Origin: a virus
Taxonomy: Duplodnaviria; Caudoviricetes
Strand: one strand, 5' to 3'
Virus record (IMG/VR): IMGVR_UViG_3300029787_000038
Span: 1 to 59,174 of that record
DNA length: 59,174 nucleotides
In this document: positions 1 through 59,174 of the stretch, in pieces
How the letters are laid out: every line of letters begins with the position of its first letter
Numbering within the stretch: position 1 is the first letter of the stretch
Translations under genes and position numbers: made by a program
Notes under the pieces: model-generated
What the model was told of the DNA's origin: nothing
Seen by the model: only the letters and a program-made list of their open reading frames with translations
Databases searched by the model: none

Positions 1-2
1 TA

Positions 3-881
3 CGTTCTGACAGTGGGGGGACTGTTTCAGGACGTATCTCCATGAATAATCCTAATTTACAGCAAATCCCTGCTAGAGATCCAGAGATCGGACCTATGAT
101 ACGGAGTTTATTCCTACCTGAAAAGGACGAAAGTTGGGCGGCCATAGATTTCTCGCAACAAGAACCACGGCTCTTGGTTCATTATGCTCATGTGTATGGA
201 AAGGCGAAAGGTAGCCCGTTGCCCGCGATTGAAGAATTTGTCACGGCTTATAACGAAAACCCCGATATGGACTTTCACACGATGGTAGCTGAGATGGCTA
301 ACATACCCAGAAAGAAAGCAAAAACGATTAACTTGGGCATGATGTATGGCATGGGCGTCAATAAATTATCGGAACAGTTAGATGTTTCCTTGGACGAAGC
401 CAGAGAATTAATTGGTCAATACCATGCAAGAGTTCCGTTTGTTAAAAAATTAATGAACGGTGTTACCCAGAGGTTAAATGAAAAATCAAGTAGCGGTTCT
501 ATTCGATCCATACGGGGCAGAAAATGTCGATTTGATCTATGGGAGCCCGATACATTTAGTATGAACAAAGCACTACCGTACAAGGAAGCCCTGAAAGAAT
601 ATGGTGAAACCACCAAACTAAAACGAGCATATTCTTACAAAGCCCTTAATCGTTTAATCCAAGCGTCGGCTGCGGATATGACCAAACAATCTATGGTAAA
701 CCTCTATAAAGAAGGCATTATACCGCTTATTCAGATCCACGACGAGATAGCGGTTTCTGTAAAGGATAAAAATACAGCAAAAGATATTGCCAAGATTATG
801 GAAAATGCAGTATTGTTAGAAGTACCTAACAAATGTGATGTTGAAATCGGCCCTAGTTGGGGCGAGGCAAAAGCATTGTAA
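3..881 (+). CDS. polA: Family A DNA polymerase, C-terminal part (5'-truncated; version A)
   Basis: Motifs DFSQQEPR, KTINLGMMYG and QIHDE; frame open from base 3; colinear with 56021-56895 but diverged. Confidence 0.93.
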   Translation, partial: RSDSGGTVSGRISMNNPNLQQIPARDPEIGPMIRSLFLPEKDESWAAIDFSQQEPRLLVHYAHVYGKAKGSPLPAIEEFVTAYNENPDMDFHTMVAEMANIPRKKAKTINLGMMYGMGVNKLSEQLDVSLDEARELIGQYHARVPFVKKLMNGVTQRLNEKSSSGSIRSIRGRKCRFDLWEPDTFSMNKALPYKEALKEYGETTKLKRAYSYKALNRLIQASAADMTKQSMVNLYKEGIIPLIQIHDEIAVSVKDKNTAKDIAKIMENAVLLEVPNKCDVEIGPSWGEAKAL

Positions 882-911
882 GTTAGTTTTTCATATTCGT
901 CTCCCTATAAG

Positions 912-941
912 GCCCCGTTAAATCAAAAACGGGGCTTTTTT
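912..941 (+). terminator. Rho-independent terminator after polA (A)
   Basis: GCCCCGTT...AACGGGGC followed by T-run. Confidence 0.8.
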
Positions 942-942
942 C

Positions 943-971
943 TTGACATATTGTATAAACTCTTATATTTT
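943..971 (+). promoter_or_regulatory. Sigma70-type promoter for RHH gene (A)
   Basis: TTGACA-17-TATTTT, then AGGAG RBS. Confidence 0.7.
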
Positions 972-997
972 CTTAGACAATTATATAGGAGATACGT

Positions 998-1162
998 ATG
1001 GATACAACGAAATGGAAGAGTGTTTTGGTTCCGAAAGAAATTTATGATGAGATAAAAAAGCTTTCCAAGGACGAAGGACGCACCATTAGTGGTCAGTTGC
1101 GTTTAGTTTTTGATTATTATAAGAAAAAACAACCTCTCACGCCTTACAGTACCAAAGATTAA
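998..1162 (+). CDS. Ribbon-helix-helix-like DNA-binding protein (A), 54 aa, not in ORF track
   Basis: MDTTKWKSVLVPKEIYDEIKKLSKDEGRTISGQLR shows an RHH beta-alpha-alpha pattern; homolog of 57008-57190. Confidence 0.7.
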   Translation: MDTTKWKSVLVPKEIYDEIKKLSKDEGRTISGQLRLVFDYYKKKQPLTPYSTKD

Positions 1163-1650
1163 AAGATACCCATTGGTAACTGAGGAGGAGTTTGTTTAAT
1201 GCCACCCTCAAAATCTGCACTAGGAAACTCATTTTTAATGAGCGTTTGTATACCTGACATCAGACCCTGTACTTTGCCTTGAGATTCTTTAGCCGTATCC
1301 TGCATGGCTAACATATTCAGAAAAAACTGTAAGCCTTGTAATGGGCTTTGCGGTTGAACTATTTTTGGACCTGGGTAAAAAGGAGTTGATGTAGTAGGAG
1401 AGTAAGACGGCATTGTTTCAGCAATAGCTTCTTTTTGAGCGTCTAACATACCAATCGCGGGTTGACCCTCAACAGTTGAAGTTGTTTGAATATCTGGCGT
1501 CATTTCCGCACCTGAATCCATCAGTCCACCACCAAAATCCACGGTGTTTGTATTTAGCCCAGATGATATAGGTGCTTGTGCCTGTGTTTGAGCCTGCTCA
1601 AACAAACCACCGATACCGCCAATACCAAATTGATCCAAAGCCATTTTCAT
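1159..1650 (-). CDS. P/Q/G/M-rich low-complexity protein, homolog of 3868-4743
   Basis: Shares KVxGxMSGIxxL(I/V)xxxFP with the 3868-4743 protein. Confidence 0.7.
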   Translation of the reverse strand: MKMALDQFGIGGIGGLFEQAQTQAQAPISSGLNTNTVDFGGGLMDSGAEMTPDIQTTSTVEGQPAIGMLDAQKEAIAETMPSYSPTTSTPFYPGPKIVQPQSPLQGLQFFLNMLAMQDTAKESQGKVQGLMSGIQTLIKNEFPSADFEGGIKQTPPQLPMGIF

Positions 1651-1734
1651 ACGTCTATTATAATAAATTAAAAAAAAATTACAATTGTGAATTTTTTTCT
1701 TGCAATATCTTATAAAATCCTTTATAAGTAAAGT

Positions 1735-1842
1735 GTTTAGTTGAAAATTTTCTCAATTTAGACAACTCCGTAATAAAGACCTTGGTTTTGCCTGTAAAGA
1801 TTCCAAGGTCAACTCAGGGGGACACAACTGTCCCCCTTTTTT
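1735..1842 (+). ncRNA. Candidate anti-Shine-Dalgarno small RNA (A)
   Basis: Promoter TTGCAA-17-TATAAG (1700-1728); hairpin; single-stranded CAACTCCGTA (1763-1772); second hairpin GACCTTGG/CCAAGGTC; terminator AGGGGGACA/TGTCCCCCT-T; no ORF. Confidence 0.55.
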
Positions 1843-2008
1843 AATTCATTACTTCGTGACTGGTGGGTTCTTTTGGATAGTAAACTTCTACATAGGTTCC
1901 GCAGTTGGGACAGGTAAGGTTGGAAACAATTAAAAAATCACTTTCCTCATCATCAAGGTCGTGATCGCCACCCCAGATTAAGTTTGTGCCACAATGCCAA
2001 CAATTCAT
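1841..2008 (-). CDS. Small Zn-ribbon protein (CxxC...CxxC)
   Basis: MNCWHCG...LTCPNCG; alternative start at 2068. Confidence 0.7.
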   Translation of the reverse strand: MNCWHCGTNLIWGGDHDLDDEESDFLIVSNLTCPNCGTYVEVYYPKEPTSHEVMN

Positions 2009-2028
2009 GCTTCTAATATTAAAGACCT

Positions 2029-2199
2029 TTACAAGCCTTCTTCCCTTATTCTTTTTAATCTTTCCCATACTACCTCTTCATTGCAGACGTTGCAACACCT
2101 ACCCTCCTCGGCCAACGGCTCGGGGTTATGACTGTCCATGATGTGTGTGATCTTTTTCCCACAGATACAACAGTAAATAGGTTCTTTTAATCCATCCAT
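2029..2199 (-). CDS. Small Cys-rich phage protein, probably leaderless
   Basis: CCICG...HNPEPL...GRCCNVCN; TGcTATTCT -10 lies 6 nt before the ATG. Confidence 0.65.
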   Translation of the reverse strand: MDGLKEPIYCCICGKKITHIMDSHNPEPLAEEGRCCNVCNEEVVWERLKRIREEGL

Positions 2200-2291
2200 A
2201 ATAAGAGAATAGCAGACTTTATTATAAAAGCAAATATTATTTGACATTATCTTAGTTATTATTATATAATCTTATAAACGGAGAACTACCC

Positions 2292-2446
2292 ATGACAGAT
2301 CAAAAAAAAAAATTGAAGATCAGTTTTCAATCAACAATTTTTTAAAGAAAAACAAAAACTGGTCTAATCAACATCGTGAAAAAAATGGAGGGACTTTAGT
2401 TAAAAAATATAAAAAATACATGAAAAAAAAACAGGAGTTAAAATAA
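2292..2446 (+). pseudogene. Small basic ORF interrupted by a frameshift in an A11 tract
   Basis: Promoter TTGACA..TATAAT, ACGGAG RBS, ATG 2292; one extra A restores a frame ending TAATG at the next start. Confidence 0.45.
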
Positions 2447-2634
2447 TGTTAAAATTTACAAAAGAAGAAACAGAAATGTTGTTAAAATCAGGGGTACAGT
2501 ATGAACGGGCTGTAAATCTGTATGGACCAAATGTTGATGGTCTATCTAAAAAAGAAGTAAAAGGTATTAAATCTGGATTGTTGAAGTTACAAACTTATTG
2601 GGAAAAAAATTTTAATAGGTATTCCGAGGAATAA
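2446..2634 (+). CDS. Hypothetical early protein
   Basis: AGGAG RBS; ORF track. Confidence 0.65.
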   Translation: MLKFTKEETEMLLKSGVQYERAVNLYGPNVDGLSKKEVKGIKSGLLKLQTYWEKNFNRYSEE

Positions 2635-2636
2635 AT

Positions 2637-2894
2637 ATGCAATATTATTTCTACGTTATCCCAGTCATGGGATCTAATGAGGAAAAAAATTGTTTAGTAT
2701 GTAACGATATTTTAATTAATAATGGAACTTGGGGTTACTGCTTTTCTTGTTGGAATAGTAACAAAGTAATGAAAAAAGTAACTTGGGAAAAATATTGGAT
2801 GAATAATGATGCAAGTACAAAAGTTTTTATTAGTAGACCATGTATTACAACAAATACAGGACGACGTATTAAAAGGAGATATGACGGCCATTGA
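2637..2894 (+). CDS. Hypothetical protein with CxxC pairs
   Basis: GAGGA RBS; CLVC and CFSC. Confidence 0.5.
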   Translation: MQYYFYVIPVMGSNEEKNCLVCNDILINNGTWGYCFSCWNSNKVMKKVTWEKYWMNNDASTKVFISRPCITTNTGRRIKRRYDGH

Positions 2895-2956
2895 AACATT
2901 AATTTCAGAGCTGCCCGTCGATACACTCAAAGCTTTTCTTTCGGAGGTAAAACAAA

Positions 2957-3214
2957 ATGAAAAAGATAATTGTTAGTCCCATTGTAAAGGACGCCATGAA
3001 AATTTTTTCGTTAGAAAGAGTATACAACCCTTATTTAAAATGGGCTGACGATCCCGATCCAATGGACTTTGACCATCTTTATGAAAAAGACTTGGTAGCT
3101 GACGCCAAGAAGTTATTAGAAGATAAAGATAAAATTTTTGATCCAGAAGATGTCAGACGATTAAAAGATTTTGTTCGTAAGTGGGATGTTGAAGATCTAC
3201 CTGATCCCGACTAG
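2957..3214 (+). CDS. Hypothetical acidic early protein
   Basis: GGAGGT RBS. Confidence 0.65.
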   Translation: MKKIIVSPIVKDAMKIFSLERVYNPYLKWADDPDPMDFDHLYEKDLVADAKKLLEDKDKIFDPEDVRRLKDFVRKWDVEDLPDPD

Positions 3215-3220
3215 TTGGTT

Positions 3221-3325
3221 TTGTCACAACTGTCACAGGTGTTTTGTAACTTTATATAAATAAAATTATTTAAAAAAGTTTTGTTTTAGCTTGTGACAAG
3301 TGTGACAAGTATTTAGGTGCGACAA
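3221..3325. repeat. Inverted iteron-like array around an AT-rich core (A), origin-like
   Basis: TGTCACA x2, AT core with TTTATATAAA, then TGTGACAAG x2. Confidence 0.55.
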
Positions 3326-3369
3326 TTTGACACATTTATTCGTATGAGATTCTATGATAAAATCTTATA

Positions 3370-3399
3370 TGGTTTAAAAACCAGGTTGCTCTTTGACAT
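3370..3399 (+). promoter_or_regulatory. Hairpin plus boxA-like antitermination site (A)
   Basis: TGGTT/AACCA hairpin then TGCTCTTTGACAT; rrn boxA consensus is TGCTCTTTAACA. Confidence 0.6.
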
Positions 3400-3464
3400 T
3401 GATAGAAACTTTATTCGTAGACAGTAGTCTGTCGGTGATCGAAGATTATTTTAACTAAACATAC

Positions 3465-3573
3465 GGAGTTGAAAATGAAAAAATCATATTGTGGTTTAAT
3501 TTTAGAGCATGGACACACTAGTTACGATTGGAAAAAATACACAGTAAAAGATCGTATCTTCCAATGTGTTAAA
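3465..3573 (+). repeat. 109-bp direct repeat of the window end (59066-59174), 1 mismatch
   Basis: Direct comparison; T3510 vs C59111. Confidence 0.95.
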
Positions 3574-3831
3574 GGATTTATTGGAAACAACTTATCCTCA
3601 AATATGTTTTTAAAAGAAAAAATAATCAAAGTGACTTTAATAGACTTAACAGGTTATGATCATATTTGGTTAAGTTGCGGAGGTTGGTTAGGTTCTTATA
3701 AAAACAAAGAAAAAGGAGCTATTCCGTTAGATAAATTCTCTGAATACAAAGTAACCTTACCAAAGTTAAGGAAAAACGGAAATCCATTAAGCAACACTTA
3801 CTTAGAAAAATTAAAAAATAATATAGCTTAA
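3475..3831 (+). CDS. Hypothetical early protein (partial second copy at 59076)
   Basis: GGAG RBS, ATG 3475. Confidence 0.75.
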   Translation: MKKSYCGLILEHGHTSYDWKKYTVKDRIFQCVKGFIGNNLSSNMFLKEKIIKVTLIDLTGYDHIWLSCGGWLGSYKNKEKGAIPLDKFSEYKVTLPKLRKNGNPLSNTYLEKLKNNIA

Positions 3832-3836
3832 CAACC

Positions 3837-3863
3837 AAAGCCTCGTGGATCACGGGGCTTTTT
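3837..3863. terminator. Bidirectional terminator
   Basis: AAAGCCTCGTG-GAT-CACGGGGCTTT-T between convergent genes. Confidence 0.75.
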
Positions 3864-3867
3864 CTAT

Positions 3868-4743
3868 TTAAAACGGAGAGTTCTCCATATTAAAGTTATA
3901 GGCTAAGTTGATTAACGGATCTTCAACCTGCTTTTGAATGGGCATCGGAAATACAGGATTGTATTCCATCGCAGGATTGTACGCAGGACTAGCAGGATCA
4001 CTTGGATCTAAACCTCCACTTTCATCCATAGCAGGTTTATAAACATTGTAATTTATAGCAGGGTTGTATTTCATCATATCTACAGTAGGATCTATCGTAG
4101 CACTCACTGGACCAATATCAGCTATTTTAGTACCAAATAGTTTATCTCCAAAATATTTATCCTTTGCAATGTCATCTTCAAACGAAAGTTGTTGAGGTTG
4201 ACCCATCGAAGCTTTTTGATTAGCAACAATATCTGTCATTTTAGTACCAAATAGTTTATCTCCAATACTTTCACCACCCTGCATAGGTTGAGGTATTGCA
4301 GGAGGATCACCCATAATTTGAGGTGTTGTTATTTGACTAAGATCACCCATCATAGGAGGTTGCATAGGTGTTGCAGGGATTTCAGCAGGCGTTGTAAAAG
4401 GAGCTGCGGGTATGGCCGTACCACCCAAGGACGCTATGCCTTGACCTAGCTGACCCGTAGTAGACATACCGCCACCAGACATACCGCCACCCATATTAGG
4501 AAACGCTTCGTTGACCAAGGACCGTATACCACTCATCACACCAGATACTTTTTGTATGGCCTCCTGTTGCATAGGTTGCATGGCCTGATCTACTTGGCTC
4601 ATGGCCCGCTGACCGAGGAACTGTTCAATCAGAGGAAACGGATCGTTTTGGATCTGTTGCATAGTGTTTTGAAACCCCTGTTGCATTTGTTGCAACGGAG
4701 TCATCATTTGTTGAAACGAAGGTGCTATAGGTTTTGCGGTCAT
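3868..4743 (-). CDS. P/Q/M/G-rich disordered protein (291 aa), leaderless; possible internal virion protein
   Basis: Minus-strand TTGTTA-17-TATAAT-7nt-ATG places the start at 4743; GIASL motif; internal 28-bp duplication 4124-4151/4238-4265. Confidence 0.75.
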   Translation of the reverse strand: MTAKPIAPSFQQMMTPLQQMQQGFQNTMQQIQNDPFPLIEQFLGQRAMSQVDQAMQPMQQEAIQKVSGVMSGIRSLVNEAFPNMGGGMSGGGMSTTGQLGQGIASLGGTAIPAAPFTTPAEIPATPMQPPMMGDLSQITTPQIMGDPPAIPQPMQGGESIGDKLFGTKMTDIVANQKASMGQPQQLSFEDDIAKDKYFGDKLFGTKIADIGPVSATIDPTVDMMKYNPAINYNVYKPAMDESGGLDPSDPASPAYNPAMEYNPVFPMPIQKQVEDPLINLAYNFNMENSPF

Positions 4744-4796
4744 AAAAAGAATTATAAACAATCCCAGATAAAATAACAATAAATATTGTTGTTGTC

Positions 4797-4958
4797 GGTT
4801 ACGGTTACTTATATAGCTGAGAAAATAAAAAAAAATATTTTTAGTGAAAAATAGGTGTAACCAGTGTAACCGTGTAACCTTTGGTACAAAACCCCTTATA
4901 TATAAGGACAAAACTAGGTTACATAAAAGGTTACACCTTGAAATACAAAAATGTAACC
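4797..4958. repeat. Inverted iteron-like array (B): origin or packaging site candidate
   Basis: GTGTAACC x3 (4855-4879), palindrome CCTTATATATAAGG (4894-4907), AGGTTACA x2 (4916-4935). Confidence 0.6.
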
Positions 4959-5069
4959 CTCGATTTGGCTTAATGTGAATATTTTTCATTTTTTTTTAAA
5001 AAATATTTTTCTGGAATATATAAAGAAAGTATCGTACATATAAGAAAAGACTTATAGTTGGAGCAGAGT

Positions 5070-5753
5070 ATGGCAAACTTAAATAAGAGTTCAAAGCTTG
5101 ATTTTAAAAAAATACCAAGATCACTAACTTTGAATAATAATCCCAAACCATCTTGGGTAAAAGAGAAACCACCACGCAATCCAAATGAAAAGAGAGGTCG
5201 TGTTAGAGTTCATAAAGATCAGAAGCTAACAAGACGACAAGAGCTTTTTGTTAAGGAGCTAGTATCTAACGACGGCCAGATAACTTTATTGGAAGCTGCT
5301 ATGAAAGCAGGGTATTCCAAATCTTCTGCACATATTAGAGCTTATGAACTTACTAATCCTCATTTGAGCCCTCATGTAGTAGCCGCCATAAAAAGAGAAA
5401 GAGATCTTTTGGATGAAAAGTTTGGAGTAACTTACGCTAGACACATTCGGGACTTACAAAGAATAAGAGATATGGCTTTGGAGAACGGAGCCTACTCAGC
5501 CGCCGTTCAAGCAGAATTTCGTAGAGGTATGGCACAAGGGGACATCTATGTGAACAAGTCTGAGATAAGGCACGGATCAATAGATAGTATGAGTAAAGAA
5601 GAAGTTGTAAAAGCAATCGAAGAAATAAAAAGGTCTTATGGTGAACAAACCATTGATATTACCCCAGACGAGCAAGAAGGAAGCAGGACTATATCAGCAA
5701 CTGAAATCAGCCATCAAGAGGTCGAAGAGGAACTTAGTCCTAACAAGGATTGA
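5070..5753 (+). CDS. terS: Terminase small subunit
   Basis: LTRRQELFVKEL...AAMKAGYS HTH pattern typical of TerS; GGAG RBS before ATG 5070. Confidence 0.75.
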   Translation: MANLNKSSKLDFKKIPRSLTLNNNPKPSWVKEKPPRNPNEKRGRVRVHKDQKLTRRQELFVKELVSNDGQITLLEAAMKAGYSKSSAHIRAYELTNPHLSPHVVAAIKRERDLLDEKFGVTYARHIRDLQRIRDMALENGAYSAAVQAEFRRGMAQGDIYVNKSEIRHGSIDSMSKEEVVKAIEEIKRSYGEQTIDITPDEQEGSRTISATEISHQEVEEELSPNKD

Positions 5754-6075
5754 GAATTGGGCAGGCCAAGGTATTCCTGATCTTCTTATTTGTGATGAAA
5801 AGGGTTTGTTTCATTTTATCGAACTAAAGTTTGTAAAGGCTAACGCAGTTAATCTTAGCCCGCATCAGGTAGCTTGGTTGACAAGACATAAGCATAGTAG
5901 CTCTTGGGTGCTTATAAAGAAACAGAACAATCCAACTACTACGGCCGAGTTATATTTATATAAAGCGGATCAGGCTATTGATCTTAAAACAAATGGATTA
6001 AAGACCGAGCCAATAGGAGGTTGGAAAGCACCTTTTGAATGGGAAAAATTGTGGGACTTGATTTATCCCATATAA
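5638..6075 (+). CDS. PD-(D/E)XK nuclease (VRR-NUC/Holliday-junction resolvase-like)
   Basis: RIEN...GIPDL...FIELK...LSPHQVAW. Confidence 0.8.
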   Translation: MVNKPLILPQTSKKEAGLYQQLKSAIKRSKRNLVLTRIENWAGQGIPDLLICDEKGLFHFIELKFVKANAVNLSPHQVAWLTRHKHSSSWVLIKKQNNPTTTAELYLYKADQAIDLKTNGLKTEPIGGWKAPFEWEKLWDLIYPI

Positions 6076-6109
6076 TTCTATATCATAAACGAATCACAAT
6101 TACATGGAG
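6058..6109 (+). promoter_or_regulatory. Early promoter with ATCCCATA box and ACATGGAG RBS
   Basis: TTGATT-17-TATCAT. Confidence 0.6.
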
Positions 6110-6117
6110 GTTAAGTG

Positions 6118-6336
6118 ATGAGAGGTAATCCAGATGATTTATCAAACCAACTTCTCGCAAAGATTAAGAAGTGGTTAAAGCATGAAGTTAAGCAATACAA
6201 AAGAATCTGTAAGCGTATTGATGAAGGTGAAGAACCTATAAATGTATGTGAAAATCCAGAGATATTCTTCTTTAGAAGTGAATGCTCAGAAAATTTGCTT
6301 GATCAAATAAAAGAATGGGAAAAGGAGCAGGAGTGA
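6118..6336 (+). CDS. Hypothetical early protein
   Basis: RBS and ORF track. Confidence 0.7.
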   Translation: MRGNPDDLSNQLLAKIKKWLKHEVKQYKRICKRIDEGEEPINVCENPEIFFFRSECSENLLDQIKEWEKEQE

Positions 6337-6527
6337 TGTCCGAGGAAGAATTACAAAAACTTATCTATAAAACTATTAAAGATTGGGTAGATGAAGAGGC
6401 AGAACTAAACGATCACAATGAGGGTACTAGAGAAGATAACTTTGAAAATTCCTGCAAACAGTTAAGCAGATGGGCTACAGAGATTAAAGACGACTATAAA
6501 AAATATGTAGATAGGCCAATGGAGTAG
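6336..6527 (+). CDS. Hypothetical early protein
   Basis: TGATG coupling; AGGAG RBS. Confidence 0.65.
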   Translation: MSEEELQKLIYKTIKDWVDEEAELNDHNEGTREDNFENSCKQLSRWATEIKDDYKKYVDRPME

Positions 6528-6539
6528 GGAGGAGGAGTA

Positions 6540-6713
6540 ATGAAAACGTATGAAATAACTGTAGTGTGTACAACAAAACGAGAAATTGTTGTAAAAGCTA
6601 ATAGTAAGAAAGGGGCTAAAAAACTCGCCATTAAAGAGGCTAATGCGCTTGTTGGGAGTTATTGTGAAAGCTACGTAGAAAATGTTGAAATATTGAAAGA
6701 GGGCTGTAACTAA
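6540..6713 (+). CDS. Hypothetical protein (57 aa), not in track
   Basis: GGAGGAG RBS; MKTYEITVVCTTKREIVVKANS. Confidence 0.65.
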   Translation: MKTYEITVVCTTKREIVVKANSKKGAKKLAIKEANALVGSYCESYVENVEILKEGCN

Positions 6714-6886
6714 TGAGAGATAAAGATAGAGAGGCTGAACAAGACTATTGGGATATTCACCCAGAAGAAGAAAAAAAACATATAGAAAAAGCGAAAGCAG
6801 GAGGTGAACCAATGCTTATTCTGAATGAAAAAGTAGTCTGGGTTAACAAAGATTATTCTAAATTAAAAAAAGAGGGAGGTGATTGA
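6713..6886 (+). CDS. Hypothetical protein (57 aa), not in track
   Basis: TAATG coupling; MRDKDREAEQDYW. Confidence 0.55.
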   Translation: MRDKDREAEQDYWDIHPEEEKKHIEKAKAGGEPMLILNEKVVWVNKDYSKLKKEGGD

Positions 6887-6979
6887 TTGTTTATTTTAAC
6901 TTGGATTGGTAAGTTATTGTATGGTGATAAATATGATGAACTTATGAAGAAAACCAATAAAACAAGGAGGAAAAGATAA
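6887..6979 (+). CDS. Small basic peptide (30 aa), TTG start
   Basis: GGAGGT RBS; MFILTWIGKLLYG...RRKR. Confidence 0.45.
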   Translation: MFILTWIGKLLYGDKYDELMKKTNKTRRKR

Positions 6980-6987
6980 AATTACTA

Positions 6988-7047
6988 GGGGGCTTGACTA
7001 GCCCCCTTTTTAATTTATTATATATGGGATAAGTAACATACATGGAG
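6988..7047 (+). promoter_or_regulatory. Terminator hairpin with embedded -35, TATGGGAT box and ACATGGAG RBS
   Basis: GGGGGCT-TGACT-AGCCCCC-T5; TTGACT-16-TATTAT. Confidence 0.65.
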
Positions 7048-7055
7048 ATTCGCTT

Positions 7056-7322
7056 ATGACAATTAAAGAATTAATGAAAGAATTTAAAAATTATCCATCT
7101 GACACTAGGTTAGATTTTATAATGGTAGATAGGAATTGGGAAGATGTTCCCTATGATCCAGAAATAAATTATTTTGGCATTGTTGGAAGTGGAGAACAGA
7201 CGGATGATTGTGAAAAAGGATATATCGAAGTAGCCTTTAAAGTTCTCCCAGAAAGCAGAGAAACTTTAAAGGAGCTATTAATTACTAATGATGAATACTT
7301 TGAGGGAGAAAGTGATGACTAA
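7056..7322 (+). CDS. Hypothetical early protein
   Basis: RBS; MTIKELMKEF start. Confidence 0.7.
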   Translation: MTIKELMKEFKNYPSDTRLDFIMVDRNWEDVPYDPEINYFGIVGSGEQTDDCEKGYIEVAFKVLPESRETLKELLITNDEYFEGESDD

Positions 7323-7578
7323 ATATCTAACAAGAAGAGATATAATCCGTCTTAACAACAAAGCGATTAGAACAAAGAAAAATCGTTCTATTCGCCCCGA
7401 CAACTACAAAGTATTAAGAGATACTTTTAAATATCCTATTATATTTTCACTCGTTCATAATGATATTGAAATGAGAGTTAATATTTTATTTGGCGAGGGT
7501 GGAAGTAAAATTGAAACTTTTTGGCTTGATATGGATTTTAAAGATTATGATAAATTACCAACTGCTGAGGTGGGGTAG
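7315..7578 (+). CDS. Hypothetical early protein
   Basis: GGGAG RBS before ATG 7315. Confidence 0.65.
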   Translation: MTKYLTRRDIIRLNNKAIRTKKNRSIRPDNYKVLRDTFKYPIIFSLVHNDIEMRVNILFGEGGSKIETFWLDMDFKDYDKLPTAEVG

Positions 7579-7581
7579 ATT

Positions 7582-7755
7582 ATGGAAAATTTAACAGACG
7601 AAGAATTAAATAAACTTTTAACAGAAGAAGTTATGGATTATTGGTTGGGTGACGCAACTAATAAACAATCCAGAATAAATCTTTTTTATGAATGCAAGTA
7701 TGATCCAGAAGTATTAGAAAGTGTATTAGATCATTATGCAGGATATGATCATTAA
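7582..7755 (+). CDS. Hypothetical acidic protein (57 aa), not in track
   Basis: GAGGTG RBS; MENLTDEELNKLL. Confidence 0.55.
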   Translation: MENLTDEELNKLLTEEVMDYWLGDATNKQSRINLFYECKYDPEVLESVLDHYAGYDH

Positions 7756-7763
7756 AAATAACT

Positions 7764-7829
7764 AAGGCGGGCTATTTACAACCCGCCTTTTTTAATGCTA
7801 TATATATGGGATAAATTATATACATGGAG
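7764..7829 (+). promoter_or_regulatory. Terminator hairpin with embedded -35, TATGGGAT box and ACATGGAG RBS
   Basis: AAGGCGGG-ctatttacaa-CCCGCCTT-T; TTTACA in the loop. Confidence 0.6.
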
Positions 7830-7838
7830 AATCACATA

Positions 7839-8651
7839 ATGGAAAAACAAATAGAAAATATGACCGATCAAGAATTAGTTGATTATTTATTCGATAAAGT
7901 GGACGTAAAAAAAACTATTTATAAAATGTTAACTGAAAATACAGGAACTCATTTTTTGGATTCAGGCGGGGCTAGTAATAGGAATTGGCAACGTAACCAA
8001 ATAAAAACAATTAAAGACTTTCAAGATGAACCTGAGGCTACTTTAAGTTTTGATGTTATCGGAGATGATATATATTTAGATCCAACTGTATCCGTATTTC
8101 ATAAATTATCTAAAGTATTAGATGAATGTAAAATATGTAAAGATTTTAACGCTATGAAAGTTAATAATTGGGATAGCCAAAACTATATGGGCGTGAGTAA
8201 AGAGGGAGAAAACTTTTTAAACTCTTACGGGTTTACTACTCCAGATAATCCCGATTGGAATACATACAATTGGGATAACTGTTTTAGTCAAGTTGTGCAG
8301 GGGACTAATTTAATTAGTGATAACAACGAGAATTATGTTCTTATTCAGATACATCAGGGCGCGGATGTAAGAGGGGGATATACGGACGCTAAACTATTTA
8401 TTATCTCTCATGGCTATGATTGTTTACATTATTCTGTACATGATGATAGTTGTATGTTCAGCGTTATTGATCCCGCAATTGATGTACTAACGAAAGATAT
8501 GTTTAAGGTCGCGCATGAAAACGAATTAATAATTGATTATCGTTTTAATTATTTTACTTGTAAAGACGGGATAGAAATTGACCAAGAATATATTAAAAAG
8601 TTTGCAACGTTATGCGATTATAAAACTATTAGCGGTTATATATCTGAATAA
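7839..8651 (+). CDS. Phage hypothetical protein
   Basis: ENTGTHFLDSGG and QIHQGADVRGGYT motifs; start placed after the ACATGGAG RBS. Confidence 0.8.
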   Translation: MEKQIENMTDQELVDYLFDKVDVKKTIYKMLTENTGTHFLDSGGASNRNWQRNQIKTIKDFQDEPEATLSFDVIGDDIYLDPTVSVFHKLSKVLDECKICKDFNAMKVNNWDSQNYMGVSKEGENFLNSYGFTTPDNPDWNTYNWDNCFSQVVQGTNLISDNNENYVLIQIHQGADVRGGYTDAKLFIISHGYDCLHYSVHDDSCMFSVIDPAIDVLTKDMFKVAHENELIIDYRFNYFTCKDGIEIDQEYIKKFATLCDYKTISGYISE

Positions 8652-8740
8652 AAAAGCTTGCAATATAAGAGAAATAATATATTTTAATAGGGCGGGGTAG
8701 TTTTTCCCGCCTTATTTTATTAATTAACATGGAGTAAAAA

Positions 8741-9724
8741 ATGAATAAAATAGTAGACAATTTAATAAATAACGCAATCGCAACCGCAGAAAATACTCAG
8801 GACGTAGTATTCCCGCCATTGGAAAAAGTTAATTTTTCGGCCGTAAAAACCCCGATTTATTTACGTAATGTTAGCGGGGATTATGTACCCGTACCAATGG
8901 AAACGGGGCAAGCAATTATAAGAACCGATAATAGTACCCCGCTCGGCGTAATGAAAAAAAGATACGCAATCGCGGATAATTCTGAATTAGATAATGCGGT
9001 GCGCGAGGGATTAGAAGATTCACTTCCTAAAGAGGCCTTACAAAATATTAAGTTAATTGAAAAAACCGCCGATAATGGTTCAATATGTCGTTGGGGTTAT
9101 TCTTTTGACGGCCTCGGCCGAGATATCCGCCAATTAACGGGTAGTAAAACACAATTAAATTTTCGTGTTATGATCATTAATAGTTTTGGAGGCCAAACCG
9201 CTATTAGATTACAAGCGGGCGCAGAAGATTTATGGTGTACTAATGGTTGCACATCTGCAGAATTAATGGCCACCGCTTTCGGTCATACCGCTAGTTTTAA
9301 CCCCGCCCAAGTAAAACCATTTATTGAAAAGCAAGTAGAATACTACGAGTTAAAGGTTCAGACTTGGCAAGCATGGGCTAACAAAGAAATTAATTTTGAT
9401 CAGGCTTTTAAAGTTTTGCAAGATAATTACCCCGCCTCGGAAAGTGAAATTAAAAGAGCAGAAAAAAAAGGATTTACCGCGGGCGAGGCAAAATCCAGAA
9501 AAACCGCGCAGATGATGGAGCAATTTGAAAAGGAAGCGGAGCAACGCGGGTCAACTGTTTGGTCTCTTTATTCAGCGTTAACTTTCTATAGCTCCCATTC
9601 GGAGGGTTCATTCACTGTTAAAAATTCTGCTAATCGGGATAATGTAGAAACAACTTTGATACAAAGAGAGCGCGAAGTTAATAACGTGACCGCGTCTGAA
9701 AGTTTTTTAGAATTGGCGGGATAA
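8741..9724 (+). CDS. DUF932/DUF945-like phage/plasmid protein
   Basis: INSFGG...WCTNG and GSTVWSLYSALT patterns. Confidence 0.7.
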   Translation: MNKIVDNLINNAIATAENTQDVVFPPLEKVNFSAVKTPIYLRNVSGDYVPVPMETGQAIIRTDNSTPLGVMKKRYAIADNSELDNAVREGLEDSLPKEALQNIKLIEKTADNGSICRWGYSFDGLGRDIRQLTGSKTQLNFRVMIINSFGGQTAIRLQAGAEDLWCTNGCTSAELMATAFGHTASFNPAQVKPFIEKQVEYYELKVQTWQAWANKEINFDQAFKVLQDNYPASESEIKRAEKKGFTAGEAKSRKTAQMMEQFEKEAEQRGSTVWSLYSALTFYSSHSEGSFTVKNSANRDNVETTLIQREREVNNVTASESFLELAG

Positions 9725-9750
9725 TGTAAACCTATTATATAATCAAAATT

Positions 9751-9778
9751 AAGGCGGTCTCAGTACCGCCTTTTTTTA
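9751..9778 (+). terminator. Rho-independent terminator
   Basis: AAGGCGGT/ACCGCCTT plus T-run. Confidence 0.8.
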
Positions 9779-9875
9779 TTTCTTTATTTTAGTAAAACAA
9801 GCGGAGAACCGCCCGCCCTGAACCATTTTAAACGTACCAGAACCATGAACCGCGGACAGTTGACCAGCAACCGCA

Positions 9876-9921
9876 TTAAAAATCATCAGCTGTTAATTTT
9901 AAAAATCGTCAGCTGTTAATT
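9876..9921. repeat. 2 x 23-bp tandem repeat in the non-coding region before terL
   Basis: TTAAAAATC(A/G)TCAGCTGTTAATT x2. Confidence 0.85.
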
Positions 9922-10252
9922 TTTAGCTAACGAAAATTTACGATTAAAAAAACCCGAAATATTTTCGGGGCGGGGTATTTCCGACTCCGAATCTTGTACC
10001 GCGTCCGAGATAAAATATTTTAGAACCGCGCACCGCGGACGGAGTATTTTTTTTAAAGGATGTTTAGGAGACCTCATAATATCGGGTCAATTTTTCACGA
10101 TCAAAAAACCAAAAAAATCGCACCAGAAACCACCGCCCGCGTGTTTGTGGCACGAGTGCAAGTGCCATGTTTTTCACAAATATTTATGCGTAAAAACGAA
10201 CAAGTATTTACTATTTTGAAAAAAGTGCTATTTTAACGCTCAGGGACCCCCG

Positions 10253-11713
10253 ATGAATGTACAGATAAATCAGACCAATGAAGATAAACTTTTGAAGCTC
10301 AGACTGCGGTTAGCGCAGCTTGAAAAGAACGAGGCTTGTCAGGATAATTTTTTAACTTTTGTACGTTCCATGTGGCCTGATTTTATTGCAGGTAGGCATC
10401 ATTATATCATAGCGGAGAAGCTTCAGCGGGTCGCGAAAGGCGAACTTAAACGCTTGATTATCAACATGGCTCCGCGACACACGAAAAGTGAGTTTGCTTC
10501 CTTTTTGTTTCCTGCGTGGATGATGGGCCGTAATCCGCGAATGAAGATCATTCAAGCGACACACACGACGGAACTGGCGGTGAATTTTGGTAGAAAGACT
10601 AAGAATTTGATTGACAGTGATGATTATAAGATGGTGTTTCCTGACGTTAAGTTGGCGGCGGATAGTAAGGCCAGTGGTCGGTGGGACACGAGCAGTGGTG
10701 GGATGTATTATGCTGTGGGTGTGGGCTCGAACTTGGCGGGACGTGGTGGTGACTTGGTGATTATTGACGATCCGCATTCAGAGCAAACGGCGATGAGCAG
10801 TAGTGGTTTTGACGATGCTTGGGATTGGTATACGGGCGGACCTAGACAGCGTTTACAGCCGGGCGGTAGTATTGTTCTGGTGCAAACGAGATGGTCGGAG
10901 AAGGACATGACAGGTCAGTTGATGCGGGCGATGGCGAAAGACGACAGGGCGGATCAGTGGGAGATTGTGGAGTTACCTGCTATCTTTGAGGACGGCAAGC
11001 CATGTTGGCCTGAGTATTGGAGTTTGGATGATTTGACCGCGGTCCGCGCTTCCATACCGCCTAGTAAATGGAATGCCCAGTATCAGCAGAACCCGACGGG
11101 TGAGGAGAATGCGATTATCCCGCGCGAGTGGTGGAGGCGTTGGGAGAAAGAGAGGATACCGCAGTTGCAGTATGTGATACAGAGTTATGATACGGCTTTT
11201 AGTAAGAGGGAGACGAGTGACTACAGTGCGATTACGACGTGGGGTGTGTTCTTTCCTGAAGAGGGCGGAGCCCCTAATTTAATTTTGTTGGATAGTAAGA
11301 AGGGTCGGTGGGACTTTCCTGAGTTGAAGGGCATGGCGTTTGAGTTGTGGGAATACTGGGAGCCTGATGCGGTAATTGTAGAGGCCAAGGCGAGTGGTAT
11401 GCCGTTGACGCATGAGATGAGGCAGACGGGTATACCTGTTGTAAATTTTACGCCTAGTAAGGGTAATGACAAGGTGACGAGGGTCCATGCGGTTAGTCCG
11501 TTGTTTGAGGCGGGTATGGTTTGGGCCCCCGATGAGACGTGGGCGGATGAGATGATAGAGGAGGTGGCAGCTTTTCCGAATGGGGAGTATGACGACTTGG
11601 TGGATAGCATGACACAGGCCCTTATGAGGTATCGTCAGGGTAATTTTGTACAATTACCAACAGATGACTGGCAAGATGAAGAAAATTCTGTTAAGGTAAG
11701 GGCGTATTACTAA
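10253..11713 (+). CDS. terL: Terminase large subunit
   Basis: Walker A-like MAPRHTKS, Walker B IIDD, QTRW, nuclease SYDTA and DDLVD. Confidence 0.95.
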   Translation: MNVQINQTNEDKLLKLRLRLAQLEKNEACQDNFLTFVRSMWPDFIAGRHHYIIAEKLQRVAKGELKRLIINMAPRHTKSEFASFLFPAWMMGRNPRMKIIQATHTTELAVNFGRKTKNLIDSDDYKMVFPDVKLAADSKASGRWDTSSGGMYYAVGVGSNLAGRGGDLVIIDDPHSEQTAMSSSGFDDAWDWYTGGPRQRLQPGGSIVLVQTRWSEKDMTGQLMRAMAKDDRADQWEIVELPAIFEDGKPCWPEYWSLDDLTAVRASIPPSKWNAQYQQNPTGEENAIIPREWWRRWEKERIPQLQYVIQSYDTAFSKRETSDYSAITTWGVFFPEEGGAPNLILLDSKKGRWDFPELKGMAFELWEYWEPDAVIVEAKASGMPLTHEMRQTGIPVVNFTPSKGNDKVTRVHAVSPLFEAGMVWAPDETWADEMIEEVAAFPNGEYDDLVDSMTQALMRYRQGNFVQLPTDDWQDEENSVKVRAYY

Positions 11714-11727
11714 TTTAGGAACATAAC

Positions 11728-14130
11728 ATGGTAGACACAGTTGGAAGTTTAATGGACACAAACGTCCCTTCGCAGTTGGACGAAGAGGATCTAAAGGCCG
11801 AGATAGAGCTTGAAATACCCAGTACTGATGAGCCGTTGCTCACGGATCCCGATATAGAGATTGAGATTACGGAAGAAGACGATGGTGGGGTGACGGTGGA
11901 CTTTGAGCCTGAGGAGGAGAGAACCGAGGCGGGATTTACAGAAAACCTTGCGGAGATGATTTCTGATACGGAACTGGGACGTATATCTTCTGAGTTACTG
12001 GGCGAGTTTGATGCGAATAAAGCTAGTCGTCAGGAGTGGGAGGACGCCTATACAGATGGTCTGGAGCTTCTAGGCTTTAATTATGAGGAGAGATCCCAAC
12101 CGTTTAGGGGCGCGAGTGGCGTGACGCATCCTTTGTTGGCGGAGGCAGCTACGCAGTTTCAGGCACAGGCGTTTAACGAGCTACTACCTTCTTCGGGGCC
12201 TGTTAGAACGGTGATTATGGGGGAAGATACCCGTGCCAAGCAGGAACAGTCCGAGCGGGTTCGTCACTTTATGAACTACTATATTACGAATGTAATGGAG
12301 GATTACACGCCTGACATGGATCAGATGCTGTTTTACCTACCGTTGGCGGGCAGTACGTTTAAGAAAGTGTACTTTGATGAGGTTATGGGTCAGGCTGTTA
12401 GCAAGTTTGTACCTGCAGAACAGTTAATTGTGCCTTATGACACGTCGGACTTGGACACCTGTCCGAATGTCACGCATATTATTCGTATGGGCTTGAATGA
12501 CCTAAGAAAGCAACAACTGGCAGGGGTCTATAGGGATATTAACGTGATACCTGTGCAAGGGGACGTGACCGAGGTACAGGGTGAAATCAACAGGATATCG
12601 GGCATGGAACCTTCCCAGATTGACTATGACTGTACGCTTTTGGAGTGTCATGTGGATCTGGACTTAAAAGGGTTTGAGGAGGTGGACGACGAGGGCGAGC
12701 CTACAGGGGTGAAGCTTCCTTATGTTGTCACCATTTCTCAGGACAACGGTCAGATTTTGTCAATCAGGAGAAACTACAAAGAGGGGGATAGCCTCAAGAA
12801 AAAAATACAATATTTTGTACATTTTAAATTTTTACCGGGCTTTGGTTTTTATGGACTGGGGTTAATTCATACGATTGGCGGGTTATCCAGAACGGCAACC
12901 GCAGCCCTTCGCCAGTTGATAGATGCAGGTACGTTATCTAATCTTCCTGCGGGTTTTAAAGCCCGTGGCCTGCGGATCAGGGACGATGAGGATCCTCTAC
13001 AGCCGGGTGAATTTAGGGACGTAGATGCACCGGGCGGTGCTATTAGGGACAGCTTGATGCCGTTACCGTTTAAGGGTCCTGACCAGACGTTATTTAATTT
13101 ATTAGGTTTTGTTGTTCAGGCAGGGCAGCGTTTTGCGACGATCACCGATATGAAGGTCGGGGACGGTAATCAACAGGCGGCAGTGGGTACAACACTGGCG
13201 TTATTGGAGCAGGGTAGCCGTGTAATGAGCGCGGTACACAAAAGGCTTCATTACGCTTTGCGGTTGGAGTTTAAACTGTTGGCTAAGGTAATGAGTGAGT
13301 TCTTACCGCAGGAATACCCGTATGCGGTAGAGGGTCAGGATCAAAAGATTATGGCGCAGGACTTTGACGAGCGGGTGGATATCCTACCTGTTTCTAACCC
13401 GAATACCTTTAGTCAGGCTCAGAGGATAGCTTTGGCGCAGACCAAGATGCAATTAGCGGCTCAAGCCCCTGAGATACACAATATGTATGAAGTGTATAGG
13501 GATATGTATGAAGCGATAGGTGTTTCGGATGTGGACAGGCTTTTAAAATCTATGCCAGATGAGGAACCGCGCCCCTTGGACCCTGCACAGGAAAACATAA
13601 ATGCAATGGAGATGATGACGTTAAAAGCCTTTGAGGGTCAGAACCATCAGGCGCACATACAGGCGCATCTGATCTTTGGTAGTACACCGATGGTGGCCTC
13701 TATACCACCTGTGGCAGCTACCTTGCAAAAGCACGTTTTGGAACACGTCAAGATACAAGCCGAGGAACAAGCTAGGGCTCAAATGGCACAGGCAGGACCT
13801 ATGCCTGCAGAAGGTCAGGAGATGCAGTTTCAGGCTATGGTGGCTCAGTTGGTGGCACAAGGTATGCAACAGGTTAAGCAACTATCTGGACAAATATCTG
13901 GTCAAGGACCTGATCCTCTGGTAAAACTAAAAGAGCAAGAGCTACAGATTCGGGCACAGTCTGAACAGAATGAGGCAAACACAGACAGGGCTAAACTACA
14001 ACTGGAAGCACAAAATCAGCAGATTAGAGCAGACCAGTTTGGTAAGAGGTTAGCCAGTCAGGAAGCCCAGACCGAGGCTAGGATCCAAAGCGCAATGGAA
14101 AGAGAACTGTTAAAGCAGAGAGGTAAATAG
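11728..14130 (+). CDS. Portal protein
   Basis: 800 aa directly after terL; acidic N-terminus and Q-rich coiled C-terminus. Confidence 0.85.
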   Translation: MVDTVGSLMDTNVPSQLDEEDLKAEIELEIPSTDEPLLTDPDIEIEITEEDDGGVTVDFEPEEERTEAGFTENLAEMISDTELGRISSELLGEFDANKASRQEWEDAYTDGLELLGFNYEERSQPFRGASGVTHPLLAEAATQFQAQAFNELLPSSGPVRTVIMGEDTRAKQEQSERVRHFMNYYITNVMEDYTPDMDQMLFYLPLAGSTFKKVYFDEVMGQAVSKFVPAEQLIVPYDTSDLDTCPNVTHIIRMGLNDLRKQQLAGVYRDINVIPVQGDVTEVQGEINRISGMEPSQIDYDCTLLECHVDLDLKGFEEVDDEGEPTGVKLPYVVTISQDNGQILSIRRNYKEGDSLKKKIQYFVHFKFLPGFGFYGLGLIHTIGGLSRTATAALRQLIDAGTLSNLPAGFKARGLRIRDDEDPLQPGEFRDVDAPGGAIRDSLMPLPFKGPDQTLFNLLGFVVQAGQRFATITDMKVGDGNQQAAVGTTLALLEQGSRVMSAVHKRLHYALRLEFKLLAKVMSEFLPQEYPYAVEGQDQKIMAQDFDERVDILPVSNPNTFSQAQRIALAQTKMQLAAQAPEIHNMYEVYRDMYEAIGVSDVDRLLKSMPDEEPRPLDPAQENINAMEMMTLKAFEGQNHQAHIQAHLIFGSTPMVASIPPVAATLQKHVLEHVKIQAEEQARAQMAQAGPMPAEGQEMQFQAMVAQLVAQGMQQVKQLSGQISGQGPDPLVKLKEQELQIRAQSEQNEANTDRAKLQLEAQNQQIRADQFGKRLASQEAQTEARIQSAMERELLKQRGK

Positions 14131-14131
14131 T

Positions 14132-14335
14132 ATGGCAAAGAAAAAAGTAACTGGAATAAGCAGTATGGAAGATTATAGCAAGGATTTATTAGACTTTGGT
14201 GCAAGAATTGCGGGAGCTTCTATTGGTGCAAAAATCGCAGGTGCAGGACCGGGCTCCATCATTGCAGCAGGTAGAGGGGCAGATAAATTAAGTAAAAAAT
14301 TTAAAAAAGCAACAAGCAAAGTTAGGGGTTATTAA
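14132..14335 (+). CDS. Small protein homologous to a segment of the 41434-45441 protein
   Basis: LDF...GPGSIIAAGRGA shared. Confidence 0.7.
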   Translation: MAKKKVTGISSMEDYSKDLLDFGARIAGASIGAKIAGAGPGSIIAAGRGADKLSKKFKKATSKVRGY

Positions 14336-14336
14336 A

Positions 14337-14534
14337 ATGGCTAGAAAAGTTAAAATAGTTACAAACACACCCGGTCCTGCACCAAAGGCAACAATGTCTG
14401 CAGAAATCAAGGGTCAGGGCACCATACCTTATGGCGAGGCTAAAGAGGTACAAGTTCCTACTAAGCTAAGGACTATGACGGTTAGAGGTATGGGGGCAGC
14501 CATTAAGGGTGGTAATTACCACGGTTGTTCATAA
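14337..14534 (+). CDS. Small basic protein (RGMGAAIKGG motif)
   Basis: ORF track; operon packing. Confidence 0.7.
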   Translation: MARKVKIVTNTPGPAPKATMSAEIKGQGTIPYGEAKEVQVPTKLRTMTVRGMGAAIKGGNYHGCS

Positions 14535-14723
14535 ATGCCTTTAAAAAAAGGTTCTAGTCAGAAAACAATAAGTAAGAACATAAGCAAGCTTAGAGACGAG
14601 GGGTATCCTCAAAATCAGGCAGTGGCTATAGCTTTATCAACCGCAAACAAAAAAAGTAAGGGAGGAGTTGTACAGGGGTTCAGCAAGATTGCTAGACCTC
14701 AGAAGTTTAAAGGAATATTCTAA
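14535..14723 (+). CDS. Small basic protein ([16 protein letters not shown]...QAVAIAL)
   Basis: Recurrent small phage protein pattern. Confidence 0.75.
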
Positions 14724-15211
14724 TGTTAGATCCCGCTAGTATTGCAACGGCTTTAAGTCTTAGTACGGCAGCTTTTAACAATATAAAAAAAGCATTTGCT
14801 ATGGGACGGGATATAGAACAGATGGGCGGTGATCTGTCAAGATGGATGAACGCCTCCAGTGACATAGATAATGCGGTAAAGTCTACAGCCAACCCTCCAT
14901 TTTATAAGAAGATGTTGAGCGGTGATACGGTAGAAGAAGCTGCTATGAAATCTTTAGTCGCACAAAAAACCCTTGAAAAACAAAGATATGAATTACAACA
15001 GTTCGTTAAATTTAAGTTTGGCGTAAAAGCTTGGGACGATTTATTAAAGATGGAAGGCACTATTCGTAAAAAAAGACAAGAGCTTATTTACAAGCGACAA
15101 GAACTTAAACAAAAAATAATTGAAGGTCTTTTTGTTATTATCTTGATAAGTTCTCTTATAGGACTAATCTTCTTTGCAATATGGTTGAAAAAACAACAAG
15201 ATGGAAATTGA
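14723..15211 (+). CDS. Membrane-anchored hypothetical protein
   Basis: C-terminal hydrophobic helix. Confidence 0.75.
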   Translation: MLDPASIATALSLSTAAFNNIKKAFAMGRDIEQMGGDLSRWMNASSDIDNAVKSTANPPFYKKMLSGDTVEEAAMKSLVAQKTLEKQRYELQQFVKFKFGVKAWDDLLKMEGTIRKKRQELIYKRQELKQKIIEGLFVIILISSLIGLIFFAIWLKKQQDGN

Positions 15212-15293
15212 AGATGTCTTATTGTACATTATTGTTCTAGCGGCTTTTTATTGGACTATACTTTTTCCTCCAAAATGGTTATTTATACAATAA
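15201..15293 (+). CDS. 30-aa hydrophobic peptide, not in track
   Basis: MEIEDVLLYIIVLAAFYWTILFPPKWLFIQ; ends TAATG at the MTase start. Confidence 0.45.
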   Translation: MEIEDVLLYIIVLAAFYWTILFPPKWLFIQ

Positions 15294-15844
15294 TGGGAAA
15301 AAGATCAGAGTTTGGCAGGATAGATAAGGATTTTTATCCAACGCCTGCAAAAGCATTAGAACCTTTGTTACCTCACTTAGAGGGTTATATCTCTTATGCC
15401 GAACCAATGGCGGGCAACGGTTCACTTATAAATGCCATGGATCAGTTTTCTGATTTGAAATGCAAGTGGCGTTCTGATATTTATCCGCAAAGAGAAGATA
15501 TAAAACAAGCTAATGTATTTGACTTAACCTTAAAAGAAATAGGTGTAGATACGGATTTAATTATTACAAACCCGCCTTGGTCAAGGGAGGTACTACACGA
15601 TACGATTATGCACTTATCTGCCATTAGACCTAGTTGGTTATTGTTCTATGCAGATTGGATGCACACCATACAAGCCGTACAATATTTACCTTATTGTCAA
15701 AAAATACAAAGTATTGGTAGAGTAAAGTGGTTTCCAGAAACACCCCATACAGGTAAGGACAATGTGTGTTGGTATTTATTTGATCAAAGAAAAAAATCTG
15801 ATACAGTAGAGTTTTACCCTAGAGGATGGTTGTTAACGACATGA
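15293..15844 (+). CDS. DNA amino-methyltransferase (N6-adenine type)
   Basis: DFYPTP, EPMAGNG and ITNPPW motifs. Confidence 0.8.
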   Translation: MGKRSEFGRIDKDFYPTPAKALEPLLPHLEGYISYAEPMAGNGSLINAMDQFSDLKCKWRSDIYPQREDIKQANVFDLTLKEIGVDTDLIITNPPWSREVLHDTIMHLSAIRPSWLLFYADWMHTIQAVQYLPYCQKIQSIGRVKWFPETPHTGKDNVCWYLFDQRKKSDTVEFYPRGWLLTT

Positions 15845-16191
15845 CACAAAAAAAATTACAAAAAGGTTCTACATGGGAACTGTTAGATAAAAACGGTGAT
15901 GGGATTGTAGACGATAAAGAATTAGAGCGAAGAGAGCGTATGGTTTTGCTTGAGAACCGTGATAAGAAAGAAGATCAGCAACGTCATTTGGTTTGGTTTT
16001 CTGCAATAACAGTAACGGTATTTATTATTGTATTAATGACACCTGTCGTACCCATAGATAGAATTGATCACTTGAGTGGTATTGGCGAAATTTGGATATT
16101 ATCCAACATGGGAATAATCGGCAGTTTTATCGGGTTTAATCAATTAGCCAAGCGTGGAAACAAAGGGGAGAATAATGGGGCTATTAGATAA
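15841..16191 (+). CDS. Two-TM membrane protein with EF-hand-like loop (holin/antiholin candidate)
   Basis: DKNGDGIVDDKE plus two hydrophobic helices in the lysis region. Confidence 0.65.
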   Translation: MTQKKLQKGSTWELLDKNGDGIVDDKELERRERMVLLENRDKKEDQQRHLVWFSAITVTVFIIVLMTPVVPIDRIDHLSGIGEIWILSNMGIIGSFIGFNQLAKRGNKGENNGAIR

Positions 16192-16576
16192 TCTTATACA
16201 ACCAGTATCTAAGATACTAGACAAAGCAATACCTGACCAAGATCTCAAACGAAAGTTATCCCATGAGATTGCAACCATGTCAGAAAAACACGCTCAGGAG
16301 TTGGCCCTCGCTCAAGTTAAGGTTAATGCTGCAGAAGCAGCGAGTGGAAGCCTGTTTAAAGGTGGGTGGCGTCCTTGCATTGGTTGGATCTGTGGGATTG
16401 CTTTTGGCTATCACTTTGTTCTTCAGCCAGTTATTATTTTTGTAGTGGCATTAGTTGGTATAGAAATACCAGAGTTGCCAGAGTTTGATATGGGTACACT
16501 TCTTACTGTCCTCGGAGGTATGCTCGGAATTGGAGGACTTAGAACTTATGAAAAGCAGAAAGGGTTAACAAAATGA
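16175..16576 (+). CDS. Holin (GTA 3TM holin-like)
   Basis: GWRPCIGW and LGGMLGIGGLRTYEK; precedes endolysin. Confidence 0.8.
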   Translation: MGLLDNLIQPVSKILDKAIPDQDLKRKLSHEIATMSEKHAQELALAQVKVNAAEAASGSLFKGGWRPCIGWICGIAFGYHFVLQPVIIFVVALVGIEIPELPEFDMGTLLTVLGGMLGIGGLRTYEKQKGLTK

Positions 16577-17028
16577 GTTTTAAATTAAGTCAAAGATCTT
16601 TAGATAAACTAGAGGGGGTACATCCAGATATGGTCAAGTGTGTTACCTCGGCCATAAACTACTCAAAAGTGGATTTCGGTGTGATTTGCGGGATGAGATC
16701 GGAGGCCGAACAGCGCGAACTTGTTCAAAAAGGTGCTTCAAAAACAATGAAATCAAAACATTTAATTGGTCACGCCGTGGACCTCATGGCCTATCTTGGT
16801 TCGAGGGCATCATGGGAGTTGAATCTTTACGATGATATTGCAGATGCAATGGCACAAGCTGCTAAAGAACATAATGTTCCTATTAAATGGGGAGCAGCTT
16901 GGAGCATAGGAAATATAGCTCAATGGAATAGTGGGATGGAAGGTGCCATGAATAGTTATATTGACCTAAGACGAAAAGAAGGTAGACGCCCATTTTTGGA
17001 TGGACCTCATTTTGAGCTAATAAAATAA
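16573..17028 (+). CDS. Endolysin, M15 L-Ala-D-Glu peptidase
   Basis: SKHLIGHAVD and DGPHFEL. Confidence 0.9.
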   Translation: MSFKLSQRSLDKLEGVHPDMVKCVTSAINYSKVDFGVICGMRSEAEQRELVQKGASKTMKSKHLIGHAVDLMAYLGSRASWELNLYDDIADAMAQAAKEHNVPIKWGAAWSIGNIAQWNSGMEGAMNSYIDLRRKEGRRPFLDGPHFELIK

Positions 17029-17067
17029 GGGAATTTTCAACGCCATATTAAAATAGAAAGGGAAATC

Positions 17068-17787
17068 ATGGCTAATATATACACACCAAAAGACGAAGAG
17101 GAAATCTTTGCTCCATTTAGTCCTATTATAGGATATAAAAAAATGTCACCTAGCTTTGTAGATAGGCTCAACGACGCTATGGACGAGAATATGGAGGATT
17201 GGTCGCCTAATCTCGTAGGAAAAGTTTCACAAGAGTTAAAATTTACTAAGGAGCTAGATCAGCTTTGGGCAAAAGAAATGGGTACTTTTTTAATGAAGTA
17301 CCAAAGCCACGCTGAGTTATATACCTCTTTGGGTAAAAGAAACATACAACCTGACATTTTTAATTATAGCATAGACGTAACAAGTGGTTGGTTTGTTCGT
17401 CAGTTTGAAAATGAATATAACCCTATCCATGTTCACTTAGGCTCTTACTTATCCTGTGTAGGCTATTTAAAATTACCAGACGGGATAGATGAGGAGTGGG
17501 AAGAAGATTACAAAGATCACCATCCGTGTAATGGACACATACAATTTGTTTATGGACACGCAGCTAATCATACGGGATCTAATTGTTTAATGAAACCACA
17601 GGTCGGAGACTTTTATGTTTTTCCGGCTCATTTGCATCATTGTGTTTATCCGTTTAAAACAAAGGGTGAAAGACGTAGTTTTAGTGTGAATTGCACCATA
17701 TCGGCTACTTATAAAGATCCGTCACAAGAAGCTAAAACCTTTTCAGATCAAGAGAAAGAAATGCTTGTTGAAAAAGAAAAAGTTTAA
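17068..17787 (+). CDS. 2OG-Fe(II) oxygenase superfamily protein
   Basis: YNPIHVH, FPAHLHHCVYPF, RRSFSVN. Confidence 0.8.
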   Translation: MANIYTPKDEEEIFAPFSPIIGYKKMSPSFVDRLNDAMDENMEDWSPNLVGKVSQELKFTKELDQLWAKEMGTFLMKYQSHAELYTSLGKRNIQPDIFNYSIDVTSGWFVRQFENEYNPIHVHLGSYLSCVGYLKLPDGIDEEWEEDYKDHHPCNGHIQFVYGHAANHTGSNCLMKPQVGDFYVFPAHLHHCVYPFKTKGERRSFSVNCTISATYKDPSQEAKTFSDQEKEMLVEKEKV

Positions 17788-17789
17788 CG

Positions 17790-17990
17790 ATGTGGATGCC
17801 TATACTTTTGGTATGTTCTAGTGTTTATGCCGAAAGTTGTATAGTGGTTACAAGAAATTGGGAATTTCATAAGCAGTTTGAGATTTGTCTTGGTGTCGCT
17901 AAGATGCAAGCAGAAAAACTTTTTGAACATCCCCAGATTTATCACATCAAACCTTTGTGTCAGGAGATAATTTTAAGTGAACCCACTTGA
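17790..17990 (+). CDS. Small Cys-containing hypothetical protein
   Basis: ORF track. Confidence 0.55.
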   Translation: MWMPILLVCSSVYAESCIVVTRNWEFHKQFEICLGVAKMQAEKLFEHPQIYHIKPLCQEIILSEPT

Positions 17991-18053
17991 TTATTTTATA
18001 TTTTTCTACATAATCCCATATATAAATGCAATTTTATAGGATTTTTTTTAGAA

Positions 18054-18251
18054 ATGAGTGATATTTTTGTTGCAGAAGCTGTATTAAGGCTTATAAATGA
18101 CCATAGACGGACTGTTCAGGACGTTTTACAGTATAACAATGTAAAAAATATGGAACATTACCGCGAACTCATGGGCAATTTGGATGCCCTTAACTATGTT
18201 GAACAGGAACTCAAGAGCCTGCTAAATAAACAGGAGCAAAATGATGAATAA
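18054..18251 (+). CDS. Hypothetical protein upstream of GroES
   Basis: ORF track. Confidence 0.7.
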   Translation: MSDIFVAEAVLRLINDHRRTVQDVLQYNNVKNMEHYRELMGNLDALNYVEQELKSLLNKQEQNDE

Positions 18252-18690
18252 AAGTGCTACAATAAAAGCATCAGCCACGCCAAAAGCTGTTGCGAACCTT
18301 TCAAATGCTTATCAAGAAGAGAAATATCTTAATCCAGAAGCCTTAGAGGGCTCTTTGTTGGACAGAATGCCTAGTCCTACAGGTTGGAGACTGTTGATTT
18401 TGCCTTACAGGGGCAAGGGAAAGACAGAAGGTGGTATTCATCTACCAGATCAAGTTAGAGAACAGAACCAAGTGTCTACCCAAGTTGGGTATGTGCTTAA
18501 AATGGGTACACTTTGCTACCAAGACAAGGAGAAGTTTCCTTTTGGGGCTTGGTGTAAAGAAAATGACTGGGTAATGTTTGCCCGATACGCAGGTTCACGG
18601 TTTAACATTGACGGTGGTGAGGTCAGAATACTCAATGATGACGAAATTCTGGCTAAAATACAAAATCCAGACGATATTTTGCATTTTTAG
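18241..18690 (+). CDS. groES: Co-chaperonin GroES-like protein
   Basis: PTGWRLLI, KTEGGIHLP, DWVMFARYAG, RILNDDEILA. Confidence 0.85.
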   Translation: MMNKSATIKASATPKAVANLSNAYQEEKYLNPEALEGSLLDRMPSPTGWRLLILPYRGKGKTEGGIHLPDQVREQNQVSTQVGYVLKMGTLCYQDKEKFPFGAWCKENDWVMFARYAGSRFNIDGGEVRILNDDEILAKIQNPDDILHF

Positions 18691-18699
18691 GAGGTATAA

Positions 18700-19569
18700 A
18701 TGGCAGAAGATAAACAAATAGAGCTTGAATTAGATGAATCAAAGGATGTTGAAGTCGAAGTCAAGTCTGATGAGAAAAAAGAAGCTACCACTGAGGTAGT
18801 AAATGAATCAACTGATGAGGATCAGTTCCAAAAAGCAGAATCAGCTACCCAAAAACGAATAAATTCTCTTACAAAGAAGATGAGAGAGGCTGAGAGAAGA
18901 GAACAAGAAGCATTAAACTATGCAAAAAATGTTCAAAGTGAATCAAACAACCTTAAAGCAAGATTAAACAATTTAGACACGAGTTATATTAACGAATACG
19001 ATAATCGTGTTAAAAGTCAGATGTCCCAAGCTGAAAAAGACCTTGCTAAAGCAATGGAAATAGGTGATTCGCAAGCAGCGGTTATTGCAAATAAGCAGAT
19101 TGCAGAGCTTGCAGTTCAAAATAGTCAATTAAATCAGGCAAAAGCGCAACAAGAGCGTCAAAAGGCTGTTAGTCAGCAACAAAATTACGTTCAACAGCCT
19201 GCCCCACAACCACAACAGGTCAGAAGACCTGATCCAAAGGCGGAACAGTGGGCAAGCAAAAATGACTGGTTTGGTCAGGATGAAGCTATGACTTTTGCTG
19301 CTTTTGGCATACATAAACGGCTTGTTGAAGAAGAAGGGTTTGACCCGCAGACCGATGAGTACTATACTGAATTAGATCGACGTATTGAAGACAAATTTAA
19401 TATGCCGAACAAAGACAATGGCAAAAGACCCGTCCAGACTGTTGCTAGTGTTTCAAGAAATTCTGGGCGCAATAGTGGGAAAAAGGTTAGACTCACCCCT
19501 AGCCAAGTTGCAATAGCAAAGAAATTGGGTGTGCCGCTAGAAGAATATGCGAAATACGTGAAGGAGTAA
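18700..19569 (+). CDS. Putative scaffolding protein
   Basis: Acidic N-terminus, coiled coil, C-terminal AKKLGVPLEEYAK; upstream of capsid. Confidence 0.65.
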   Translation: MAEDKQIELELDESKDVEVEVKSDEKKEATTEVVNESTDEDQFQKAESATQKRINSLTKKMREAERREQEALNYAKNVQSESNNLKARLNNLDTSYINEYDNRVKSQMSQAEKDLAKAMEIGDSQAAVIANKQIAELAVQNSQLNQAKAQQERQKAVSQQQNYVQQPAPQPQQVRRPDPKAEQWASKNDWFGQDEAMTFAAFGIHKRLVEEEGFDPQTDEYYTELDRRIEDKFNMPNKDNGKRPVQTVASVSRNSGRNSGKKVRLTPSQVAIAKKLGVPLEEYAKYVKE

Positions 19570-19573
19570 AATT

Positions 19574-20062
19574 ATGAGCATTGAAAATATAGATCAACCA
19601 ATTAAGAGAACTTCTCGCGCAAATGAAACTAGGGAGAAAAAGGCTAAACGCAAGCCTTGGGCTCCACCCTCCATGTTAGACGCTCCACCTGCACCCGACG
19701 GGTTTCAACACCGTTGGATAAGGGCAGAAACTCGCGGATTTGATGACACTAAGAATATTAGTGCCAAAATGCGTGAGGGTTGGGAATTAGTTCGCAAGGA
19801 CGAATTTCCTGATTTTGAAGCCCCAGTTATTGACACAGGTAAATATGAAGGAGTATTTGGTGTTGGGGGATTGATGCTTGCTCGCATTCCTGTAGAGACA
19901 GCCAAAGAAAGAAGTGATTACTTTTCTTCAAAGAGTCACGACCAGATGGAAGCTGTGGATTACGATATGATGCGAGAGAATGCACATTCAACCATGACGA
20001 TTTCTAAACCAGATCGTCAATCTCGTGTAACCTTCGGTGGTCCTCCAAAAAATAAAGGCTAG
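19574..20062 (+). CDS. Head-region hypothetical protein
   Basis: WAPPSMLDAPPAP, HRWIR; head operon position. Confidence 0.75.
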   Translation: MSIENIDQPIKRTSRANETREKKAKRKPWAPPSMLDAPPAPDGFQHRWIRAETRGFDDTKNISAKMREGWELVRKDEFPDFEAPVIDTGKYEGVFGVGGLMLARIPVETAKERSDYFSSKSHDQMEAVDYDMMRENAHSTMTISKPDRQSRVTFGGPPKNKG

Positions 20063-20090
20063 GACTACCCCAATATAGGAAGATAAATTA

Positions 20091-20741
20091 ATGGCAAATC
20101 AAGAAACAGCCTTCGGTCTTCGTCCTATTGGGCTTGTTGGTAATGCAGCCAATACTACTGGGGTAACTCAGTATGAGATTGCATCCGACAATACTAACGC
20201 TTTGTTCAATGGTGCTATTGTAGTGCCTACCGCAGCAGGGGTAATTGATCAAGCAGGTGCTACCAGTGGTGGTACAACTCAAGCGTTAGGTGTTCTCATG
20301 GGCGTGGAATACGTAGATAGTTCAACCAAAAAGGTAATTTTTAATAATTACTGGCCGGGTTCAAACAATGTGAGTGTGGATACAAACTTTCCTGTAAAAG
20401 CACTTGTAGCTGACAATCCGAATCAACTTTTTAAAGTTGCTTCAGATGCAACCCTTACAGATCGTGCAACTGCGTTAACAGCCGTTTTTGCTAACGCTTC
20501 ATTAGGCACCTCTGCTCGTACAGGTTCAACCAGTACAGGTAGAGCTAATGGCGCACTAAGTGTAAGTTCTATTGCAGTAACAGCCACATTACCGTTGAGG
20601 ATTGTAGGAATAATGGACGACGAAGCTAACAGTGATTTCACTGCAGCAGGTATACCGCTTATTGTTCGACTCAATGCTCACTTCAATGCACCAACAAGTA
20701 GGTTTGATTCGCAGACAACTGCGACATCAACCGGATTATAA
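20091..20741 (+). CDS. Putative capsid decoration/minor capsid protein
   Basis: MANQETAFGLRPIG; directly upstream of the major capsid gene. Confidence 0.65.
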   Translation: MANQETAFGLRPIGLVGNAANTTGVTQYEIASDNTNALFNGAIVVPTAAGVIDQAGATSGGTTQALGVLMGVEYVDSSTKKVIFNNYWPGSNNVSVDTNFPVKALVADNPNQLFKVASDATLTDRATALTAVFANASLGTSARTGSTSTGRANGALSVSSIAVTATLPLRIVGIMDDEANSDFTAAGIPLIVRLNAHFNAPTSRFDSQTTATSTGL

Positions 20742-20755
20742 GGAGGGATTAGACT

Positions 20756-21664
20756 ATGGCTATATCTCGCGCACAATTAGCGAAAGAGCTTGAACCCGGC
20801 CTTAATGCCTTGTTTGGGCTTGAGTATGATCGTTATGAAAACGAACACGCTGAAATCTTTGAAGAGGAGACATCAGACAGAGCTTTTGAAGAAGAAGTAA
20901 TGTTAGGTGGTTTCTCGACTGCACCTGTTAAGTCAGAGGGTGGATCAATTAGTTTTGACGATGCACAAGAAACCTACACAGCTAGGTATACGCATGAAAC
21001 TATTGCTTTAGCATTTTCTATAACTGAGGAGGCTATTGAAGATAATCTTTATGATAGACTAGCTTCACGTTATACAAAGGCTCTAGCACGTTCTATGGCT
21101 CAGACAAAGCAGATCAAAGCAGCAGCAATACTTAATAATGCTTTTACTGCAGGTTCAAGTGCAATAGGGGACGGAGTATCTCTTTGTTCTGCTTCTCACC
21201 CATCTTTATCAGGAACTCAAACCAATATCTTATCTGTAGCAGCGGATCTCAATGAGACTTCTCTTGAGCAGATGTTGATAGATATTGCAGGATTTACTGA
21301 TGAGAGAGGGCTTAAAATTGCAGTTAGAGGAACTAAGTTAATTATTCCTAAAGAATTGCAGTTTATTGCAGAAAGAGTAATGAACTCAAACCTCCGTTCA
21401 GGAACAGCGGATAACGACATTAACGCCAACAGAAGCATGGGTATGCTTCCTGAGGGTGCAGTCGTTAACCATTTCTTAACGGATACGGATGCCTTTTTTA
21501 TCAAAACTGACGCTCCAAACGGCTTTAAGATGTTCAATAGAGCAGCTATAAAGACAGCTATGGAAGGTGATTTTGATACAGGAAACATGAGATTTAAAGC
21601 TCGTGAAAGATATTCTTTCGGTGTTTCCGACTGGCGTTGTGTTTTCGGTACACCGGGAGCTTAA
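20756..21664 (+). CDS. Major capsid protein
   Basis: MAISRAQLAKELEPGLNALFG...KARERYSFGVSDWR; strong RBS; followed by a terminator. Confidence 0.9.
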   Translation: MAISRAQLAKELEPGLNALFGLEYDRYENEHAEIFEEETSDRAFEEEVMLGGFSTAPVKSEGGSISFDDAQETYTARYTHETIALAFSITEEAIEDNLYDRLASRYTKALARSMAQTKQIKAAAILNNAFTAGSSAIGDGVSLCSASHPSLSGTQTNILSVAADLNETSLEQMLIDIAGFTDERGLKIAVRGTKLIIPKELQFIAERVMNSNLRSGTADNDINANRSMGMLPEGAVVNHFLTDTDAFFIKTDAPNGFKMFNRAAIKTAMEGDFDTGNMRFKARERYSFGVSDWRCVFGTPGA

Positions 21665-21686
21665 CTCTAAATTAAATAAAATAATG

Positions 21687-21717
21687 AAAGGCGACACTTG
21701 TCGCCTTTTGTTTTTTC
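21687..21717 (+). terminator. Terminator after the capsid gene
   Basis: AAAGGCGACA-CT-TGTCGCCTTT plus T-run. Confidence 0.8.
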
Positions 21718-21789
21718 TTGTATAGTAGTCATATTAACTTCTGACAATCGCATGGTGCGATTGACATAGCCAAGACAGGAGATGATATT

Positions 21790-22506
21790 ATGGCTGTACA
21801 TTTTACCGGACCAATACTTTTCGCAGGAAAAGACGGTCAAAGAAAGTGGTTTGAAAACCTCCCAATAGACAAAAACCCTGATTATCTAGTTTACATGGAT
21901 GATTTTACAGGGGTCGCTTTAGACAATACAAACGACTGGACAGTTGTGAAAGATTCCAGTGCCTCTGCAGCCATTGCTGCTGATGTTGTAAACGGAGCGG
22001 TTACATTAAGCTCTCAAGCAACAACAGATAACGATGGTGCTTCTATCCAAGGTAATGAAATCTTCGCAGTATCTTCAGGAAGAGATATTTGGTTTGAAAC
22101 CAAACTTACCCCAACAGATGCTGAGGGGGATGCAATGGATATTTGTATAGGTTTAACTGTAAACTTTGCAACTAATCCAGAAGCTATGCTTACCGCAGCA
22201 GACCGTGTTGTTTTTCAAGTAGATGATGGTGATAGCAATATTGATTGTGTGACTGAAAAAGACGGCACTGCAACAACAACAGATTCTGGGGTTGATATTG
22301 CAAGTGGTACTGCAGTAACACTTGGTTTTCATATCAAAGGGACAGGAAGTGTAGAATTTTTTGTAAATAGAAACTTAGTAGCTACACATACTGCTAACAT
22401 TCCAGACGATGAAAACTTAGCTCTTGGAGCAATGGAACTTTCAGGTTCTGCAACAGGAACTAAATCAATGAACATTGATTATATGTTTGCTGCACAGAAC
22501 AGATAA
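21790..22506 (+). CDS. Putative structural beta-sandwich protein
   Basis: Beta-rich T/D/G composition; late operon. Confidence 0.65.
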   Translation: MAVHFTGPILFAGKDGQRKWFENLPIDKNPDYLVYMDDFTGVALDNTNDWTVVKDSSASAAIAADVVNGAVTLSSQATTDNDGASIQGNEIFAVSSGRDIWFETKLTPTDAEGDAMDICIGLTVNFATNPEAMLTAADRVVFQVDDGDSNIDCVTEKDGTATTTDSGVDIASGTAVTLGFHIKGTGSVEFFVNRNLVATHTANIPDDENLALGAMELSGSATGTKSMNIDYMFAAQNR

Positions 22507-22517
22507 TGGAGGATTAG

Positions 22518-22691
22518 ATGGCTGAAAGAAAAAGAGCCAGAACTAAAGCGGGAAAATTTATTCCTGATGATCCAAACACACCTGAAAACGAAGCTTGGGT
22601 CACTACTAAATCTAACTCCAAAAAAGCACTCCCCCCAAAGGGGAGTGCTGAATATAAAGCCATGCTTTTGCGTGGTGAGATAAAGGAGTAA
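22518..22691 (+). CDS. Small protein (57 aa), not in track
   Basis: GGAGG RBS; RARTKAGKFIPDDPNTPENEAW. Confidence 0.7.
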   Translation: MAERKRARTKAGKFIPDDPNTPENEAWVTTKSNSKKALPPKGSAEYKAMLLRGEIKE

Positions 22692-22694
22692 TCA

Positions 22695-23099
22695 ATGGCA
22701 GATGCAGTTACCTCACAGACAATAATTGATGGACCTAAAACAGTTGTAATGAAGTTTACCAATGTATCCGATGGATCTGGTGAATCTGCAGTTACAAAGG
22801 TTGATGTTAGTGCTTTAAACGCAAGTGCAGACGGAGATGCTTGTACAGGCGTTGTCATTGAAAAAATGTGGTGGCAATGTATTGGTATGAAAGTACAAAT
22901 ACTTTTTGACGCTGATACAGATGTTTTTTGCATAGAATTAGGTGAAAATCAAAGTGGTCATCACGATTATTCAAGCTTTGGTGGATTAACAAATAACGCA
23001 GGAACGGGAGTTACTGGAGACGTATTGTTTACTACTGTTGGTCACAGCAGTGCAGATACTTATACTGTAATCCTTTACTTGCGTAAAAAATATGGCTAG
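22695..23099 (+). CDS. Putative virion structural protein
   Basis: AAGGAG RBS; MADAVTSQTI. Confidence 0.7.
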   Translation: MADAVTSQTIIDGPKTVVMKFTNVSDGSGESAVTKVDVSALNASADGDACTGVVIEKMWWQCIGMKVQILFDADTDVFCIELGENQSGHHDYSSFGGLTNNAGTGVTGDVLFTTVGHSSADTYTVILYLRKKYG

Positions 23100-23120
23100 A
23101 ATTATTGAGTTTTTCTCCAA

Positions 23121-23150
23121 TTCCCACCCTTATCAAAAAAGGGTGGGAAG
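23121..23150. terminator. Stem-loop/terminator
   Basis: TTCCCACCCTT...AAGGGTGGGAA. Confidence 0.6.
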
Positions 23151-23199
23151 TATTTCTGTATTGTTATACTTATTTTTGTTTTATTTTTTGGAGGATTAA

Positions 23200-23487
23200 A
23201 TGGCTTCAAAAACAAAAGATAAGATGCCAAAAAGAAACAAACGTAATTTCCGCCCCACAAAAAAAGGAGCAGGAATGACGGAGGCAGGTGTTAAAGCCTA
23301 CCGCAGAAAAAATCCCGGTTCAAAACTTAAAACGGCTGTTACAAAGAAAAAAGGTTTAACTAAGTCTGAAAAAGCAAGAAGAAAGTCCTTTTGCGCTAGA
23401 TCAGCAGGTCAAATGAAAAAGTTTCCAAAGGCAGCAAAAAATCCAAACAGTAGATTAAGACAAGCTAGAAAGAGGTGGAGATGTTAA
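23200..23487 (+). CDS. Highly basic protein (DUF6321-like)
   Basis: RRKSFCARS...SRLRQARKRWRC. Confidence 0.75.
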   Translation: MASKTKDKMPKRNKRNFRPTKKGAGMTEAGVKAYRRKNPGSKLKTAVTKKKGLTKSEKARRKSFCARSAGQMKKFPKAAKNPNSRLRQARKRWRC

Positions 23488-23708
23488 TATCCAGAAGTAA
23501 AATGCCCAAAGGTTTAAGCTATTTTAGAAAAGGTGGTGAAGCTTCAAAAAAATCAAAAGGTAGTAAGATCTGTCCAGAGGGTAAGGCATGGGCGCAAAGA
23601 ACTTTTGATACTTATCCATCCGCCTACGCAAATTTAGCAGCCTCAAAATATTGTAAAGATCCAAACTATGCAAAAAAAGCCAAGGGTGGTAAGAGAAAAG
23701 GTAAATAA
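23481..23708 (+). CDS. Basic protein (YPSAYAN motif)
   Basis: FDTYPSAYANLAASKYCK; K-rich. Confidence 0.7.
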   Translation: MLISRSKMPKGLSYFRKGGEASKKSKGSKICPEGKAWAQRTFDTYPSAYANLAASKYCKDPNYAKKAKGGKRKGK

Positions 23709-23995
23709 TGTCAAATGATCCTAAAATAGGCACGGGTAGAAAACCCAAGAACACAGGGCGTAGATTATATACGGATGAAAACCCTAAAGACACCGTAAGT
23801 ATTAAGTATGCTACTGTAAAAGATGCAGAAGATACTGTAAAAAAAGTTAAGAATATAAAAAAACCTTTTGCTAGAAAGATACAAATTTTGACAGTTTTGG
23901 AACAAAGGGCTAAAGTAGCAGGTAAAAAACAACAAGCACTAATTGCAAAAAGGGCAAAAGAGTTCCTTAGAAATAAGGAGAATAGAGTTGGGTGA
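23708..23995 (+). CDS. Basic protein
   Basis: DPKIGTGRKP...RRLYTDENPKDTV. Confidence 0.7.
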   Translation: MSNDPKIGTGRKPKNTGRRLYTDENPKDTVSIKYATVKDAEDTVKKVKNIKKPFARKIQILTVLEQRAKVAGKKQQALIAKRAKEFLRNKENRVG

Positions 23996-24365
23996 GTTAA
24001 AAGATTGGTTAAAACAAGACTGGGTGAGGATAGGTACAGATGGCAAAATCAAAGGTAAATGCGGTACTTCAAAGGATAAAAAGAATCCTGACAGGTGTCT
24101 TCCAAGGGCTAAAGCTCAAAGTCTTTCGCAAAAAGAAAGAGCCTCTACCGCTCGTAAAAAAAAGACAGAAGGTAAAAAGGGGAAGACCGTCGTTAAAAAC
24201 ACCAAACAAGCGCAAGTAAAGTTTGCTGCATACGGTGGTGAAATAGAAGTTACAAAAGCAAAAAGACCCTACACAGGTAAAAAAAAGGACGGTGTGGTTG
24301 CTAGAGGATGCGGTGCCATACTAGCTGATAGAAGAAAGCATACGAAAGGGTCTGTAAGCACATGA
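23988..24365 (+). CDS. Basic protein (DUF5872-like), TTG start
   Basis: AAGGAG RBS before TTG 23988; LKDWLKQDW...RCLP. Confidence 0.7.
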   Translation: MGELKDWLKQDWVRIGTDGKIKGKCGTSKDKKNPDRCLPRAKAQSLSQKERASTARKKKTEGKKGKTVVKNTKQAQVKFAAYGGEIEVTKAKRPYTGKKKDGVVARGCGAILADRRKHTKGSVST

Positions 24366-24916
24366 GCAGTGAGTATCTTCAAGAAATTAAGGCTTGGTCC
24401 AAACACGCTCTTGAAAAACCTTTAGACTATTTTAATGGTCTTCCACCTTGCCCTTATGCTGAAAAAGCTTGGGAGGATAATCGTGTAGATTGTGTAATAA
24501 AAGACACAGACAATAAACAGGTTCTGTATACGACTGTTTCTCAGTTTCCTAATCATTTAGACATAATTTTAATAATTGATAAAAAATATGAGCTTGAAGC
24601 CAAAAAGTTTCACGAATATTTAGATTCAATGAATATAGCTATATCAGATGGTATGTTTATAGATAAAGATATTTGGGTAATGGGGTTTCATCCTGACGAT
24701 GAAGCTAGTGAGTATGTAGAGGATAATAATTTTAATGCTTTGATTGAAGATAAGTATGCGATTATCTTCGTTCAAAGATTAACAAAACTTTATGAATCTG
24801 CAGACAAACTTAAAAAAAGAGGTTATTATAAAAATTACAGCAAAGACTATAATATTAATGAAATTTTTAAATTAAGAGAAACTTTGTATAGGAGACTTAA
24901 AAATGGCAATGCATAA
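24362..24916 (+). CDS. DUF1415-like hypothetical protein
   Basis: LPPCPYA and MGFHPDD motifs. Confidence 0.6.
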   Translation: MSSEYLQEIKAWSKHALEKPLDYFNGLPPCPYAEKAWEDNRVDCVIKDTDNKQVLYTTVSQFPNHLDIILIIDKKYELEAKKFHEYLDSMNIAISDGMFIDKDIWVMGFHPDDEASEYVEDNNFNALIEDKYAIIFVQRLTKLYESADKLKKRGYYKNYSKDYNINEIFKLRETLYRRLKNGNA

Positions 24917-25064
24917 GAAAAAACCTGTAAAAAAAATGGGTGGTGGAATGATTAAAAAGAATGGTATGACTAAGGCCATGCGTGGCGGTGGCATGGTTAA
25001 GAAGATGCGTGGCGGTGGCATGGTTAAGAAGATGCGCGGTGGCGGCATGGTCAAGAAAAAATAA
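24903..25064 (+). CDS. Tiny K/M/G repeat protein (53 aa), not in track
   Basis: GGAG RBS; MRGGGMVKK x3. Confidence 0.75.
   Translation: MAMHKKKPVKKMGGGMIKKNGMTKAMRGGGMVKKMRGGGMVKKMRGGGMVKKK
24978..25058 (+). repeat. 3 x 27-bp coding tandem repeat
   Basis: ATGCG(T/C)GG(C/T)GG(T/C)GGCATGGT(T/C)AAGAA(G/A). Confidence 0.9.
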
Positions 25065-25079
25065 TCAGGAGTAAGTAAC

Positions 25080-25358
25080 ATGGCAGGATCCAGAGTTAAT
25101 ATCGGAAACGCAGGTTTCAAAAAAATGAAATCTAAAGGTGGCACCATAAAGATGAAATCCAAGGGCGGTATGATCAAAAAAAATAAGCCTATGATGATGT
25201 CTAAAGGTGGCATGATTAAGAAAAACAACAAACCTATGATGATGTCTAAGGGTGGCATGATTAAGAATAATAAGCCTAAAATGATGTCTAAGGGTGGTAC
25301 GGTTAAAAAAATGAAAATGATGTCCAAAGGTGGTACGGTTAAAAAAATTAAAAAATAG
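25080..25358 (+). CDS. K/M-rich repeat protein (MxSKGG x6)
   Basis: AGGAG RBS; repeats visible in translation. Confidence 0.8.
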   Translation: MAGSRVNIGNAGFKKMKSKGGTIKMKSKGGMIKKNKPMMMSKGGMIKKNNKPMMMSKGGMIKNNKPKMMSKGGTVKKMKMMSKGGTVKKIKK

Positions 25359-25367
25359 AAAGGATCT

Positions 25368-26051
25368 ATGGCTTATTTACAAAGTAATATTCCGCATTTT
25401 AAATGTTGGGTGCGTAGGGAATATACGCACAACCATGAAAAATATCATGGTGAATTTTTACACGCTATGGCAGTGGCCGTCACAACTATGCCATGCAGAT
25501 CTTTAAGCTTTCAAGTAATATTTACTGGACTTGAAGAAGGATCTGAGGAAAATGTGCATGGTGGAGCTATGTGGGCAAGAATGCCTATAACAGCCTTGGT
25601 AGGTGATTTTGACTTTGAAGGTTGGCCTGAACCCATGCCTACCTATCTAGCGCAACCTTGGGACTGTTCCTCACATCATCATGCAGTATACCAAATAAAC
25701 AGGGCGCAACCTTGTCCTTGGATTGCTAAAATTGGAAGTGATTTTTTTCCTGCTAAATATTTATTTACAGTAGACTATACAGAGAGTGAAATAGCGGATG
25801 ATCCTGCACAACACAAACAAAGCCATGTTTTACAGTTGTTGGATGCGGATGTTTATACAGGTAATGTAGTGGCCTTACCTAATAATAGAGTTAGGGTTAC
25901 ACATCCTGCTTGGTGGGTTACAGGAGAAGGTCCTCCCGATTTTAAACCCTCTCATCATATACACTATTCAAAATCAGATTTAGACTATACCCTAGACGTA
26001 AATAAAATTTTTGATAATATGTATGCAGAGCCAGAAGAAGAGGAAAAATAA
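25368..26051 (+). CDS. Phage hypothetical protein
   Basis: GGAMWARMPI, PWDC, ALPNNR motifs; function unknown. Confidence 0.75.
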   Translation: MAYLQSNIPHFKCWVRREYTHNHEKYHGEFLHAMAVAVTTMPCRSLSFQVIFTGLEEGSEENVHGGAMWARMPITALVGDFDFEGWPEPMPTYLAQPWDCSSHHHAVYQINRAQPCPWIAKIGSDFFPAKYLFTVDYTESEIADDPAQHKQSHVLQLLDADVYTGNVVALPNNRVRVTHPAWWVTGEGPPDFKPSHHIHYSKSDLDYTLDVNKIFDNMYAEPEEEEK

Positions 26052-26719
26052 TGGCGATATCTAACAGTACAGATTTTGAACTTGATGTAGTTGAGTATAT
26101 AGAAGAGGCATTTGAGCGTTGTGGACTTGAGGTTCGCACGGGTTATGATCTTAAAACGGCAAGACGCTCTCTTAATCTTATGTTAGCAGAATGGGCTAAC
26201 AGGGGTTTAAATCAATGGACAATTAAACAAAGAACCCTTTCTTTAGTCAAATCAGATGGGGAATATGATTTAGGTACAGATATCATAGATGTATTATCTG
26301 TTGTCGTTAGAAGGGATAACACCGATTTTTCTGTAGAAAGAATAAGCAGGGACACGTATCTGTCCATACCTAATAAAACTACAGAGGGTAGAACAAATCA
26401 ATTCTTTTTGGATAGGCAAATAACGCCAAACCTTAAAATATGGCCTGTACCAGAAAATAGCACCGATGTTATATACTATGATGCGTTGACTAGGGTGGAT
26501 GATGCAGACACTCAGGTAAATACCTTAGATGTTCCGTTTAGGTTTTACCCCTGTCTTGCTGCAGGGTTAGCTTATTATATTGCTATGAAAAAAGCACCTG
26601 AAAGAATACAATTACTTAAAGCAGCTTACGAAGAGGAATTTCAAAGAGCTATGACTGAGGATAGAGATAGAGCATCATTTAATGTTGTTCCTCAGTTTGA
26701 ATATTTTAGGACTACCTGA
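26051..26719 (+). CDS. Putative head-tail adaptor/connector
   Basis: IEEAFERCG...WPVP...CLAAGLAYY; start of tail module. Confidence 0.6.
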   Translation: MAISNSTDFELDVVEYIEEAFERCGLEVRTGYDLKTARRSLNLMLAEWANRGLNQWTIKQRTLSLVKSDGEYDLGTDIIDVLSVVVRRDNTDFSVERISRDTYLSIPNKTTEGRTNQFFLDRQITPNLKIWPVPENSTDVIYYDALTRVDDADTQVNTLDVPFRFYPCLAAGLAYYIAMKKAPERIQLLKAAYEEEFQRAMTEDRDRASFNVVPQFEYFRTT

Positions 26720-27588
26720 TGTCAAAATACGCTAGTGGTAAAAGAGCTTATGGAATATCGGATCGCTCAGGATTTAGGTATAGGTATAAAGATTTAAGAA
26801 AAGAATGGAACGGGGCTGTAGTAGGACCAGATGAGTTTGAAACAAAGCATCCACAATTATTTCCCAGAAGAAAAGTTTTTGATGCCCAAGCTTTACGGGA
26901 TGCAAGACCAGAAACTAATTTATCAGAAGAAAGATCCATTCAACATGGCTTTAATCCCGTTGGTTTTCGTTTTATTCAAGGGATTACACCACCAAACCGA
27001 CTTGCCCCAGAAGCAGGGGTTGGTAACGTAACAATAACAGTAACTGATTTTATTGGTAATACTGCTAATGTTAGCGGTGTTCAAGGAGCGTCCGCAGTTG
27101 GCACGGTTTCAATAACTGTTCCAAATGAAAATGAATCTGTTAATGTGTCTGGTTTTGTAGGCACAACCTCTGTGGGCTCAATTTCTACTTTACCTATTGA
27201 TGTCATAGGAGTAGCGGGCACCTCGGCAGTGGGTAGTGTTACAATTTCAGAATCTGTAACTACATACACTGTAACCGTAGCAAGCTATCTTGGTGCTAAT
27301 AAATATTACATAGATGGTGTAAGACAAGCCACAGTAACCCTTAGCGAAGGTAGTATTTACCGATTTGATCAATCCGATAGTTCAAATGGGGGTCATCCAT
27401 TAAGGTTTTCAACCACAAGTGACGGAACACACGGAGGCGGTTCAGAATATACAACAGGAGTTACAACTAATGGCACAGCGGGTAGTTCGGGAGCTTATAC
27501 ACAAATAACCGTTGCTAGTGGGGCTCCGACGTTGTATTACTATTGTACAAACCATAGTGGCATGGGAGGTCAAGCAAACACACCATGA
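26719..27588 (+). CDS. Structural protein with C-terminal cupredoxin-like module
   Basis: HPLRFS...YYYCTNHSGMG. Confidence 0.65.
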   Translation: MSKYASGKRAYGISDRSGFRYRYKDLRKEWNGAVVGPDEFETKHPQLFPRRKVFDAQALRDARPETNLSEERSIQHGFNPVGFRFIQGITPPNRLAPEAGVGNVTITVTDFIGNTANVSGVQGASAVGTVSITVPNENESVNVSGFVGTTSVGSISTLPIDVIGVAGTSAVGSVTISESVTTYTVTVASYLGANKYYIDGVRQATVTLSEGSIYRFDQSDSSNGGHPLRFSTTSDGTHGGGSEYTTGVTTNGTAGSSGAYTQITVASGAPTLYYYCTNHSGMGGQANTP

Positions 27589-28436
27589 GCTTTACATTAA
27601 CGACACTAAGAACATCTTTAAAAGAATATACAGAAAACACAGAGACAAGTTTTGTTAATAACCTAGATTTGTTTATTCGTTTAGCAGAAGAAAGAATATT
27701 AAAAAACGTACAGCTAAATGTTTTTGAAAAAAACGTCTCTGGTACCATGACAACTAGTAATCAGTATTTGGCTTGTCCCAGTGATTTTTTAGCACCAAAT
27801 GCTTTGACCATTACCAATAGTAGTCAATACACCTACTTACAATTTAAAGAAAAAGAATTTATTCAAACCTTTACACCCAATGCTTCTACAACAGGTGTAC
27901 CAAGGTTTTATGCACAGTTTGACGTAGATAATTTTGTAATCGCTCCAACGCCCGACAGTGGTTACACGGTTAATCTAAGTTATTTTTATAGACCCGCTAG
28001 TCTTACGGATAGCACTATTACCTTTACGGTTAGTAGTAGTTCTTCTTTTACAGTGGGAGAAACCATAACAGGAGGTACTTCTGGATCTACTACAACTATT
28101 ACAGCCTTACCTTCAAGCACGACAATGACGGTTATTGTTCCTAAAGATAGTTTTACGGCTACAGAAACCATAACAGGAGGTACTTCTGGTGCCTCTACAA
28201 CGTTATCTTCATTTACCTCAGATACTACAGAATCTTGGTTAAGCACCAATGCAGAACTTGCTTTACTTTACGGATCCCTAATAGAATGTTATATTTATAT
28301 GAAAGGTGATCCTGATATTATGAATGTTTATAATACAAGGTTTGCTGAAGCGATAGGTAGATTAAAGAATTTAGGTGAAGCGAAAGAAGTAGTCGATGAA
28401 TACACAATGGGTCCAATTAGAAAGGCAAGGACATAA
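27585..28436 (+). CDS. Putative tail adaptor/tubular protein
   Basis: FIRLAEERI, APTPD, WLSTNA...LLYGSL; internal ETITGGTSG duplication. Confidence 0.6.
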   Translation: MSFTLTTLRTSLKEYTENTETSFVNNLDLFIRLAEERILKNVQLNVFEKNVSGTMTTSNQYLACPSDFLAPNALTITNSSQYTYLQFKEKEFIQTFTPNASTTGVPRFYAQFDVDNFVIAPTPDSGYTVNLSYFYRPASLTDSTITFTVSSSSSFTVGETITGGTSGSTTTITALPSSTTMTVIVPKDSFTATETITGGTSGASTTLSSFTSDTTESWLSTNAELALLYGSLIECYIYMKGDPDIMNVYNTRFAEAIGRLKNLGEAKEVVDEYTMGPIRKART

Positions 28437-28729
28437 TGTTTACTGATTCGTTAAGCATGGGTAAGAACTTTTCAGTGCAAATACAGACTACTGATAACAG
28501 AGGGCAAACCCCTGAGGAGGTAGCTGAAAGATGTGTCAATAAAATAATTGGTGTATCAGAAAATGCCCACCCTGTCATAAGGGAGCAAGCTCATGCTTAT
28601 CGTAAAGAGATGGAGAAAATAATTGCAATTTATATGAGACAGGCTATTAAAAGTGATAGAACCACCGTGTATAATGCAATAAAAGATTCAGGCAACCCCA
28701 AACTAGCAGAATATATAAGGAGAATGTAA
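28436..28729 (+). CDS. Tail-region hypothetical protein
   Basis: TAATG coupling. Confidence 0.7.
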   Translation: MFTDSLSMGKNFSVQIQTTDNRGQTPEEVAERCVNKIIGVSENAHPVIREQAHAYRKEMEKIIAIYMRQAIKSDRTTVYNAIKDSGNPKLAEYIRRM

Positions 28730-29166
28730 TGGCTTTTACGGGAAATTTTTTATGTACCTCTTTTAAAACAGAACTTTTGAAAGGTGTTCATAACTTTACA
28801 GCAACAACAGGAAATACTTTTAATGTGGCCTTATATGATAATAGTGCCTCATTTACAGCAGCTACCACAGCTTACACCTCTAGTAACGAAATAAGTGGTA
28901 CTAATTACTCAGCTAAGGGTCAGGCATTAAATCCTGTAACACCTACGGCAAGTGGTACAACGGCATTAGTAGATTTTGCTGATGAGACATTTAGCAATGT
29001 TACTATCAGTAGTGTAAGAGGTGCTTTAATATTTAATGAGACTGCAACAGGAGATCCTTCCGTTGCTGTTTTAGATTTTGGTGCAGATAAAGCAGCCAGT
29101 AGTGGTGACTTTACGATTGTGTTCCCTACGGCTGATGCAAGTAATGCAATTATAAGGATTGCTTAA
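28729..29166 (+). CDS. Putative tail protein
   Basis: CTSFKTELL...VLDFG...AIIRIA. Confidence 0.65.
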   Translation: MAFTGNFLCTSFKTELLKGVHNFTATTGNTFNVALYDNSASFTAATTAYTSSNEISGTNYSAKGQALNPVTPTASGTTALVDFADETFSNVTISSVRGALIFNETATGDPSVAVLDFGADKAASSGDFTIVFPTADASNAIIRIA

Positions 29167-29846
29167 TGGCGACAGTTGTTGCGTTTAAAGGATGGAATAG
29201 CTCTCTAACTGCTTGGAATACAGGCACTTGGAATGGTGAGGGCGTTTTTCCTAGTGCAACAGCTTCCGTTGGCTCTGTAGCTATTACAGGCGAAGGTGAA
29301 ATTGGTGTTTTTGGGGTTGCAGGTACAAGTGCTATTGGCACAGTTTCCATCACCGCTAATTCAAACCTTTCTGTAACGGGTTTAGCAGGCACAGGTGCTG
29401 TAGGATCTACCACTGTAGTTGGGGCAGCCAATATATCACCGACAGGTGTAGCAGGTACAACTGCTTTAGGTAATGTGTTTGAAACGCAGACAGGTGTAGC
29501 AGGAACGTCTGCCGTTGGCTCTGTAACCATAACAGGTGTAGCTAACGTTTCTGTAACTGGTTTATCGAGTACATCTGCAATTGGTAATACTTTTGAAACT
29601 TTAAATGGTGTAGAGGCTACAGGTGCGGTTGGTACGGTTACTATTACAGGTTTTGCTAATATTTCGGTTACAGGTGTGGCAGGAACTATGGCAATCGGTA
29701 GAACAACAGAAACAATTATACCGACTTGGGGTGAGATTATACCAGATCAAGATGCTAGTTATAGCACTTTTACACCAAGTCAAACACCGAGTTACAGTAC
29801 AATAACCCCAAGTCAAGATCCATCTTGGCTTGATAAAGCAGCATGA
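29166..29846 (+). CDS. G/T/V/A repeat fibre-like protein
   Basis: Repeats of GVAGTSAVGSVTITG. Confidence 0.7.
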   Translation: MATVVAFKGWNSSLTAWNTGTWNGEGVFPSATASVGSVAITGEGEIGVFGVAGTSAIGTVSITANSNLSVTGLAGTGAVGSTTVVGAANISPTGVAGTTALGNVFETQTGVAGTSAVGSVTITGVANVSVTGLSSTSAIGNTFETLNGVEATGAVGTVTITGFANISVTGVAGTMAIGRTTETIIPTWGEIIPDQDASYSTFTPSQTPSYSTITPSQDPSWLDKAA

Positions 29847-29854
29847 GGTAAGCA

Positions 29855-32800
29855 ATGTCAAGTGTATATACCAATGATTTAAGATTAGAAGAGATTGGTT
29901 CTGGTGAACAATCAGGAACGTGGGGTGATACCACGAATACCAATCTTGAGCTAATAGCAGAAGCTTTTAGTTTTGGAACAGAAGCAATTACAACGAATGC
30001 AGATACGCATACCACCACCATAGCAGACGGTTCAACCGACCCCGGTCGTTCTATTTATTTAAAATATACAGGCACGTTAGATTCTGCTTGTACTATTACA
30101 TTAGGACCAAATACTGTAAGTAAGGTGTGGTTTATTGAAAATGCTACCTCTGGATCACAAAATATTATTATAAGTCAAGGTTCTGGAGCCAATGTCACAA
30201 TAGGTAATGGCGCAGTTAAAATGGTTTATAGTGATGGTGCAGGATCAGGAGCTGCCGTTGTTGATGCTTTAGTTGATTTGGATCTTACAGGAACGACGAC
30301 AGTTGCAGCTTTGACTTCATCAGGTGCAATCACTGCTTCTGGAGTTATTACGGGAACCACTCTTGAGGCTACAGCAGACACTTCATCAGGTGATAATGCA
30401 GCCATTGGATATACAAGCACAGAGGGTTTAATCCTCACAGGTCAAGGTAGCACAGGTGATGTTACGATTAAAAATGATGCTGATGCTACTGTTATACAAA
30501 TACCCACAGGAACAACAGGCGTAGATTTTAAGGGTAACATATTTACATCTACTTCTGGCACTTCAAACTTTGTGGCAGGTGTCAACGCAGGTAACTCTAT
30601 TGCTTCTGGTGGTAATTACAATACTGTTATAGGTGATGAAGCAGGAACAGCTATTACAACAGGTGATAATAATGTTGCTGTGGGTTATGCTGCACTAAAG
30701 ACGGAAGATGGCAATGGTTATAATGTTGCTATTGGAGTTGGTGCTTTAGAAAATATGAATGCAGGTGCAGATGCTTACACTGTTGCTGTAGGACATAACG
30801 CAGGAAATGATGTTACAACAGGACTTTACAATACTTTTGTAGGTGCTATGTCTGGTGATGCTATAACTGATGCAGATTATAATACTGCTTTAGGTAATGG
30901 GTCATTAGGTGCTGATACAAAAGGAAGTAAAGCTACTGCTATAGGATACCAAGCATTAGGAACTCAAAATTTTACTACTGCTACAGACAGTCATAACACG
31001 GCTGTGGGTTATAACTCAGGTCTTAGTGTTACAACAGGCATAAGCAACACTTTAATTGGTGCAGTTGCAGGTGATGCTCTTACTGATGCTGACTACAATG
31101 TAGCTATTGGGTTAGGTTCTTTAGGTGCAGATACACTAGGTAGTAAATCAGTTGCAGTAGGAACTGCTGCTTTACAAGCTCAGAACTTTACAACAGCTAC
31201 AGATACTTTTAACACAGCAGTAGGACATAACGCAGGTAATGATATTACAACAGGTAAGAGAAATGTATTATTAGGTGGTTTAGCAGGAGATAGTATTACT
31301 TCATCAGATGATAATATTGCAATAGGTTATTTAGCCTTAGATGCTAATACTGTAGGCTCTGCAAATATTGCCATAGGTTCTCATGCCTTGGATGCAATGA
31401 ATCCTGCAACTGCAACAACTATGTATAACATAGGAATAGGATATGCAGCAGGTGGTGCAGTCACAACAGGCACACGAAACACTCTTATAGGTGGACTAGC
31501 AGGAGACGCTTTAACTACTGGCTATAACAACACTGCTTTAGGATATAGTGCTTTAAGTGCAGATGATGTAGGGCAAGGAAGTACGGCTATTGGATATGCT
31601 ACTTTAATGAATCAAAACTTTGCTACTGCAACAGATTCTGATAATACGGCTGTCGGTATTTTAGCAGGTAATCAAGTTACAACAGGTATACAGAACACCC
31701 TCATTGGTTCAAAAGCAGGTGATGCCCTTACGGATGCAGATTATAACGTAGCTGTAGGCTATCAAGCTTTAACTGCAGATACTCTAGGTTCTAGAAGCGT
31801 TGCTATAGGTAGAAATGCACTTTTATCACAAAACTTTACTACAGCTACTGATAGCTATAATACAGCAGTTGGTTATAAAGCAGGAGAAGATGTTACAACA
31901 GGTCAATCTAATTCATTAATTGGTTATCAAGCAGGAGTAGCTTTAACAACAGGTTTTTCTAATACTGTTCTTGGTTCAGCAGCTTTATCAGCAGAGGATA
32001 CTGGAAGATACAATGTTGCTATAGGTGCAGGTGCGCTTGAAAACCAAAATTCTGATGCAGACAATCACAATATAGCAATTGGTTACAATTCAGGTAATGC
32101 CGTTACAACAGGTACTTTAAATGCTATTATTGGTAGTTTTGCAGGTTTAGCTTTAACAACAGGTTATCAAAATACAGCACTTGGATATGGTGCGTTAAGC
32201 ACTGAAGATACTGGAAGATTTAATGTTGCTATTGGTACATTAGCTTTAAGTACACAAAATTATGATGCAAACAACTACAACACAGCAGTTGGATATCACT
32301 CAGGAAAAGCAGTCACAACAGGTACACTTAATACTTTAATTGGATCAGAAGCAGGTCTTTCTTTAACAACTCCTTATGGTAATACTTTGATTGGATATCA
32401 TGCAGGACAATCTGAAACAACAGGTACTAGAAATACTATTATTGGAGCAGGTGCAGGTGAGTCACAAAATGGTGGTAATGGTAATAATTTTATAGGTTAT
32501 GACGCAGGAAAACAATGTACCACAGGAAGTGATAATGTTGCTATTGGTGCAGATAGTCCTAGTGCAAATGCTGCTCTTGAAAATCTTACAACAGGAAGTT
32601 TTAATGTATCTCTAGGTGGAAACTCACAAGTAAATAATGATGTTGGTAGTAAAAATGTTTCTGTTGGATTTAGTTCTTTAAGAGATTTAAATTATGCTAC
32701 TGCAACAGATGGTCAAAATACTGCTGTTGGTTTTCAGTCAGGACTACAAGTTACTACTGGAGTACAAAATGTTTTTGTAGGTTCTAGTGCAGGTGCAGGA

Positions 32801-33385
32801 GCTGCTTTAACTGGATCAACTAATGTCTGTGTAGGGTATGCAACAGGTCATGCTATTACCTCTGGTGGTAATAATTTACTTCTTGGATCTGAAGCAGGAA
32901 GGTCAAATTCACCTAGTGGTAACATTACTACAGGTAGTAATAATGTTTGTTTAGGAGATGATAATATTAGTAACTTATTCTGTGCTGATACAAGTATTTC
33001 TAGTTCAGATTCAAGAGACAAAGCTGATATTACAGATTTTACTATTGGTTTAAATTGGATTAAAGATTTACGACCTGTAACTTACAGATGGGATAAGAGG
33101 TCATGGTACGGAACAGACGAAGAACCTTATGGCACACCTGATGGAAGTAAAAAGAAATCAAAAGTAAATATAGGATTTTTAGCACAAGAAGCACTTGAAG
33201 TAGAAAAGGCAAATGGCTTTGGAGGTAGTGCAGACAATATGTTGGTTTGTAACCTTACAGAGGATGGTCAAAGATATGGAATGAAATATGAAAGACTTGT
33301 TCCTATTCTTGTAAATGCAGTCAAAGAATTATCAACAAAAGTAACAACTTTAGAAGCCGAAGTAACTAAATTAAAAGGAGAATAA
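29855..33385 (+). CDS. Long tail fibre with beta-roll repeats and C-terminal intramolecular chaperone (S74-like)
   Basis: Many NTAVGxxAG/NVAIG repeats; SDSRDK...LRPVTYRW...GFLAQE. Confidence 0.85.
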   Translation: MSSVYTNDLRLEEIGSGEQSGTWGDTTNTNLELIAEAFSFGTEAITTNADTHTTTIADGSTDPGRSIYLKYTGTLDSACTITLGPNTVSKVWFIENATSGSQNIIISQGSGANVTIGNGAVKMVYSDGAGSGAAVVDALVDLDLTGTTTVAALTSSGAITASGVITGTTLEATADTSSGDNAAIGYTSTEGLILTGQGSTGDVTIKNDADATVIQIPTGTTGVDFKGNIFTSTSGTSNFVAGVNAGNSIASGGNYNTVIGDEAGTAITTGDNNVAVGYAALKTEDGNGYNVAIGVGALENMNAGADAYTVAVGHNAGNDVTTGLYNTFVGAMSGDAITDADYNTALGNGSLGADTKGSKATAIGYQALGTQNFTTATDSHNTAVGYNSGLSVTTGISNTLIGAVAGDALTDADYNVAIGLGSLGADTLGSKSVAVGTAALQAQNFTTATDTFNTAVGHNAGNDITTGKRNVLLGGLAGDSITSSDDNIAIGYLALDANTVGSANIAIGSHALDAMNPATATTMYNIGIGYAAGGAVTTGTRNTLIGGLAGDALTTGYNNTALGYSALSADDVGQGSTAIGYATLMNQNFATATDSDNTAVGILAGNQVTTGIQNTLIGSKAGDALTDADYNVAVGYQALTADTLGSRSVAIGRNALLSQNFTTATDSYNTAVGYKAGEDVTTGQSNSLIGYQAGVALTTGFSNTVLGSAALSAEDTGRYNVAIGAGALENQNSDADNHNIAIGYNSGNAVTTGTLNAIIGSFAGLALTTGYQNTALGYGALSTEDTGRFNVAIGTLALSTQNYDANNYNTAVGYHSGKAVTTGTLNTLIGSEAGLSLTTPYGNTLIGYHAGQSETTGTRNTIIGAGAGESQNGGNGNNFIGYDAGKQCTTGSDNVAIGADSPSANAALENLTTGSFNVSLGGNSQVNNDVGSKNVSVGFSSLRDLNYATATDGQNTAVGFQSGLQVTTGVQNVFVGSSAGAGAALTGSTNVCVGYATGHAITSGGNNLLLGSEAGRSNSPSGNITTGSNNVCLGDDNISNLFCADTSISSSDSRDKADITDFTIGLNWIKDLRPVTYRWDKRSWYGTDEEPYGTPDGSKKKSKVNIGFLAQEALEVEKANGFGGSADNMLVCNLTEDGQRYGMKYERLVPILVNAVKELSTKVTTLEAEVTKLKGE

Positions 33386-33386
33386 A

Positions 33387-33659
33387 ATGGCAGAAACAAG
33401 AACAGATGAACAAATAGCACAAAACTACAAAGCTATGGGAGATAGTGTAGACGTAATACAATCTATTGTCACAGCAAAGAAAAATGATGATGGTGAGTTG
33501 ATGATCATGGGTGACAGAACAGATGATGAAAAGAAAGAAAGAGTCAATATCAATGTAGGTTATATTGAATACATGAAAGCATTGACTGACTGGAAAGGCA
33601 ATGAAGATTGGACAGATGTAGACAAAGCCATTACAGATGGTAAGGCTTATGTGGGTTAA
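33387..33659 (+). CDS. Tail-fibre-associated small protein
   Basis: AAGGAG RBS directly after the fibre gene. Confidence 0.65.
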   Translation: MAETRTDEQIAQNYKAMGDSVDVIQSIVTAKKNDDGELMIMGDRTDDEKKERVNINVGYIEYMKALTDWKGNEDWTDVDKAITDGKAYVG

Positions 33660-33661
33660 TA

Positions 33662-33826
33662 ATGACTAAAATAACAGAGCTAGATAAAAGAGTTGTGGCA
33701 TTAGAGACTGAAATACATATTCAGTTTAAAGATCTTTACAATCGTATTAAACGTATTGAAGCTTGGGCAATAGGTTCTGCTACTTCTATTATTCTTTTAC
33801 TGTTAGCTATTTTATATAGGATGTAA
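33662..33826 (+). CDS. Small coiled-coil plus TM protein (XhlA-like), not in track
   Basis: ELDKRVVALE...IKRIE...IILLLLAIL. Confidence 0.6.
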   Translation: MTKITELDKRVVALETEIHIQFKDLYNRIKRIEAWAIGSATSIILLLLAILYRM

Positions 33827-33831
33827 TATGA

Positions 33832-35742
33832 ATGCCTCTAAGCAAGTTACAGTTTAGACCCGGTATAAATAAAGAAACAACTTCTTATTCTAATGAAGGT
33901 GGGTGGTTTGACTGTGATAAAGTACGTTTTAGAGCAGGTTTTCCAGAAAAAATAGGTGGTTGGGCAAAGAAAACACCTAATTCACATTTAGGTGTAACAA
34001 GGGCTTTACATCCTTGGCAAACCATCTCACTCGCTAATTATCTTGGTGTGGGCACGAATGAAAAGTATTATGTGTTATATGGTGGTGCCTATTATGATGT
34101 TACACCATTAAGAGCTACAACCTCTGCGGGCGACGTTACGTTTTCTGCGACTAACGGATCTTCCACTATTACTGTTACGGATACATCACACGGTGCCATA
34201 GTGGGGGACTTTGTTACTTTTAGCGGGGCAGCTTCTTTAGGAGGTTTGATTACAGCAGAAGTATTAAATCAGGAATATAAGATTGTTACGGTTCCTACGG
34301 CAAACACCTATACCATTACAGCAAGGGAGGTTAACCCCGTTTCACGGATCACGGTCAATGGCATTTATACACCAGTTGCTGTTACAGCAAATAGTTCAGA
34401 CAGTGGCAACGGTGGTAGTTCAACAGTAGGAGCCTATCAGTTAAATATAGGTTTGAATACATCTATTACAGGAGATGGTTGGAATGCAGGAACATGGGGC
34501 CGTGGCACATGGAACAGTGCTACTACGCCCACGGTAGAAAGTGTATTGAGGCTTTGGACACATGACAACTTTGGAGAAGACCTTGTTATTAATATCTTCA
34601 ATGGTGGATTATATTATTACGATAGCTCTACAGGCTTAACAAATAGGGCCGTTGTTTTAAGTTCAGTATCAGGTGCGGTCAGTCCTCCTTCTGTTGCTGT
34701 TAAAGTACTTGTGTCCGATGTAGACTTACACGTTATTGCTTTTGGTTGTGATTCAGAGGATGACCCCGGCACACAGGATCCTTTGTTAATTAGGTTTTCT
34801 GATCAAAGGAATGCTTTGGATTGGAAAGCTACAGTTGACAATACGGCAGGTGATTTAAAAATATCCAGTGGTTCTAAGATTATAACAGCTATAGAAACCA
34901 AAAGGGAGATCTTAGTTTTTACAGATACTTCTATTTATTCTATGCAGTTTATCGGACCTCCTGATACTTTTGGTATTACTATTGTATCTGAAGGTATATC
35001 TATACGAAGTCCCAATAGTGCTGTAGCTATTGAGGACAATGTATTTTGGATGGGTAACAATGAGTTTTATGTCTATAATGGTGCGGTACAAAAAATACCT
35101 TGTACGCTAAGGGACTTTGTGTTTTCTGATTTTAACAACTTACAAGCAGAAAAAGTATTTGCAGGTGTTAATTCAAGTTTTTCTGAGATCTGGTGGTTTT
35201 ATCCAAGTGCCAATTCTAATGAAATAGACAAGTATGTCATTTATAATTACCAACAGCAAATCTGGTATTTTGGATCTTTACCAAGAACAGCATGGTTAGA
35301 CCGTGGGGTTAATGAGTTACCAACCGCCGCTAGTCCTGATTACTACCTTTACAACCATGAAACAGGAGATGATGACGGTAGTACAGACCCTGTAACTGCT
35401 ATTACGGCTCACATTGAGTCAAGTCAGATGGACATAGGTGAGGGTGATCAATTTACGTTTATAAGTCGAATCATACCTGATATTACCTTTAGAAACTCAG
35501 ACATAGGTAAAAAGGCATCTTTGTCACTTAAAGCAAGAAACTTTCCCGGTGGTAACTATTTGCAAACTGATTCTGCTGAGATATCCAAAACAGCAACAGT
35601 GCCTGTTGAACAATTTACAAATGATGCGTTTATAAGACTGCGGGGTCGTAGTTTTGCGTTACGTGTCGAATCAACAGAAACAGGTATTAGTTGGCGTTTG
35701 GGCTCACCTAGAATTGATATTAGACCCGATGGTAGACGCTAA
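33832..35742 (+). CDS. Tail hub/nozzle (P22 gp10-like stabilisation protein)
   Basis: 636 aa beta-rich; IRFSDQ, EIWWFYP, DIRPDGRR; podovirus tail position. Confidence 0.7.
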   Translation: MPLSKLQFRPGINKETTSYSNEGGWFDCDKVRFRAGFPEKIGGWAKKTPNSHLGVTRALHPWQTISLANYLGVGTNEKYYVLYGGAYYDVTPLRATTSAGDVTFSATNGSSTITVTDTSHGAIVGDFVTFSGAASLGGLITAEVLNQEYKIVTVPTANTYTITAREVNPVSRITVNGIYTPVAVTANSSDSGNGGSSTVGAYQLNIGLNTSITGDGWNAGTWGRGTWNSATTPTVESVLRLWTHDNFGEDLVINIFNGGLYYYDSSTGLTNRAVVLSSVSGAVSPPSVAVKVLVSDVDLHVIAFGCDSEDDPGTQDPLLIRFSDQRNALDWKATVDNTAGDLKISSGSKIITAIETKREILVFTDTSIYSMQFIGPPDTFGITIVSEGISIRSPNSAVAIEDNVFWMGNNEFYVYNGAVQKIPCTLRDFVFSDFNNLQAEKVFAGVNSSFSEIWWFYPSANSNEIDKYVIYNYQQQIWYFGSLPRTAWLDRGVNELPTAASPDYYLYNHETGDDDGSTDPVTAITAHIESSQMDIGEGDQFTFISRIIPDITFRNSDIGKKASLSLKARNFPGGNYLQTDSAEISKTATVPVEQFTNDAFIRLRGRSFALRVESTETGISWRLGSPRIDIRPDGRR

Positions 35743-36029
35743 TGGCTAAAGTCATACCCTTTTTTCCATCCCCGCCTTCCGATTATAACAGACAGTATAT
35801 GGATGACATTGTTAGGGCGTTCTCTTTATATGTTAGCAGTATTAATACACCGGGCGAGGGTAGAAACACTTTTACTGTATTTACAAATTTACAAACAGAC
35901 GATTTTAATTTAGAAACAGGAGCTATATTTAATCATAACGGGTTTGTTAAAATATCACAATTAGACAGCCCGCACACAAGAGGAGTTAGTGGCACGTCAG
36001 CCGTGGGCTCCGTAACTGTAACAACGTAG
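35742..36029 (+). CDS. Small tail protein
   Basis: Ends GVSGTSAVGSVTVTT. Confidence 0.6.
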   Translation: MAKVIPFFPSPPSDYNRQYMDDIVRAFSLYVSSINTPGEGRNTFTVFTNLQTDDFNLETGAIFNHNGFVKISQLDSPHTRGVSGTSAVGSVTVTT

Positions 36030-36073
36030 ATTCATACTAGAAAACTTATTTAAACTCTGGTAAAGTATAAAAG

Positions 36074-37357
36074 ATGAATAGAGATATGTCACAAATGCCC
36101 ACAGGTGGATTAGGTTCTTTCTTAACATCTAACATAGATGAGATAGACGATAATATACTGGCCTTTGGTAAGGGGCAGGGTATTAACTCCATGAGTAAAA
36201 TAGCTAATCGTATGGCTAATATGGGTCGTAATGGTGACAATCAGCTTGTACACGTTAAGACTGGAGAGCTTATTGTATCTCCTGAGATATTAGAAAAAAA
36301 CCCTAAACTTGCAAAAGAACTAACCCAAAGTTTTCAAAACATGGACGAGAACATAGGCGATTATGTCGTTGGTTCTGATGGTAACTCTATTAATCCTATG
36401 ACAGGCCAGAGAGAGTTCTTTCTCAAAGGGCTTGTTAAGGGGATTAAAAACATATTTAGCAAGGTTGCAGGTATAGTTTTACCGGGTTTATTAGGTAATT
36501 TTATACCGGGTTTTAGCGCACTTAGTCCTGTATTGAAAGGTGTTATTACAGGCGGTATTGGTGGATTATTAAGTGGTAAAGGAGCTAAAGGGGCTTTAGA
36601 AGGAGCAGCTTTAGGTGGGTTAGGTCAAGGTTTAATGTCTGGTTTAGCAACTGGTAACGTAGGAGCAGGTTTTAAATCTGCAACGGAACCAACAAAACCT
36701 TTTGAACTAGTTGGAAAGATACAAGAAAGAGGTGGGACTTTTATGGATAAAATGTTTCCTAAAGGTTTTATACCTAAAGGAATGGATCCTTCATCGGAAC
36801 AATTTAAAGCAATTGAACAAAGTTTTATAAAAGATAGAGGTTTTTCTCCTAGAGAGGCTTATCAGGCCGCTTTAGAACGAACTAAACCCGGTTTTTCTGA
36901 TTACATAGGTCCTGCAGTAGCAGGAACAGCAGTAGTGGGTGCCTTAGGAGGTTTTGATACACCAGAGCAAACTATGCCGGATCCCTACGGTGGTGTTACC
37001 TCTACTAAATTAGTTCAAGAAAACCCTGAATTATACAGGGTTCTGTTTGGTGGGTTAAGACCACCTAGAAGAACAACAATGGAAGATACAGTTGTACCTA
37101 CCCCAGATCCGTTTTTATTTGAAAAATACCTTGATCCGCAGTTAGCGGCTAAAGGTGGTGAGATGTTTCCACGAAAGACAGGTTCTATAAACGGACCGGG
37201 CACAGAGACATCTGACGATGTGCCTGCTATGTTGTCTGATGGTGAGTTTGTTATGACCGCTAGAGCCGTCCGTGGTCTAGGAGACGGAAGCAGAAAACAA
37301 GGTATAAAGAAAATGTATGATATGATGAAAAACTTTGAACGGAGTGTACCCGCGTAA
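36074..37357 (+). CDS. Putative ejection/internal virion protein, probably leaderless
   Basis: Gly-rich hydrophobic segments; GPGTETSDDVPAMLSDGEFV; TGgTAAAGT lies 7 nt before ATG. Confidence 0.65.
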   Translation: MNRDMSQMPTGGLGSFLTSNIDEIDDNILAFGKGQGINSMSKIANRMANMGRNGDNQLVHVKTGELIVSPEILEKNPKLAKELTQSFQNMDENIGDYVVGSDGNSINPMTGQREFFLKGLVKGIKNIFSKVAGIVLPGLLGNFIPGFSALSPVLKGVITGGIGGLLSGKGAKGALEGAALGGLGQGLMSGLATGNVGAGFKSATEPTKPFELVGKIQERGGTFMDKMFPKGFIPKGMDPSSEQFKAIEQSFIKDRGFSPREAYQAALERTKPGFSDYIGPAVAGTAVVGALGGFDTPEQTMPDPYGGVTSTKLVQENPELYRVLFGGLRPPRRTTMEDTVVPTPDPFLFEKYLDPQLAAKGGEMFPRKTGSINGPGTETSDDVPAMLSDGEFVMTARAVRGLGDGSRKQGIKKMYDMMKNFERSVPA

Positions 37358-38703
37358 TGTCTACCGTAACTAATATACAAAAGCTTGATCCTGCTATCGA
37401 AGCTTATAAACTTGGTCTTTTAGCAGATACACAACAGTTAGTTGGGGATCAAATGTTTGGACAGAATGTCCAAAACCTTAGGCAAAGTCTTCAAGGACAA
37501 ATAGATCCCGAAACAGGTCAACCCCTTACACCTGAACAAATAAATACACAAATCGCTACGCAACTGTCCACTGACGAGGTGCCGATAACCGCAGAACAAG
37601 TGGGTGGTATTAGCCAAGATTCTCTTTATGGGCTACCTGATTTTAAAGTTGCCGATTTATCCCAATCTCAAAAAGACGCTTATACTTTAGCACAACAAGG
37701 AGTAGGATCTTATCAACCTTTTGTTACAGGTGGTTTAGATGCTGTTCAAAAGGGGCAGGCAGGGGCCTACGATGCTATGCTTGGTGTAGGTGGTAGTACC
37801 GACCTTGCAGGTATGACCACGGGTCAGGCTCAACAAGCCATACAAGAGGCAGGTCAGTTTGGAATGCAAGCTGCTCAACAAGGTTTGGCAGGGTTACAGG
37901 GCGTATCGGGTCAATTTGATCCAAGCGGTATTGGAGCTTTCTATAATCCTTATGAACAGGATGTAGTGCAGGCTACGTTAGATGATTTACGTAAGGATTT
38001 TCAAACGCAAAAAGCTCAAAGACAGGCTCAATCTGATGCAGAGGCCGTGTCCAGAGGTGCTTTTGGTAGTGTATCTAGCCAAATGCGTAGGGACGCACAG
38101 AACATACAACCGTTAGAAGAAGACTATTTAAAGACCGCCGCCCGTGAGATAGGGGCATTGAGATCTGCAGGGTTTACAAACGCAGCCAATCAAGCAGCCC
38201 AAGCCTTTGAACAAGCCAAGCAAAGACAGCTAGGCGGGGCTCAGGCAACAAGTGCCATTGGTCAGCAAGGTGCAGGTACAGGACTACAAGCAGGTCAGGC
38301 AACAGGTAACTTGGCTCTTGGACTGGGTAATCTAGGCTTGTCAGGGGCTTCTACCCAAGCGGGGATAGGACAGCAGTTGGCAGGTATGGGTCTACAGCAA
38401 GCAGGACTAGGTGAATTAGAGAAGTCCTTACAGCAACAGGATATTAACGCCCTTATGGGTACAGGTGGTATGTTACAGGCACAAAAGCAAGCAGAGCTAG
38501 ATGCGGTAAAAGCCTCTGACACACAGAAATATCAACAACCTTATCAGCAACTTGGCTTTATGTCTGATATTTATTCTGGAGTACCTACTTCGCAAGCCAC
38601 AACGACAATGACAACAGGTACGCCTGCTTCACCGTTTATGCAAGCTGCAGGGCTTGGCATAGCAGGATTAGGTGCAGCAAGCGGTGCAAAAGGATTATTT
38701 TGA
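37357..38703 (+). CDS. Putative DNA-transfer/ejection protein (Q/G/A-rich)
   Basis: YNPYEQDVV, GAFGS, C-terminal Gly zipper. Confidence 0.65.
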   Translation: MSTVTNIQKLDPAIEAYKLGLLADTQQLVGDQMFGQNVQNLRQSLQGQIDPETGQPLTPEQINTQIATQLSTDEVPITAEQVGGISQDSLYGLPDFKVADLSQSQKDAYTLAQQGVGSYQPFVTGGLDAVQKGQAGAYDAMLGVGGSTDLAGMTTGQAQQAIQEAGQFGMQAAQQGLAGLQGVSGQFDPSGIGAFYNPYEQDVVQATLDDLRKDFQTQKAQRQAQSDAEAVSRGAFGSVSSQMRRDAQNIQPLEEDYLKTAAREIGALRSAGFTNAANQAAQAFEQAKQRQLGGAQATSAIGQQGAGTGLQAGQATGNLALGLGNLGLSGASTQAGIGQQLAGMGLQQAGLGELEKSLQQQDINALMGTGGMLQAQKQAELDAVKASDTQKYQQPYQQLGFMSDIYSGVPTSQATTTMTTGTPASPFMQAAGLGIAGLGAASGAKGLF

Positions 38704-41429
38704 TGACAGTACCTTCTCAATTTAAAGGATTTTCAAAACTTCCTGAACACGTTCAGCAGAAGATGGATCCAGAACTAGCAAAGAAATACAATATGGGTGG
38801 CGGAGTATTGCAACGCCCTTTGTTTAGGCAAATGGGCGGTCCTGCAGAGGCCATGCAACCCGCACCGATGCCCGCGCCTCCACCGCCACCTCCTCCTATA
38901 CCACCGCAAGGTGATCCTATGGTACAACAAACAGAGGCGCAGTTTGCTAATATTGGTGAACAACTAGCCCAAGATACCATGCAGAATATAGATCAGGCGC
39001 AAGACATAGAGGGTGCTATCAACGGACTACGGGGCAATCAAAAGCCCATAGAGGCTAGATATGACGAATTAGCAGGTTTTGTTGGTCAGAGTGACGCTCA
39101 ACAAACGCCAGAAAGTGTTTTAGCAATGGTGCAACCTACCATTATGATGACGGAACAAGGTGCGATGGACAGTGGTATAGGTGAACTTATCCAGTCTATT
39201 GCAGGTTCGGATATGGAAACACCGACGGGTGAACCAACACCGATGGGACAGGGCGTGGGTGAGCTTATGGCAATGGGGGCGGGCAACACTCCACCCGTAA
39301 ATTTTAACCAAGGCGGACCTGTAGAGGTCCGACGGTTTCAAGAAGGCACACCTCCCGGTGGTAATACGACTGCTCCTTTAGGAGCAACTAAGTTTTCTGA
39401 AATATATGGAGACATTTTACCTACCATTCAGCAACAAAGTGCAGGTATTTTTGGAACGCCTGAAGAACGTGCAAGGGAATTAGAAGAACAAAGAGAGTTT
39501 CAGAGAAGTCAGGCTATGCTTGATTTAGCGAAATTCGGATTAGCCTTAGCGTCGCCCACGGATCGACCTCTATCTCCTGTTGAAAAATTAGCAGCGGCGG
39601 GTCAACCATTAGCTACAAGCATACAAGAGCGTGGTAAAACAGTACAAGACATTAAACGTCAACAAAAGGCCGAGGAGCGAGGCCTTGCCATGCAGAATCT
39701 ACAAACAGGTTTAGGTATTGCAGGTAATATATTTGCGAAAGAAATTGAACAGCGAGAAGGTGCGGCCGAGAGAGGTTTGAGGTTTAATCTTTTAACGACC
39801 CAATTAAAATCAAATAAAGAGATAGCAAATGCAGAATTAGAATTAAGAAGAGATATTTTTGAAGAGGACAAATTAAAATTTGATAGGACCGCTACTCTCG
39901 AAGAAAATAAGTTAGCTTATAAAAAAGAATTTGATAATGAAGCTAGAGAACTTCAAAAGTTTTTAACTAGGTTTAAAACAGCGGGTGACTTAGAACTGAC
40001 TAAGTTTCAAGGAGAAGAACAAAGAAAGTTACAAAGATTACAAAACTTAGCTCAAGAAAAATTAGCTAAAATACAAGGTCAAATTTTCTTAGACAATCAA
40101 CTTGAGATTGCAGGGGCAAATAATTCATTTACCCTTGAGAAAATGGAACTTGATTTAGCTAATTCAAAAGACCTTGCTAAGACCAATGCTGAGTTAAATA
40201 AATCTGCACAAAAGAATGCACAGATTTTTCAGGCATCACAAAATGCCTTAAACAGGGTTTTTGAACTTAGAAAACAGGGTAAATTACTAGATGCACAGTC
40301 TGTAGAAAATGCCTTAAATAGAGAATTACAACAAGAACTCGCAGATGATGCTAATGCGTTGAGTGCAGCTCAATTTAGAATGAACTATTTATTAAAAGAA
40401 AGAGGACTTACAGTCGAAGAGGCTCTAGCTGAATCTAAGATAATTAATGACAACTTAACCTTACGAATAGAGGCAGAGAAAAATAAATTAAACAAACTTG
40501 GTACAAGCCTTGATGGTTTAGCAAATAATATGGTATCGCAAGAAGATAAATTAAAAGCTTATGCAGATGGAACTTTACAGGGCACAGATTTAAATCTTTT
40601 TGAACAAGCCATAACACATTTAGGAAGTCCTAAAGAAACCATTGTTGGTGGTAAAAAAGAAATAAAACCTGCACAAGAGTTTAATTCAAATCTTATTGAT
40701 GCTTTTGAACAAAGAATTGAAAGAGGAGATCCAATACCTAACATTGCAAGACAAGCTGTAAAAGCAAGGGCTTTCAATCAATCTAATTTAGAAAAGTTTA
40801 ATAAAGCACCTTCTCAACTTGCGGTGGACGCTTTGTTAAAAACTTTAAATGTAGGAAAAAATATTGATGCAAGTGATATCTTCGGTAGAAACGCTTTCTT
40901 TAAAAGTTTAGCAAATATAGGTTCAGAACTTTTTGCTCCCGGTTTTACTATGTTTGATGACACTAAAGTTGCTAAAGATGTTCTATCAGCCTTAAATTTA
41001 GCTACAATACAAGTATTTAGGGGAATGCCAAATTTTAGAGATAGCGTTTATTCTCAAAAACAGATTGATAAACTTACCGCAAAACCTGCAGAACTTCTTC
41101 AAGGTCCGAATAGTGCCTTATCAAAGGTTAATGCTTTAATAAATACTTTAACAATTTATCGTAATAATTTAGAAACTTTTAAATCTGTTCCTGAAGAATA
41201 TGTAAAAGATTTTGGCTCAATGGCCGATGTCAATCAAAGAAAACTTGAACTTGAAGGTTTAATAAACAGATACGAACTATTTATAGGAAAAAGACCTACT
41301 CAATTTGGAGAGATTGATATTGGAAGTTATCTTAACCTTGATGAAAAGGGTCCTCAAGATGAGGCCGAACAAAAATTTATTATTAAAAGAGTGCTTGATG
41401 CAGTAACTAAAAAGAAGAAAAAAGATTAA
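38700..41429 (+). CDS. Putative ejection protein, coiled-coil
   Basis: 909 aa; Pro-rich N-terminus and long helical region. Confidence 0.6.
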   Translation: MMTVPSQFKGFSKLPEHVQQKMDPELAKKYNMGGGVLQRPLFRQMGGPAEAMQPAPMPAPPPPPPPIPPQGDPMVQQTEAQFANIGEQLAQDTMQNIDQAQDIEGAINGLRGNQKPIEARYDELAGFVGQSDAQQTPESVLAMVQPTIMMTEQGAMDSGIGELIQSIAGSDMETPTGEPTPMGQGVGELMAMGAGNTPPVNFNQGGPVEVRRFQEGTPPGGNTTAPLGATKFSEIYGDILPTIQQQSAGIFGTPEERARELEEQREFQRSQAMLDLAKFGLALASPTDRPLSPVEKLAAAGQPLATSIQERGKTVQDIKRQQKAEERGLAMQNLQTGLGIAGNIFAKEIEQREGAAERGLRFNLLTTQLKSNKEIANAELELRRDIFEEDKLKFDRTATLEENKLAYKKEFDNEARELQKFLTRFKTAGDLELTKFQGEEQRKLQRLQNLAQEKLAKIQGQIFLDNQLEIAGANNSFTLEKMELDLANSKDLAKTNAELNKSAQKNAQIFQASQNALNRVFELRKQGKLLDAQSVENALNRELQQELADDANALSAAQFRMNYLLKERGLTVEEALAESKIINDNLTLRIEAEKNKLNKLGTSLDGLANNMVSQEDKLKAYADGTLQGTDLNLFEQAITHLGSPKETIVGGKKEIKPAQEFNSNLIDAFEQRIERGDPIPNIARQAVKARAFNQSNLEKFNKAPSQLAVDALLKTLNVGKNIDASDIFGRNAFFKSLANIGSELFAPGFTMFDDTKVAKDVLSALNLATIQVFRGMPNFRDSVYSQKQIDKLTAKPAELLQGPNSALSKVNALINTLTIYRNNLETFKSVPEEYVKDFGSMADVNQRKLELEGLINRYELFIGKRPTQFGEIDIGSYLNLDEKGPQDEAEQKFIIKRVLDAVTKKKKKD

Positions 41430-41433
41430 TTAA

Positions 41434-44400
41434 ATGGTTGAAACCCACGACATATCAGAAATACCCGATGAGTTGCCTAAACAAAATACTCAAATTACGG
41501 ATAGTAGTTTCGATGCTTATCAAGATATTTTTGATAACCCCATAAGCTTATCAGAACAAGAAGTCATGGACATAATGACTTATTTTCCTAAAGGCGGGAG
41601 AGTGGTTGATGGGAGAAGAATAACAGCTACAGAGGCTGTAGCAGAGTTGGTTGCTAGTGAATTTAACGGTAGATTTCCGGGTGCAGGAACTTACGAACAA
41701 TTACGTAGTGGTGAGTCACAGTTTGCGCCCGGTGCGCGTCTCTCTGACGAAAACATAATAGAAATATTTTCGGATCTTGAAAATAAAGGATTTTTACAAT
41801 CCTTAGGCCGAAGAACCGTAGAAAACGTGCCAATGACCGTGGCCTTCGGTACAGGTTTTAAGTTCGGAAAAAAAATTCAAAAAGTATTACCAAACTTTAA
41901 TCAAAAAATAGCAAAACTTCCTTATAAAGCGGATCTTGTCGCAAACGCTGTACAAAATATTTATAATGTAGGTAAATTTTCGGTTCCTTATATTACAGGA
42001 ATTGGAGCTAGTATTTTATCTGCTCCTTATAATGAGCCTTTTGGAGAATTAATTCTTGGTAAAAAGAAAACATTTACACCTGAAACTTATTCAAAAATGA
42101 GAGCAGGGGAATTTGTAGCAGACACATTAAGTTTTACTCCTTATTTGTATTTTTCAGACAAAGCATCTACTGATTTTTTAAGAGATTATTTTACCAATAG
42201 ATTGACAACTAGTGGAATGGGAAGACCTTTTGACCTAAGTGTGGGTGCTAATAAAAGTCTTAATCAACAAATAAAAGAAGCACAAAAAACAATTACTACT
42301 AGCCTTGGTGGTGATAAAAGAATGCAAGGTCCCATTGACTTTACTTCTTTACAGGAAAGGGGAGTTGAAGCGGTTCTTCAAGGTAAAGTTCCACCTATGA
42401 TGATGAGAAGACTTTTAACCTTAGAAAATGCTCTGATTAGAACAGGAACAGAGGCTAGAGCTAATCCGGCTCTTACCGCATTTTATGAAACTCTTGCAAC
42501 AGGAGGTGGTGTTGCTGCATTGAGATTAGCTACGGAGGCAGCCCCCGGTTCTGGTTTTGAAACTGCAGCGGAAATAGCAGGCCCTGTCGTCACAGGTGCA
42601 GCTAGACCTTTTACTTTAAATCTTGTTTATAAAGGTCTTAAAGGCATAGGTAGGTTAGGTTATGAAGGGACTCAAGGTGGTTTACCTGCCATGCGTAATG
42701 TGTTTTCAGATTATTTTAAAGAAAAAAGAGATCAAAGAGCTTTTGCATTTCTTGTTGAAAAACTTGATAAAATTGGAAGTTTAGACGGTGAAAATTTACA
42801 AGAGATGATTAGGCTTTTAGAAAAACAAATGCCTGCAGGGGTAAAAGGCACTGCAGGATCTTTAACAAAAGACCCTGCTATTATAGCTTTAGAGGCAGCT
42901 ATGGCAAGGGATTTTCCTGATTTGGCGGCTGCTCAACAAGAACAATTAAAATTAGAAAAAAGTGCTTTAGAAAAAATTATAAGAAATTTAGGTTTTGTTG
43001 CCGAGCAAAATGTAGATACAACTGCAGGCGCAGGTGCGCTTAGATTAGTGGGGCAGTTAAAAGAGGGGATATTTAAGGAGACCCTTAATAATAGATTAAT
43101 TAAAGCGGAAGATGAACTGTTATCAAGTTTTTATCAACTTAAACAAATAAGAAAAAGAGGTACTTCAAAACTTGAACTTGACCAAGGAGAGGAAACACTT
43201 ACAGGTGATGCAGCACGTAAAACTTTAAACAATGCAGATACCATTGAATTGTCAGAGCGTTTATTTAATTTAATAGGCACTCAAATGAAGTTTGCAAGAG
43301 AAGAACAAAAAAGATTGTATGACAAAGTAGGTCGTGTTGAATTTAATTCAAATAGTTTTTTTAATAACAACGGTCAGGTTGATACGCCCAAATTTGTTGC
43401 TTTTGCCGATTCAGTTTTGCCTGAAAAACCAGAAAACAGTAAAATGTATGACAAACTTAAAAAGGTTTTATTTGATTTTGTTAGAAAAACAGATAGCCAA
43501 GGAAATGTAACAGGTGTGGCTGCAGATTTAGCAGAAGGTGGTACTGTATCTTTAAAAGCCCTAAATCAACAAAGATCAGAATTATTAGCAATAGCAAGAG
43601 ATGGTAATGAAAGAAAAGACATAAGAAGAATTGCAGGACAAATGGCAGAGGCCATACAAGATGACTTAGATAATTTTGTTCAATATGGAGGTTATGGAAC
43701 AGGCCAAAACAAAAAAACCATAGAGGCTTTGCAATCAGCTAATTCTTATTCTAAAGCCTTTGCTGATGTTTTTTATCGTAGTTTTGTCGGTGATTTAATG
43801 CAAAAAACAAAAGAGGGAGGCTATAGAGTAGCACCTGAGCTTTTACATCAAAATTTTAAAATAAATAATTTTGATCCCGGATATTTAAAAGTAAAAGACA
43901 TTATGAAAGTAGGAGATTTTGTTACATCTTACAAAATTGAGGATGGTGTCAAAAATATTAAAACAGTTAACGCTACCCTTGACAGATTATTAAGGGAGAT
44001 CCGGGCACAAACTTATGACCCTACTACCAAAACTGTTAATAGAAATGCCTTACAAGATTGGATTAACAATAATAACAAACTCCAAGAAATATTTCCTGAC
44101 CTGTTTGATGATTTAGATAATTTTATTACTAAAAGTGACAACAAAGATAGTGTTCTTTTTAACAATAAACGCCAAGAGGCTGAAGTAAAAAAACAAATTA
44201 ATTTTATGGCTTTTCTCTATGATACAAATGGACAGGTACGGACTGATCCCACAAATGCCATAGCTGAGGCACTTATTGGTGGTAGAAACCAAGGTAAAAA
44301 CCTTGAAGATTTAATTGAAAGTATACCCCAAAAAGGTGAAAAAAAGTCAACAACCATTTATGAAGCAATAGATACAAAAACTGGTTTTAAAGAAACTTTT

Positions 44401-45441
44401 TTTAATGAAAACGATGCACGAAAGTTTATTGAAAAAAATCCTGCTTTTGATTTAGATATTAAAAATATTACGGTTGATAGAGAAAAAGCAATTCAAGGTT
44501 TTAAATCCGCTATATTTGAATATTTAGTTAATGGTAAAACCCAATTTGGACCAGAGAAAAAGTTTAAGTTTTATGATATTTACAATACTCTTTTTGAGAA
44601 AAAGATGTCTACCACACAGTTTAATCCAAGAACGGGGGCTGAAGTTCTTAAAAAAGAAACTTTAAGTGATTTTCTTCTTAGAAAAGGTATTTTTACCAAA
44701 AGTGATGTCAAGACCTCAAAAGATGCCTTAGAGGAACTTATTGGTTTAGAAGCCTCAGATCCGTCAAATTTATTAGATGCCGCTTTTGAGGAGGCTAAAC
44801 CTATTTTAGATTTTGCCGTATCTATTGGAGGTTCTGCCGTTGGAACAAGATCTCAAGCTTTGTTGACGGGTGATGCAACAGGACCGGGTTCAATTATTGC
44901 AGCAGGTCGAGGTGCCCAGTTAGCAAGGGATTTATTTATTAGAATGCCCTCAATATCAAAGAAATTATTTTTAGCAGATCTATTACAAAACCCTAAATTA
45001 TTAGCAAAAATGTTAAGGCAATATGGAGAGGGTAAACAATCAACAGGCGTATTTAATGCAGTAAAAAATTACTTAATTAAAAATGGTTATGTAGATACAC
45101 CAAGAAGAATAGGTGTTGCCACTGTTCCAGAGGATGAATTTTCTGATGAAGATGCCTTAATAGAAGATCAAAGTCAGGTCACACAACCTCCTGTTAATAT
45201 TACACCTACACCGCCTGTGATAGAAAATAACAGAGCTATTGTTCAGAGTGGACCACCAATCAATCTAAGCCAAGTTAACCCGCCTGCTCAAATTCCCACA
45301 CCTACACCGCAGGCGCAAGCGCAACCTAGTTCGGGGTCTGCGGATCCTAATACAAGAACTAGGTACGCTTCTTTGTTTCCAAACGACCCGATATCAGGTA
45401 TGCTTGGTTCGGGTGGCATAACTAATGTGAGGACAACGTAA
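41434..45441 (+). CDS. Large putative ejection/internal virion protein
   Basis: 1335 aa at the end of the late operon; P/Q-rich tail ending RYASLFPND. Confidence 0.6.
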   Translation: MVETHDISEIPDELPKQNTQITDSSFDAYQDIFDNPISLSEQEVMDIMTYFPKGGRVVDGRRITATEAVAELVASEFNGRFPGAGTYEQLRSGESQFAPGARLSDENIIEIFSDLENKGFLQSLGRRTVENVPMTVAFGTGFKFGKKIQKVLPNFNQKIAKLPYKADLVANAVQNIYNVGKFSVPYITGIGASILSAPYNEPFGELILGKKKTFTPETYSKMRAGEFVADTLSFTPYLYFSDKASTDFLRDYFTNRLTTSGMGRPFDLSVGANKSLNQQIKEAQKTITTSLGGDKRMQGPIDFTSLQERGVEAVLQGKVPPMMMRRLLTLENALIRTGTEARANPALTAFYETLATGGGVAALRLATEAAPGSGFETAAEIAGPVVTGAARPFTLNLVYKGLKGIGRLGYEGTQGGLPAMRNVFSDYFKEKRDQRAFAFLVEKLDKIGSLDGENLQEMIRLLEKQMPAGVKGTAGSLTKDPAIIALEAAMARDFPDLAAAQQEQLKLEKSALEKIIRNLGFVAEQNVDTTAGAGALRLVGQLKEGIFKETLNNRLIKAEDELLSSFYQLKQIRKRGTSKLELDQGEETLTGDAARKTLNNADTIELSERLFNLIGTQMKFAREEQKRLYDKVGRVEFNSNSFFNNNGQVDTPKFVAFADSVLPEKPENSKMYDKLKKVLFDFVRKTDSQGNVTGVAADLAEGGTVSLKALNQQRSELLAIARDGNERKDIRRIAGQMAEAIQDDLDNFVQYGGYGTGQNKKTIEALQSANSYSKAFADVFYRSFVGDLMQKTKEGGYRVAPELLHQNFKINNFDPGYLKVKDIMKVGDFVTSYKIEDGVKNIKTVNATLDRLLREIRAQTYDPTTKTVNRNALQDWINNNNKLQEIFPDLFDDLDNFITKSDNKDSVLFNNKRQEAEVKKQINFMAFLYDTNGQVRTDPTNAIAEALIGGRNQGKNLEDLIESIPQKGEKKSTTIYEAIDTKTGFKETFFNENDARKFIEKNPAFDLDIKNITVDREKAIQGFKSAIFEYLVNGKTQFGPEKKFKFYDIYNTLFEKKMSTTQFNPRTGAEVLKKETLSDFLLRKGIFTKSDVKTSKDALEELIGLEASDPSNLLDAAFEEAKPILDFAVSIGGSAVGTRSQALLTGDATGPGSIIAAGRGAQLARDLFIRMPSISKKLFLADLLQNPKLLAKMLRQYGEGKQSTGVFNAVKNYLIKNGYVDTPRRIGVATVPEDEFSDEDALIEDQSQVTQPPVNITPTPPVIENNRAIVQSGPPINLSQVNPPAQIPTPTPQAQAQPSSGSADPNTRTRYASLFPNDPISGMLGSGGITNVRTT

Positions 45442-45442
45442 T

Positions 45443-47080
45443 ATGGCAGGTTTTACAGGGTTTGATCCAGAAAGAAACAGTTACGTTGTAGAAGGTAATT
45501 TGGTAGGCAATATGTCTCCTGAAGCTTTTAATCAAATAGTAAAAAATGTTACAGGGCAATCCTTTACAGGACAGCAAGCCCCTGCTCAAACACAAACACA
45601 GCAGGCTCCTGTTCAAGCACAGGCACAACAAGCTCCACAAGAAGATGATAAGCAAATGTTGTATGGTGGAGATTATAGCCTTGAAACTTTTGCGGGTGGT
45701 CAACCTAAAATGCTTAATTTTATAGGTTCTGATGGTAAGAGTTATGTAAAAAGATATGCAGAGGATGAGTTTGTTTATGGGGCTCCACCCTCCGATGTAA
45801 GTTTAACATTAACTTCCGTTATTGCTGAAGATAGGAATGACAATACCTTTAAAAAAGATGTTGACCCTACAAAATTTCAATACGGTGGTAAGCAAACGCC
45901 AGAACAAGCTGATGCGGCGGCTAAGGAAGCTGCTAGAGAGCCCGGCTATGAGTCAGGTGGTGGTGGTTTATTTTATACATACAACGATACAGAATACTAT
46001 ACACCCGATAACAGCGGACAAGGTATTCCAGTTGGTTCAACTGATATAACCAGAGATCCCGGTTCAAAAGACATTACAGACCCTAACAACCCACAATATT
46101 CTCCTGTTTTAACAAAAGGTTTTTCAACTTATTACGATCAAAATGAAATTAATCCAAATAGTGACTTATTTAATCAACAACAATTTAATAAATTTCAAAA
46201 AGATATAATTCCTGAAAGTAAACCGTTGACTTTGGGTAATGTATTTTCACTAACACCGGGTGGAGGCGTTATCGATACGGGTCTTGCAAACCCATTTGGC
46301 GAAGGTAATATTGAGTTTTCTAACCCGCCGTCACAACTGCAAGATTTAGGACCTTTCTTTAATTTGGCAGAAAGCTTTGGTTATCAGAACTTTAAAGATT
46401 CTTATAAAAATAATCCATTGGCTGAATCTTTAGGATTAGTAGCTCCTACACCCTCTATAGGAGAGATAATTCAAAATACAGGTGGTTCTAATGTTGCACC
46501 ACCAAGTACTACAAAAGACCCTGATCCATCCACAGGTGGCGGTGGCGGAGATGACCCTGACCCCGATCCAGACAAAGATCCGTCAAAGGGAAAAACCTTC
46601 TTTGCACCTGCTAAAAGGTCAGATCCTATAAGCACCGCGCCCGATGAGCCGATTAATACAGATCCAAGGTTTCAACCTATCTTTCCTCAACAGCCCATAC
46701 AGCCTATCGGTCCCATTGAAGGTGGACCCGTAGAAGGACTTTTTCCAATACCTACACAACCACAAGCAAGCCCTGCCATGCCTCAACCTGCGCCTATACC
46801 CATTGAGGCAAAACCTACTGTTATGCCTCCTCCGCAAGCCGTGCCACCTGTTTTACCTCCACAAACCCTTGCAGATGTTATGGCGGCGGGTGGTACACCC
46901 AATCAAACAGGGATTAATCCTTACTTTCAGGCTATAGAACAAATTAATAAAACAAACCCAATGTTAGGTATTGCTACCAATCCTATGATGCTAAAAGATG
47001 GTGGTGGTATTATGTCTTTGCGTAATCGAATGCTCATGGCCCCCGCATCACAGGCCATGACAAAGGGGATTATGTCCTAA
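45443..47080 (+). CDS. Pro/Gln-rich putative internal protein
   Basis: Low complexity; MLKDGGGIMSL. Confidence 0.6.
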   Translation: MAGFTGFDPERNSYVVEGNLVGNMSPEAFNQIVKNVTGQSFTGQQAPAQTQTQQAPVQAQAQQAPQEDDKQMLYGGDYSLETFAGGQPKMLNFIGSDGKSYVKRYAEDEFVYGAPPSDVSLTLTSVIAEDRNDNTFKKDVDPTKFQYGGKQTPEQADAAAKEAAREPGYESGGGGLFYTYNDTEYYTPDNSGQGIPVGSTDITRDPGSKDITDPNNPQYSPVLTKGFSTYYDQNEINPNSDLFNQQQFNKFQKDIIPESKPLTLGNVFSLTPGGGVIDTGLANPFGEGNIEFSNPPSQLQDLGPFFNLAESFGYQNFKDSYKNNPLAESLGLVAPTPSIGEIIQNTGGSNVAPPSTTKDPDPSTGGGGGDDPDPDPDKDPSKGKTFFAPAKRSDPISTAPDEPINTDPRFQPIFPQQPIQPIGPIEGGPVEGLFPIPTQPQASPAMPQPAPIPIEAKPTVMPPPQAVPPVLPPQTLADVMAAGGTPNQTGINPYFQAIEQINKTNPMLGIATNPMMLKDGGGIMSLRNRMLMAPASQAMTKGIMS

Positions 47081-48141
47081 TGGCAAGTTTAAAAGAAATA
47101 ATGAAAGATATAGGAAATAAAGATGAAAGGCTTAAATTAGATAAAGTAATCAGAAGTCTACAACTAGATATTGAAAACGGTATCACTACAGTAGAACAAG
47201 CTCGTAAACAATTACAACAATACAAAGACTTACAAAACTACAACCGTAGAAAAGGTATGGCTATGGGTGGTGGCGTTGAGAGTGGACTGGGTTCTTTTAT
47301 ACCTCGTATGAGAAACGGTGGTGAGGCTTTAAACTTTGATAGACTATTTAGGGCTTTAATACAAGTTGAGAGTGGTGGTGTACCAGATAGAGTAAGTCCT
47401 GCAGGAGCTATCGGTTTAACACAAATAATGCCTGAGACTGCAATGAAACCCGGCTATGGCGTAGATAATATTTTTACACTTGCTAGAAAAATGAATGTAC
47501 CTTTTGGAGAGGAGTCCTTGTCAGAGGCTAAAAGACTTTTGTTTAATACTGAATTAAATACAAAATTTGGTAGTGATTATTTAAAGGCTATGATTGATTA
47601 CAGTGGTGGAGATATTAAGACTGCCCTTCAAGGTTATAATTATGGTCTTGATAGAGTTCTTAATTTAAAGGCAAAAGGTGAGCCTATTACTGTAGAAGAA
47701 ACAATAAATTATCCCATTAAAGTAATGGCTGCCTATAATGGTATAAATCCAAATGATCCTCAACAATTAGAAATTTTTAAACAATCGCCTAATGTTGAAA
47801 GTGCTATGTTTGAAATGGCAGAGGCTAAAGGAACTACTCAACCAAAAACAGATATACAAGGTGTTTTAGAAAGTTTAAATATATTTAAGTCAGAAGATCC
47901 CATCTCACCTAGTTTTCAGCCTTTACCCCCTACTAGACCGACAGAACTTACAGAACAGTTAGGTCTACCGGGCGACGTGCTAAGAGATGCCGAGGTAGAG
48001 CTTCAAATGGCTGAAGATCCAAACTTAGTTGGTTTTTCAAAAGAGCCAATGACAAGATCTTTTGCAATGGAAGAAGAGGAAAAAGATCCTATTTTAGCCA
48101 GTTCCTCGCTTCCTCTCCAAAGACCTTCTGGGATAAATTAA
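47080..48141 (+). CDS. Lytic transglycosylase (SLT) domain virion protein
   Basis: VESGG...GAIGLTQIMPETA...GYNYG...ETINY. Confidence 0.85.
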   Translation: MASLKEIMKDIGNKDERLKLDKVIRSLQLDIENGITTVEQARKQLQQYKDLQNYNRRKGMAMGGGVESGLGSFIPRMRNGGEALNFDRLFRALIQVESGGVPDRVSPAGAIGLTQIMPETAMKPGYGVDNIFTLARKMNVPFGEESLSEAKRLLFNTELNTKFGSDYLKAMIDYSGGDIKTALQGYNYGLDRVLNLKAKGEPITVEETINYPIKVMAAYNGINPNDPQQLEIFKQSPNVESAMFEMAEAKGTTQPKTDIQGVLESLNIFKSEDPISPSFQPLPPTRPTELTEQLGLPGDVLRDAEVELQMAEDPNLVGFSKEPMTRSFAMEEEEKDPILASSSLPLQRPSGIN

Positions 48142-49534
48142 TTTTATTTTTCAAAGCTTCCAATATTTTCTCGTCAATCGTATCAGGACAAACAAGATCT
48201 ATATAGGTTACATTTTTCTTTTGCCCTATACGGTGGGCTCTGTCTTCGCTTTGTAACCTATTTTCCAAATCGTAACTATTGCTATAATAAATAACAGTGC
48301 TTGCTGCAGACAACGTAATGCCATATCCACCTGTCTTTGGTTGACCGACAAAAAACCGTAAGTCAGAGTTCATATCCTGAAACCTGTGTACGATCTCCTG
48401 TCGATCTTCTTGAGGTGTTTCACCATAATAAAGTGCGACCGAATCAGGCCCAAAACGGTCGCGCAGGGATCTAGCAATCTGTTGAATATCATGTGTAAAC
48501 GATGCCCAAATGATTGCTTTCCCCTGTAGCTCGTCCGTAATATCTAGCAATTCACTTAATCTGTTGTTTGCTAAAGGACGTATATCTCCTATGTCGGGCT
48601 GAAAAAACCCACAACATATTTGTTGTAATCTCATAATCTGTGTCAAAATGCTTGCTGTCGTCGATAATTCACCGCTCTCAAGCTGTGCTAGGGCAAGCTT
48701 CTTCATTTGATTGTAAACGGTAGATTGCTCGTCAGAGAGCGTTATATTGCGTCTGGTGTACAATTTCTCAGGTAAATCCAAACACTCCTCTTTCAAAGTG
48801 CGTGTGCTAAACTGTTCAAGCTTCTCGTTAAGTTCCTCAAGGTTCCTATATCCTACAATCTCCTGAAATGACCGCGCACCAAAGGCTCTCTGCTTTATAA
48901 TAGCGTACCGACCTTGAAATGCGTAATAACTACTAAAGTTAAGGGCTCTGTTAGATAAAAAAGAACACTGACTATATAAGTCCATTGGGCTCTTAGTAAT
49001 AGGAGATCCCGTCAAGATCCTACGATAACTACTGTAACTTTTTAACGTCATTAAGTTCTTTGTCCGCGAAGCCCCTCTATTCTTTATAGTGGTGCTTTCA
49101 TCGACAATAATCATGTTATCTTCATTCTGTATAAGAAAGACACCCGCTATCTTTGCACCCTTGGTCGTGGACAACGCTTCTATGTTCATCACAAAAATCT
49201 TCAGACCATCATATCGTTCTTTTACAAAGCTCTCTAATTCGTTCTTGTAAGCAATACTTAATCTGGGTTGCCACCTTACGACTTTAACAGGCACGTCATC
49301 TGATAAATGCTTTGGTATCTCTACCTTAACCCAGTTATCGTACACCCCCTTTGGTGCAATAATCAAAGCAGCCGATATCTTTTTTTGTTGATACAATATA
49401 CCTAGATTATCCAAGGCTACCTTGGTTTTACCTGTACCCATCTCCATAAAAAAAGCATAGTATCTTTCGTTACAGGCTTTCTCCAAAGCTTCGGCCTGAT
49501 GCTTAAAGGGTTTGGTTTTAAATTTATATTTCAT
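48089..49534 (-). CDS. SNF2-like SF2 helicase
   Basis: MGTGKT, DEST, LTGSP, QSEDRAHRIGQ. Confidence 0.9.
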   Translation of the reverse strand: MKYKFKTKPFKHQAEALEKACNERYYAFFMEMGTGKTKVALDNLGILYQQKKISAALIIAPKGVYDNWVKVEIPKHLSDDVPVKVVRWQPRLSIAYKNELESFVKERYDGLKIFVMNIEALSTTKGAKIAGVFLIQNEDNMIIVDESTTIKNRGASRTKNLMTLKSYSSYRRILTGSPITKSPMDLYSQCSFLSNRALNFSSYYAFQGRYAIIKQRAFGARSFQEIVGYRNLEELNEKLEQFSTRTLKEECLDLPEKLYTRRNITLSDEQSTVYNQMKKLALAQLESGELSTTASILTQIMRLQQICCGFFQPDIGDIRPLANNRLSELLDITDELQGKAIIWASFTHDIQQIARSLRDRFGPDSVALYYGETPQEDRQEIVHRFQDMNSDLRFFVGQPKTGGYGITLSAASTVIYYSNSYDLENRLQSEDRAHRIGQKKNVTYIDLVCPDTIDEKILEALKNKINLSQKVFGEEARNWLK

Positions 49535-49543
49535 TTTTACCTC

Positions 49544-49573
49544 TTGACAGCATCTTATAATATCTTATATGGT
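49544..49573 (+). promoter_or_regulatory. Replication-operon promoter with tandem ATCTTATA boxes
   Basis: TTGACA, ATCTTATA x2 (49552, 49562), TATGGT; divergent from the helicase gene. Confidence 0.65.
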
Positions 49574-49620
49574 TAAGTCAAGGCCATAAAAAGGTCTTTA
49601 ACAACGAAAAAGGAACAACG

Positions 49621-50190
49621 ATGAATAGTATATTTGAAGACATGGAGGAGGAGCAATCTTCCAACATTAATAATTTAGAGCAGGATGATTTAACTTCTGT
49701 TGCATCATTGGCTAAAAAACAAAAAAATCAGGAACAAAAGGTCAAAGACTTGGAGGCTGAATTAAAAGAAGCCAAGAAAGAGCTTCTACGAATCAGTGAC
49801 GAAGAAATACCAAATCTTATGACAGAAACAGGGTTGGCATCTATTAAGTTAGATGACGGATCCTCTCTTGAAATCAAAAACATATATGGCGCATCCATTC
49901 TTGTTGCTAACCGTGAGAAAGCTTACGATTGGCTAAGAGAGCATGGGCACGATGACATTATAAAGAATAAAGTTGTCGCTACCTTTGGTCGTGGACAAGA
50001 GGATGATGCCAAGGTTTTTATGCGTGTAGCTTACGATAATGGTGTAGCTACCGATCAAGAGTCCAAAATAGAATCTCAAACCTTAAAGGCTTGGGTTAAA
50101 GAAAGAATGGAAGCAGGGGAGGAGTTTCCAACAGAACTCTTTGGTGCTTTTATGGGTCAACGTGCAATCATTAAAGGAGGAAAAAAATGA
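49621..50190 (+). CDS. Replication-module hypothetical protein
   Basis: Coiled N-terminus, WLREHGHDDIIKN. Confidence 0.75.
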   Translation: MNSIFEDMEEEQSSNINNLEQDDLTSVASLAKKQKNQEQKVKDLEAELKEAKKELLRISDEEIPNLMTETGLASIKLDDGSSLEIKNIYGASILVANREKAYDWLREHGHDDIIKNKVVATFGRGQEDDAKVFMRVAYDNGVATDQESKIESQTLKAWVKERMEAGEEFPTELFGAFMGQRAIIKGGKK

Positions 50191-50948
50191 CAACTGCCGT
50201 AGATGAAAAAAAGAAAACCGAGGTAGTTGCATTTGACGCCTCAATAATGGAAGCAGACGCAGGGTCTGGTATTATTGATTTAGAAAGTGATGATCTAGCT
50301 CTGCCTTTTCTAAAAATATTATCTGGGCTCGACAGTAAGCTTGACGACTTGGATAATGCTAAAAGAGGGGACATCATTAATAGTGTCACAGATCAAATAT
50401 ACAAAGGTAAGGATGGGGTCGATGTCGTACCTTGTGCTTATGAAAGAGTATATATCCAATGGTCGCCTCGTGGTGAGGGAACAGGGGCACCTGTCTCTGT
50501 TTATAAAACCAAGGATGAATGCCCTAAGTTTGAAAGAAGTTCAGAAGATAACAAAGATTATCTAACAGACGGATCAGGACAATACATCGAAGAGACGCAT
50601 CAGCATTATGTGTTGGTGTTAAATAAAGATGGTGGTGCAGACCAAGCTTTAATTGCTATGAAATCTACACAGTTAAAGAAAAGCCGTAAATGGAATAGCA
50701 TGATGTTATCTGCAACCATCAAGGGGAAGAACGGATTGTTTACACCGCCTCGTTTTGGGTTTGTGTATCACATGAAGTCTGTTGCAGAAGAGAACTCAAA
50801 AGGCTCTTGGCACGGATGGGAGATGTCAAGGAAAGATCCCGTCAACAGTGCCGACATATATGCTAAGGCAAAGTCTTTTGCCGAAAGCATTAAAAAGGGA
50901 AGCGTTGTTGTTAAACACGAGAAAGATGAGAGCGAAACTCCCTTCTAA
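50187..50948 (+). CDS. Putative single-stranded DNA-binding protein
   Basis: Acidic C-terminus ending PF; replication module. Confidence 0.55.
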   Translation: MTTAVDEKKKTEVVAFDASIMEADAGSGIIDLESDDLALPFLKILSGLDSKLDDLDNAKRGDIINSVTDQIYKGKDGVDVVPCAYERVYIQWSPRGEGTGAPVSVYKTKDECPKFERSSEDNKDYLTDGSGQYIEETHQHYVLVLNKDGGADQALIAMKSTQLKKSRKWNSMMLSATIKGKNGLFTPPRFGFVYHMKSVAEENSKGSWHGWEMSRKDPVNSADIYAKAKSFAESIKKGSVVVKHEKDESETPF

Positions 50949-52486
50949 TGTCAGTAGAGCAATTTTCATCAATCTTTGACGGATTGAAGGAAGCCTACGG
51001 TACTTACAAAGTTGAAAAGACACAACTAAACGGTAAGAACACTGGCAAGGCTTCCATCATCCGCGAACCACGGACCCTGAACCTTTGGGAGGGACACCTG
51101 TCTGGTAAGGGTGATGCGTTAGGCATCATCCCTATCAATGAGAGCAATAGGTGTAAATGGGGATGTATTGATGTTGATCAATATCCACTTGACCATAAAA
51201 ATCTTGTCGATAAGATTAGAAAACTCAAACTCCCTTTAGTAGTGTGTCGCTCCAAGTCAGGAGGGGCACACTGTTTTTTGTTTCTAACCGATTGGGTAGA
51301 TGCAAAAGATTTACAAAGAACCTTACAACATATTAGTGCTGCCCTTGGGTATGGAGACAGTGAGATCTTTCCCAAGCAGGTTAAGTTGAATTTAGAGCGT
51401 GGTGACGTGGGTAACTTCTTGAACTTACCTTATTACGACCACGAGGAGGGGCTACGGTACGCCTTTCTTGATGAGGGCACCTCAGCTACCCTAAAAGAGT
51501 TTATCGCTCTGTACGAGCGTTTTAAGCAGACCCCAGAGCAAATGAAAAAGCTACAGATAGAAGAACAACCAGAGTTTGCTTCTATGAGGGATGGTCCGCC
51601 CTGTTTACAGATTATTATGGCGGGTAAAATATCCGAAGGTGGACGCAACAATGGTTTGTTTAACATTGGTGTTTACCTACGCAAAGCTTTTCCTGATTCG
51701 TGGGAGAGTGAAATACTGAATTATAATATGCAGTATTTAGAACCACCATTGCCTTTGAATGAAGTCAATGTAGTGGCAAGACAGTTACACCGTAAAGATT
51801 ATGCTTATAAGTGTTCAGATGCCCCTATCAACGCCCACTGCAACAAAGAACTGTGTCGTACACGACGTTATGGTATCGGGGCTGCGGTACAAGGGGCAAA
51901 CATTGCTAACCTTAGAAAATATAATTCTACCCCGCCTGTGTGGTTTATTGACGTAAACGGAGAACCGCTTGAACTAGATACTGATGCTTTGATGAGCCAA
52001 GGGTTGTTTCAAAAAGCTTGTATGGAACAACTACACATGATGCCCAGAACCGTATCCAGAAACATTTGGGAAAGCAGGATTAGTTCTTTGATGACCGAGA
52101 TGAAAGAAAACGAAAGTGCCATTATGGAAGTGTCCCAAGATGCGAGCATTAGCGGACAGTTTTATGATTACCTAGAGGAGTTCTGTCGTCATTTGCAACA
52201 GGCACAGGACAGGGAAGAGATCCTGTTACGCAAGCCTTGGACAGATGAAGAAGAGGGCTTTACCTATTTCAGGCTGAAGGACTTTGAGAACCACCTCAAA
52301 AAGAATAGGTTTTTTGAGTATAAGTCTCATAAGGTGGCCCAAAGACTTAGGGACATACAAGGTGAAAGCACCGTCCTCAAGATCAAAGGGTCTACACTCA
52401 GGGTATGGAAGATACCTGCCTTTGAGTTTTCTGCAGTAGAAGTCGATACACCTGAGTTTGGTGATAAAAGAAAGACCCCTTGGTAA
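50948..52486 (+). CDS. Primase (AEP/prim-pol type with PriCT-like domain)
   Basis: CIDVD, SKSGGAH, PPCL, GGRNNGLF. Confidence 0.75.
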   Translation: MSVEQFSSIFDGLKEAYGTYKVEKTQLNGKNTGKASIIREPRTLNLWEGHLSGKGDALGIIPINESNRCKWGCIDVDQYPLDHKNLVDKIRKLKLPLVVCRSKSGGAHCFLFLTDWVDAKDLQRTLQHISAALGYGDSEIFPKQVKLNLERGDVGNFLNLPYYDHEEGLRYAFLDEGTSATLKEFIALYERFKQTPEQMKKLQIEEQPEFASMRDGPPCLQIIMAGKISEGGRNNGLFNIGVYLRKAFPDSWESEILNYNMQYLEPPLPLNEVNVVARQLHRKDYAYKCSDAPINAHCNKELCRTRRYGIGAAVQGANIANLRKYNSTPPVWFIDVNGEPLELDTDALMSQGLFQKACMEQLHMMPRTVSRNIWESRISSLMTEMKENESAIMEVSQDASISGQFYDYLEEFCRHLQQAQDREEILLRKPWTDEEEGFTYFRLKDFENHLKKNRFFEYKSHKVAQRLRDIQGESTVLKIKGSTLRVWKIPAFEFSAVEVDTPEFGDKRKTPW

Positions 52487-53997
52487 TGTTTAGAATATTT
52501 GGACCACCCGGCACAGGTAAGACCACTACGCTACTTAATATGGTAGACGAAGCCCTTTCCTCAGGTGTGACCCCAAACAAAATAGCTTTCTTGGCTTTTA
52601 CCCGCAAAGCTGCCCACGAAGCCAAGGAAAGAGCTTGCCAACGCTTTAAACTAGATCCACAAAAAGATCTATATTATTTTCGTACTTTACATAGTCTTGC
52701 CCTTACTCTGTCCGACATACGAACTGAACAGGTTATGCAAGCAGAAAACTACAGGGAACTATCCGAGAAGATAGGTATTACTCTTCATGTAGATAGACCC
52801 TCGTCCGATGATCTACCTGATATGCTCAAGGCTCACGACCCGATCCTTGGTCTTATCAATCTAGCTCGTCTCAGAAGAGTATCCTTAAAAAAACAATATG
52901 ATAATAGCACTGTTGAGGAGCCTTGGGTTACAGTTGATTATGTAGACAGGGGGCTCAGGAAGTACAAAGAAGCAAACGGTTTGTTTGATTTTACCGATAT
53001 GCTTGAACAGTTTGTACAGGAGTCCCACCGTTATTGCCCTGACTTTGACCTTTGTTTTCTGGACGAGGCACAGGACTTGTCCCCTTTACAATGGCAGATA
53101 GCTCATCTCATAGAGAAGAAAGCAAAGAAGATGTACTGTGCAGGGGACGATGATCAGGCTATTTATAAGTGGGCAGGTGCAGACGTACATCATTTTATTA
53201 CAATGGATAGCCCCTCAGAGACCCTGTCTCAATCCCACCGTGTCCCTAAGAATGTACATTGTGTTGCAGAAAATGTAGCTAGGCGCATTAAAAAACGTCA
53301 TGCCAAGAAGTATGAACCAAGGAATTTAGACGGACAAGTAGAACGTATCTGGGATATCAACCAATTAGATATGTCCGAGGGCGAGTGGCTCATTCTAGCT
53401 CAGGCGGGGTATCAACTGAGCCCTGTTAAAAATACCTTACGGTCAAATGGATTACTGTTTGAATACCGTGGCTCACGGTCCATTAATGAAAAGATCAGTA
53501 TTGCCGTCAATGCTTGGGAGGACTTACGCAAAGAAAGACCTATCTCAGGTAAAGAAGCACGAACCATGTATCACTATATGTCTGTCGGCAAGGGTGTAAA
53601 GCGTGGTTACAAAAAGCTTAATGGTTTAGATGACGGTGATATGATTACTTATGTTGAGTTAAAAGATAACTTTGGTCTGTTAAAAGACCTAGAAGAGATA
53701 TGGCATCTTGCGCTTGATAAAATTCCTGAAGAGGAACGAGCGTATATTATTGCCATGTTGAGGCGGGGAGAAAAGTTCAATGGTATTCCCCGCATTTCAG
53801 TGTCCACGATCCACGGCTCAAAGGGAGGAGAAGCCGATAATGTCGTATTACATACCGACTTGTCATGGGCGGCTGAACAAAGCTCACGTTTAGAACCTGA
53901 TGATATCCATCGGGTTTTTTACGTGGGCGTAACAAGGGCAAAAGAAAATCTATATATAGTAGAACCCGAAGACGCAACGAGGAGTTACGATTTATGA
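52486..53997 (+). CDS. uvrD: UvrD/Rep-like SF1 helicase
   Basis: GPPGTGKT, DEAQD, GDDDQAIY, STIHGSKGGE, YVGVTRAK. Confidence 0.9.
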   Translation: MFRIFGPPGTGKTTTLLNMVDEALSSGVTPNKIAFLAFTRKAAHEAKERACQRFKLDPQKDLYYFRTLHSLALTLSDIRTEQVMQAENYRELSEKIGITLHVDRPSSDDLPDMLKAHDPILGLINLARLRRVSLKKQYDNSTVEEPWVTVDYVDRGLRKYKEANGLFDFTDMLEQFVQESHRYCPDFDLCFLDEAQDLSPLQWQIAHLIEKKAKKMYCAGDDDQAIYKWAGADVHHFITMDSPSETLSQSHRVPKNVHCVAENVARRIKKRHAKKYEPRNLDGQVERIWDINQLDMSEGEWLILAQAGYQLSPVKNTLRSNGLLFEYRGSRSINEKISIAVNAWEDLRKERPISGKEARTMYHYMSVGKGVKRGYKKLNGLDDGDMITYVELKDNFGLLKDLEEIWHLALDKIPEEERAYIIAMLRRGEKFNGIPRISVSTIHGSKGGEADNVVLHTDLSWAAEQSSRLEPDDIHRVFYVGVTRAKENLYIVEPEDATRSYDL

Positions 53998-54248
53998 AAA
54001 GAGCAGAAGTATTAAAAAAGGCAGAGTTAATGATCAACGGACCCAGAGCCAAAGACTATGGGGACGCTTATAAAAACCATGAGCGCATTGCAAAAATGTG
54101 GTCTGTTTTATTGGAAAAAGAAGTAACCGTGCCTCAAGTCTATCAATGTATGATAGCCATCAAGCTTTCTCGACTAATAGAAACACCTGACCACGAGGAC
54201 AGTTGGATTGATATTTGTGGCTATGGTGCTTTGGGTGGAGAGAAGTAA
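53994..54248 (+). CDS. DUF6378-like phage protein
   Basis: GPRAKDYG...KLSRL...DSWIDICGY. Confidence 0.75.
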   Translation: MKRAEVLKKAELMINGPRAKDYGDAYKNHERIAKMWSVLLEKEVTVPQVYQCMIAIKLSRLIETPDHEDSWIDICGYGALGGEK

Positions 54249-55018
54249 TGGCTTGCAATAAACACTCTATGTCTCAGGTGTATAAAATTTTATCCGATTA
54301 TAAAGGTTCAGAGCATAAGTTTGAAAAAGGTGAAAAAAAGAAAAAATTTAATTTAAGCTTTATTTGTTGTGTAGATACAAAGTATGGGAATATTAATTCT
54401 TCCACAGATGAATGGTTTATTGGCGAAGATGGTTTCTTTTTTAAGGACACTTATGAGAATCTTTATAAAACAAACAGCAAAAGTTTTAACCTTTTTTCGA
54501 ATGAGCATGACATCATTGAGGGCATGAACTTTTCATTTACAGCTAATGTTTCAGATAACAAAGAATTAGTTTACCTTAAACAATGTAAGTATACACAATT
54601 AAACTATGTAAAAGACGTCGATATCCTTTCTTATCCAGAAAAGACTTATCAAACAGATGAAGAAAAAGAAGAGGACTTGAGACAATCTAAACGTATAGAG
54701 CGTGGTCCTGATGGGGATCTAGTCAAAGAACATTTTCAGGATGAATGTCAAATATGTAATGCACAAGGTATTTTTGAAAACTATTCCTTCATAAAAGAAA
54801 ATGGTCGTCAATACTCAGAGGCTCATCATGTTATCCCACTTTCTCAAAAGGGTACCGATACGCCCGACAACATTATGTGTCTTTGTGCTAATCACCACAG
54901 GCAAATGCACTACGGTGACGCATTTGTTAGGTATGATTGCAAAAATTTTTATGTGACCCTTGATGGTAAAGAACTTAAACCAATACCAAAATGGAGGATG
55001 AAATGTCCTTACAACTAA
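54248..55018 (+). CDS. HNH endonuclease
   Basis: CQIC...EAHHVIPLS...NIMCLCANHH; TAATG coupling. Confidence 0.85.
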   Translation: MACNKHSMSQVYKILSDYKGSEHKFEKGEKKKKFNLSFICCVDTKYGNINSSTDEWFIGEDGFFFKDTYENLYKTNSKSFNLFSNEHDIIEGMNFSFTANVSDNKELVYLKQCKYTQLNYVKDVDILSYPEKTYQTDEEKEEDLRQSKRIERGPDGDLVKEHFQDECQICNAQGIFENYSFIKENGRQYSEAHHVIPLSQKGTDTPDNIMCLCANHHRQMHYGDAFVRYDCKNFYVTLDGKELKPIPKWRMKCPYN

Positions 55019-56895
55019 CAATGTTTGCACCCAAGAGCGAATGGGTGCCCCCTTATGAACTACCTGATCTCAGTCACTGTAAGCAAATTGCCATTGACGT
55101 AGAAACCAGAGATCCGAACATCAAATCTAAAGGACCGGGTTGGCCTACAGGAGACGGTATGATTGTAGGATATGCCATTGCCACCGAATCATGGTCACAT
55201 TATATCCCTGTTAAACACGTCGGCGGGGGTAATTTAGATGAAAGAATCGTCAATAGGTGGTTAAAAAAGGTTTTTGAGAGCCCTGCAGATAAAATTATGC
55301 ACAATGCACAGTATGATGCAGGGTGGATTAGACAAGAGGGCTTTACTTTAAACGGTAGAATCATTGATACAATGGTCATTGCCTCGTTATTGGACGAAAA
55401 CCGCTTTAGTTATAGCCTAAATGCTCTTTCTTACGACTATTTAAGCAAAACCAAGTCCGAAAAAGAATTAAATGAAGCTGCATCTGCCTTTGGTGTCGAT
55501 CCAAAAGCTGAAATGTGGAAGTTACCTGCCATGTTTGTAGGTCCTTACGCTACCGACGACGCAAAACTGACCTTGGACCTTTGGAATTACTTTTCTGTCG
55601 AGATTAACAAGCAAGGATTGTCAAAAATAGCTGATTTAGAGTTAAATTTACTGCCCTGTTTGATTGATATGACATGGAGAGGTGTTAGAGTGGACCTTGA
55701 TAAGGCCGAATCACTTAGAAACACCCTCCTCAAGCGTGAAAATGAAACTTTACACAAGATAAAAAAGCTTACGGGGCTTGAAATAGAGGTTTGGGCGGCT
55801 CAATCTATAGCCAAAGCCTTTGACAAACTTAATATTAAGTACGAAAGAACTGAAAAAGGTGTGCCCTCCTTTACCAAGTCTTTCCTGAAAGATCATCCAC
55901 ACGAGCTTTCTAAATTAATTGTGGACGTTAGGAACCTTAACAAGACCAGTGGTACGTTTATCAACACAATTATGAAGCATTGCCACAAAGACGGACGCAT
56001 TCATAGTCATATTAACCAGATACGCTCCGACCAAGGGGGCACGGTATCGGGTAGAATATCCATGAACAATCCTAATTTACAGCAGATCCCCGCTAGAGAT
56101 CCTGAATTAGGTCCTATGATTCGTTCTTTGTTCCTACCTGAAGAGGGAGAGCAGTGGGGTTCTATTGATTTCTCGCAACAGGAGCCACGGATCTTGGTTC
56201 ACTACGCTCATGTCTTTGGTGTATCCAGAAAAGTACCGCTTAAAGGCGCAAAAGAGTTTGTCGAAGCTTATAATGACGACCCGACTACCGATTTTCATAC
56301 GATGGTTGCAGAAATGGCACAGATACCGCGTAAGTCCGCCAAGACCATCAACCTCGGCATGATGTACGGCATGGGTGTCAACAAGTTATCCGAGCAATTA
56401 GGCATAGAAGTAGAGGAAGCCAAGTCCATTATTCGTCAGTACCACGAGCGAGTACCCTTTGTGAAGGGCTTGATGAACGGGGTAATGAACCATTTAAATG
56501 AACGAGATAGCTCAGGCTCCGTAAGATCACTACTCGGCCGAAAATGCCGCTTTGATTTATGGGAACCTGACCGCTTTGAAATGAACAAGGCTATGCCTTT
56601 TGAGCAAGCTGTACAGGAATATGGTAAAACCACCAAGCTCAAGCGGGCTTATACCTACAAAGCCCTAAACAGGCTTATTCAAGCGTCGGCCGCGGACATG
56701 ACAAAGAAAGCTATGGTCGATATTTACCAATCAGGTCGCGTCCCTCTTATACAAATACACGACGAGATAGCGATTTCTGTCAGAGATAAACCAGATGCAG
56801 AAAGTATTTCCCGAATCATGGAAAATGCAGTACCTTTAGAGGTGCCTAACAAATGTGACGTGGAGGTGGGTCGCAGTTGGGGAACCGCTCAATGA
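55003..56895 (+). CDS. polA: Family A DNA polymerase with 3'-5' exonuclease (version B)
   Basis: Exo DVET, HNAQYD, YATDD; polymerase motifs A, B, C. Confidence 0.95.
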   Translation: MSLQLTMFAPKSEWVPPYELPDLSHCKQIAIDVETRDPNIKSKGPGWPTGDGMIVGYAIATESWSHYIPVKHVGGGNLDERIVNRWLKKVFESPADKIMHNAQYDAGWIRQEGFTLNGRIIDTMVIASLLDENRFSYSLNALSYDYLSKTKSEKELNEAASAFGVDPKAEMWKLPAMFVGPYATDDAKLTLDLWNYFSVEINKQGLSKIADLELNLLPCLIDMTWRGVRVDLDKAESLRNTLLKRENETLHKIKKLTGLEIEVWAAQSIAKAFDKLNIKYERTEKGVPSFTKSFLKDHPHELSKLIVDVRNLNKTSGTFINTIMKHCHKDGRIHSHINQIRSDQGGTVSGRISMNNPNLQQIPARDPELGPMIRSLFLPEEGEQWGSIDFSQQEPRILVHYAHVFGVSRKVPLKGAKEFVEAYNDDPTTDFHTMVAEMAQIPRKSAKTINLGMMYGMGVNKLSEQLGIEVEEAKSIIRQYHERVPFVKGLMNGVMNHLNERDSSGSVRSLLGRKCRFDLWEPDRFEMNKAMPFEQAVQEYGKTTKLKRAYTYKALNRLIQASAADMTKKAMVDIYQSGRVPLIQIHDEIAISVRDKPDAESISRIMENAVPLEVPNKCDVEVGRSWGTAQ

Positions 56896-56916
56896 CCTGT
56901 ATACCATCTCAAACTT

Positions 56917-56955
56917 GTGCCCTCCTTCCTCCCTTTCGAGGAGGGCACCCTTTTT
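56917..56955 (+). terminator. Terminator after polA (B)
   Basis: GTGCCCTCCT...AGGAGGGCAC then T-run. Confidence 0.7.
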
Positions 56956-57007
56956 CCCTTGAATAATCCAATAAAATCTTATATATTCTCATTAAAGGAG
57001 ATGCAAA

Positions 57008-57190
57008 ATGGATACAACTAAATGGAAAAGTGTGCTTGTTCCTATCGAAGTGTACAGAGAATTGAAGGCCCTGTCCCGCGAACAGGGGCGCACGATGGGG
57101 GGACAGTTAAAGATCATGTATCAAGTCTATGAAGCCTATCAAAATAAAGAATTAACCTTTTCTACGGAACCACCTGAAAAAAGAGTTTGA
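57008..57190 (+). CDS. Ribbon-helix-helix-like DNA-binding protein (B)
   Basis: KSVLVPIEVYRELKALSREQGRTMGGQL; promoter TTGAAT-17-TATATT. Confidence 0.7.
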   Translation: MDTTKWKSVLVPIEVYRELKALSREQGRTMGGQLKIMYQVYEAYQNKELTFSTEPPEKRV

Positions 57191-57221
57191 CAGATCCCAT
57201 AAAATCTTTTACGGTTAAGTC

Positions 57222-57292
57222 ACTCCATGTGATAAAGAGTCGTTGTTAATCCTATGATTTGTTCAAACCAACCTGACAACGGCTCTTTTTTT
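57222..57292 (+). ncRNA. Candidate anti-Shine-Dalgarno small RNA (B)
   Basis: TTGACA-17-TACGGT; 5' ACTCCATGT; stem AAAGAGTCGTTGTTA/TGACAACGGCTCTTT plus T-run. Confidence 0.6.
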
Positions 57293-57297
57293 ATGTC

Positions 57298-57391
57298 TTG
57301 ACAGCTATCCCATAAAAGCGCATACTAATACTGTTACAAGTTCAAGTTAGGTTTAAGCTCAGTTGCCTAATGGTAGGCTTGGGCTTGTAAC
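57298..57391 (+). promoter_or_regulatory. Promoter and structured 5' leader
   Basis: TTGACA-17-CATACT; stem GTTACAAGTTCAAG/CTTGGGCTTGTAAC. Confidence 0.55.
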
Positions 57392-57409
57392 TTTAGTATG
57401 GAGATACAA

Positions 57410-57559
57410 ATGAATAAAAAAAAATCATTAGCCGAGCAGTTTGGCATTCACAGGTTTTACAAACCCAACAAAGAACACACTAGTCGTTGGGTTTGGAGAA
57501 AACTACCCGCTCGTCTATTTAAAAAAAAAGAGAGGAAAAAGGATGACAAAAAAACTTAG
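57410..57559 (+). CDS. Small basic protein (49 aa), not in track
   Basis: ATGGAG RBS. Confidence 0.55.
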   Translation: MNKKKSLAEQFGIHRFYKPNKEHTSRWVWRKLPARLFKKKERKKDDKKT

Positions 57560-57728
57560 TCCTGCAGAAGAGTATGAACTAAATTTTTTAAGAAAACAGG
57601 TAGATCACTACGAAACCAAGGTCTTTGAATTAAAAAGACATAAAGACATAGCTAGGGATCACGAGAGAGCAAGAGAAGAACTTAAAACTTATGTATTGAA
57701 ATTAAGAGGATTAGGGAGGGAAGTATGA
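57543..57728 (+). CDS. Hypothetical coiled protein
   Basis: GAGGA RBS before ATG 57543. Confidence 0.65.
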   Translation: MTKKLSPAEEYELNFLRKQVDHYETKVFELKRHKDIARDHERAREELKTYVLKLRGLGREV

Positions 57729-57877
57729 CAGAGAGTGAAAAGAAAGAAGAGTTCTTTAAACACTTAAATAACGTACTGGCGGATAAGTTACTGAAGCCCG
57801 CTATTATATTGGAATACATTAATCAATATAAAATTAGCATGGGAGAGAGTAATGACCAATCAAATAATGATGTATAG
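57725..57877 (+). CDS. Hypothetical protein (50 aa)
   Basis: ATGA coupling; GGAGG RBS. Confidence 0.5.
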   Translation: MTESEKKEEFFKHLNNVLADKLLKPAIILEYINQYKISMGESNDQSNNDV

Positions 57878-58046
57878 CCTTCTGACCGTCATGCACTTCA
57901 CCACGCCCGAAGAGTGTCAAATGTGGAGCGATAAGATCTATGGCGAGGGCTATAAGTGTTTTATATCTTACAAACAAAAAGAGTGGTATATTAAAGAACC
58001 GTTGCCCCGACCAGATATTATTGTTAATATGGGAAAAGAGGAGTAG
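57852..58046 (+). CDS. Hypothetical protein
   Basis: ORF track; GGAG RBS. Confidence 0.55.
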   Translation: MTNQIMMYSLLTVMHFTTPEECQMWSDKIYGEGYKCFISYKQKEWYIKEPLPRPDIIVNMGKEE

Positions 58047-58050
58047 TCAG

Positions 58051-58290
58051 ATTTTAAAAGCAAACAAACTTGATGATGCACTTATTGGAATTGGCAGAAG
58101 ATGTTCCCAAGAGGACGTTCTTGTCTATGATTTTAATAAAGCCGTTAAGATCCTTGTAGATCGTGACCAAATGACAGAGGAAGAAGCCGTTGAGTATTTA
58201 GAGTTTAATACCGTAGGTGCATGGGTCGGCGAAGAAACACCCGTGTTTGTCTATCCAATGACAATGGAGGAAATAGATGAGATGCAATAG
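58051..58290 (+). CDS. Small acidic phage protein, apparent ATT start
   Basis: GAGGAG-7nt-ATT TTA AAA GCA; LDDALIG...EEAVEYLEFNTVGAWVGEETP. Confidence 0.6.
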   Translation: MLKANKLDDALIGIGRRCSQEDVLVYDFNKAVKILVDRDQMTEEEAVEYLEFNTVGAWVGEETPVFVYPMTMEEIDEMQ

Positions 58291-58477
58291 ATGCGGCTGC
58301 GAAGCCAAAACCGTTTATGTTCATGGGCACGAACAATGCTCACAGTGTCATTCCGTTGTAGAGGACTGTTGTCAGGGGATCACGGTCCAAGAAGTTTCCA
58401 AAGATAATTATTACGTCGAAAAGCAATCCTGTAAATACAATGAGGTGGACCCTCATTTTGTTGTTGGTAAAGAGTGA
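58277..58477 (+). CDS. Small Zn-finger protein
   Basis: CNRC...VHGHEQCSQC...DCCQG. Confidence 0.7.
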   Translation: MRCNRCGCEAKTVYVHGHEQCSQCHSVVEDCCQGITVQEVSKDNYYVEKQSCKYNEVDPHFVVGKE

Positions 58478-58631
58478 TAACTCTTTTTTATGTCAGCGTC
58501 GTCATTGCTATACTTTTCATCCTAGTCGGGATTGTATGGATAGCTATACATAAGTGACATTTTTATCACAGTTAAAATTTTTTTATCTAAAGGGGTTTTA
58601 ATGTATGGGATTTTATGCGATAATAAATATA

Positions 58632-58664
58632 GTGATTCGTCATGGATCACCTGCTCTTTGACAT
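58632..58664 (+). promoter_or_regulatory. Hairpin plus boxA-like antitermination site (B)
   Basis: GTGATTC/GGATCAC hairpin then TGCTCTTTGACAT. Confidence 0.6.
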
Positions 58665-58767
58665 CGTCAATCTTTTTGGTTCCGTAGGGGAAACCCGATT
58701 ATCGGTTAGCACCAACCTAAGACTTAGTAATGGTGCTAAGTATCAACCCCAAACAAAGGAGGTCTTT

Positions 58768-59022
58768 ATGGCTTATCCAATTTGGGAGGGTGATCTTGAT
58801 TTTTTTATGAATCAAGAGCTTAACGAGCGTATTAGCGAAGCACTCGCTAATAACTCTGACCCTCAAAATTCTGATCGCGACATTCGTCGTGCAGAAGCTC
58901 TCAAATTTCGCAAAGAAATTTGGGATAACAACCACCACAAATATTCCCGTCATCATATCAAAATGATGAAAAAAGGTTTATTTGGTGGACCTTTTACCTA
59001 CGAGATGTTTGCTCGTGGGTAA
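58768..59022 (+). CDS. Hypothetical early protein (84 aa)
   Basis: AAGGAGGT RBS before ATG 58768. Confidence 0.7.
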   Translation: MAYPIWEGDLDFFMNQELNERISEALANNSDPQNSDRDIRRAEALKFRKEIWDNNHHKYSRHHIKMMKKGLFGGPFTYEMFARG

Positions 59023-59031
59023 CAACCAAAC

Positions 59032-59054
59032 GGGGCAGGCAGTGCCTGCCCCTT
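59032..59054 (+). terminator. Stem-loop/terminator
   Basis: GGGGCAGGCA-G-TGCCTGCCCC-TT. Confidence 0.6.
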
Positions 59055-59075
59055 AATTTAAACATGGAGTTGAAA

Positions 59076-59174
59076 ATGAAAAAATCATATTGTGGTTTAA
59101 TTTTAGAGCACGGACACACTAGTTACGATTGGAAAAAATACACAGTAAAAGATCGTATCTTCCAATGTGTTAAA
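59076..59174 (+). CDS. Partial second copy of the 3475-3831 gene
   Basis: Near-identical sequence; truncated by the window end. Confidence 0.85.
   Translation, partial: MKKSYCGLILEHGHTSYDWKKYTVKDRIFQCVK

Follow-up and report, generated by a model that had tools for sequence, protein, structure and literature searches.

What does the compact element at positions 1700-1842 of this phage contig encode, and which genes could it act on? The window (the whole stretch of DNA that was analysed, 59,174 bases) is an entire assembly that consists of a single contig. An initial annotation had proposed that two versions of a small RNA, A near the start of the contig and B near its end, carry different seeds that match the ribosome binding sites (RBSs) of their own version. 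All of the strings that it quoted lie where it placed them, and the core of its interpretation is borne out by relatives of the phage; its comparison of genes within the window, its seed length, and its notion of phage-specific addressing had to be corrected. As judged from sequence, the element at 1700-1842 most likely encodes a small RNA of about 105 nt that acts in trans, and a second version of about 70 nt most likely lies at 57187-57292.

The putative A and B small RNA units

Units of this kind read as a sigma-70-like promoter, a 5' hairpin, an unpaired linker composed of an anti-Shine-Dalgarno core with 4-8 bases of flank, and then an intrinsic terminator. The putative promoter of the A unit (1700-1728, plus strand), as read from the sequence, has a -35 box TTGCAA (1700-1705), a 17-nt spacer (1706-1722), and a -10 box TATAAG (1723-1728); TTGTGA (1684-1689) with TATCTT (1706-1711) is an alternative. 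The sequence of the former is identical in two related contigs, L001 and L002, and relatives share its layout with stronger -10 boxes. It is missing from the list returned by a consensus promoter scan because its weak -10 box has a G instead of a T at position 6.

The RNA fold of the A unit contains a 5' hairpin (1734-1764, plus strand) and a second hairpin (1778-1810, plus strand) that is specific to A-type elements and is kept in L002, where a C-to-U change gives a G·U pair. Between them lies the unpaired seed linker CAACUCCGUAAUAAAGA (1763-1779, plus strand), which joins the anti-Shine-Dalgarno CUCC to the class-specific flank GUAAUAA, so the seed does sit between two hairpins as had been proposed. 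This linker is identical in L001, L002, and a third contig, L158, and it is complementary to RBSs of the window and of the A-type contigs defined below. The unit ends with an intrinsic terminator (1816-1843, plus strand) made of a 9-bp GC-rich stem (1816-1837) and a U run. This terminator works one way, and a minus-strand terminator is not listed here. Minus-strand ORFs flank the A unit on both sides, and the terminator thus has nothing else on the plus strand to terminate. The fold of 1733-1845 has a predicted energy of -36.7 kcal/mol (z = -4.86), which none of 200 shuffled sequences equals or betters.

The promoter of the B small RNA (57187-57215, plus strand) consists of TTGACA, 17 nt containing ATCCCATA, and then TACGGT. 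The RNA itself (57221-57292, plus strand) would carry the seed (U)CACUCCAUGUGAU at or near its 5' end, followed by a long terminator hairpin and a U run, and its element folds with z = -5.03. A relative, L083, keeps CUCCAUGU in a changed context. Promoter quality is good in the B unit and in relatives, but weak in the A unit with its TATAAG. The two units nevertheless resemble each other as the initial annotation had noticed: the spacers of A (1706-1722) and B (57193-57209) are alike, and ATAAAGA follows both seeds. This string is not a mere shared trailer, however. The A seed extends into AUAAAG, as the target RBSs UUAUUACGGAG and UUUAUUAUGGAG in A-type contigs show, and the A linker therefore pairs beyond the 10 nt first assigned to it.

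Four AT-rich loci in relatives (L133 6656-6730, L130 6616-6690, L127 2813-2874, and L128 8180-8241) have a promoter almost identical to that of B (TTGACG.ATCCCATAAAATCGC.TAC). Their short RNA shows CUCC in the loop of a small 5' hairpin.

Two variants in one contig

Bases 1-862 of the window, the end of a family-A DNA polymerase gene, are 70.6% identical in DNA to bases 56021-56882, and the contig ends overlap over a 118-nt stretch (3456-3573 and 59059-59174) that is 97.5% identical. This imperfect overlap implies that 1-3455 is a version A and 56021-59058 a version B of one genome segment. The contig is either a join of two related phages, as in a chimeric assembly, or a natural recombinant. 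L001 and L002 are 93-97% identical to version A, the RNA unit included, and the RBSs at 6102, 7040, 7822, and 8727 of the window body carry ACAUGGAG, which fits the B seed and makes the body B-type.

The join bears on a claim that had been central to the initial annotation, namely that one gene occurs in the window behind two RBS flanks, each tracking the local seed. The gene behind the RBS UUACGGAGUU in L001 and L002 differs from the gene at window position 3475, and in all three true A-type contigs (L001/L143, L002, and L158) another gene follows the RBS of the 3462-3471 type. A contig bridging position 3477 was not found among public contigs, which neither confirms nor rejects the join between A and the body, and a pattern search of viral contigs returned no relative of the 118-aa gene at 3475. 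The pair within the window may therefore be a product of the assembly join; the claim stands for orthologues in relatives, to which we return below.

Candidate target RBSs in the window

The A seed CAACTCCGTA occupies 1763-1772, as first reported, and its exact complement TACGGAGTTG lies 3 nt before the ATG at 3475. This predicted A target, the RBS UACGGAGUUG (3462-3471, plus strand), offers 10 nt of complementarity and corresponds to UUACGGAGUU in the L001 and L002 homologue. A further A gene had been said to use ACGGAG. The string is present (2278-2283, plus strand) before the ATG at 2293 of the first gene behind a perfect promoter (2241-2270), but the match to the A seed is only 6 nt long and is accordingly weak.

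Five RBSs are candidate targets of the B seed. The RBS AUUACAUGGAG (6099-6109, plus strand) could form 11 bp, including one G·U, and precedes the first gene behind a promoter at 6058. The RBS UACAUGGAG occurs twice on the plus strand, at 7039-7047 before the first gene behind a terminator/promoter and at 7821-7829 before a 270-aa gene, the A-type orthologues of which carry UUAUUAUGGAG or UUAUUACGGAG. The RBS ACAUGGAGU also occurs twice on the plus strand, at 8727-8735 before a DUF932 gene and at 59062-59070 before the contig-end copy of the 118-aa gene. For this last site, the longer string ACATGGAGTTG that had been matched to the B seed is found at 59062-59072, but only the 9 nt of ACAUGGAGU pair with it. 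The word ACATGGAG has nine occurrences in the window where 1.63 are expected, a number reached by none of 100 shuffles. The tagged RBSs of the window are the first ones after promoter-like sites or terminators, and the products of the tagged genes are mostly of unknown function (DUF932, phrog_11344, and orphans).

Several minor features surround these sites. Terminator hairpins at 6985-7030 and 7765-7812 contain a -35-like hexamer (TTGACT and TTTACA, respectively) in or next to the loop, and a -10 box and TATGGGATAA come immediately after them, which suggests that terminator and next promoter overlap here. The tagged RBS at 8727 comes right after a GC hairpin that has a U-rich tail and a promoter-like site (TTGCAA...) upstream of it (8660-8735), which gives the DUF932 gene an attenuator-like leader. 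In public contigs of three runs and in L001 (8252), the 156-157 bases at 2276-2433 that hold the first small gene are replaced by GTTTATTACGA(G), which provides the following gene with an upstream match to the A seed of 9+6 bp, interrupted by a bulge.

Orthologous genes that switch tags

Relatives of both versions permit a comparison that does not depend on the join. The A-type contigs are L143 and L157 (both of which are the L001 contig with more flanking sequence), L002, and L158. The B-type set comprises the window body, L083/L156, and L160, the latter two of which have the seed CAACUCCAUGUAG in a changed context. Three or four RBSs in the A-type contigs read UUAC- or UUAU-GGAG and fit the A linker over 10-12 nt, and none is a ACATGGAG RBS; B-type contigs use ACAU- or AUAU-GGAG. 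The lack of ACATGGAG RBSs in A-type contigs answers the refutation test that the initial annotation had set on the RBS usage of early phage A genes.

Two orthologous genes switch tags together with the seed. A 136-aa gene (89.7% identical) is preceded by UUACGGAGUU in L143 and by ACAUGGAGUU in L083. The 270-aa gene (82-83% identical) carries the A-type tags UUAUUAUGGAG, UUUAUUAUGGAG (L157) or UUAUUACGGAG (L158) and the B-type tags AUACAUGGAG (window and L156) or AUAUAUGGAG (L160). For both genes each RBS fits the seed of its own contig if G·U wobbles are included. Where tags of one class differ by C or U opposite a seed G, a G·U pair keeps the helix, as RNA pairing predicts. The argument from natural covariation, that a different A seed fitting A-type RBSs speaks for function, is upheld by this pair of genes.

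Shuffling of the seed flanks indicates how often such matches arise by chance. With CUCC fixed, the observed two RBS sites with at least 10 paired bases are reached by 1 of 1000 shuffled A seeds on L143 and by 4 of 1000 on L002. The value observed for the B-like seed on L083 is reached by 1 of 1000 flank shuffles, and the five sites of at least 9 bases observed for the B seed on the window body are reached by 5 of 300. Exchanging the seeds gives no sites at all, either for the A seed on the B body (47 sites) or for the B seed on L143 (16 sites). No tag is present on the orthologues of a small ribbon-helix-helix-like gene or of the terminase small subunit.

A family of units in related phages

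Judged by the polymerase, the closest of the named phages have identities of about 55% (023Pt_psg01 and DSL-LC04) and of 52% and 50% (the Pelagibacter phages HTVC023P and HTVC027P, respectively), and a collection of viral contigs holds at least 594 with a closer polymerase than these. Eighty polymerase loci were kept, which are 75-80% identical apart from two at 100%. We searched for further units by rule, requiring a promoter, a seed-like word, and a terminator outside long ORFs and downstream of the polymerase. A unit is found by this rule in 85 of 151 sources. Removal by hand of 14 sites, which lay inside promoters (L008 and L012) or were second, weaker hits in a locus, leaves 79 units with 54 distinct sequences. 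They share position and layout: the unit follows the DNA polymerase and ribbon-helix-helix-like genes, and promoter, hairpin, seed, and terminator succeed each other. The small ribbon-helix-helix-like ORF comes after the polymerase in 76 of the 80 loci of relatives; its protein in the window matches Pfam RHH_5 with E = 2e-4, below the family cut-off.

In an alignment of thirteen members with a GUAG seed flank, UUCCCGUAGU is invariant and unpaired, with a hairpin of 8 bp on one side and a terminator of 12 bp on the other. In 5 of the 20 predicted pairs of this alignment both sides have changed and the pair is kept. The initial annotation had suggested a covariance model across relatives, and the one built from these members (R1) finds other seed classes with E-values from 4e-06 to about 5 but does not detect the elements of the window: neither the A or B unit nor L001 and L002 match at E up to 10, and L083, L158, and L160 do not match at E up to 1. 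Given this absence of detectable homology, the membership of the AT-rich A- and B-type units rests on position, architecture, and seed logic.

The unit is not seen by eye in the intergenic stretches of the named phages 023Pt_psg01, DSL-LC04, HTVC023P, and HTVC027P, and R1 matches nothing in those of HTVC023P and HTVC027P at E up to 10 or in those of DSL-LC04 and 023Pt_psg01 at E up to 1. Likewise, no DNA match among the phage records of GenBank was obtained with the A region, with the B region, or with the unit of a relative. Repeated private RBS flanks do occur in two of these phages, AACTAACAAAG(C)GAG in HTVC023P (L081 6560-6580, 7270-7300, and 8790-8810) and ACATACAGGAG in DSL-LC04 (L152, about 21050 and 21290); a small RNA complementary to them was not seen in the stretches examined.

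Bins of relatives in a genome collection point to no consistent host. Relatives at 74-78% fall in bins labelled Verrucomicrobiales, Halieaceae, and Rhodobacteraceae, and those at 56-59% in Pelagibacteraceae single-cell genomes. The RNA is not described in the literature searched on HTVC023P-type phages, pelagiphage small RNAs, and anti-Shine-Dalgarno phage RNAs, subscription journals being outside the scope of this search.

Covariation of seeds and tags by class

Across these relatives tag and linker covary between lineages, and the linker is predicted to pair over 9-12 nt with a private tag on several RBSs of its own phage. Individual phages have several RBSs with 10-12 nt of complementarity to their own seed, such as CAACUACGGGAG (twice in L036), CAACUACGGAGG (L031), CUAUUACGGGAG (L043), and UUAUUACGGAG (L143). 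The tag has a fixed position 6-9 nt before start codons. By class, the 3' flank of the seed has its reverse complement in the 4-mer that is commonest on the 5' side of the Shine-Dalgarno G-run. ACAU is found at 11 of 79 sites in the AUGU class and at 4 of 617 elsewhere (p = 2e-8), CUAC at 58 of 554 sites versus none of 142 (p = 9e-7), and UUAC at 5 of 33 sites versus 14 of 663 (p = 1e-3), but RBS sites are not phylogenetically independent and these p-values consequently overstate the case.

The anti-Shine-Dalgarno core of the seed and the core of the RBS agree without exception. Phages with UUCCC seeds have 38 CUAC-GGGAG sites and no GGAG, those with CUCC seeds have 23 CUAC-GGAG sites and no GGGAG, and those with CUCU seeds have three AGAG sites. 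Tagged RBSs also tend to be promoter-proximal across the family, with a promoter-like site within 120 nt upstream of 37 of 73 tagged and 121 of 604 untagged RBSs (p = 5e-8).

The covariation has limits. Past the 4-nt flank it is weak, since only 15 of 29 sites for UUG seeds have a compatible CAA or UAA and 3 of 12 sites for UGA seeds have UCA. The GUAG flank is common to 68 of the 79 loci with a curated seed (44 of the 54 distinct sequences). Addressing is thus by class and not by phage, which departs from the phage-specific scheme first put forward. The minor seed classes GUGU (one locus) and AUAG (two loci) have no matching tags, and no clear target is present in the sequences examined for L077, L041, L019, L028, L067, L101, and L133. 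Duplex energies of the whole RNA, which ignore accessibility, did not separate targets from non-targets, and this measure was dropped.

Proposed mechanism and alternatives

These observations suggest that in uncultured aquatic phages related to the abundant HTVC023P type the element probably encodes a small RNA that acts in trans and keeps promoter-proximal phage genes from being translated. The RNA would be made early, from the type of promoter found at its targets, and would accumulate. It could then pair with the RBS of the first gene in several early or middle transcription units, covering the Shine-Dalgarno sequence together with the private flank and so preventing ribosomes from loading. 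The targeted operons would shut down and the RNA would serve as a timer, since sharing a promoter type with its targets would make such a repressor act with a delay. Phages of the same class that co-infect the cell might be hit as well. We infer the repressive direction from the pairing over the Shine-Dalgarno sequence only, and repression, its timing, and a role in competition between co-infecting relatives are conjectural to that extent.

An alternative that we regard as unlikely keeps the RNA and its pairing with the tags but gives it a different main role, either competition and exclusion between related phages, similar to c4 heteroimmunity, or protection and activation of messages. Base-pairing over a Shine-Dalgarno sequence normally blocks translation instead of activating it, which argues against the activating variant. 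Competition would account for the different seed and tag classes of the two variants within one assembly, and class-level covariation is the trace that an arms race between co-infecting relatives is expected to leave; c4 pairing around the RBS is the basis of heteroimmunity between P1 and P7 according to a passage of PMC12197685. However, with the GUAG flank shared by 68 of 79 loci most relatives would cross-react, and no immunity or antirepressor genes are recognised among the 13 proteins scanned.

It is very improbable that there is no functional RNA and that the region is an intergenic terminator with a divergent promoter region, the complementarity reflecting a DNA or RNA motif that is read by a protein and has one copy reversed. 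No RNA run is among the sequencing runs listed for this stretch, the -10 box of A is poor, and these promoters do carry a different conserved motif, ATCCCATA/TATGGGAT, in either orientation. Yet the reverse copy is always an unpaired stretch downstream of a promoter, flanked by a hairpin and a terminator, and the tag keeps its fixed distance of 6-9 nt from start codons. In addition, a DNA copy of the tag would give CUCCC, but the largest class of seeds has UUCCC, which fits GGGAG only by way of a G·U pair, and tags vary between C and U opposite a seed G. A motif read by a protein as DNA explains neither pattern.

Slightly less probable still is a cis-acting leader or attenuator in which read-through into the next operon lets the anti-Shine-Dalgarno mask the first RBS of the same molecule, for although the unit of B and of many relatives precedes a tagged first RBS of the same strand by 60-120 nt, a separate strong promoter stands between unit and first target, the genes next to the A unit in A-type phages are on the opposite strand and converge with it, and the tagged RBSs are dispersed kilobases away behind promoters of their own.

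Comparison with known regulators

The trans-acting small RNA favoured here has precedents among phage RNAs. The c4 RNA is processed from the same transcript as its icd-ant target, and the CI RNA of P4 is related to it. As a phage RNA with exposed stretches that pair with the RBS region of phage messages to block translation, c4 of P1 and P7 offers a close parallel, and it is described as the basis of their heteroimmunity in the relevant passage of PMC12197685 (citing Citron and Schuster 1990). In both cases natural differences in the complementary sequences separate related phages, and the exposed RBS-complementary stretch with lineage-specific covariation is a c4-like trait of the present RNA. 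Unlike c4, which acts on the single icd-ant operon of temperate phages, the present unit has a putative promoter and a terminator of its own and three to six dispersed first-cistron targets, and no lysogeny genes are seen. None of the 13 window proteins scanned matches an antirepressor or integrase family, and the A unit is convergent with its neighbours.

Covariance models place the RNA outside the C4 family. No Rfam C4 match is found in the window or in five relatives. In Rfam 15, C4 does not reach the gathering score anywhere in the window and no family matches either unit; the five relatives have no match at E up to 1. At E up to 10, the regions 1600-1900 and 57100-57420 give no C4 match, the best being rliF with 23 bits against a 60-bit cut-off. 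The proposed mode of action is like that known for c4 and sar, and the RNA is not a C4 family member by model.

The sar RNA of P22 is transcribed opposite its single target and hence is fully complementary to it. It is 68-69 nt long and reduces the translation of ant by pairing with the translation start region of this message, as a section of PMC12197685 reports. The present RNA is likewise a small phage RNA predicted to pair at the translation start of phage messages, but its gene lies away from its many targets, with which it has no more than a 9-12 nt seed in common. In T4, the RegA protein shuts off the translation of many early messages in the course of infection by binding to their start regions. 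We use it as a working analogy, with an RNA seed and a private RBS tag here in place of a protein. RsaE/RoxS and CcsR are bacterial trans-acting small RNAs with C-rich or anti-Shine-Dalgarno seeds. The phage unit resembles them as a putative independent gene with an unpaired C-rich seed, an intrinsic terminator, and several candidate RBS targets; it differs from these chromosomal regulators of host genes in that it is phage-borne, would target genes of that same phage, and carries a class-specific flank in addition. A conserved unpaired seed with complementary, covarying targets, the general mark of trans-encoded small RNAs, is present.

Implications

Tag and small RNA may together form an RNA-based addressing layer over the Shine-Dalgarno sequence that divides very abundant, probably lytic aquatic phages into classes of translational incompatibility, a suggestion that we offer as speculative. 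If it holds, a phage could both time the shut-off of its own first cistrons and silence a later competitor of the same class, and a switch of class (GUAG, GUAA, or AUGU; CC, CCC, or CU) would be an escape route. The known RNA regulators that phages direct at themselves come from a few temperate model phages. Here an entire clade, with at least 594 viral contigs that have a closely related polymerase, appears to carry such an RNA, its multi-gene regulon can be read straight from the sequence, and nature has already done the compensatory-mutation experiment. Confirmation would supply a rule by which first cistrons and early operons could be marked in the genomes of uncultured phages, a compact and portable pair of orthogonal RNA/RBS switches from the A, B, and GUAG classes, and a testable idea on interference between co-infecting relatives.

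Other features of the contig

Two minus-strand ORFs, 1159-1650 and 3868-4989, encode low-complexity proteins rich in Gly, Gln, Pro, and Met that match no family. The first of them sits between the ribbon-helix-helix-like gene and the RNA unit in A-type phages only. The sole Rfam match at the gathering score in the window is a Mu-gpT-DE RNA at 21739-21792 on the plus strand (50.6 bits, cut-off 49).

The 8-mer ATCCCATA or its reverse TATGGGAT has seven occurrences in the window, compared with 1.94 expected; the sites are 6065, 7023 (minus), 7805 (minus), 57194, 57307, 58604 (minus), and the A spacer at 1706-1722. Promoter-like sites of the early region hold six of the seven copies, which occupy either the beginning of the spacer, next to the -35 box, or the start of transcription. 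The motif marks such promoters in relatives too, and it may be the operator of the conserved ribbon-helix-helix-like protein.

What the first reader, a model, noticed from the sequence alone, without database searches (positions are those of the whole stretch)
57187..57292. Candidate phage sRNA whose 5' seed is antisense to the shared extended Shine-Dalgarno of the early genes
Seen: a TTGACA-17-TACGGT promoter after the RHH gene places +1 at about 57222. The RNA would begin ACUCCAUGUGAU and end ~70 nt later in a 15-bp stem with a U-run, with no ORF. Its reverse complement ACATGGAG(T) is the RBS of five early transcription units (6102, 7040, 7822, 8727, 59062), giving 9-11 bp pairing with G:U. 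The late and replication RBSs I read use other SD contexts (AAGGAG, GGAGG), and several other genes look leaderless. Inference: one sRNA switches off translation of a whole class of early genes through a barcoded RBS. I know of no description of this for this phage group.
Basis: partly seen in the sequence, partly recalled or inferred. Interest (0 to 1): 0.85.

Follow-up and report, generated by a model that had tools for sequence, protein, structure and literature searches.

The report
Phage small RNA matching private ribosome sites
This uncultured marine phage carries a tiny non-coding RNA gene whose exposed end mirrors an unusual ribosome-binding tag on a handful of its own genes, and related phages have changed RNA and tag together, so the RNA very probably controls translation of that gene set.

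Summary
After the RHH gene there is a promoter-like site (57187-57215), the 9-mer ACTCCATGT (57222-57230), a 15-bp hairpin with seven T, and no ORF. Its complement ACATGGAG occurs 9 times in the window against 1.6 expected. Five copies sit 5-9 nt before start codons (6102, 7040, 7822, 8727, 59062).

The reading is supported by comparison.
- Among contigs that share the RHH gene, the 9-mer is the only invariant block between the -35 box and the T-run. It lies at the RNA 5' end in some relatives and in the terminator loop in others.
- At least seven seed classes exist (B, A, A2, C/C2, D, F, G). Each is paired with its own ribosome-site tag in the same contigs.
- Three orthologous genes switch tag according to the RNA class.
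- In an unbiased test on 79 loci, matched antisense 8-mers hit 50 ribosome-site windows, against 19.6 +/- 4.7 for permuted loci (0 of 5000 permutations reached 50).

Not shown: any transcript, the direction of the effect, or that the target genes are "early".

The record is a wrap-around chimera carrying two classes: A at 1700-1842 and B at 57187-57292.

The closest known system is c4 RNA of P1/P7, but this is not a member of that family. Notes from this scan report similar elements in other phage genomes.

The parts
57008..57190 (+). RHH-type small regulator gene (MDTTKWKSV..., 60 aa). It anchors the locus. Its own ribosome site (AAAGGAGA) carries no tag.
Evidence: ORF. 384 relatives in IMG/VR.
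57187..57215 (+). Predicted promoter of the small RNA: TTGACA, a 17-nt spacer with the ATCCCATA box (57194-57201), then TACGGT.
   Evidence: The -35 box, the box and the TA of the -10 hexamer are invariant in 7 aligned relatives. The -10 hexamer is weak and was not listed by the scan.
57222..57230 (+). Seed ACUCCAUGU at the predicted 5' end of the RNA, antisense to the tag ACAUGGAG(U).
   Evidence: It is the only invariant contiguous block between the -35 box and the T-run in alignment A2. In L010-L014 it sits in a terminator loop instead.
57234..57292 (+). 15-pair hairpin (57234-57288) plus T7 (57286-57292): intrinsic terminator and 3' end of the roughly 70-nt RNA.
   Evidence: z = -4.1. The stem is replaced by unrelated stems in L010-L014 while the seed is kept.
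6102..6120 (+). Tagged ribosome site ACATGGAG with start GTG 6115 or ATG 6118 of a 73-aa gene, downstream of promoter TTGATT-17-TATCAT (6058-6086).
7040..7058 (+). Tagged ribosome site ACATGGAG with ATG 7056 (88-aa gene), after terminator 6987-7007 and promoter 6994-7021.
7822..7841 (+). Tagged ribosome site ACATGGAG with ATG 7839 (270-aa gene, phrog_11344). The ortholog in A-type contig L137 carries TACGGAG instead.
8727..8743 (+). Tagged ribosome site ACATGGAGT with ATG 8741 (327-aa DUF932 gene), directly after terminator 8686-8716.
59062..59078 (+). Tagged ribosome site ACATGGAGT with ATG 59076 (gene X, cut by the end of the record), directly after terminator 59032-59052.
1700..1842 (+). 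Second, class-A small RNA gene in the alternative module. It has promoter TTGCAA-17-TATAAG (1700-1728), hairpin 1, the unpaired seed CAACUCCGUA (1763-1772), hairpin 2, and a terminator hairpin (1817-1836) with T6 (1837-1842).
   Evidence: z = -4.8. The seed is 8 of 8 unpaired in the MFE fold. The same element is present in L087, L094, L111, L124 and L130.
3462..3477 (+). Class-A tag TACGGAGTTG with ATG 3475 of gene X. This is the same gene as at 59076 (97.5% identical over 118 nt) but with the other tag.

Best explanation
A roughly 70-nt trans-acting small RNA is transcribed from the promoter at 57187-57215 and ends at the terminator at 57286-57292. Its 5' terminal seed ACUCCAUGU pairs with the extended Shine-Dalgarno tag ACAUGGAG(U) carried by at least five of the phage's own mRNAs (6102, 7040, 7822, 8727, 59062).

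Pairing would cover the Shine-Dalgarno sequence, keep the 30S subunit off, and so lower translation of this gene set as a group. It would probably also lower mRNA stability. The four or five tag bases beside GGAG give the RNA specificity for tagged genes over the phage's other GGAG sites.

Shown here: the anatomy, the enrichment and placement of the tag, conservation of the seed, and co-variation of seed and tag across relatives. Inferred: transcription, repression as the sign of the effect, and timing. The likely purpose is shut-off or dampening of insulated early/accessory units, because the RNA shares the ATCCCATA-box promoter type with its targets.
For: (1) Anatomy and enrichment.

(2) Seed conservation. 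CTCCATGT lies within 400 nt downstream of the RHH stop in 12 of the 80 fetched loci, and about 580 nt downstream in L007, behind an inserted gene and with its own promoter. All of these have RHH identity of at least 82%. In alignment A2 (7 sequences, mean column identity 64%) the 9-mer is invariant. It sits at the 5' end in the window and L002-L009, and in the loop of an unrelated terminator in L010-L014.

(3) Class switching. A-type contigs (L087, L094, L111) carry seed ACTCCGTA. They have no ACATGGAG at all, and TACGGAG stands before starts: 4 sites in L111, 2 in L087, 2 in L094.

(4) Further classes share the same architecture of box promoter, seed and terminator:
- CUCCGUAG with CTACGGAG (L178, L188)
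- ACAUUCUCC with GGAGAATG (L038, L072 and others)
- UCUCCGUG with ACGGAGA (L155-L158)
- (UA)CCUCAUAA with TTATGAGG (L162, L164, L165, L172)
- UCCCGUAG with TACGGGA (L198, L207, L211)

(5) Class matrix over 91 non-redundant loci. Own tag in RBS windows: F 16 of 219, A 7 of 59, A2 10 of 53, G 6 of 44, D 4 of 45, B 6 of 93, C 11-12 of 203. Tags of other classes score 0-3 in each group. Representative matrix with 8 or more contiguous pairs: diagonal 4, 4, 3, 3, 1, 4, 3, with mostly zeros elsewhere.

(6) Unbiased test. For 79 loci, the 160 nt after the RHH stop were compared with RBS windows of the same locus, using 8-mers that contain an SD core. Matched antisense gave 50 hits. Permuted loci gave 19.6 +/- 4.7 (0 of 5000 reached 50). 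Same-sense gave 21, reversed 8, complement-only 10.

(7) Orthologous genes with swapped tags: gene X, the MLEKDLIT gene (coding 93-94% identical), and the 7839 gene (coding 91% identical).

(8) In classes B, C and F the seed begins 0-3 nt from the predicted +1, as read.
Against: - No transcript evidence. The four RNA runs laid gave only six read-sized contigs, and none lies on 57120-57339. This is uninformative rather than negative.
- The -10 hexamer is weak.
- A plain duplex-energy scan of the whole + strand does not single out the targets. The 6102 site ranks 8th, behind GC-rich coding windows.
- In MFE folds the seed is partly paired in some classes: 5 of 9 positions unpaired in the window if the RNA starts 3 nt earlier, and 2 of 8 in L157.
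- 42 of 91 non-redundant loci fell in no seed class by my patterns. Only 14 of 79 loci had 2 or more 8-mer hits in the unbiased test. The system is therefore not universal, or the RNA lies elsewhere in those genomes.
- Classes A and A2 cross-match.
- The RNA shares its promoter type with its targets, which fits dampening better than a clean temporal switch.
- The 'early' status of the targets is not shown.
Confidence: 0.75

Rival explanations
1. The element is not an independent gene. It is the 3' untranslated end of the RHH mRNA, acting as a 3'UTR or as a processed 3'UTR-derived RNA, and it still pairs with the tagged ribosome sites.
For: The element directly follows the RHH stop in most classes. 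In class C the predicted promoter lies inside the RHH coding end, and no terminator separates RHH from the element. The window's -10 hexamer is weak.
Against: A -35 box with the ATCCCATA box and a -10-like hexamer precedes the seed at a fixed distance in every class examined. In L007 the promoter and RNA stay together when an inserted gene separates them from RHH. In module A a minus-strand gene lies between RHH and the RNA.
Confidence: 0.12
2. Pairing is real but the effect is not repression. The RNA might protect or activate the tagged messages, for example by shielding the GGAG from a RegB-like nuclease or by opening a leader structure. Alternatively the tagged leaders might titrate the RNA.
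For: Nothing in the sequence fixes the sign of the effect. The RNA and its targets share a promoter type.
Against: The duplex covers the Shine-Dalgarno core itself in all classes. By established knowledge of antisense control (P1/P7 c4, passage read) this blocks initiation. No leader structure hiding the tagged sites was looked for or seen.
Confidence: 0.08
3. The 8-9 bp motif is a DNA site for a phage protein that is read in either orientation. The copy after RHH would then be another operator, not an RNA seed.
For: A DNA site and its reverse complement are equivalent on duplex DNA. The region is dense in operator-like boxes.
Against: - The tag keeps a fixed distance to start codons (5-9 nt), not to promoters. 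Two of the five copies follow terminators with no promoter in between.
- It always contains an SD core.
- The single inverted copy always lies on the transcribed strand between a promoter and a terminator, in a 5'-terminal, loop or inter-hairpin position.
- The DNA-contacting N-terminus of RHH stays the same while the tags differ.
Confidence: 0.05
4. It is only the terminator of the RHH gene, and the complementarity to the ribosome sites is chance.
For: A single 8-mer complement somewhere in about 3 kb of intergenic DNA is not very improbable on its own. The hairpin with its T-run is a normal terminator.
Against: Conservation of the 9-mer across changed contexts, seven co-varying classes, the permutation test, and the ortholog tag swaps.
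Confidence: 0.02

Closest known systems
c4 antisense RNA of phages P1 and P7 (immI region)
   Same: A small phage RNA with short exposed segments complementary to the ribosome-binding region of a phage message blocks its translation. RNA and target differ together between P1 and P7, which gives heteroimmunity (review PMC12197685, passages read).
   Different: c4 acts on one operon (ant/icd), according to the passages read. Here at least five separate transcription units share the tag. No Rfam family, C4 included, reaches threshold or even E <= 10 on the element. Lysogeny is not indicated here: neither of the two minus-strand proteins scanned gave an integrase family, and other genes were not scanned for one.
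T4 RegB endoribonuclease
   Same: A phage device that inactivates many early messages at once through their GGAG Shine-Dalgarno sequences. An extended context (GGAGRAYARAA) gives it selectivity (review PMC3014915, passages read).
   Different: RegB is a protein nuclease helped by ribosomal protein S1. Here the reader of the tag is proposed to be an RNA. This is a functional analogy only.
Start-associated sequences (SAS) of Cluster K mycobacteriophages
   Same: A private extended motif containing the SD core sits 3-7 bp before the starts of a subset of non-structural genes, in one orientation. A single copy lies on the complementary strand in several genomes. The reader of the motif ('either RNA or protein') is unknown (PMC3203893, passages read).
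   Different: The motif is a different 13-bp sequence (GGGATAGGAGCCC) in a different phage group. No matching antisense RNA is described in the passages I read. Here the inverted copy lies in an RNA-gene-like unit and co-varies with the tag.
Cuckoo (CcsR-type) RNAs of Alphaproteobacteria
   Same: Small RNAs that display an anti-SD-like C/U-rich motif (CCUCCUCCC) in hairpin loops (PMC4615179, abstract read). That they act on mRNA ribosome sites is recalled, not read here.
   Different: These are host-encoded, carry one generic motif repeated in 2-4 loops, and have no private tag or class switching.

Membership tests
c4 antisense RNA (Rfam C4) | Match to the family covariance model | tested here: not met
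   Whole window at gathering thresholds gave only Mu-gpT-DE at 21739-21792. Windows 57100-57420 and 1650-1900 at E <= 10 gave only chance-level hits to unrelated families.
c4 antisense RNA (Rfam C4) | Exposed segments complementary to the ribosome-binding region of a phage mRNA | tested here: met
   8-10 nt of exact complementarity to tagged ribosome sites. The seed is at the 5' end, in a loop or between hairpins.
Trans-acting base-pairing sRNA with intrinsic terminator (Hfq-type architecture) | Own promoter, no ORF, Rho-independent terminator with a U-tail | tested here: met
   The promoter is predicted only and has a weak -10 hexamer.
Trans-acting base-pairing sRNA with intrinsic terminator (Hfq-type architecture) | A transcript of the predicted size exists | tested here: inconclusive
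   RNA runs held only as read-sized contigs. None lies over the element.
Trans-acting base-pairing sRNA with intrinsic terminator (Hfq-type architecture) | Seed and target co-vary | tested here: met
Trans-acting base-pairing sRNA with intrinsic terminator (Hfq-type architecture) | Dependence on Hfq or another chaperone | not testable with these tools
   The host is unknown. MAG hits for RHH give inconsistent taxa.
Start-associated sequences of Cluster K mycobacteriophages | 13-bp consensus GGGATAGGAGCCC before starts | tested here: not met
   The tags here are ACATGGAG, TACGGAG and others. The consensus was read in PMC3203893.
CsrA/RsmA sponge RNA | Multiple GGA motifs that mimic ribosome sites (same sense) | tested here: not met
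   The element carries the complement (CUCC), once, and not GGA repeats. The same-sense control is at background level (21 against 19.6). The family definition is recalled.

The most novel reading that the evidence does not exclude
The seed/tag pair is a private translational address code that diversifies under conflict between co-infecting relatives. A phage's RNA would silence the tagged genes of any relative using the same code, a lytic-phage counterpart of P1/P7 heteroimmunity. Escape would then occur by exchanging the RHH-sRNA module and converting the tags gene by gene. That would explain at least seven codes among otherwise 91-97% identical genes, and two codes meeting in one assembled record.
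Probability: 0.2. Interest if true: 0.9.

Novelty: new variant of a known kind. Interest (0 to 1): 0.8.

Why it matters
Post-transcriptional control in lytic and uncultured phages is almost unexplored. A 2025 review of phage-derived small RNAs (PMC12197685, passages read) offers c4 of P1/P7 as the example of a phage RNA that blocks a phage ribosome site, and c4 acts on one operon.

If this reading is true, one small RNA addresses a whole set of separately transcribed genes through a tag built into their Shine-Dalgarno region, and the tag evolves in step with the RNA across many marine phage lineages. That would have several consequences:
- It gives a sequence-readable rule for assigning phage genes to a regulatory class.
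- It suggests a candidate reader for unexplained 'start-associated' motifs in other phages.
- It supplies a natural set of orthogonal RNA/ribosome-site pairs.
- It makes the hypothesis directly testable with reporter matrices, without needing the unknown host.

My four answered full-text searches found no description of such a system. They cover open-access papers and bioRxiv only.

Tried and rejected
- DNA search of the phage collection with 56900-57420 gave no match. A protein search with RHH also gave none. No cultured relative carrying the locus was therefore found. polA is 55% identical to phage 023Pt_psg01 and DSL-LC04, and 52% to Pelagibacter phage HTVC023P.
- Gene X as an anchor for related loci gave nothing.
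- The 15-mer scan for the class-A seed returned 54 loci. Only 5 were true relatives (L087, L094, L111, L124, L130) and the other 49 were chance matches.
- Sequencing runs: 20 were listed, 5 of them on record as RNA. Four RNA runs were laid and gave six read-sized contigs, none over 57120-57339. No conclusion on expression follows.
- The whole-strand duplex-energy scan was not selective.
- The genome-collection scan with RHH gave 4 MAG contigs of inconsistent taxonomy. One of them (L215) is an unrelated fused chromosomal gene. No host or prophage information came out.
- A minus-strand small ORF behind the inverted tag was considered. None is conserved: 12 codons in the window with the ATG 21 nt from GGAG, and no ATG in class C. 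This was read.
- A CsrA-sponge reading was rejected because the sense is wrong.
- In one search one control was mis-coded (it equalled the reverse complement). One search corrected it.
- No covariance model was built and no intermolecular pair-count tool was used. Supplementary files of papers were not opened.

Full report
THE RECORD

The window is a complete IMG/VR virus record of 59,174 bp with 39% G+C.
- Its DNA polymerase A is 52-55% identical to HTVC023P-type and other marine podovirus-like phages. No cultured phage in the collection holds the locus itself.
- Almost all genes are on the + strand.
- Gene order is primase, helicase and polA (49.6-56.9 kb), then the small RHH gene, then small genes, a terS-like gene (5070-5753), four small insulated units, terL (10253), portal and structural genes.
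- The record is a wrap-around chimera. Bases 15-838 are a 72% identical copy of the polA 3' end. Bases 998-1162 hold a second RHH gene. Bases 3456-3573 equal 59059-59174 at 97.5% identity.
- Module A (1-3455) and module B (about 55600-59058) are therefore alternative versions of one genome segment.
- Module A is found next to a full polA in other contigs: L087, L094, L111, L124 and L130, at 87-99% identity per aligned block.

THE OBSERVATION

All the stated features are present:
- TTGACA at 57187-57192
- a 17-nt spacer containing ATCCCATA
- TACGGT at 57210-57215
- ACTCCATGT at 57222-57230
- a 15-pair hairpin followed by T7

The fold has z = -4.1, and 0 of 200 shuffles fold as well. No ORF of 30 aa or more lies there.

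ACATGGAG occurs 9 times against 1.63 expected. Five + strand copies lie 5-9 nt before start codons (6102, 7040, 7822, 8727, 59062). Four of those five directly follow a terminator hairpin. One copy is the seed itself, and three lie in coding sequence. Other GGAG-type ribosome sites have different contexts. The -10 hexamer is weak and was not picked up by the consensus scan.

CONSERVATION

The RHH protein has 384 relatives in IMG/VR, of which 80 loci were fetched.
- CTCCATGT follows the RHH stop within 400 nt in 12 of these 80 loci.
- It follows at about 580 nt in L007, where an inserted gene separates RHH from the promoter-plus-RNA unit.
- In an alignment of seven such elements (mean column identity 64%), the 9-mer is the only invariant block between the -35 box and the T-run.
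- In the window and L002-L009 it lies at the predicted 5' end. In L010-L014 it lies in the loop of an unrelated terminator hairpin.
- These loci also carry ACATGGAG before starts (L004, L005, L008 twice, L010, L013).

CO-VARIATION

Module A of the window has its own element at 1700-1842, with a box-type promoter, two hairpins and a terminator (z = -4.8). Its unpaired seed is CAACUCCGUA.
- Gene X in module A carries TACGGAGTTG before its start. The same gene in module B carries ACATGGAGTTG.
- A-type contigs contain no ACATGGAG at all. They have TACGGAG before starts: 4 sites in L111, 2 in L087 and 2 in L094.
- Two further orthologous genes swap tags between A-type and B-type genomes while their coding sequence stays 91-94% identical.

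With loci fetched through the second RHH (537 relatives, 80 kept), the same architecture appears in more distant clades. Each has another seed and another matching tag:
- CUCCGUAG with CTACGGAG
- ACAUUCUCC with GGAGAAUG
- CAUUCUCCAA with UUGGAGA
- UCUCCGUG with ACGGAGA
- (UA)CCUCAUAA with UUAUGAGG(UA)
- UCCCGUAG with (C)UACGGGA

In classes B, C and F the seed starts 0-3 nt from the predicted +1.

Over 91 non-redundant loci the class-by-tag matrix is strongly diagonal, and so is a representative matrix requiring 8 or more contiguous pairs.

A test that does not use my class calls gave the following. For 79 loci, the 160 nt after the RHH stop were compared with the ribosome-site windows of the same locus.
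- Matched antisense 8-mers: 50
- Permuted loci: 19.6 +/- 4.7 (0 of 5000 permutations reached 50)
- Same-sense: 21
- Reversed: 8
- Complement-only: 10

WHAT SPEAKS AGAINST, OR IS MISSING

- No transcript has been seen. The RNA runs available were read-sized contigs that do not cover the element.
- A plain duplex-energy scan does not rank the targets first.
- The seed is partly paired in some MFE folds.
- 42 of 91 loci fit none of my class patterns, and only 14 of 79 loci have 2 or more 8-mer hits.
- Classes A and A2 cross-match.
- The tagged genes have no known function apart from a DUF932 domain and one PHROG of unknown function. Their 'early' timing is inferred from sigma-70-like promoters and from position.
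- The RNA promoter carries the same ATCCCATA box as target promoters. The RNA is therefore probably made together with its targets, which fits thresholding or dampening at least as well as a late switch-off.

MECHANISM

Most likely (0.75) this is a trans-acting RNA whose seed pairs over the Shine-Dalgarno core plus 4-5 private flanking bases of a defined gene set and blocks initiation.

Rivals:
- The same pairing, but from the RHH 3'UTR rather than from its own promoter (0.12).
- Pairing with an activating or protective effect (0.08).
- A DNA operator read in both orientations (0.05). This is disfavoured because the tag keeps register with start codons rather than promoters, and because the single inverted copy always lies in an RNA-like unit.
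- Chance (0.02).

COMPARISON WITH WHAT IS KNOWN

- It works like c4 RNA of P1/P7: antisense to a ribosome-binding region, with RNA and target differing together between the two phages (PMC12197685, passages). It is not a member of that family, since there is no Rfam match, and it addresses several transcription units.
- T4 RegB is a protein analogue that inactivates early messages through GGAG with an extended context (PMC3014915, passages).
- Cluster K mycobacteriophage start-associated sequences are a described private tag at ribosome sites with an unknown reader and, notably, a single inverted copy per genome (PMC3203893, passages).
- Cuckoo RNAs display a generic anti-SD-like motif in hairpin loops (PMC4615179, abstract).
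- Four answered full-text searches and one search for the phage group turned up no description of this system. The library holds open-access papers and bioRxiv only, and supplements were closed.
They also show that similar anti-ribosome-site RNAs were reported by other agents in other phage genomes. I treat those notes as leads, not as evidence.

VERDICT

Transcription and the sign of the effect remain to be shown. I rate it a new variant of a known kind, with interest 0.8.

Noticed in passing
window 1-3573 versus 55600-59174: The record joins two diverged versions of the same segment: polA 3' end at 72% identity, a second RHH gene, a second small RNA, and the same gene X at 97.5% identity. 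The true genome is probably about 55.6 kb and carries only one version. Version A occurs next to a full polA in other contigs.
   Followed up: yes
window 6065, 7023(-), 7805(-), 18013, 57194, 57307, 58604(-); also in most related loci: An ATCCCATA box (7 copies against 1.9 expected) lies in the spacer of TTGAC-type promoters, or inverted just after the -10 hexamer. It is conserved in distant relatives together with the invariant RHH N-terminus MDTTKWKSVLVP. It is likely the operator of the RHH protein. The small-RNA promoter carries it too.
   Followed up: partly
window 57298-57410: A second box promoter (TTGACA-17-CATACT) is followed by a long hairpin-forming leader (about 57333-57393) before the partial tag TATGGAG and ATG 57410. 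The leader is present in L002, L003 and L005, but L004, L008 and L009 have other sequence in its place.
   Followed up: no
window 21739-21792: Rfam Mu-gpT-DE RNA (50.6 bits, gathering score 49) lies just downstream of the major head protein gene (20756-21664) and just before the next gene.
   Followed up: no
window 6987-7021 and 7764-7800: Terminator hairpins overlap the -35 box of the next promoter (TTGACT lies in the loop and stem of the 6987-7007 hairpin). This gives tightly insulated one-gene units, each beginning with a tagged ribosome site.
   Followed up: partly
L007 1240-1822: A gene is inserted between the RHH stop and the promoter-plus-RNA unit in an otherwise L008-like contig. This shows that the RNA unit moves together with its own promoter.
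   Followed up: partly
L215 6001-7000 (822-kb alphaproteobacterial MAG contig): An MDTTKWKS-type RHH N-terminus is fused to a protein of about 340 aa in a 61% G+C chromosome, with no phage context in the 12 kb fetched.
   Followed up: no
window 28719-28731: The ribosome site AAGGAGAATGTAATG of a structural-region gene equals the class-C tag (GGAGAATGT) used by distant relatives. This is probably coincidental in this class-B genome.
   Followed up: no
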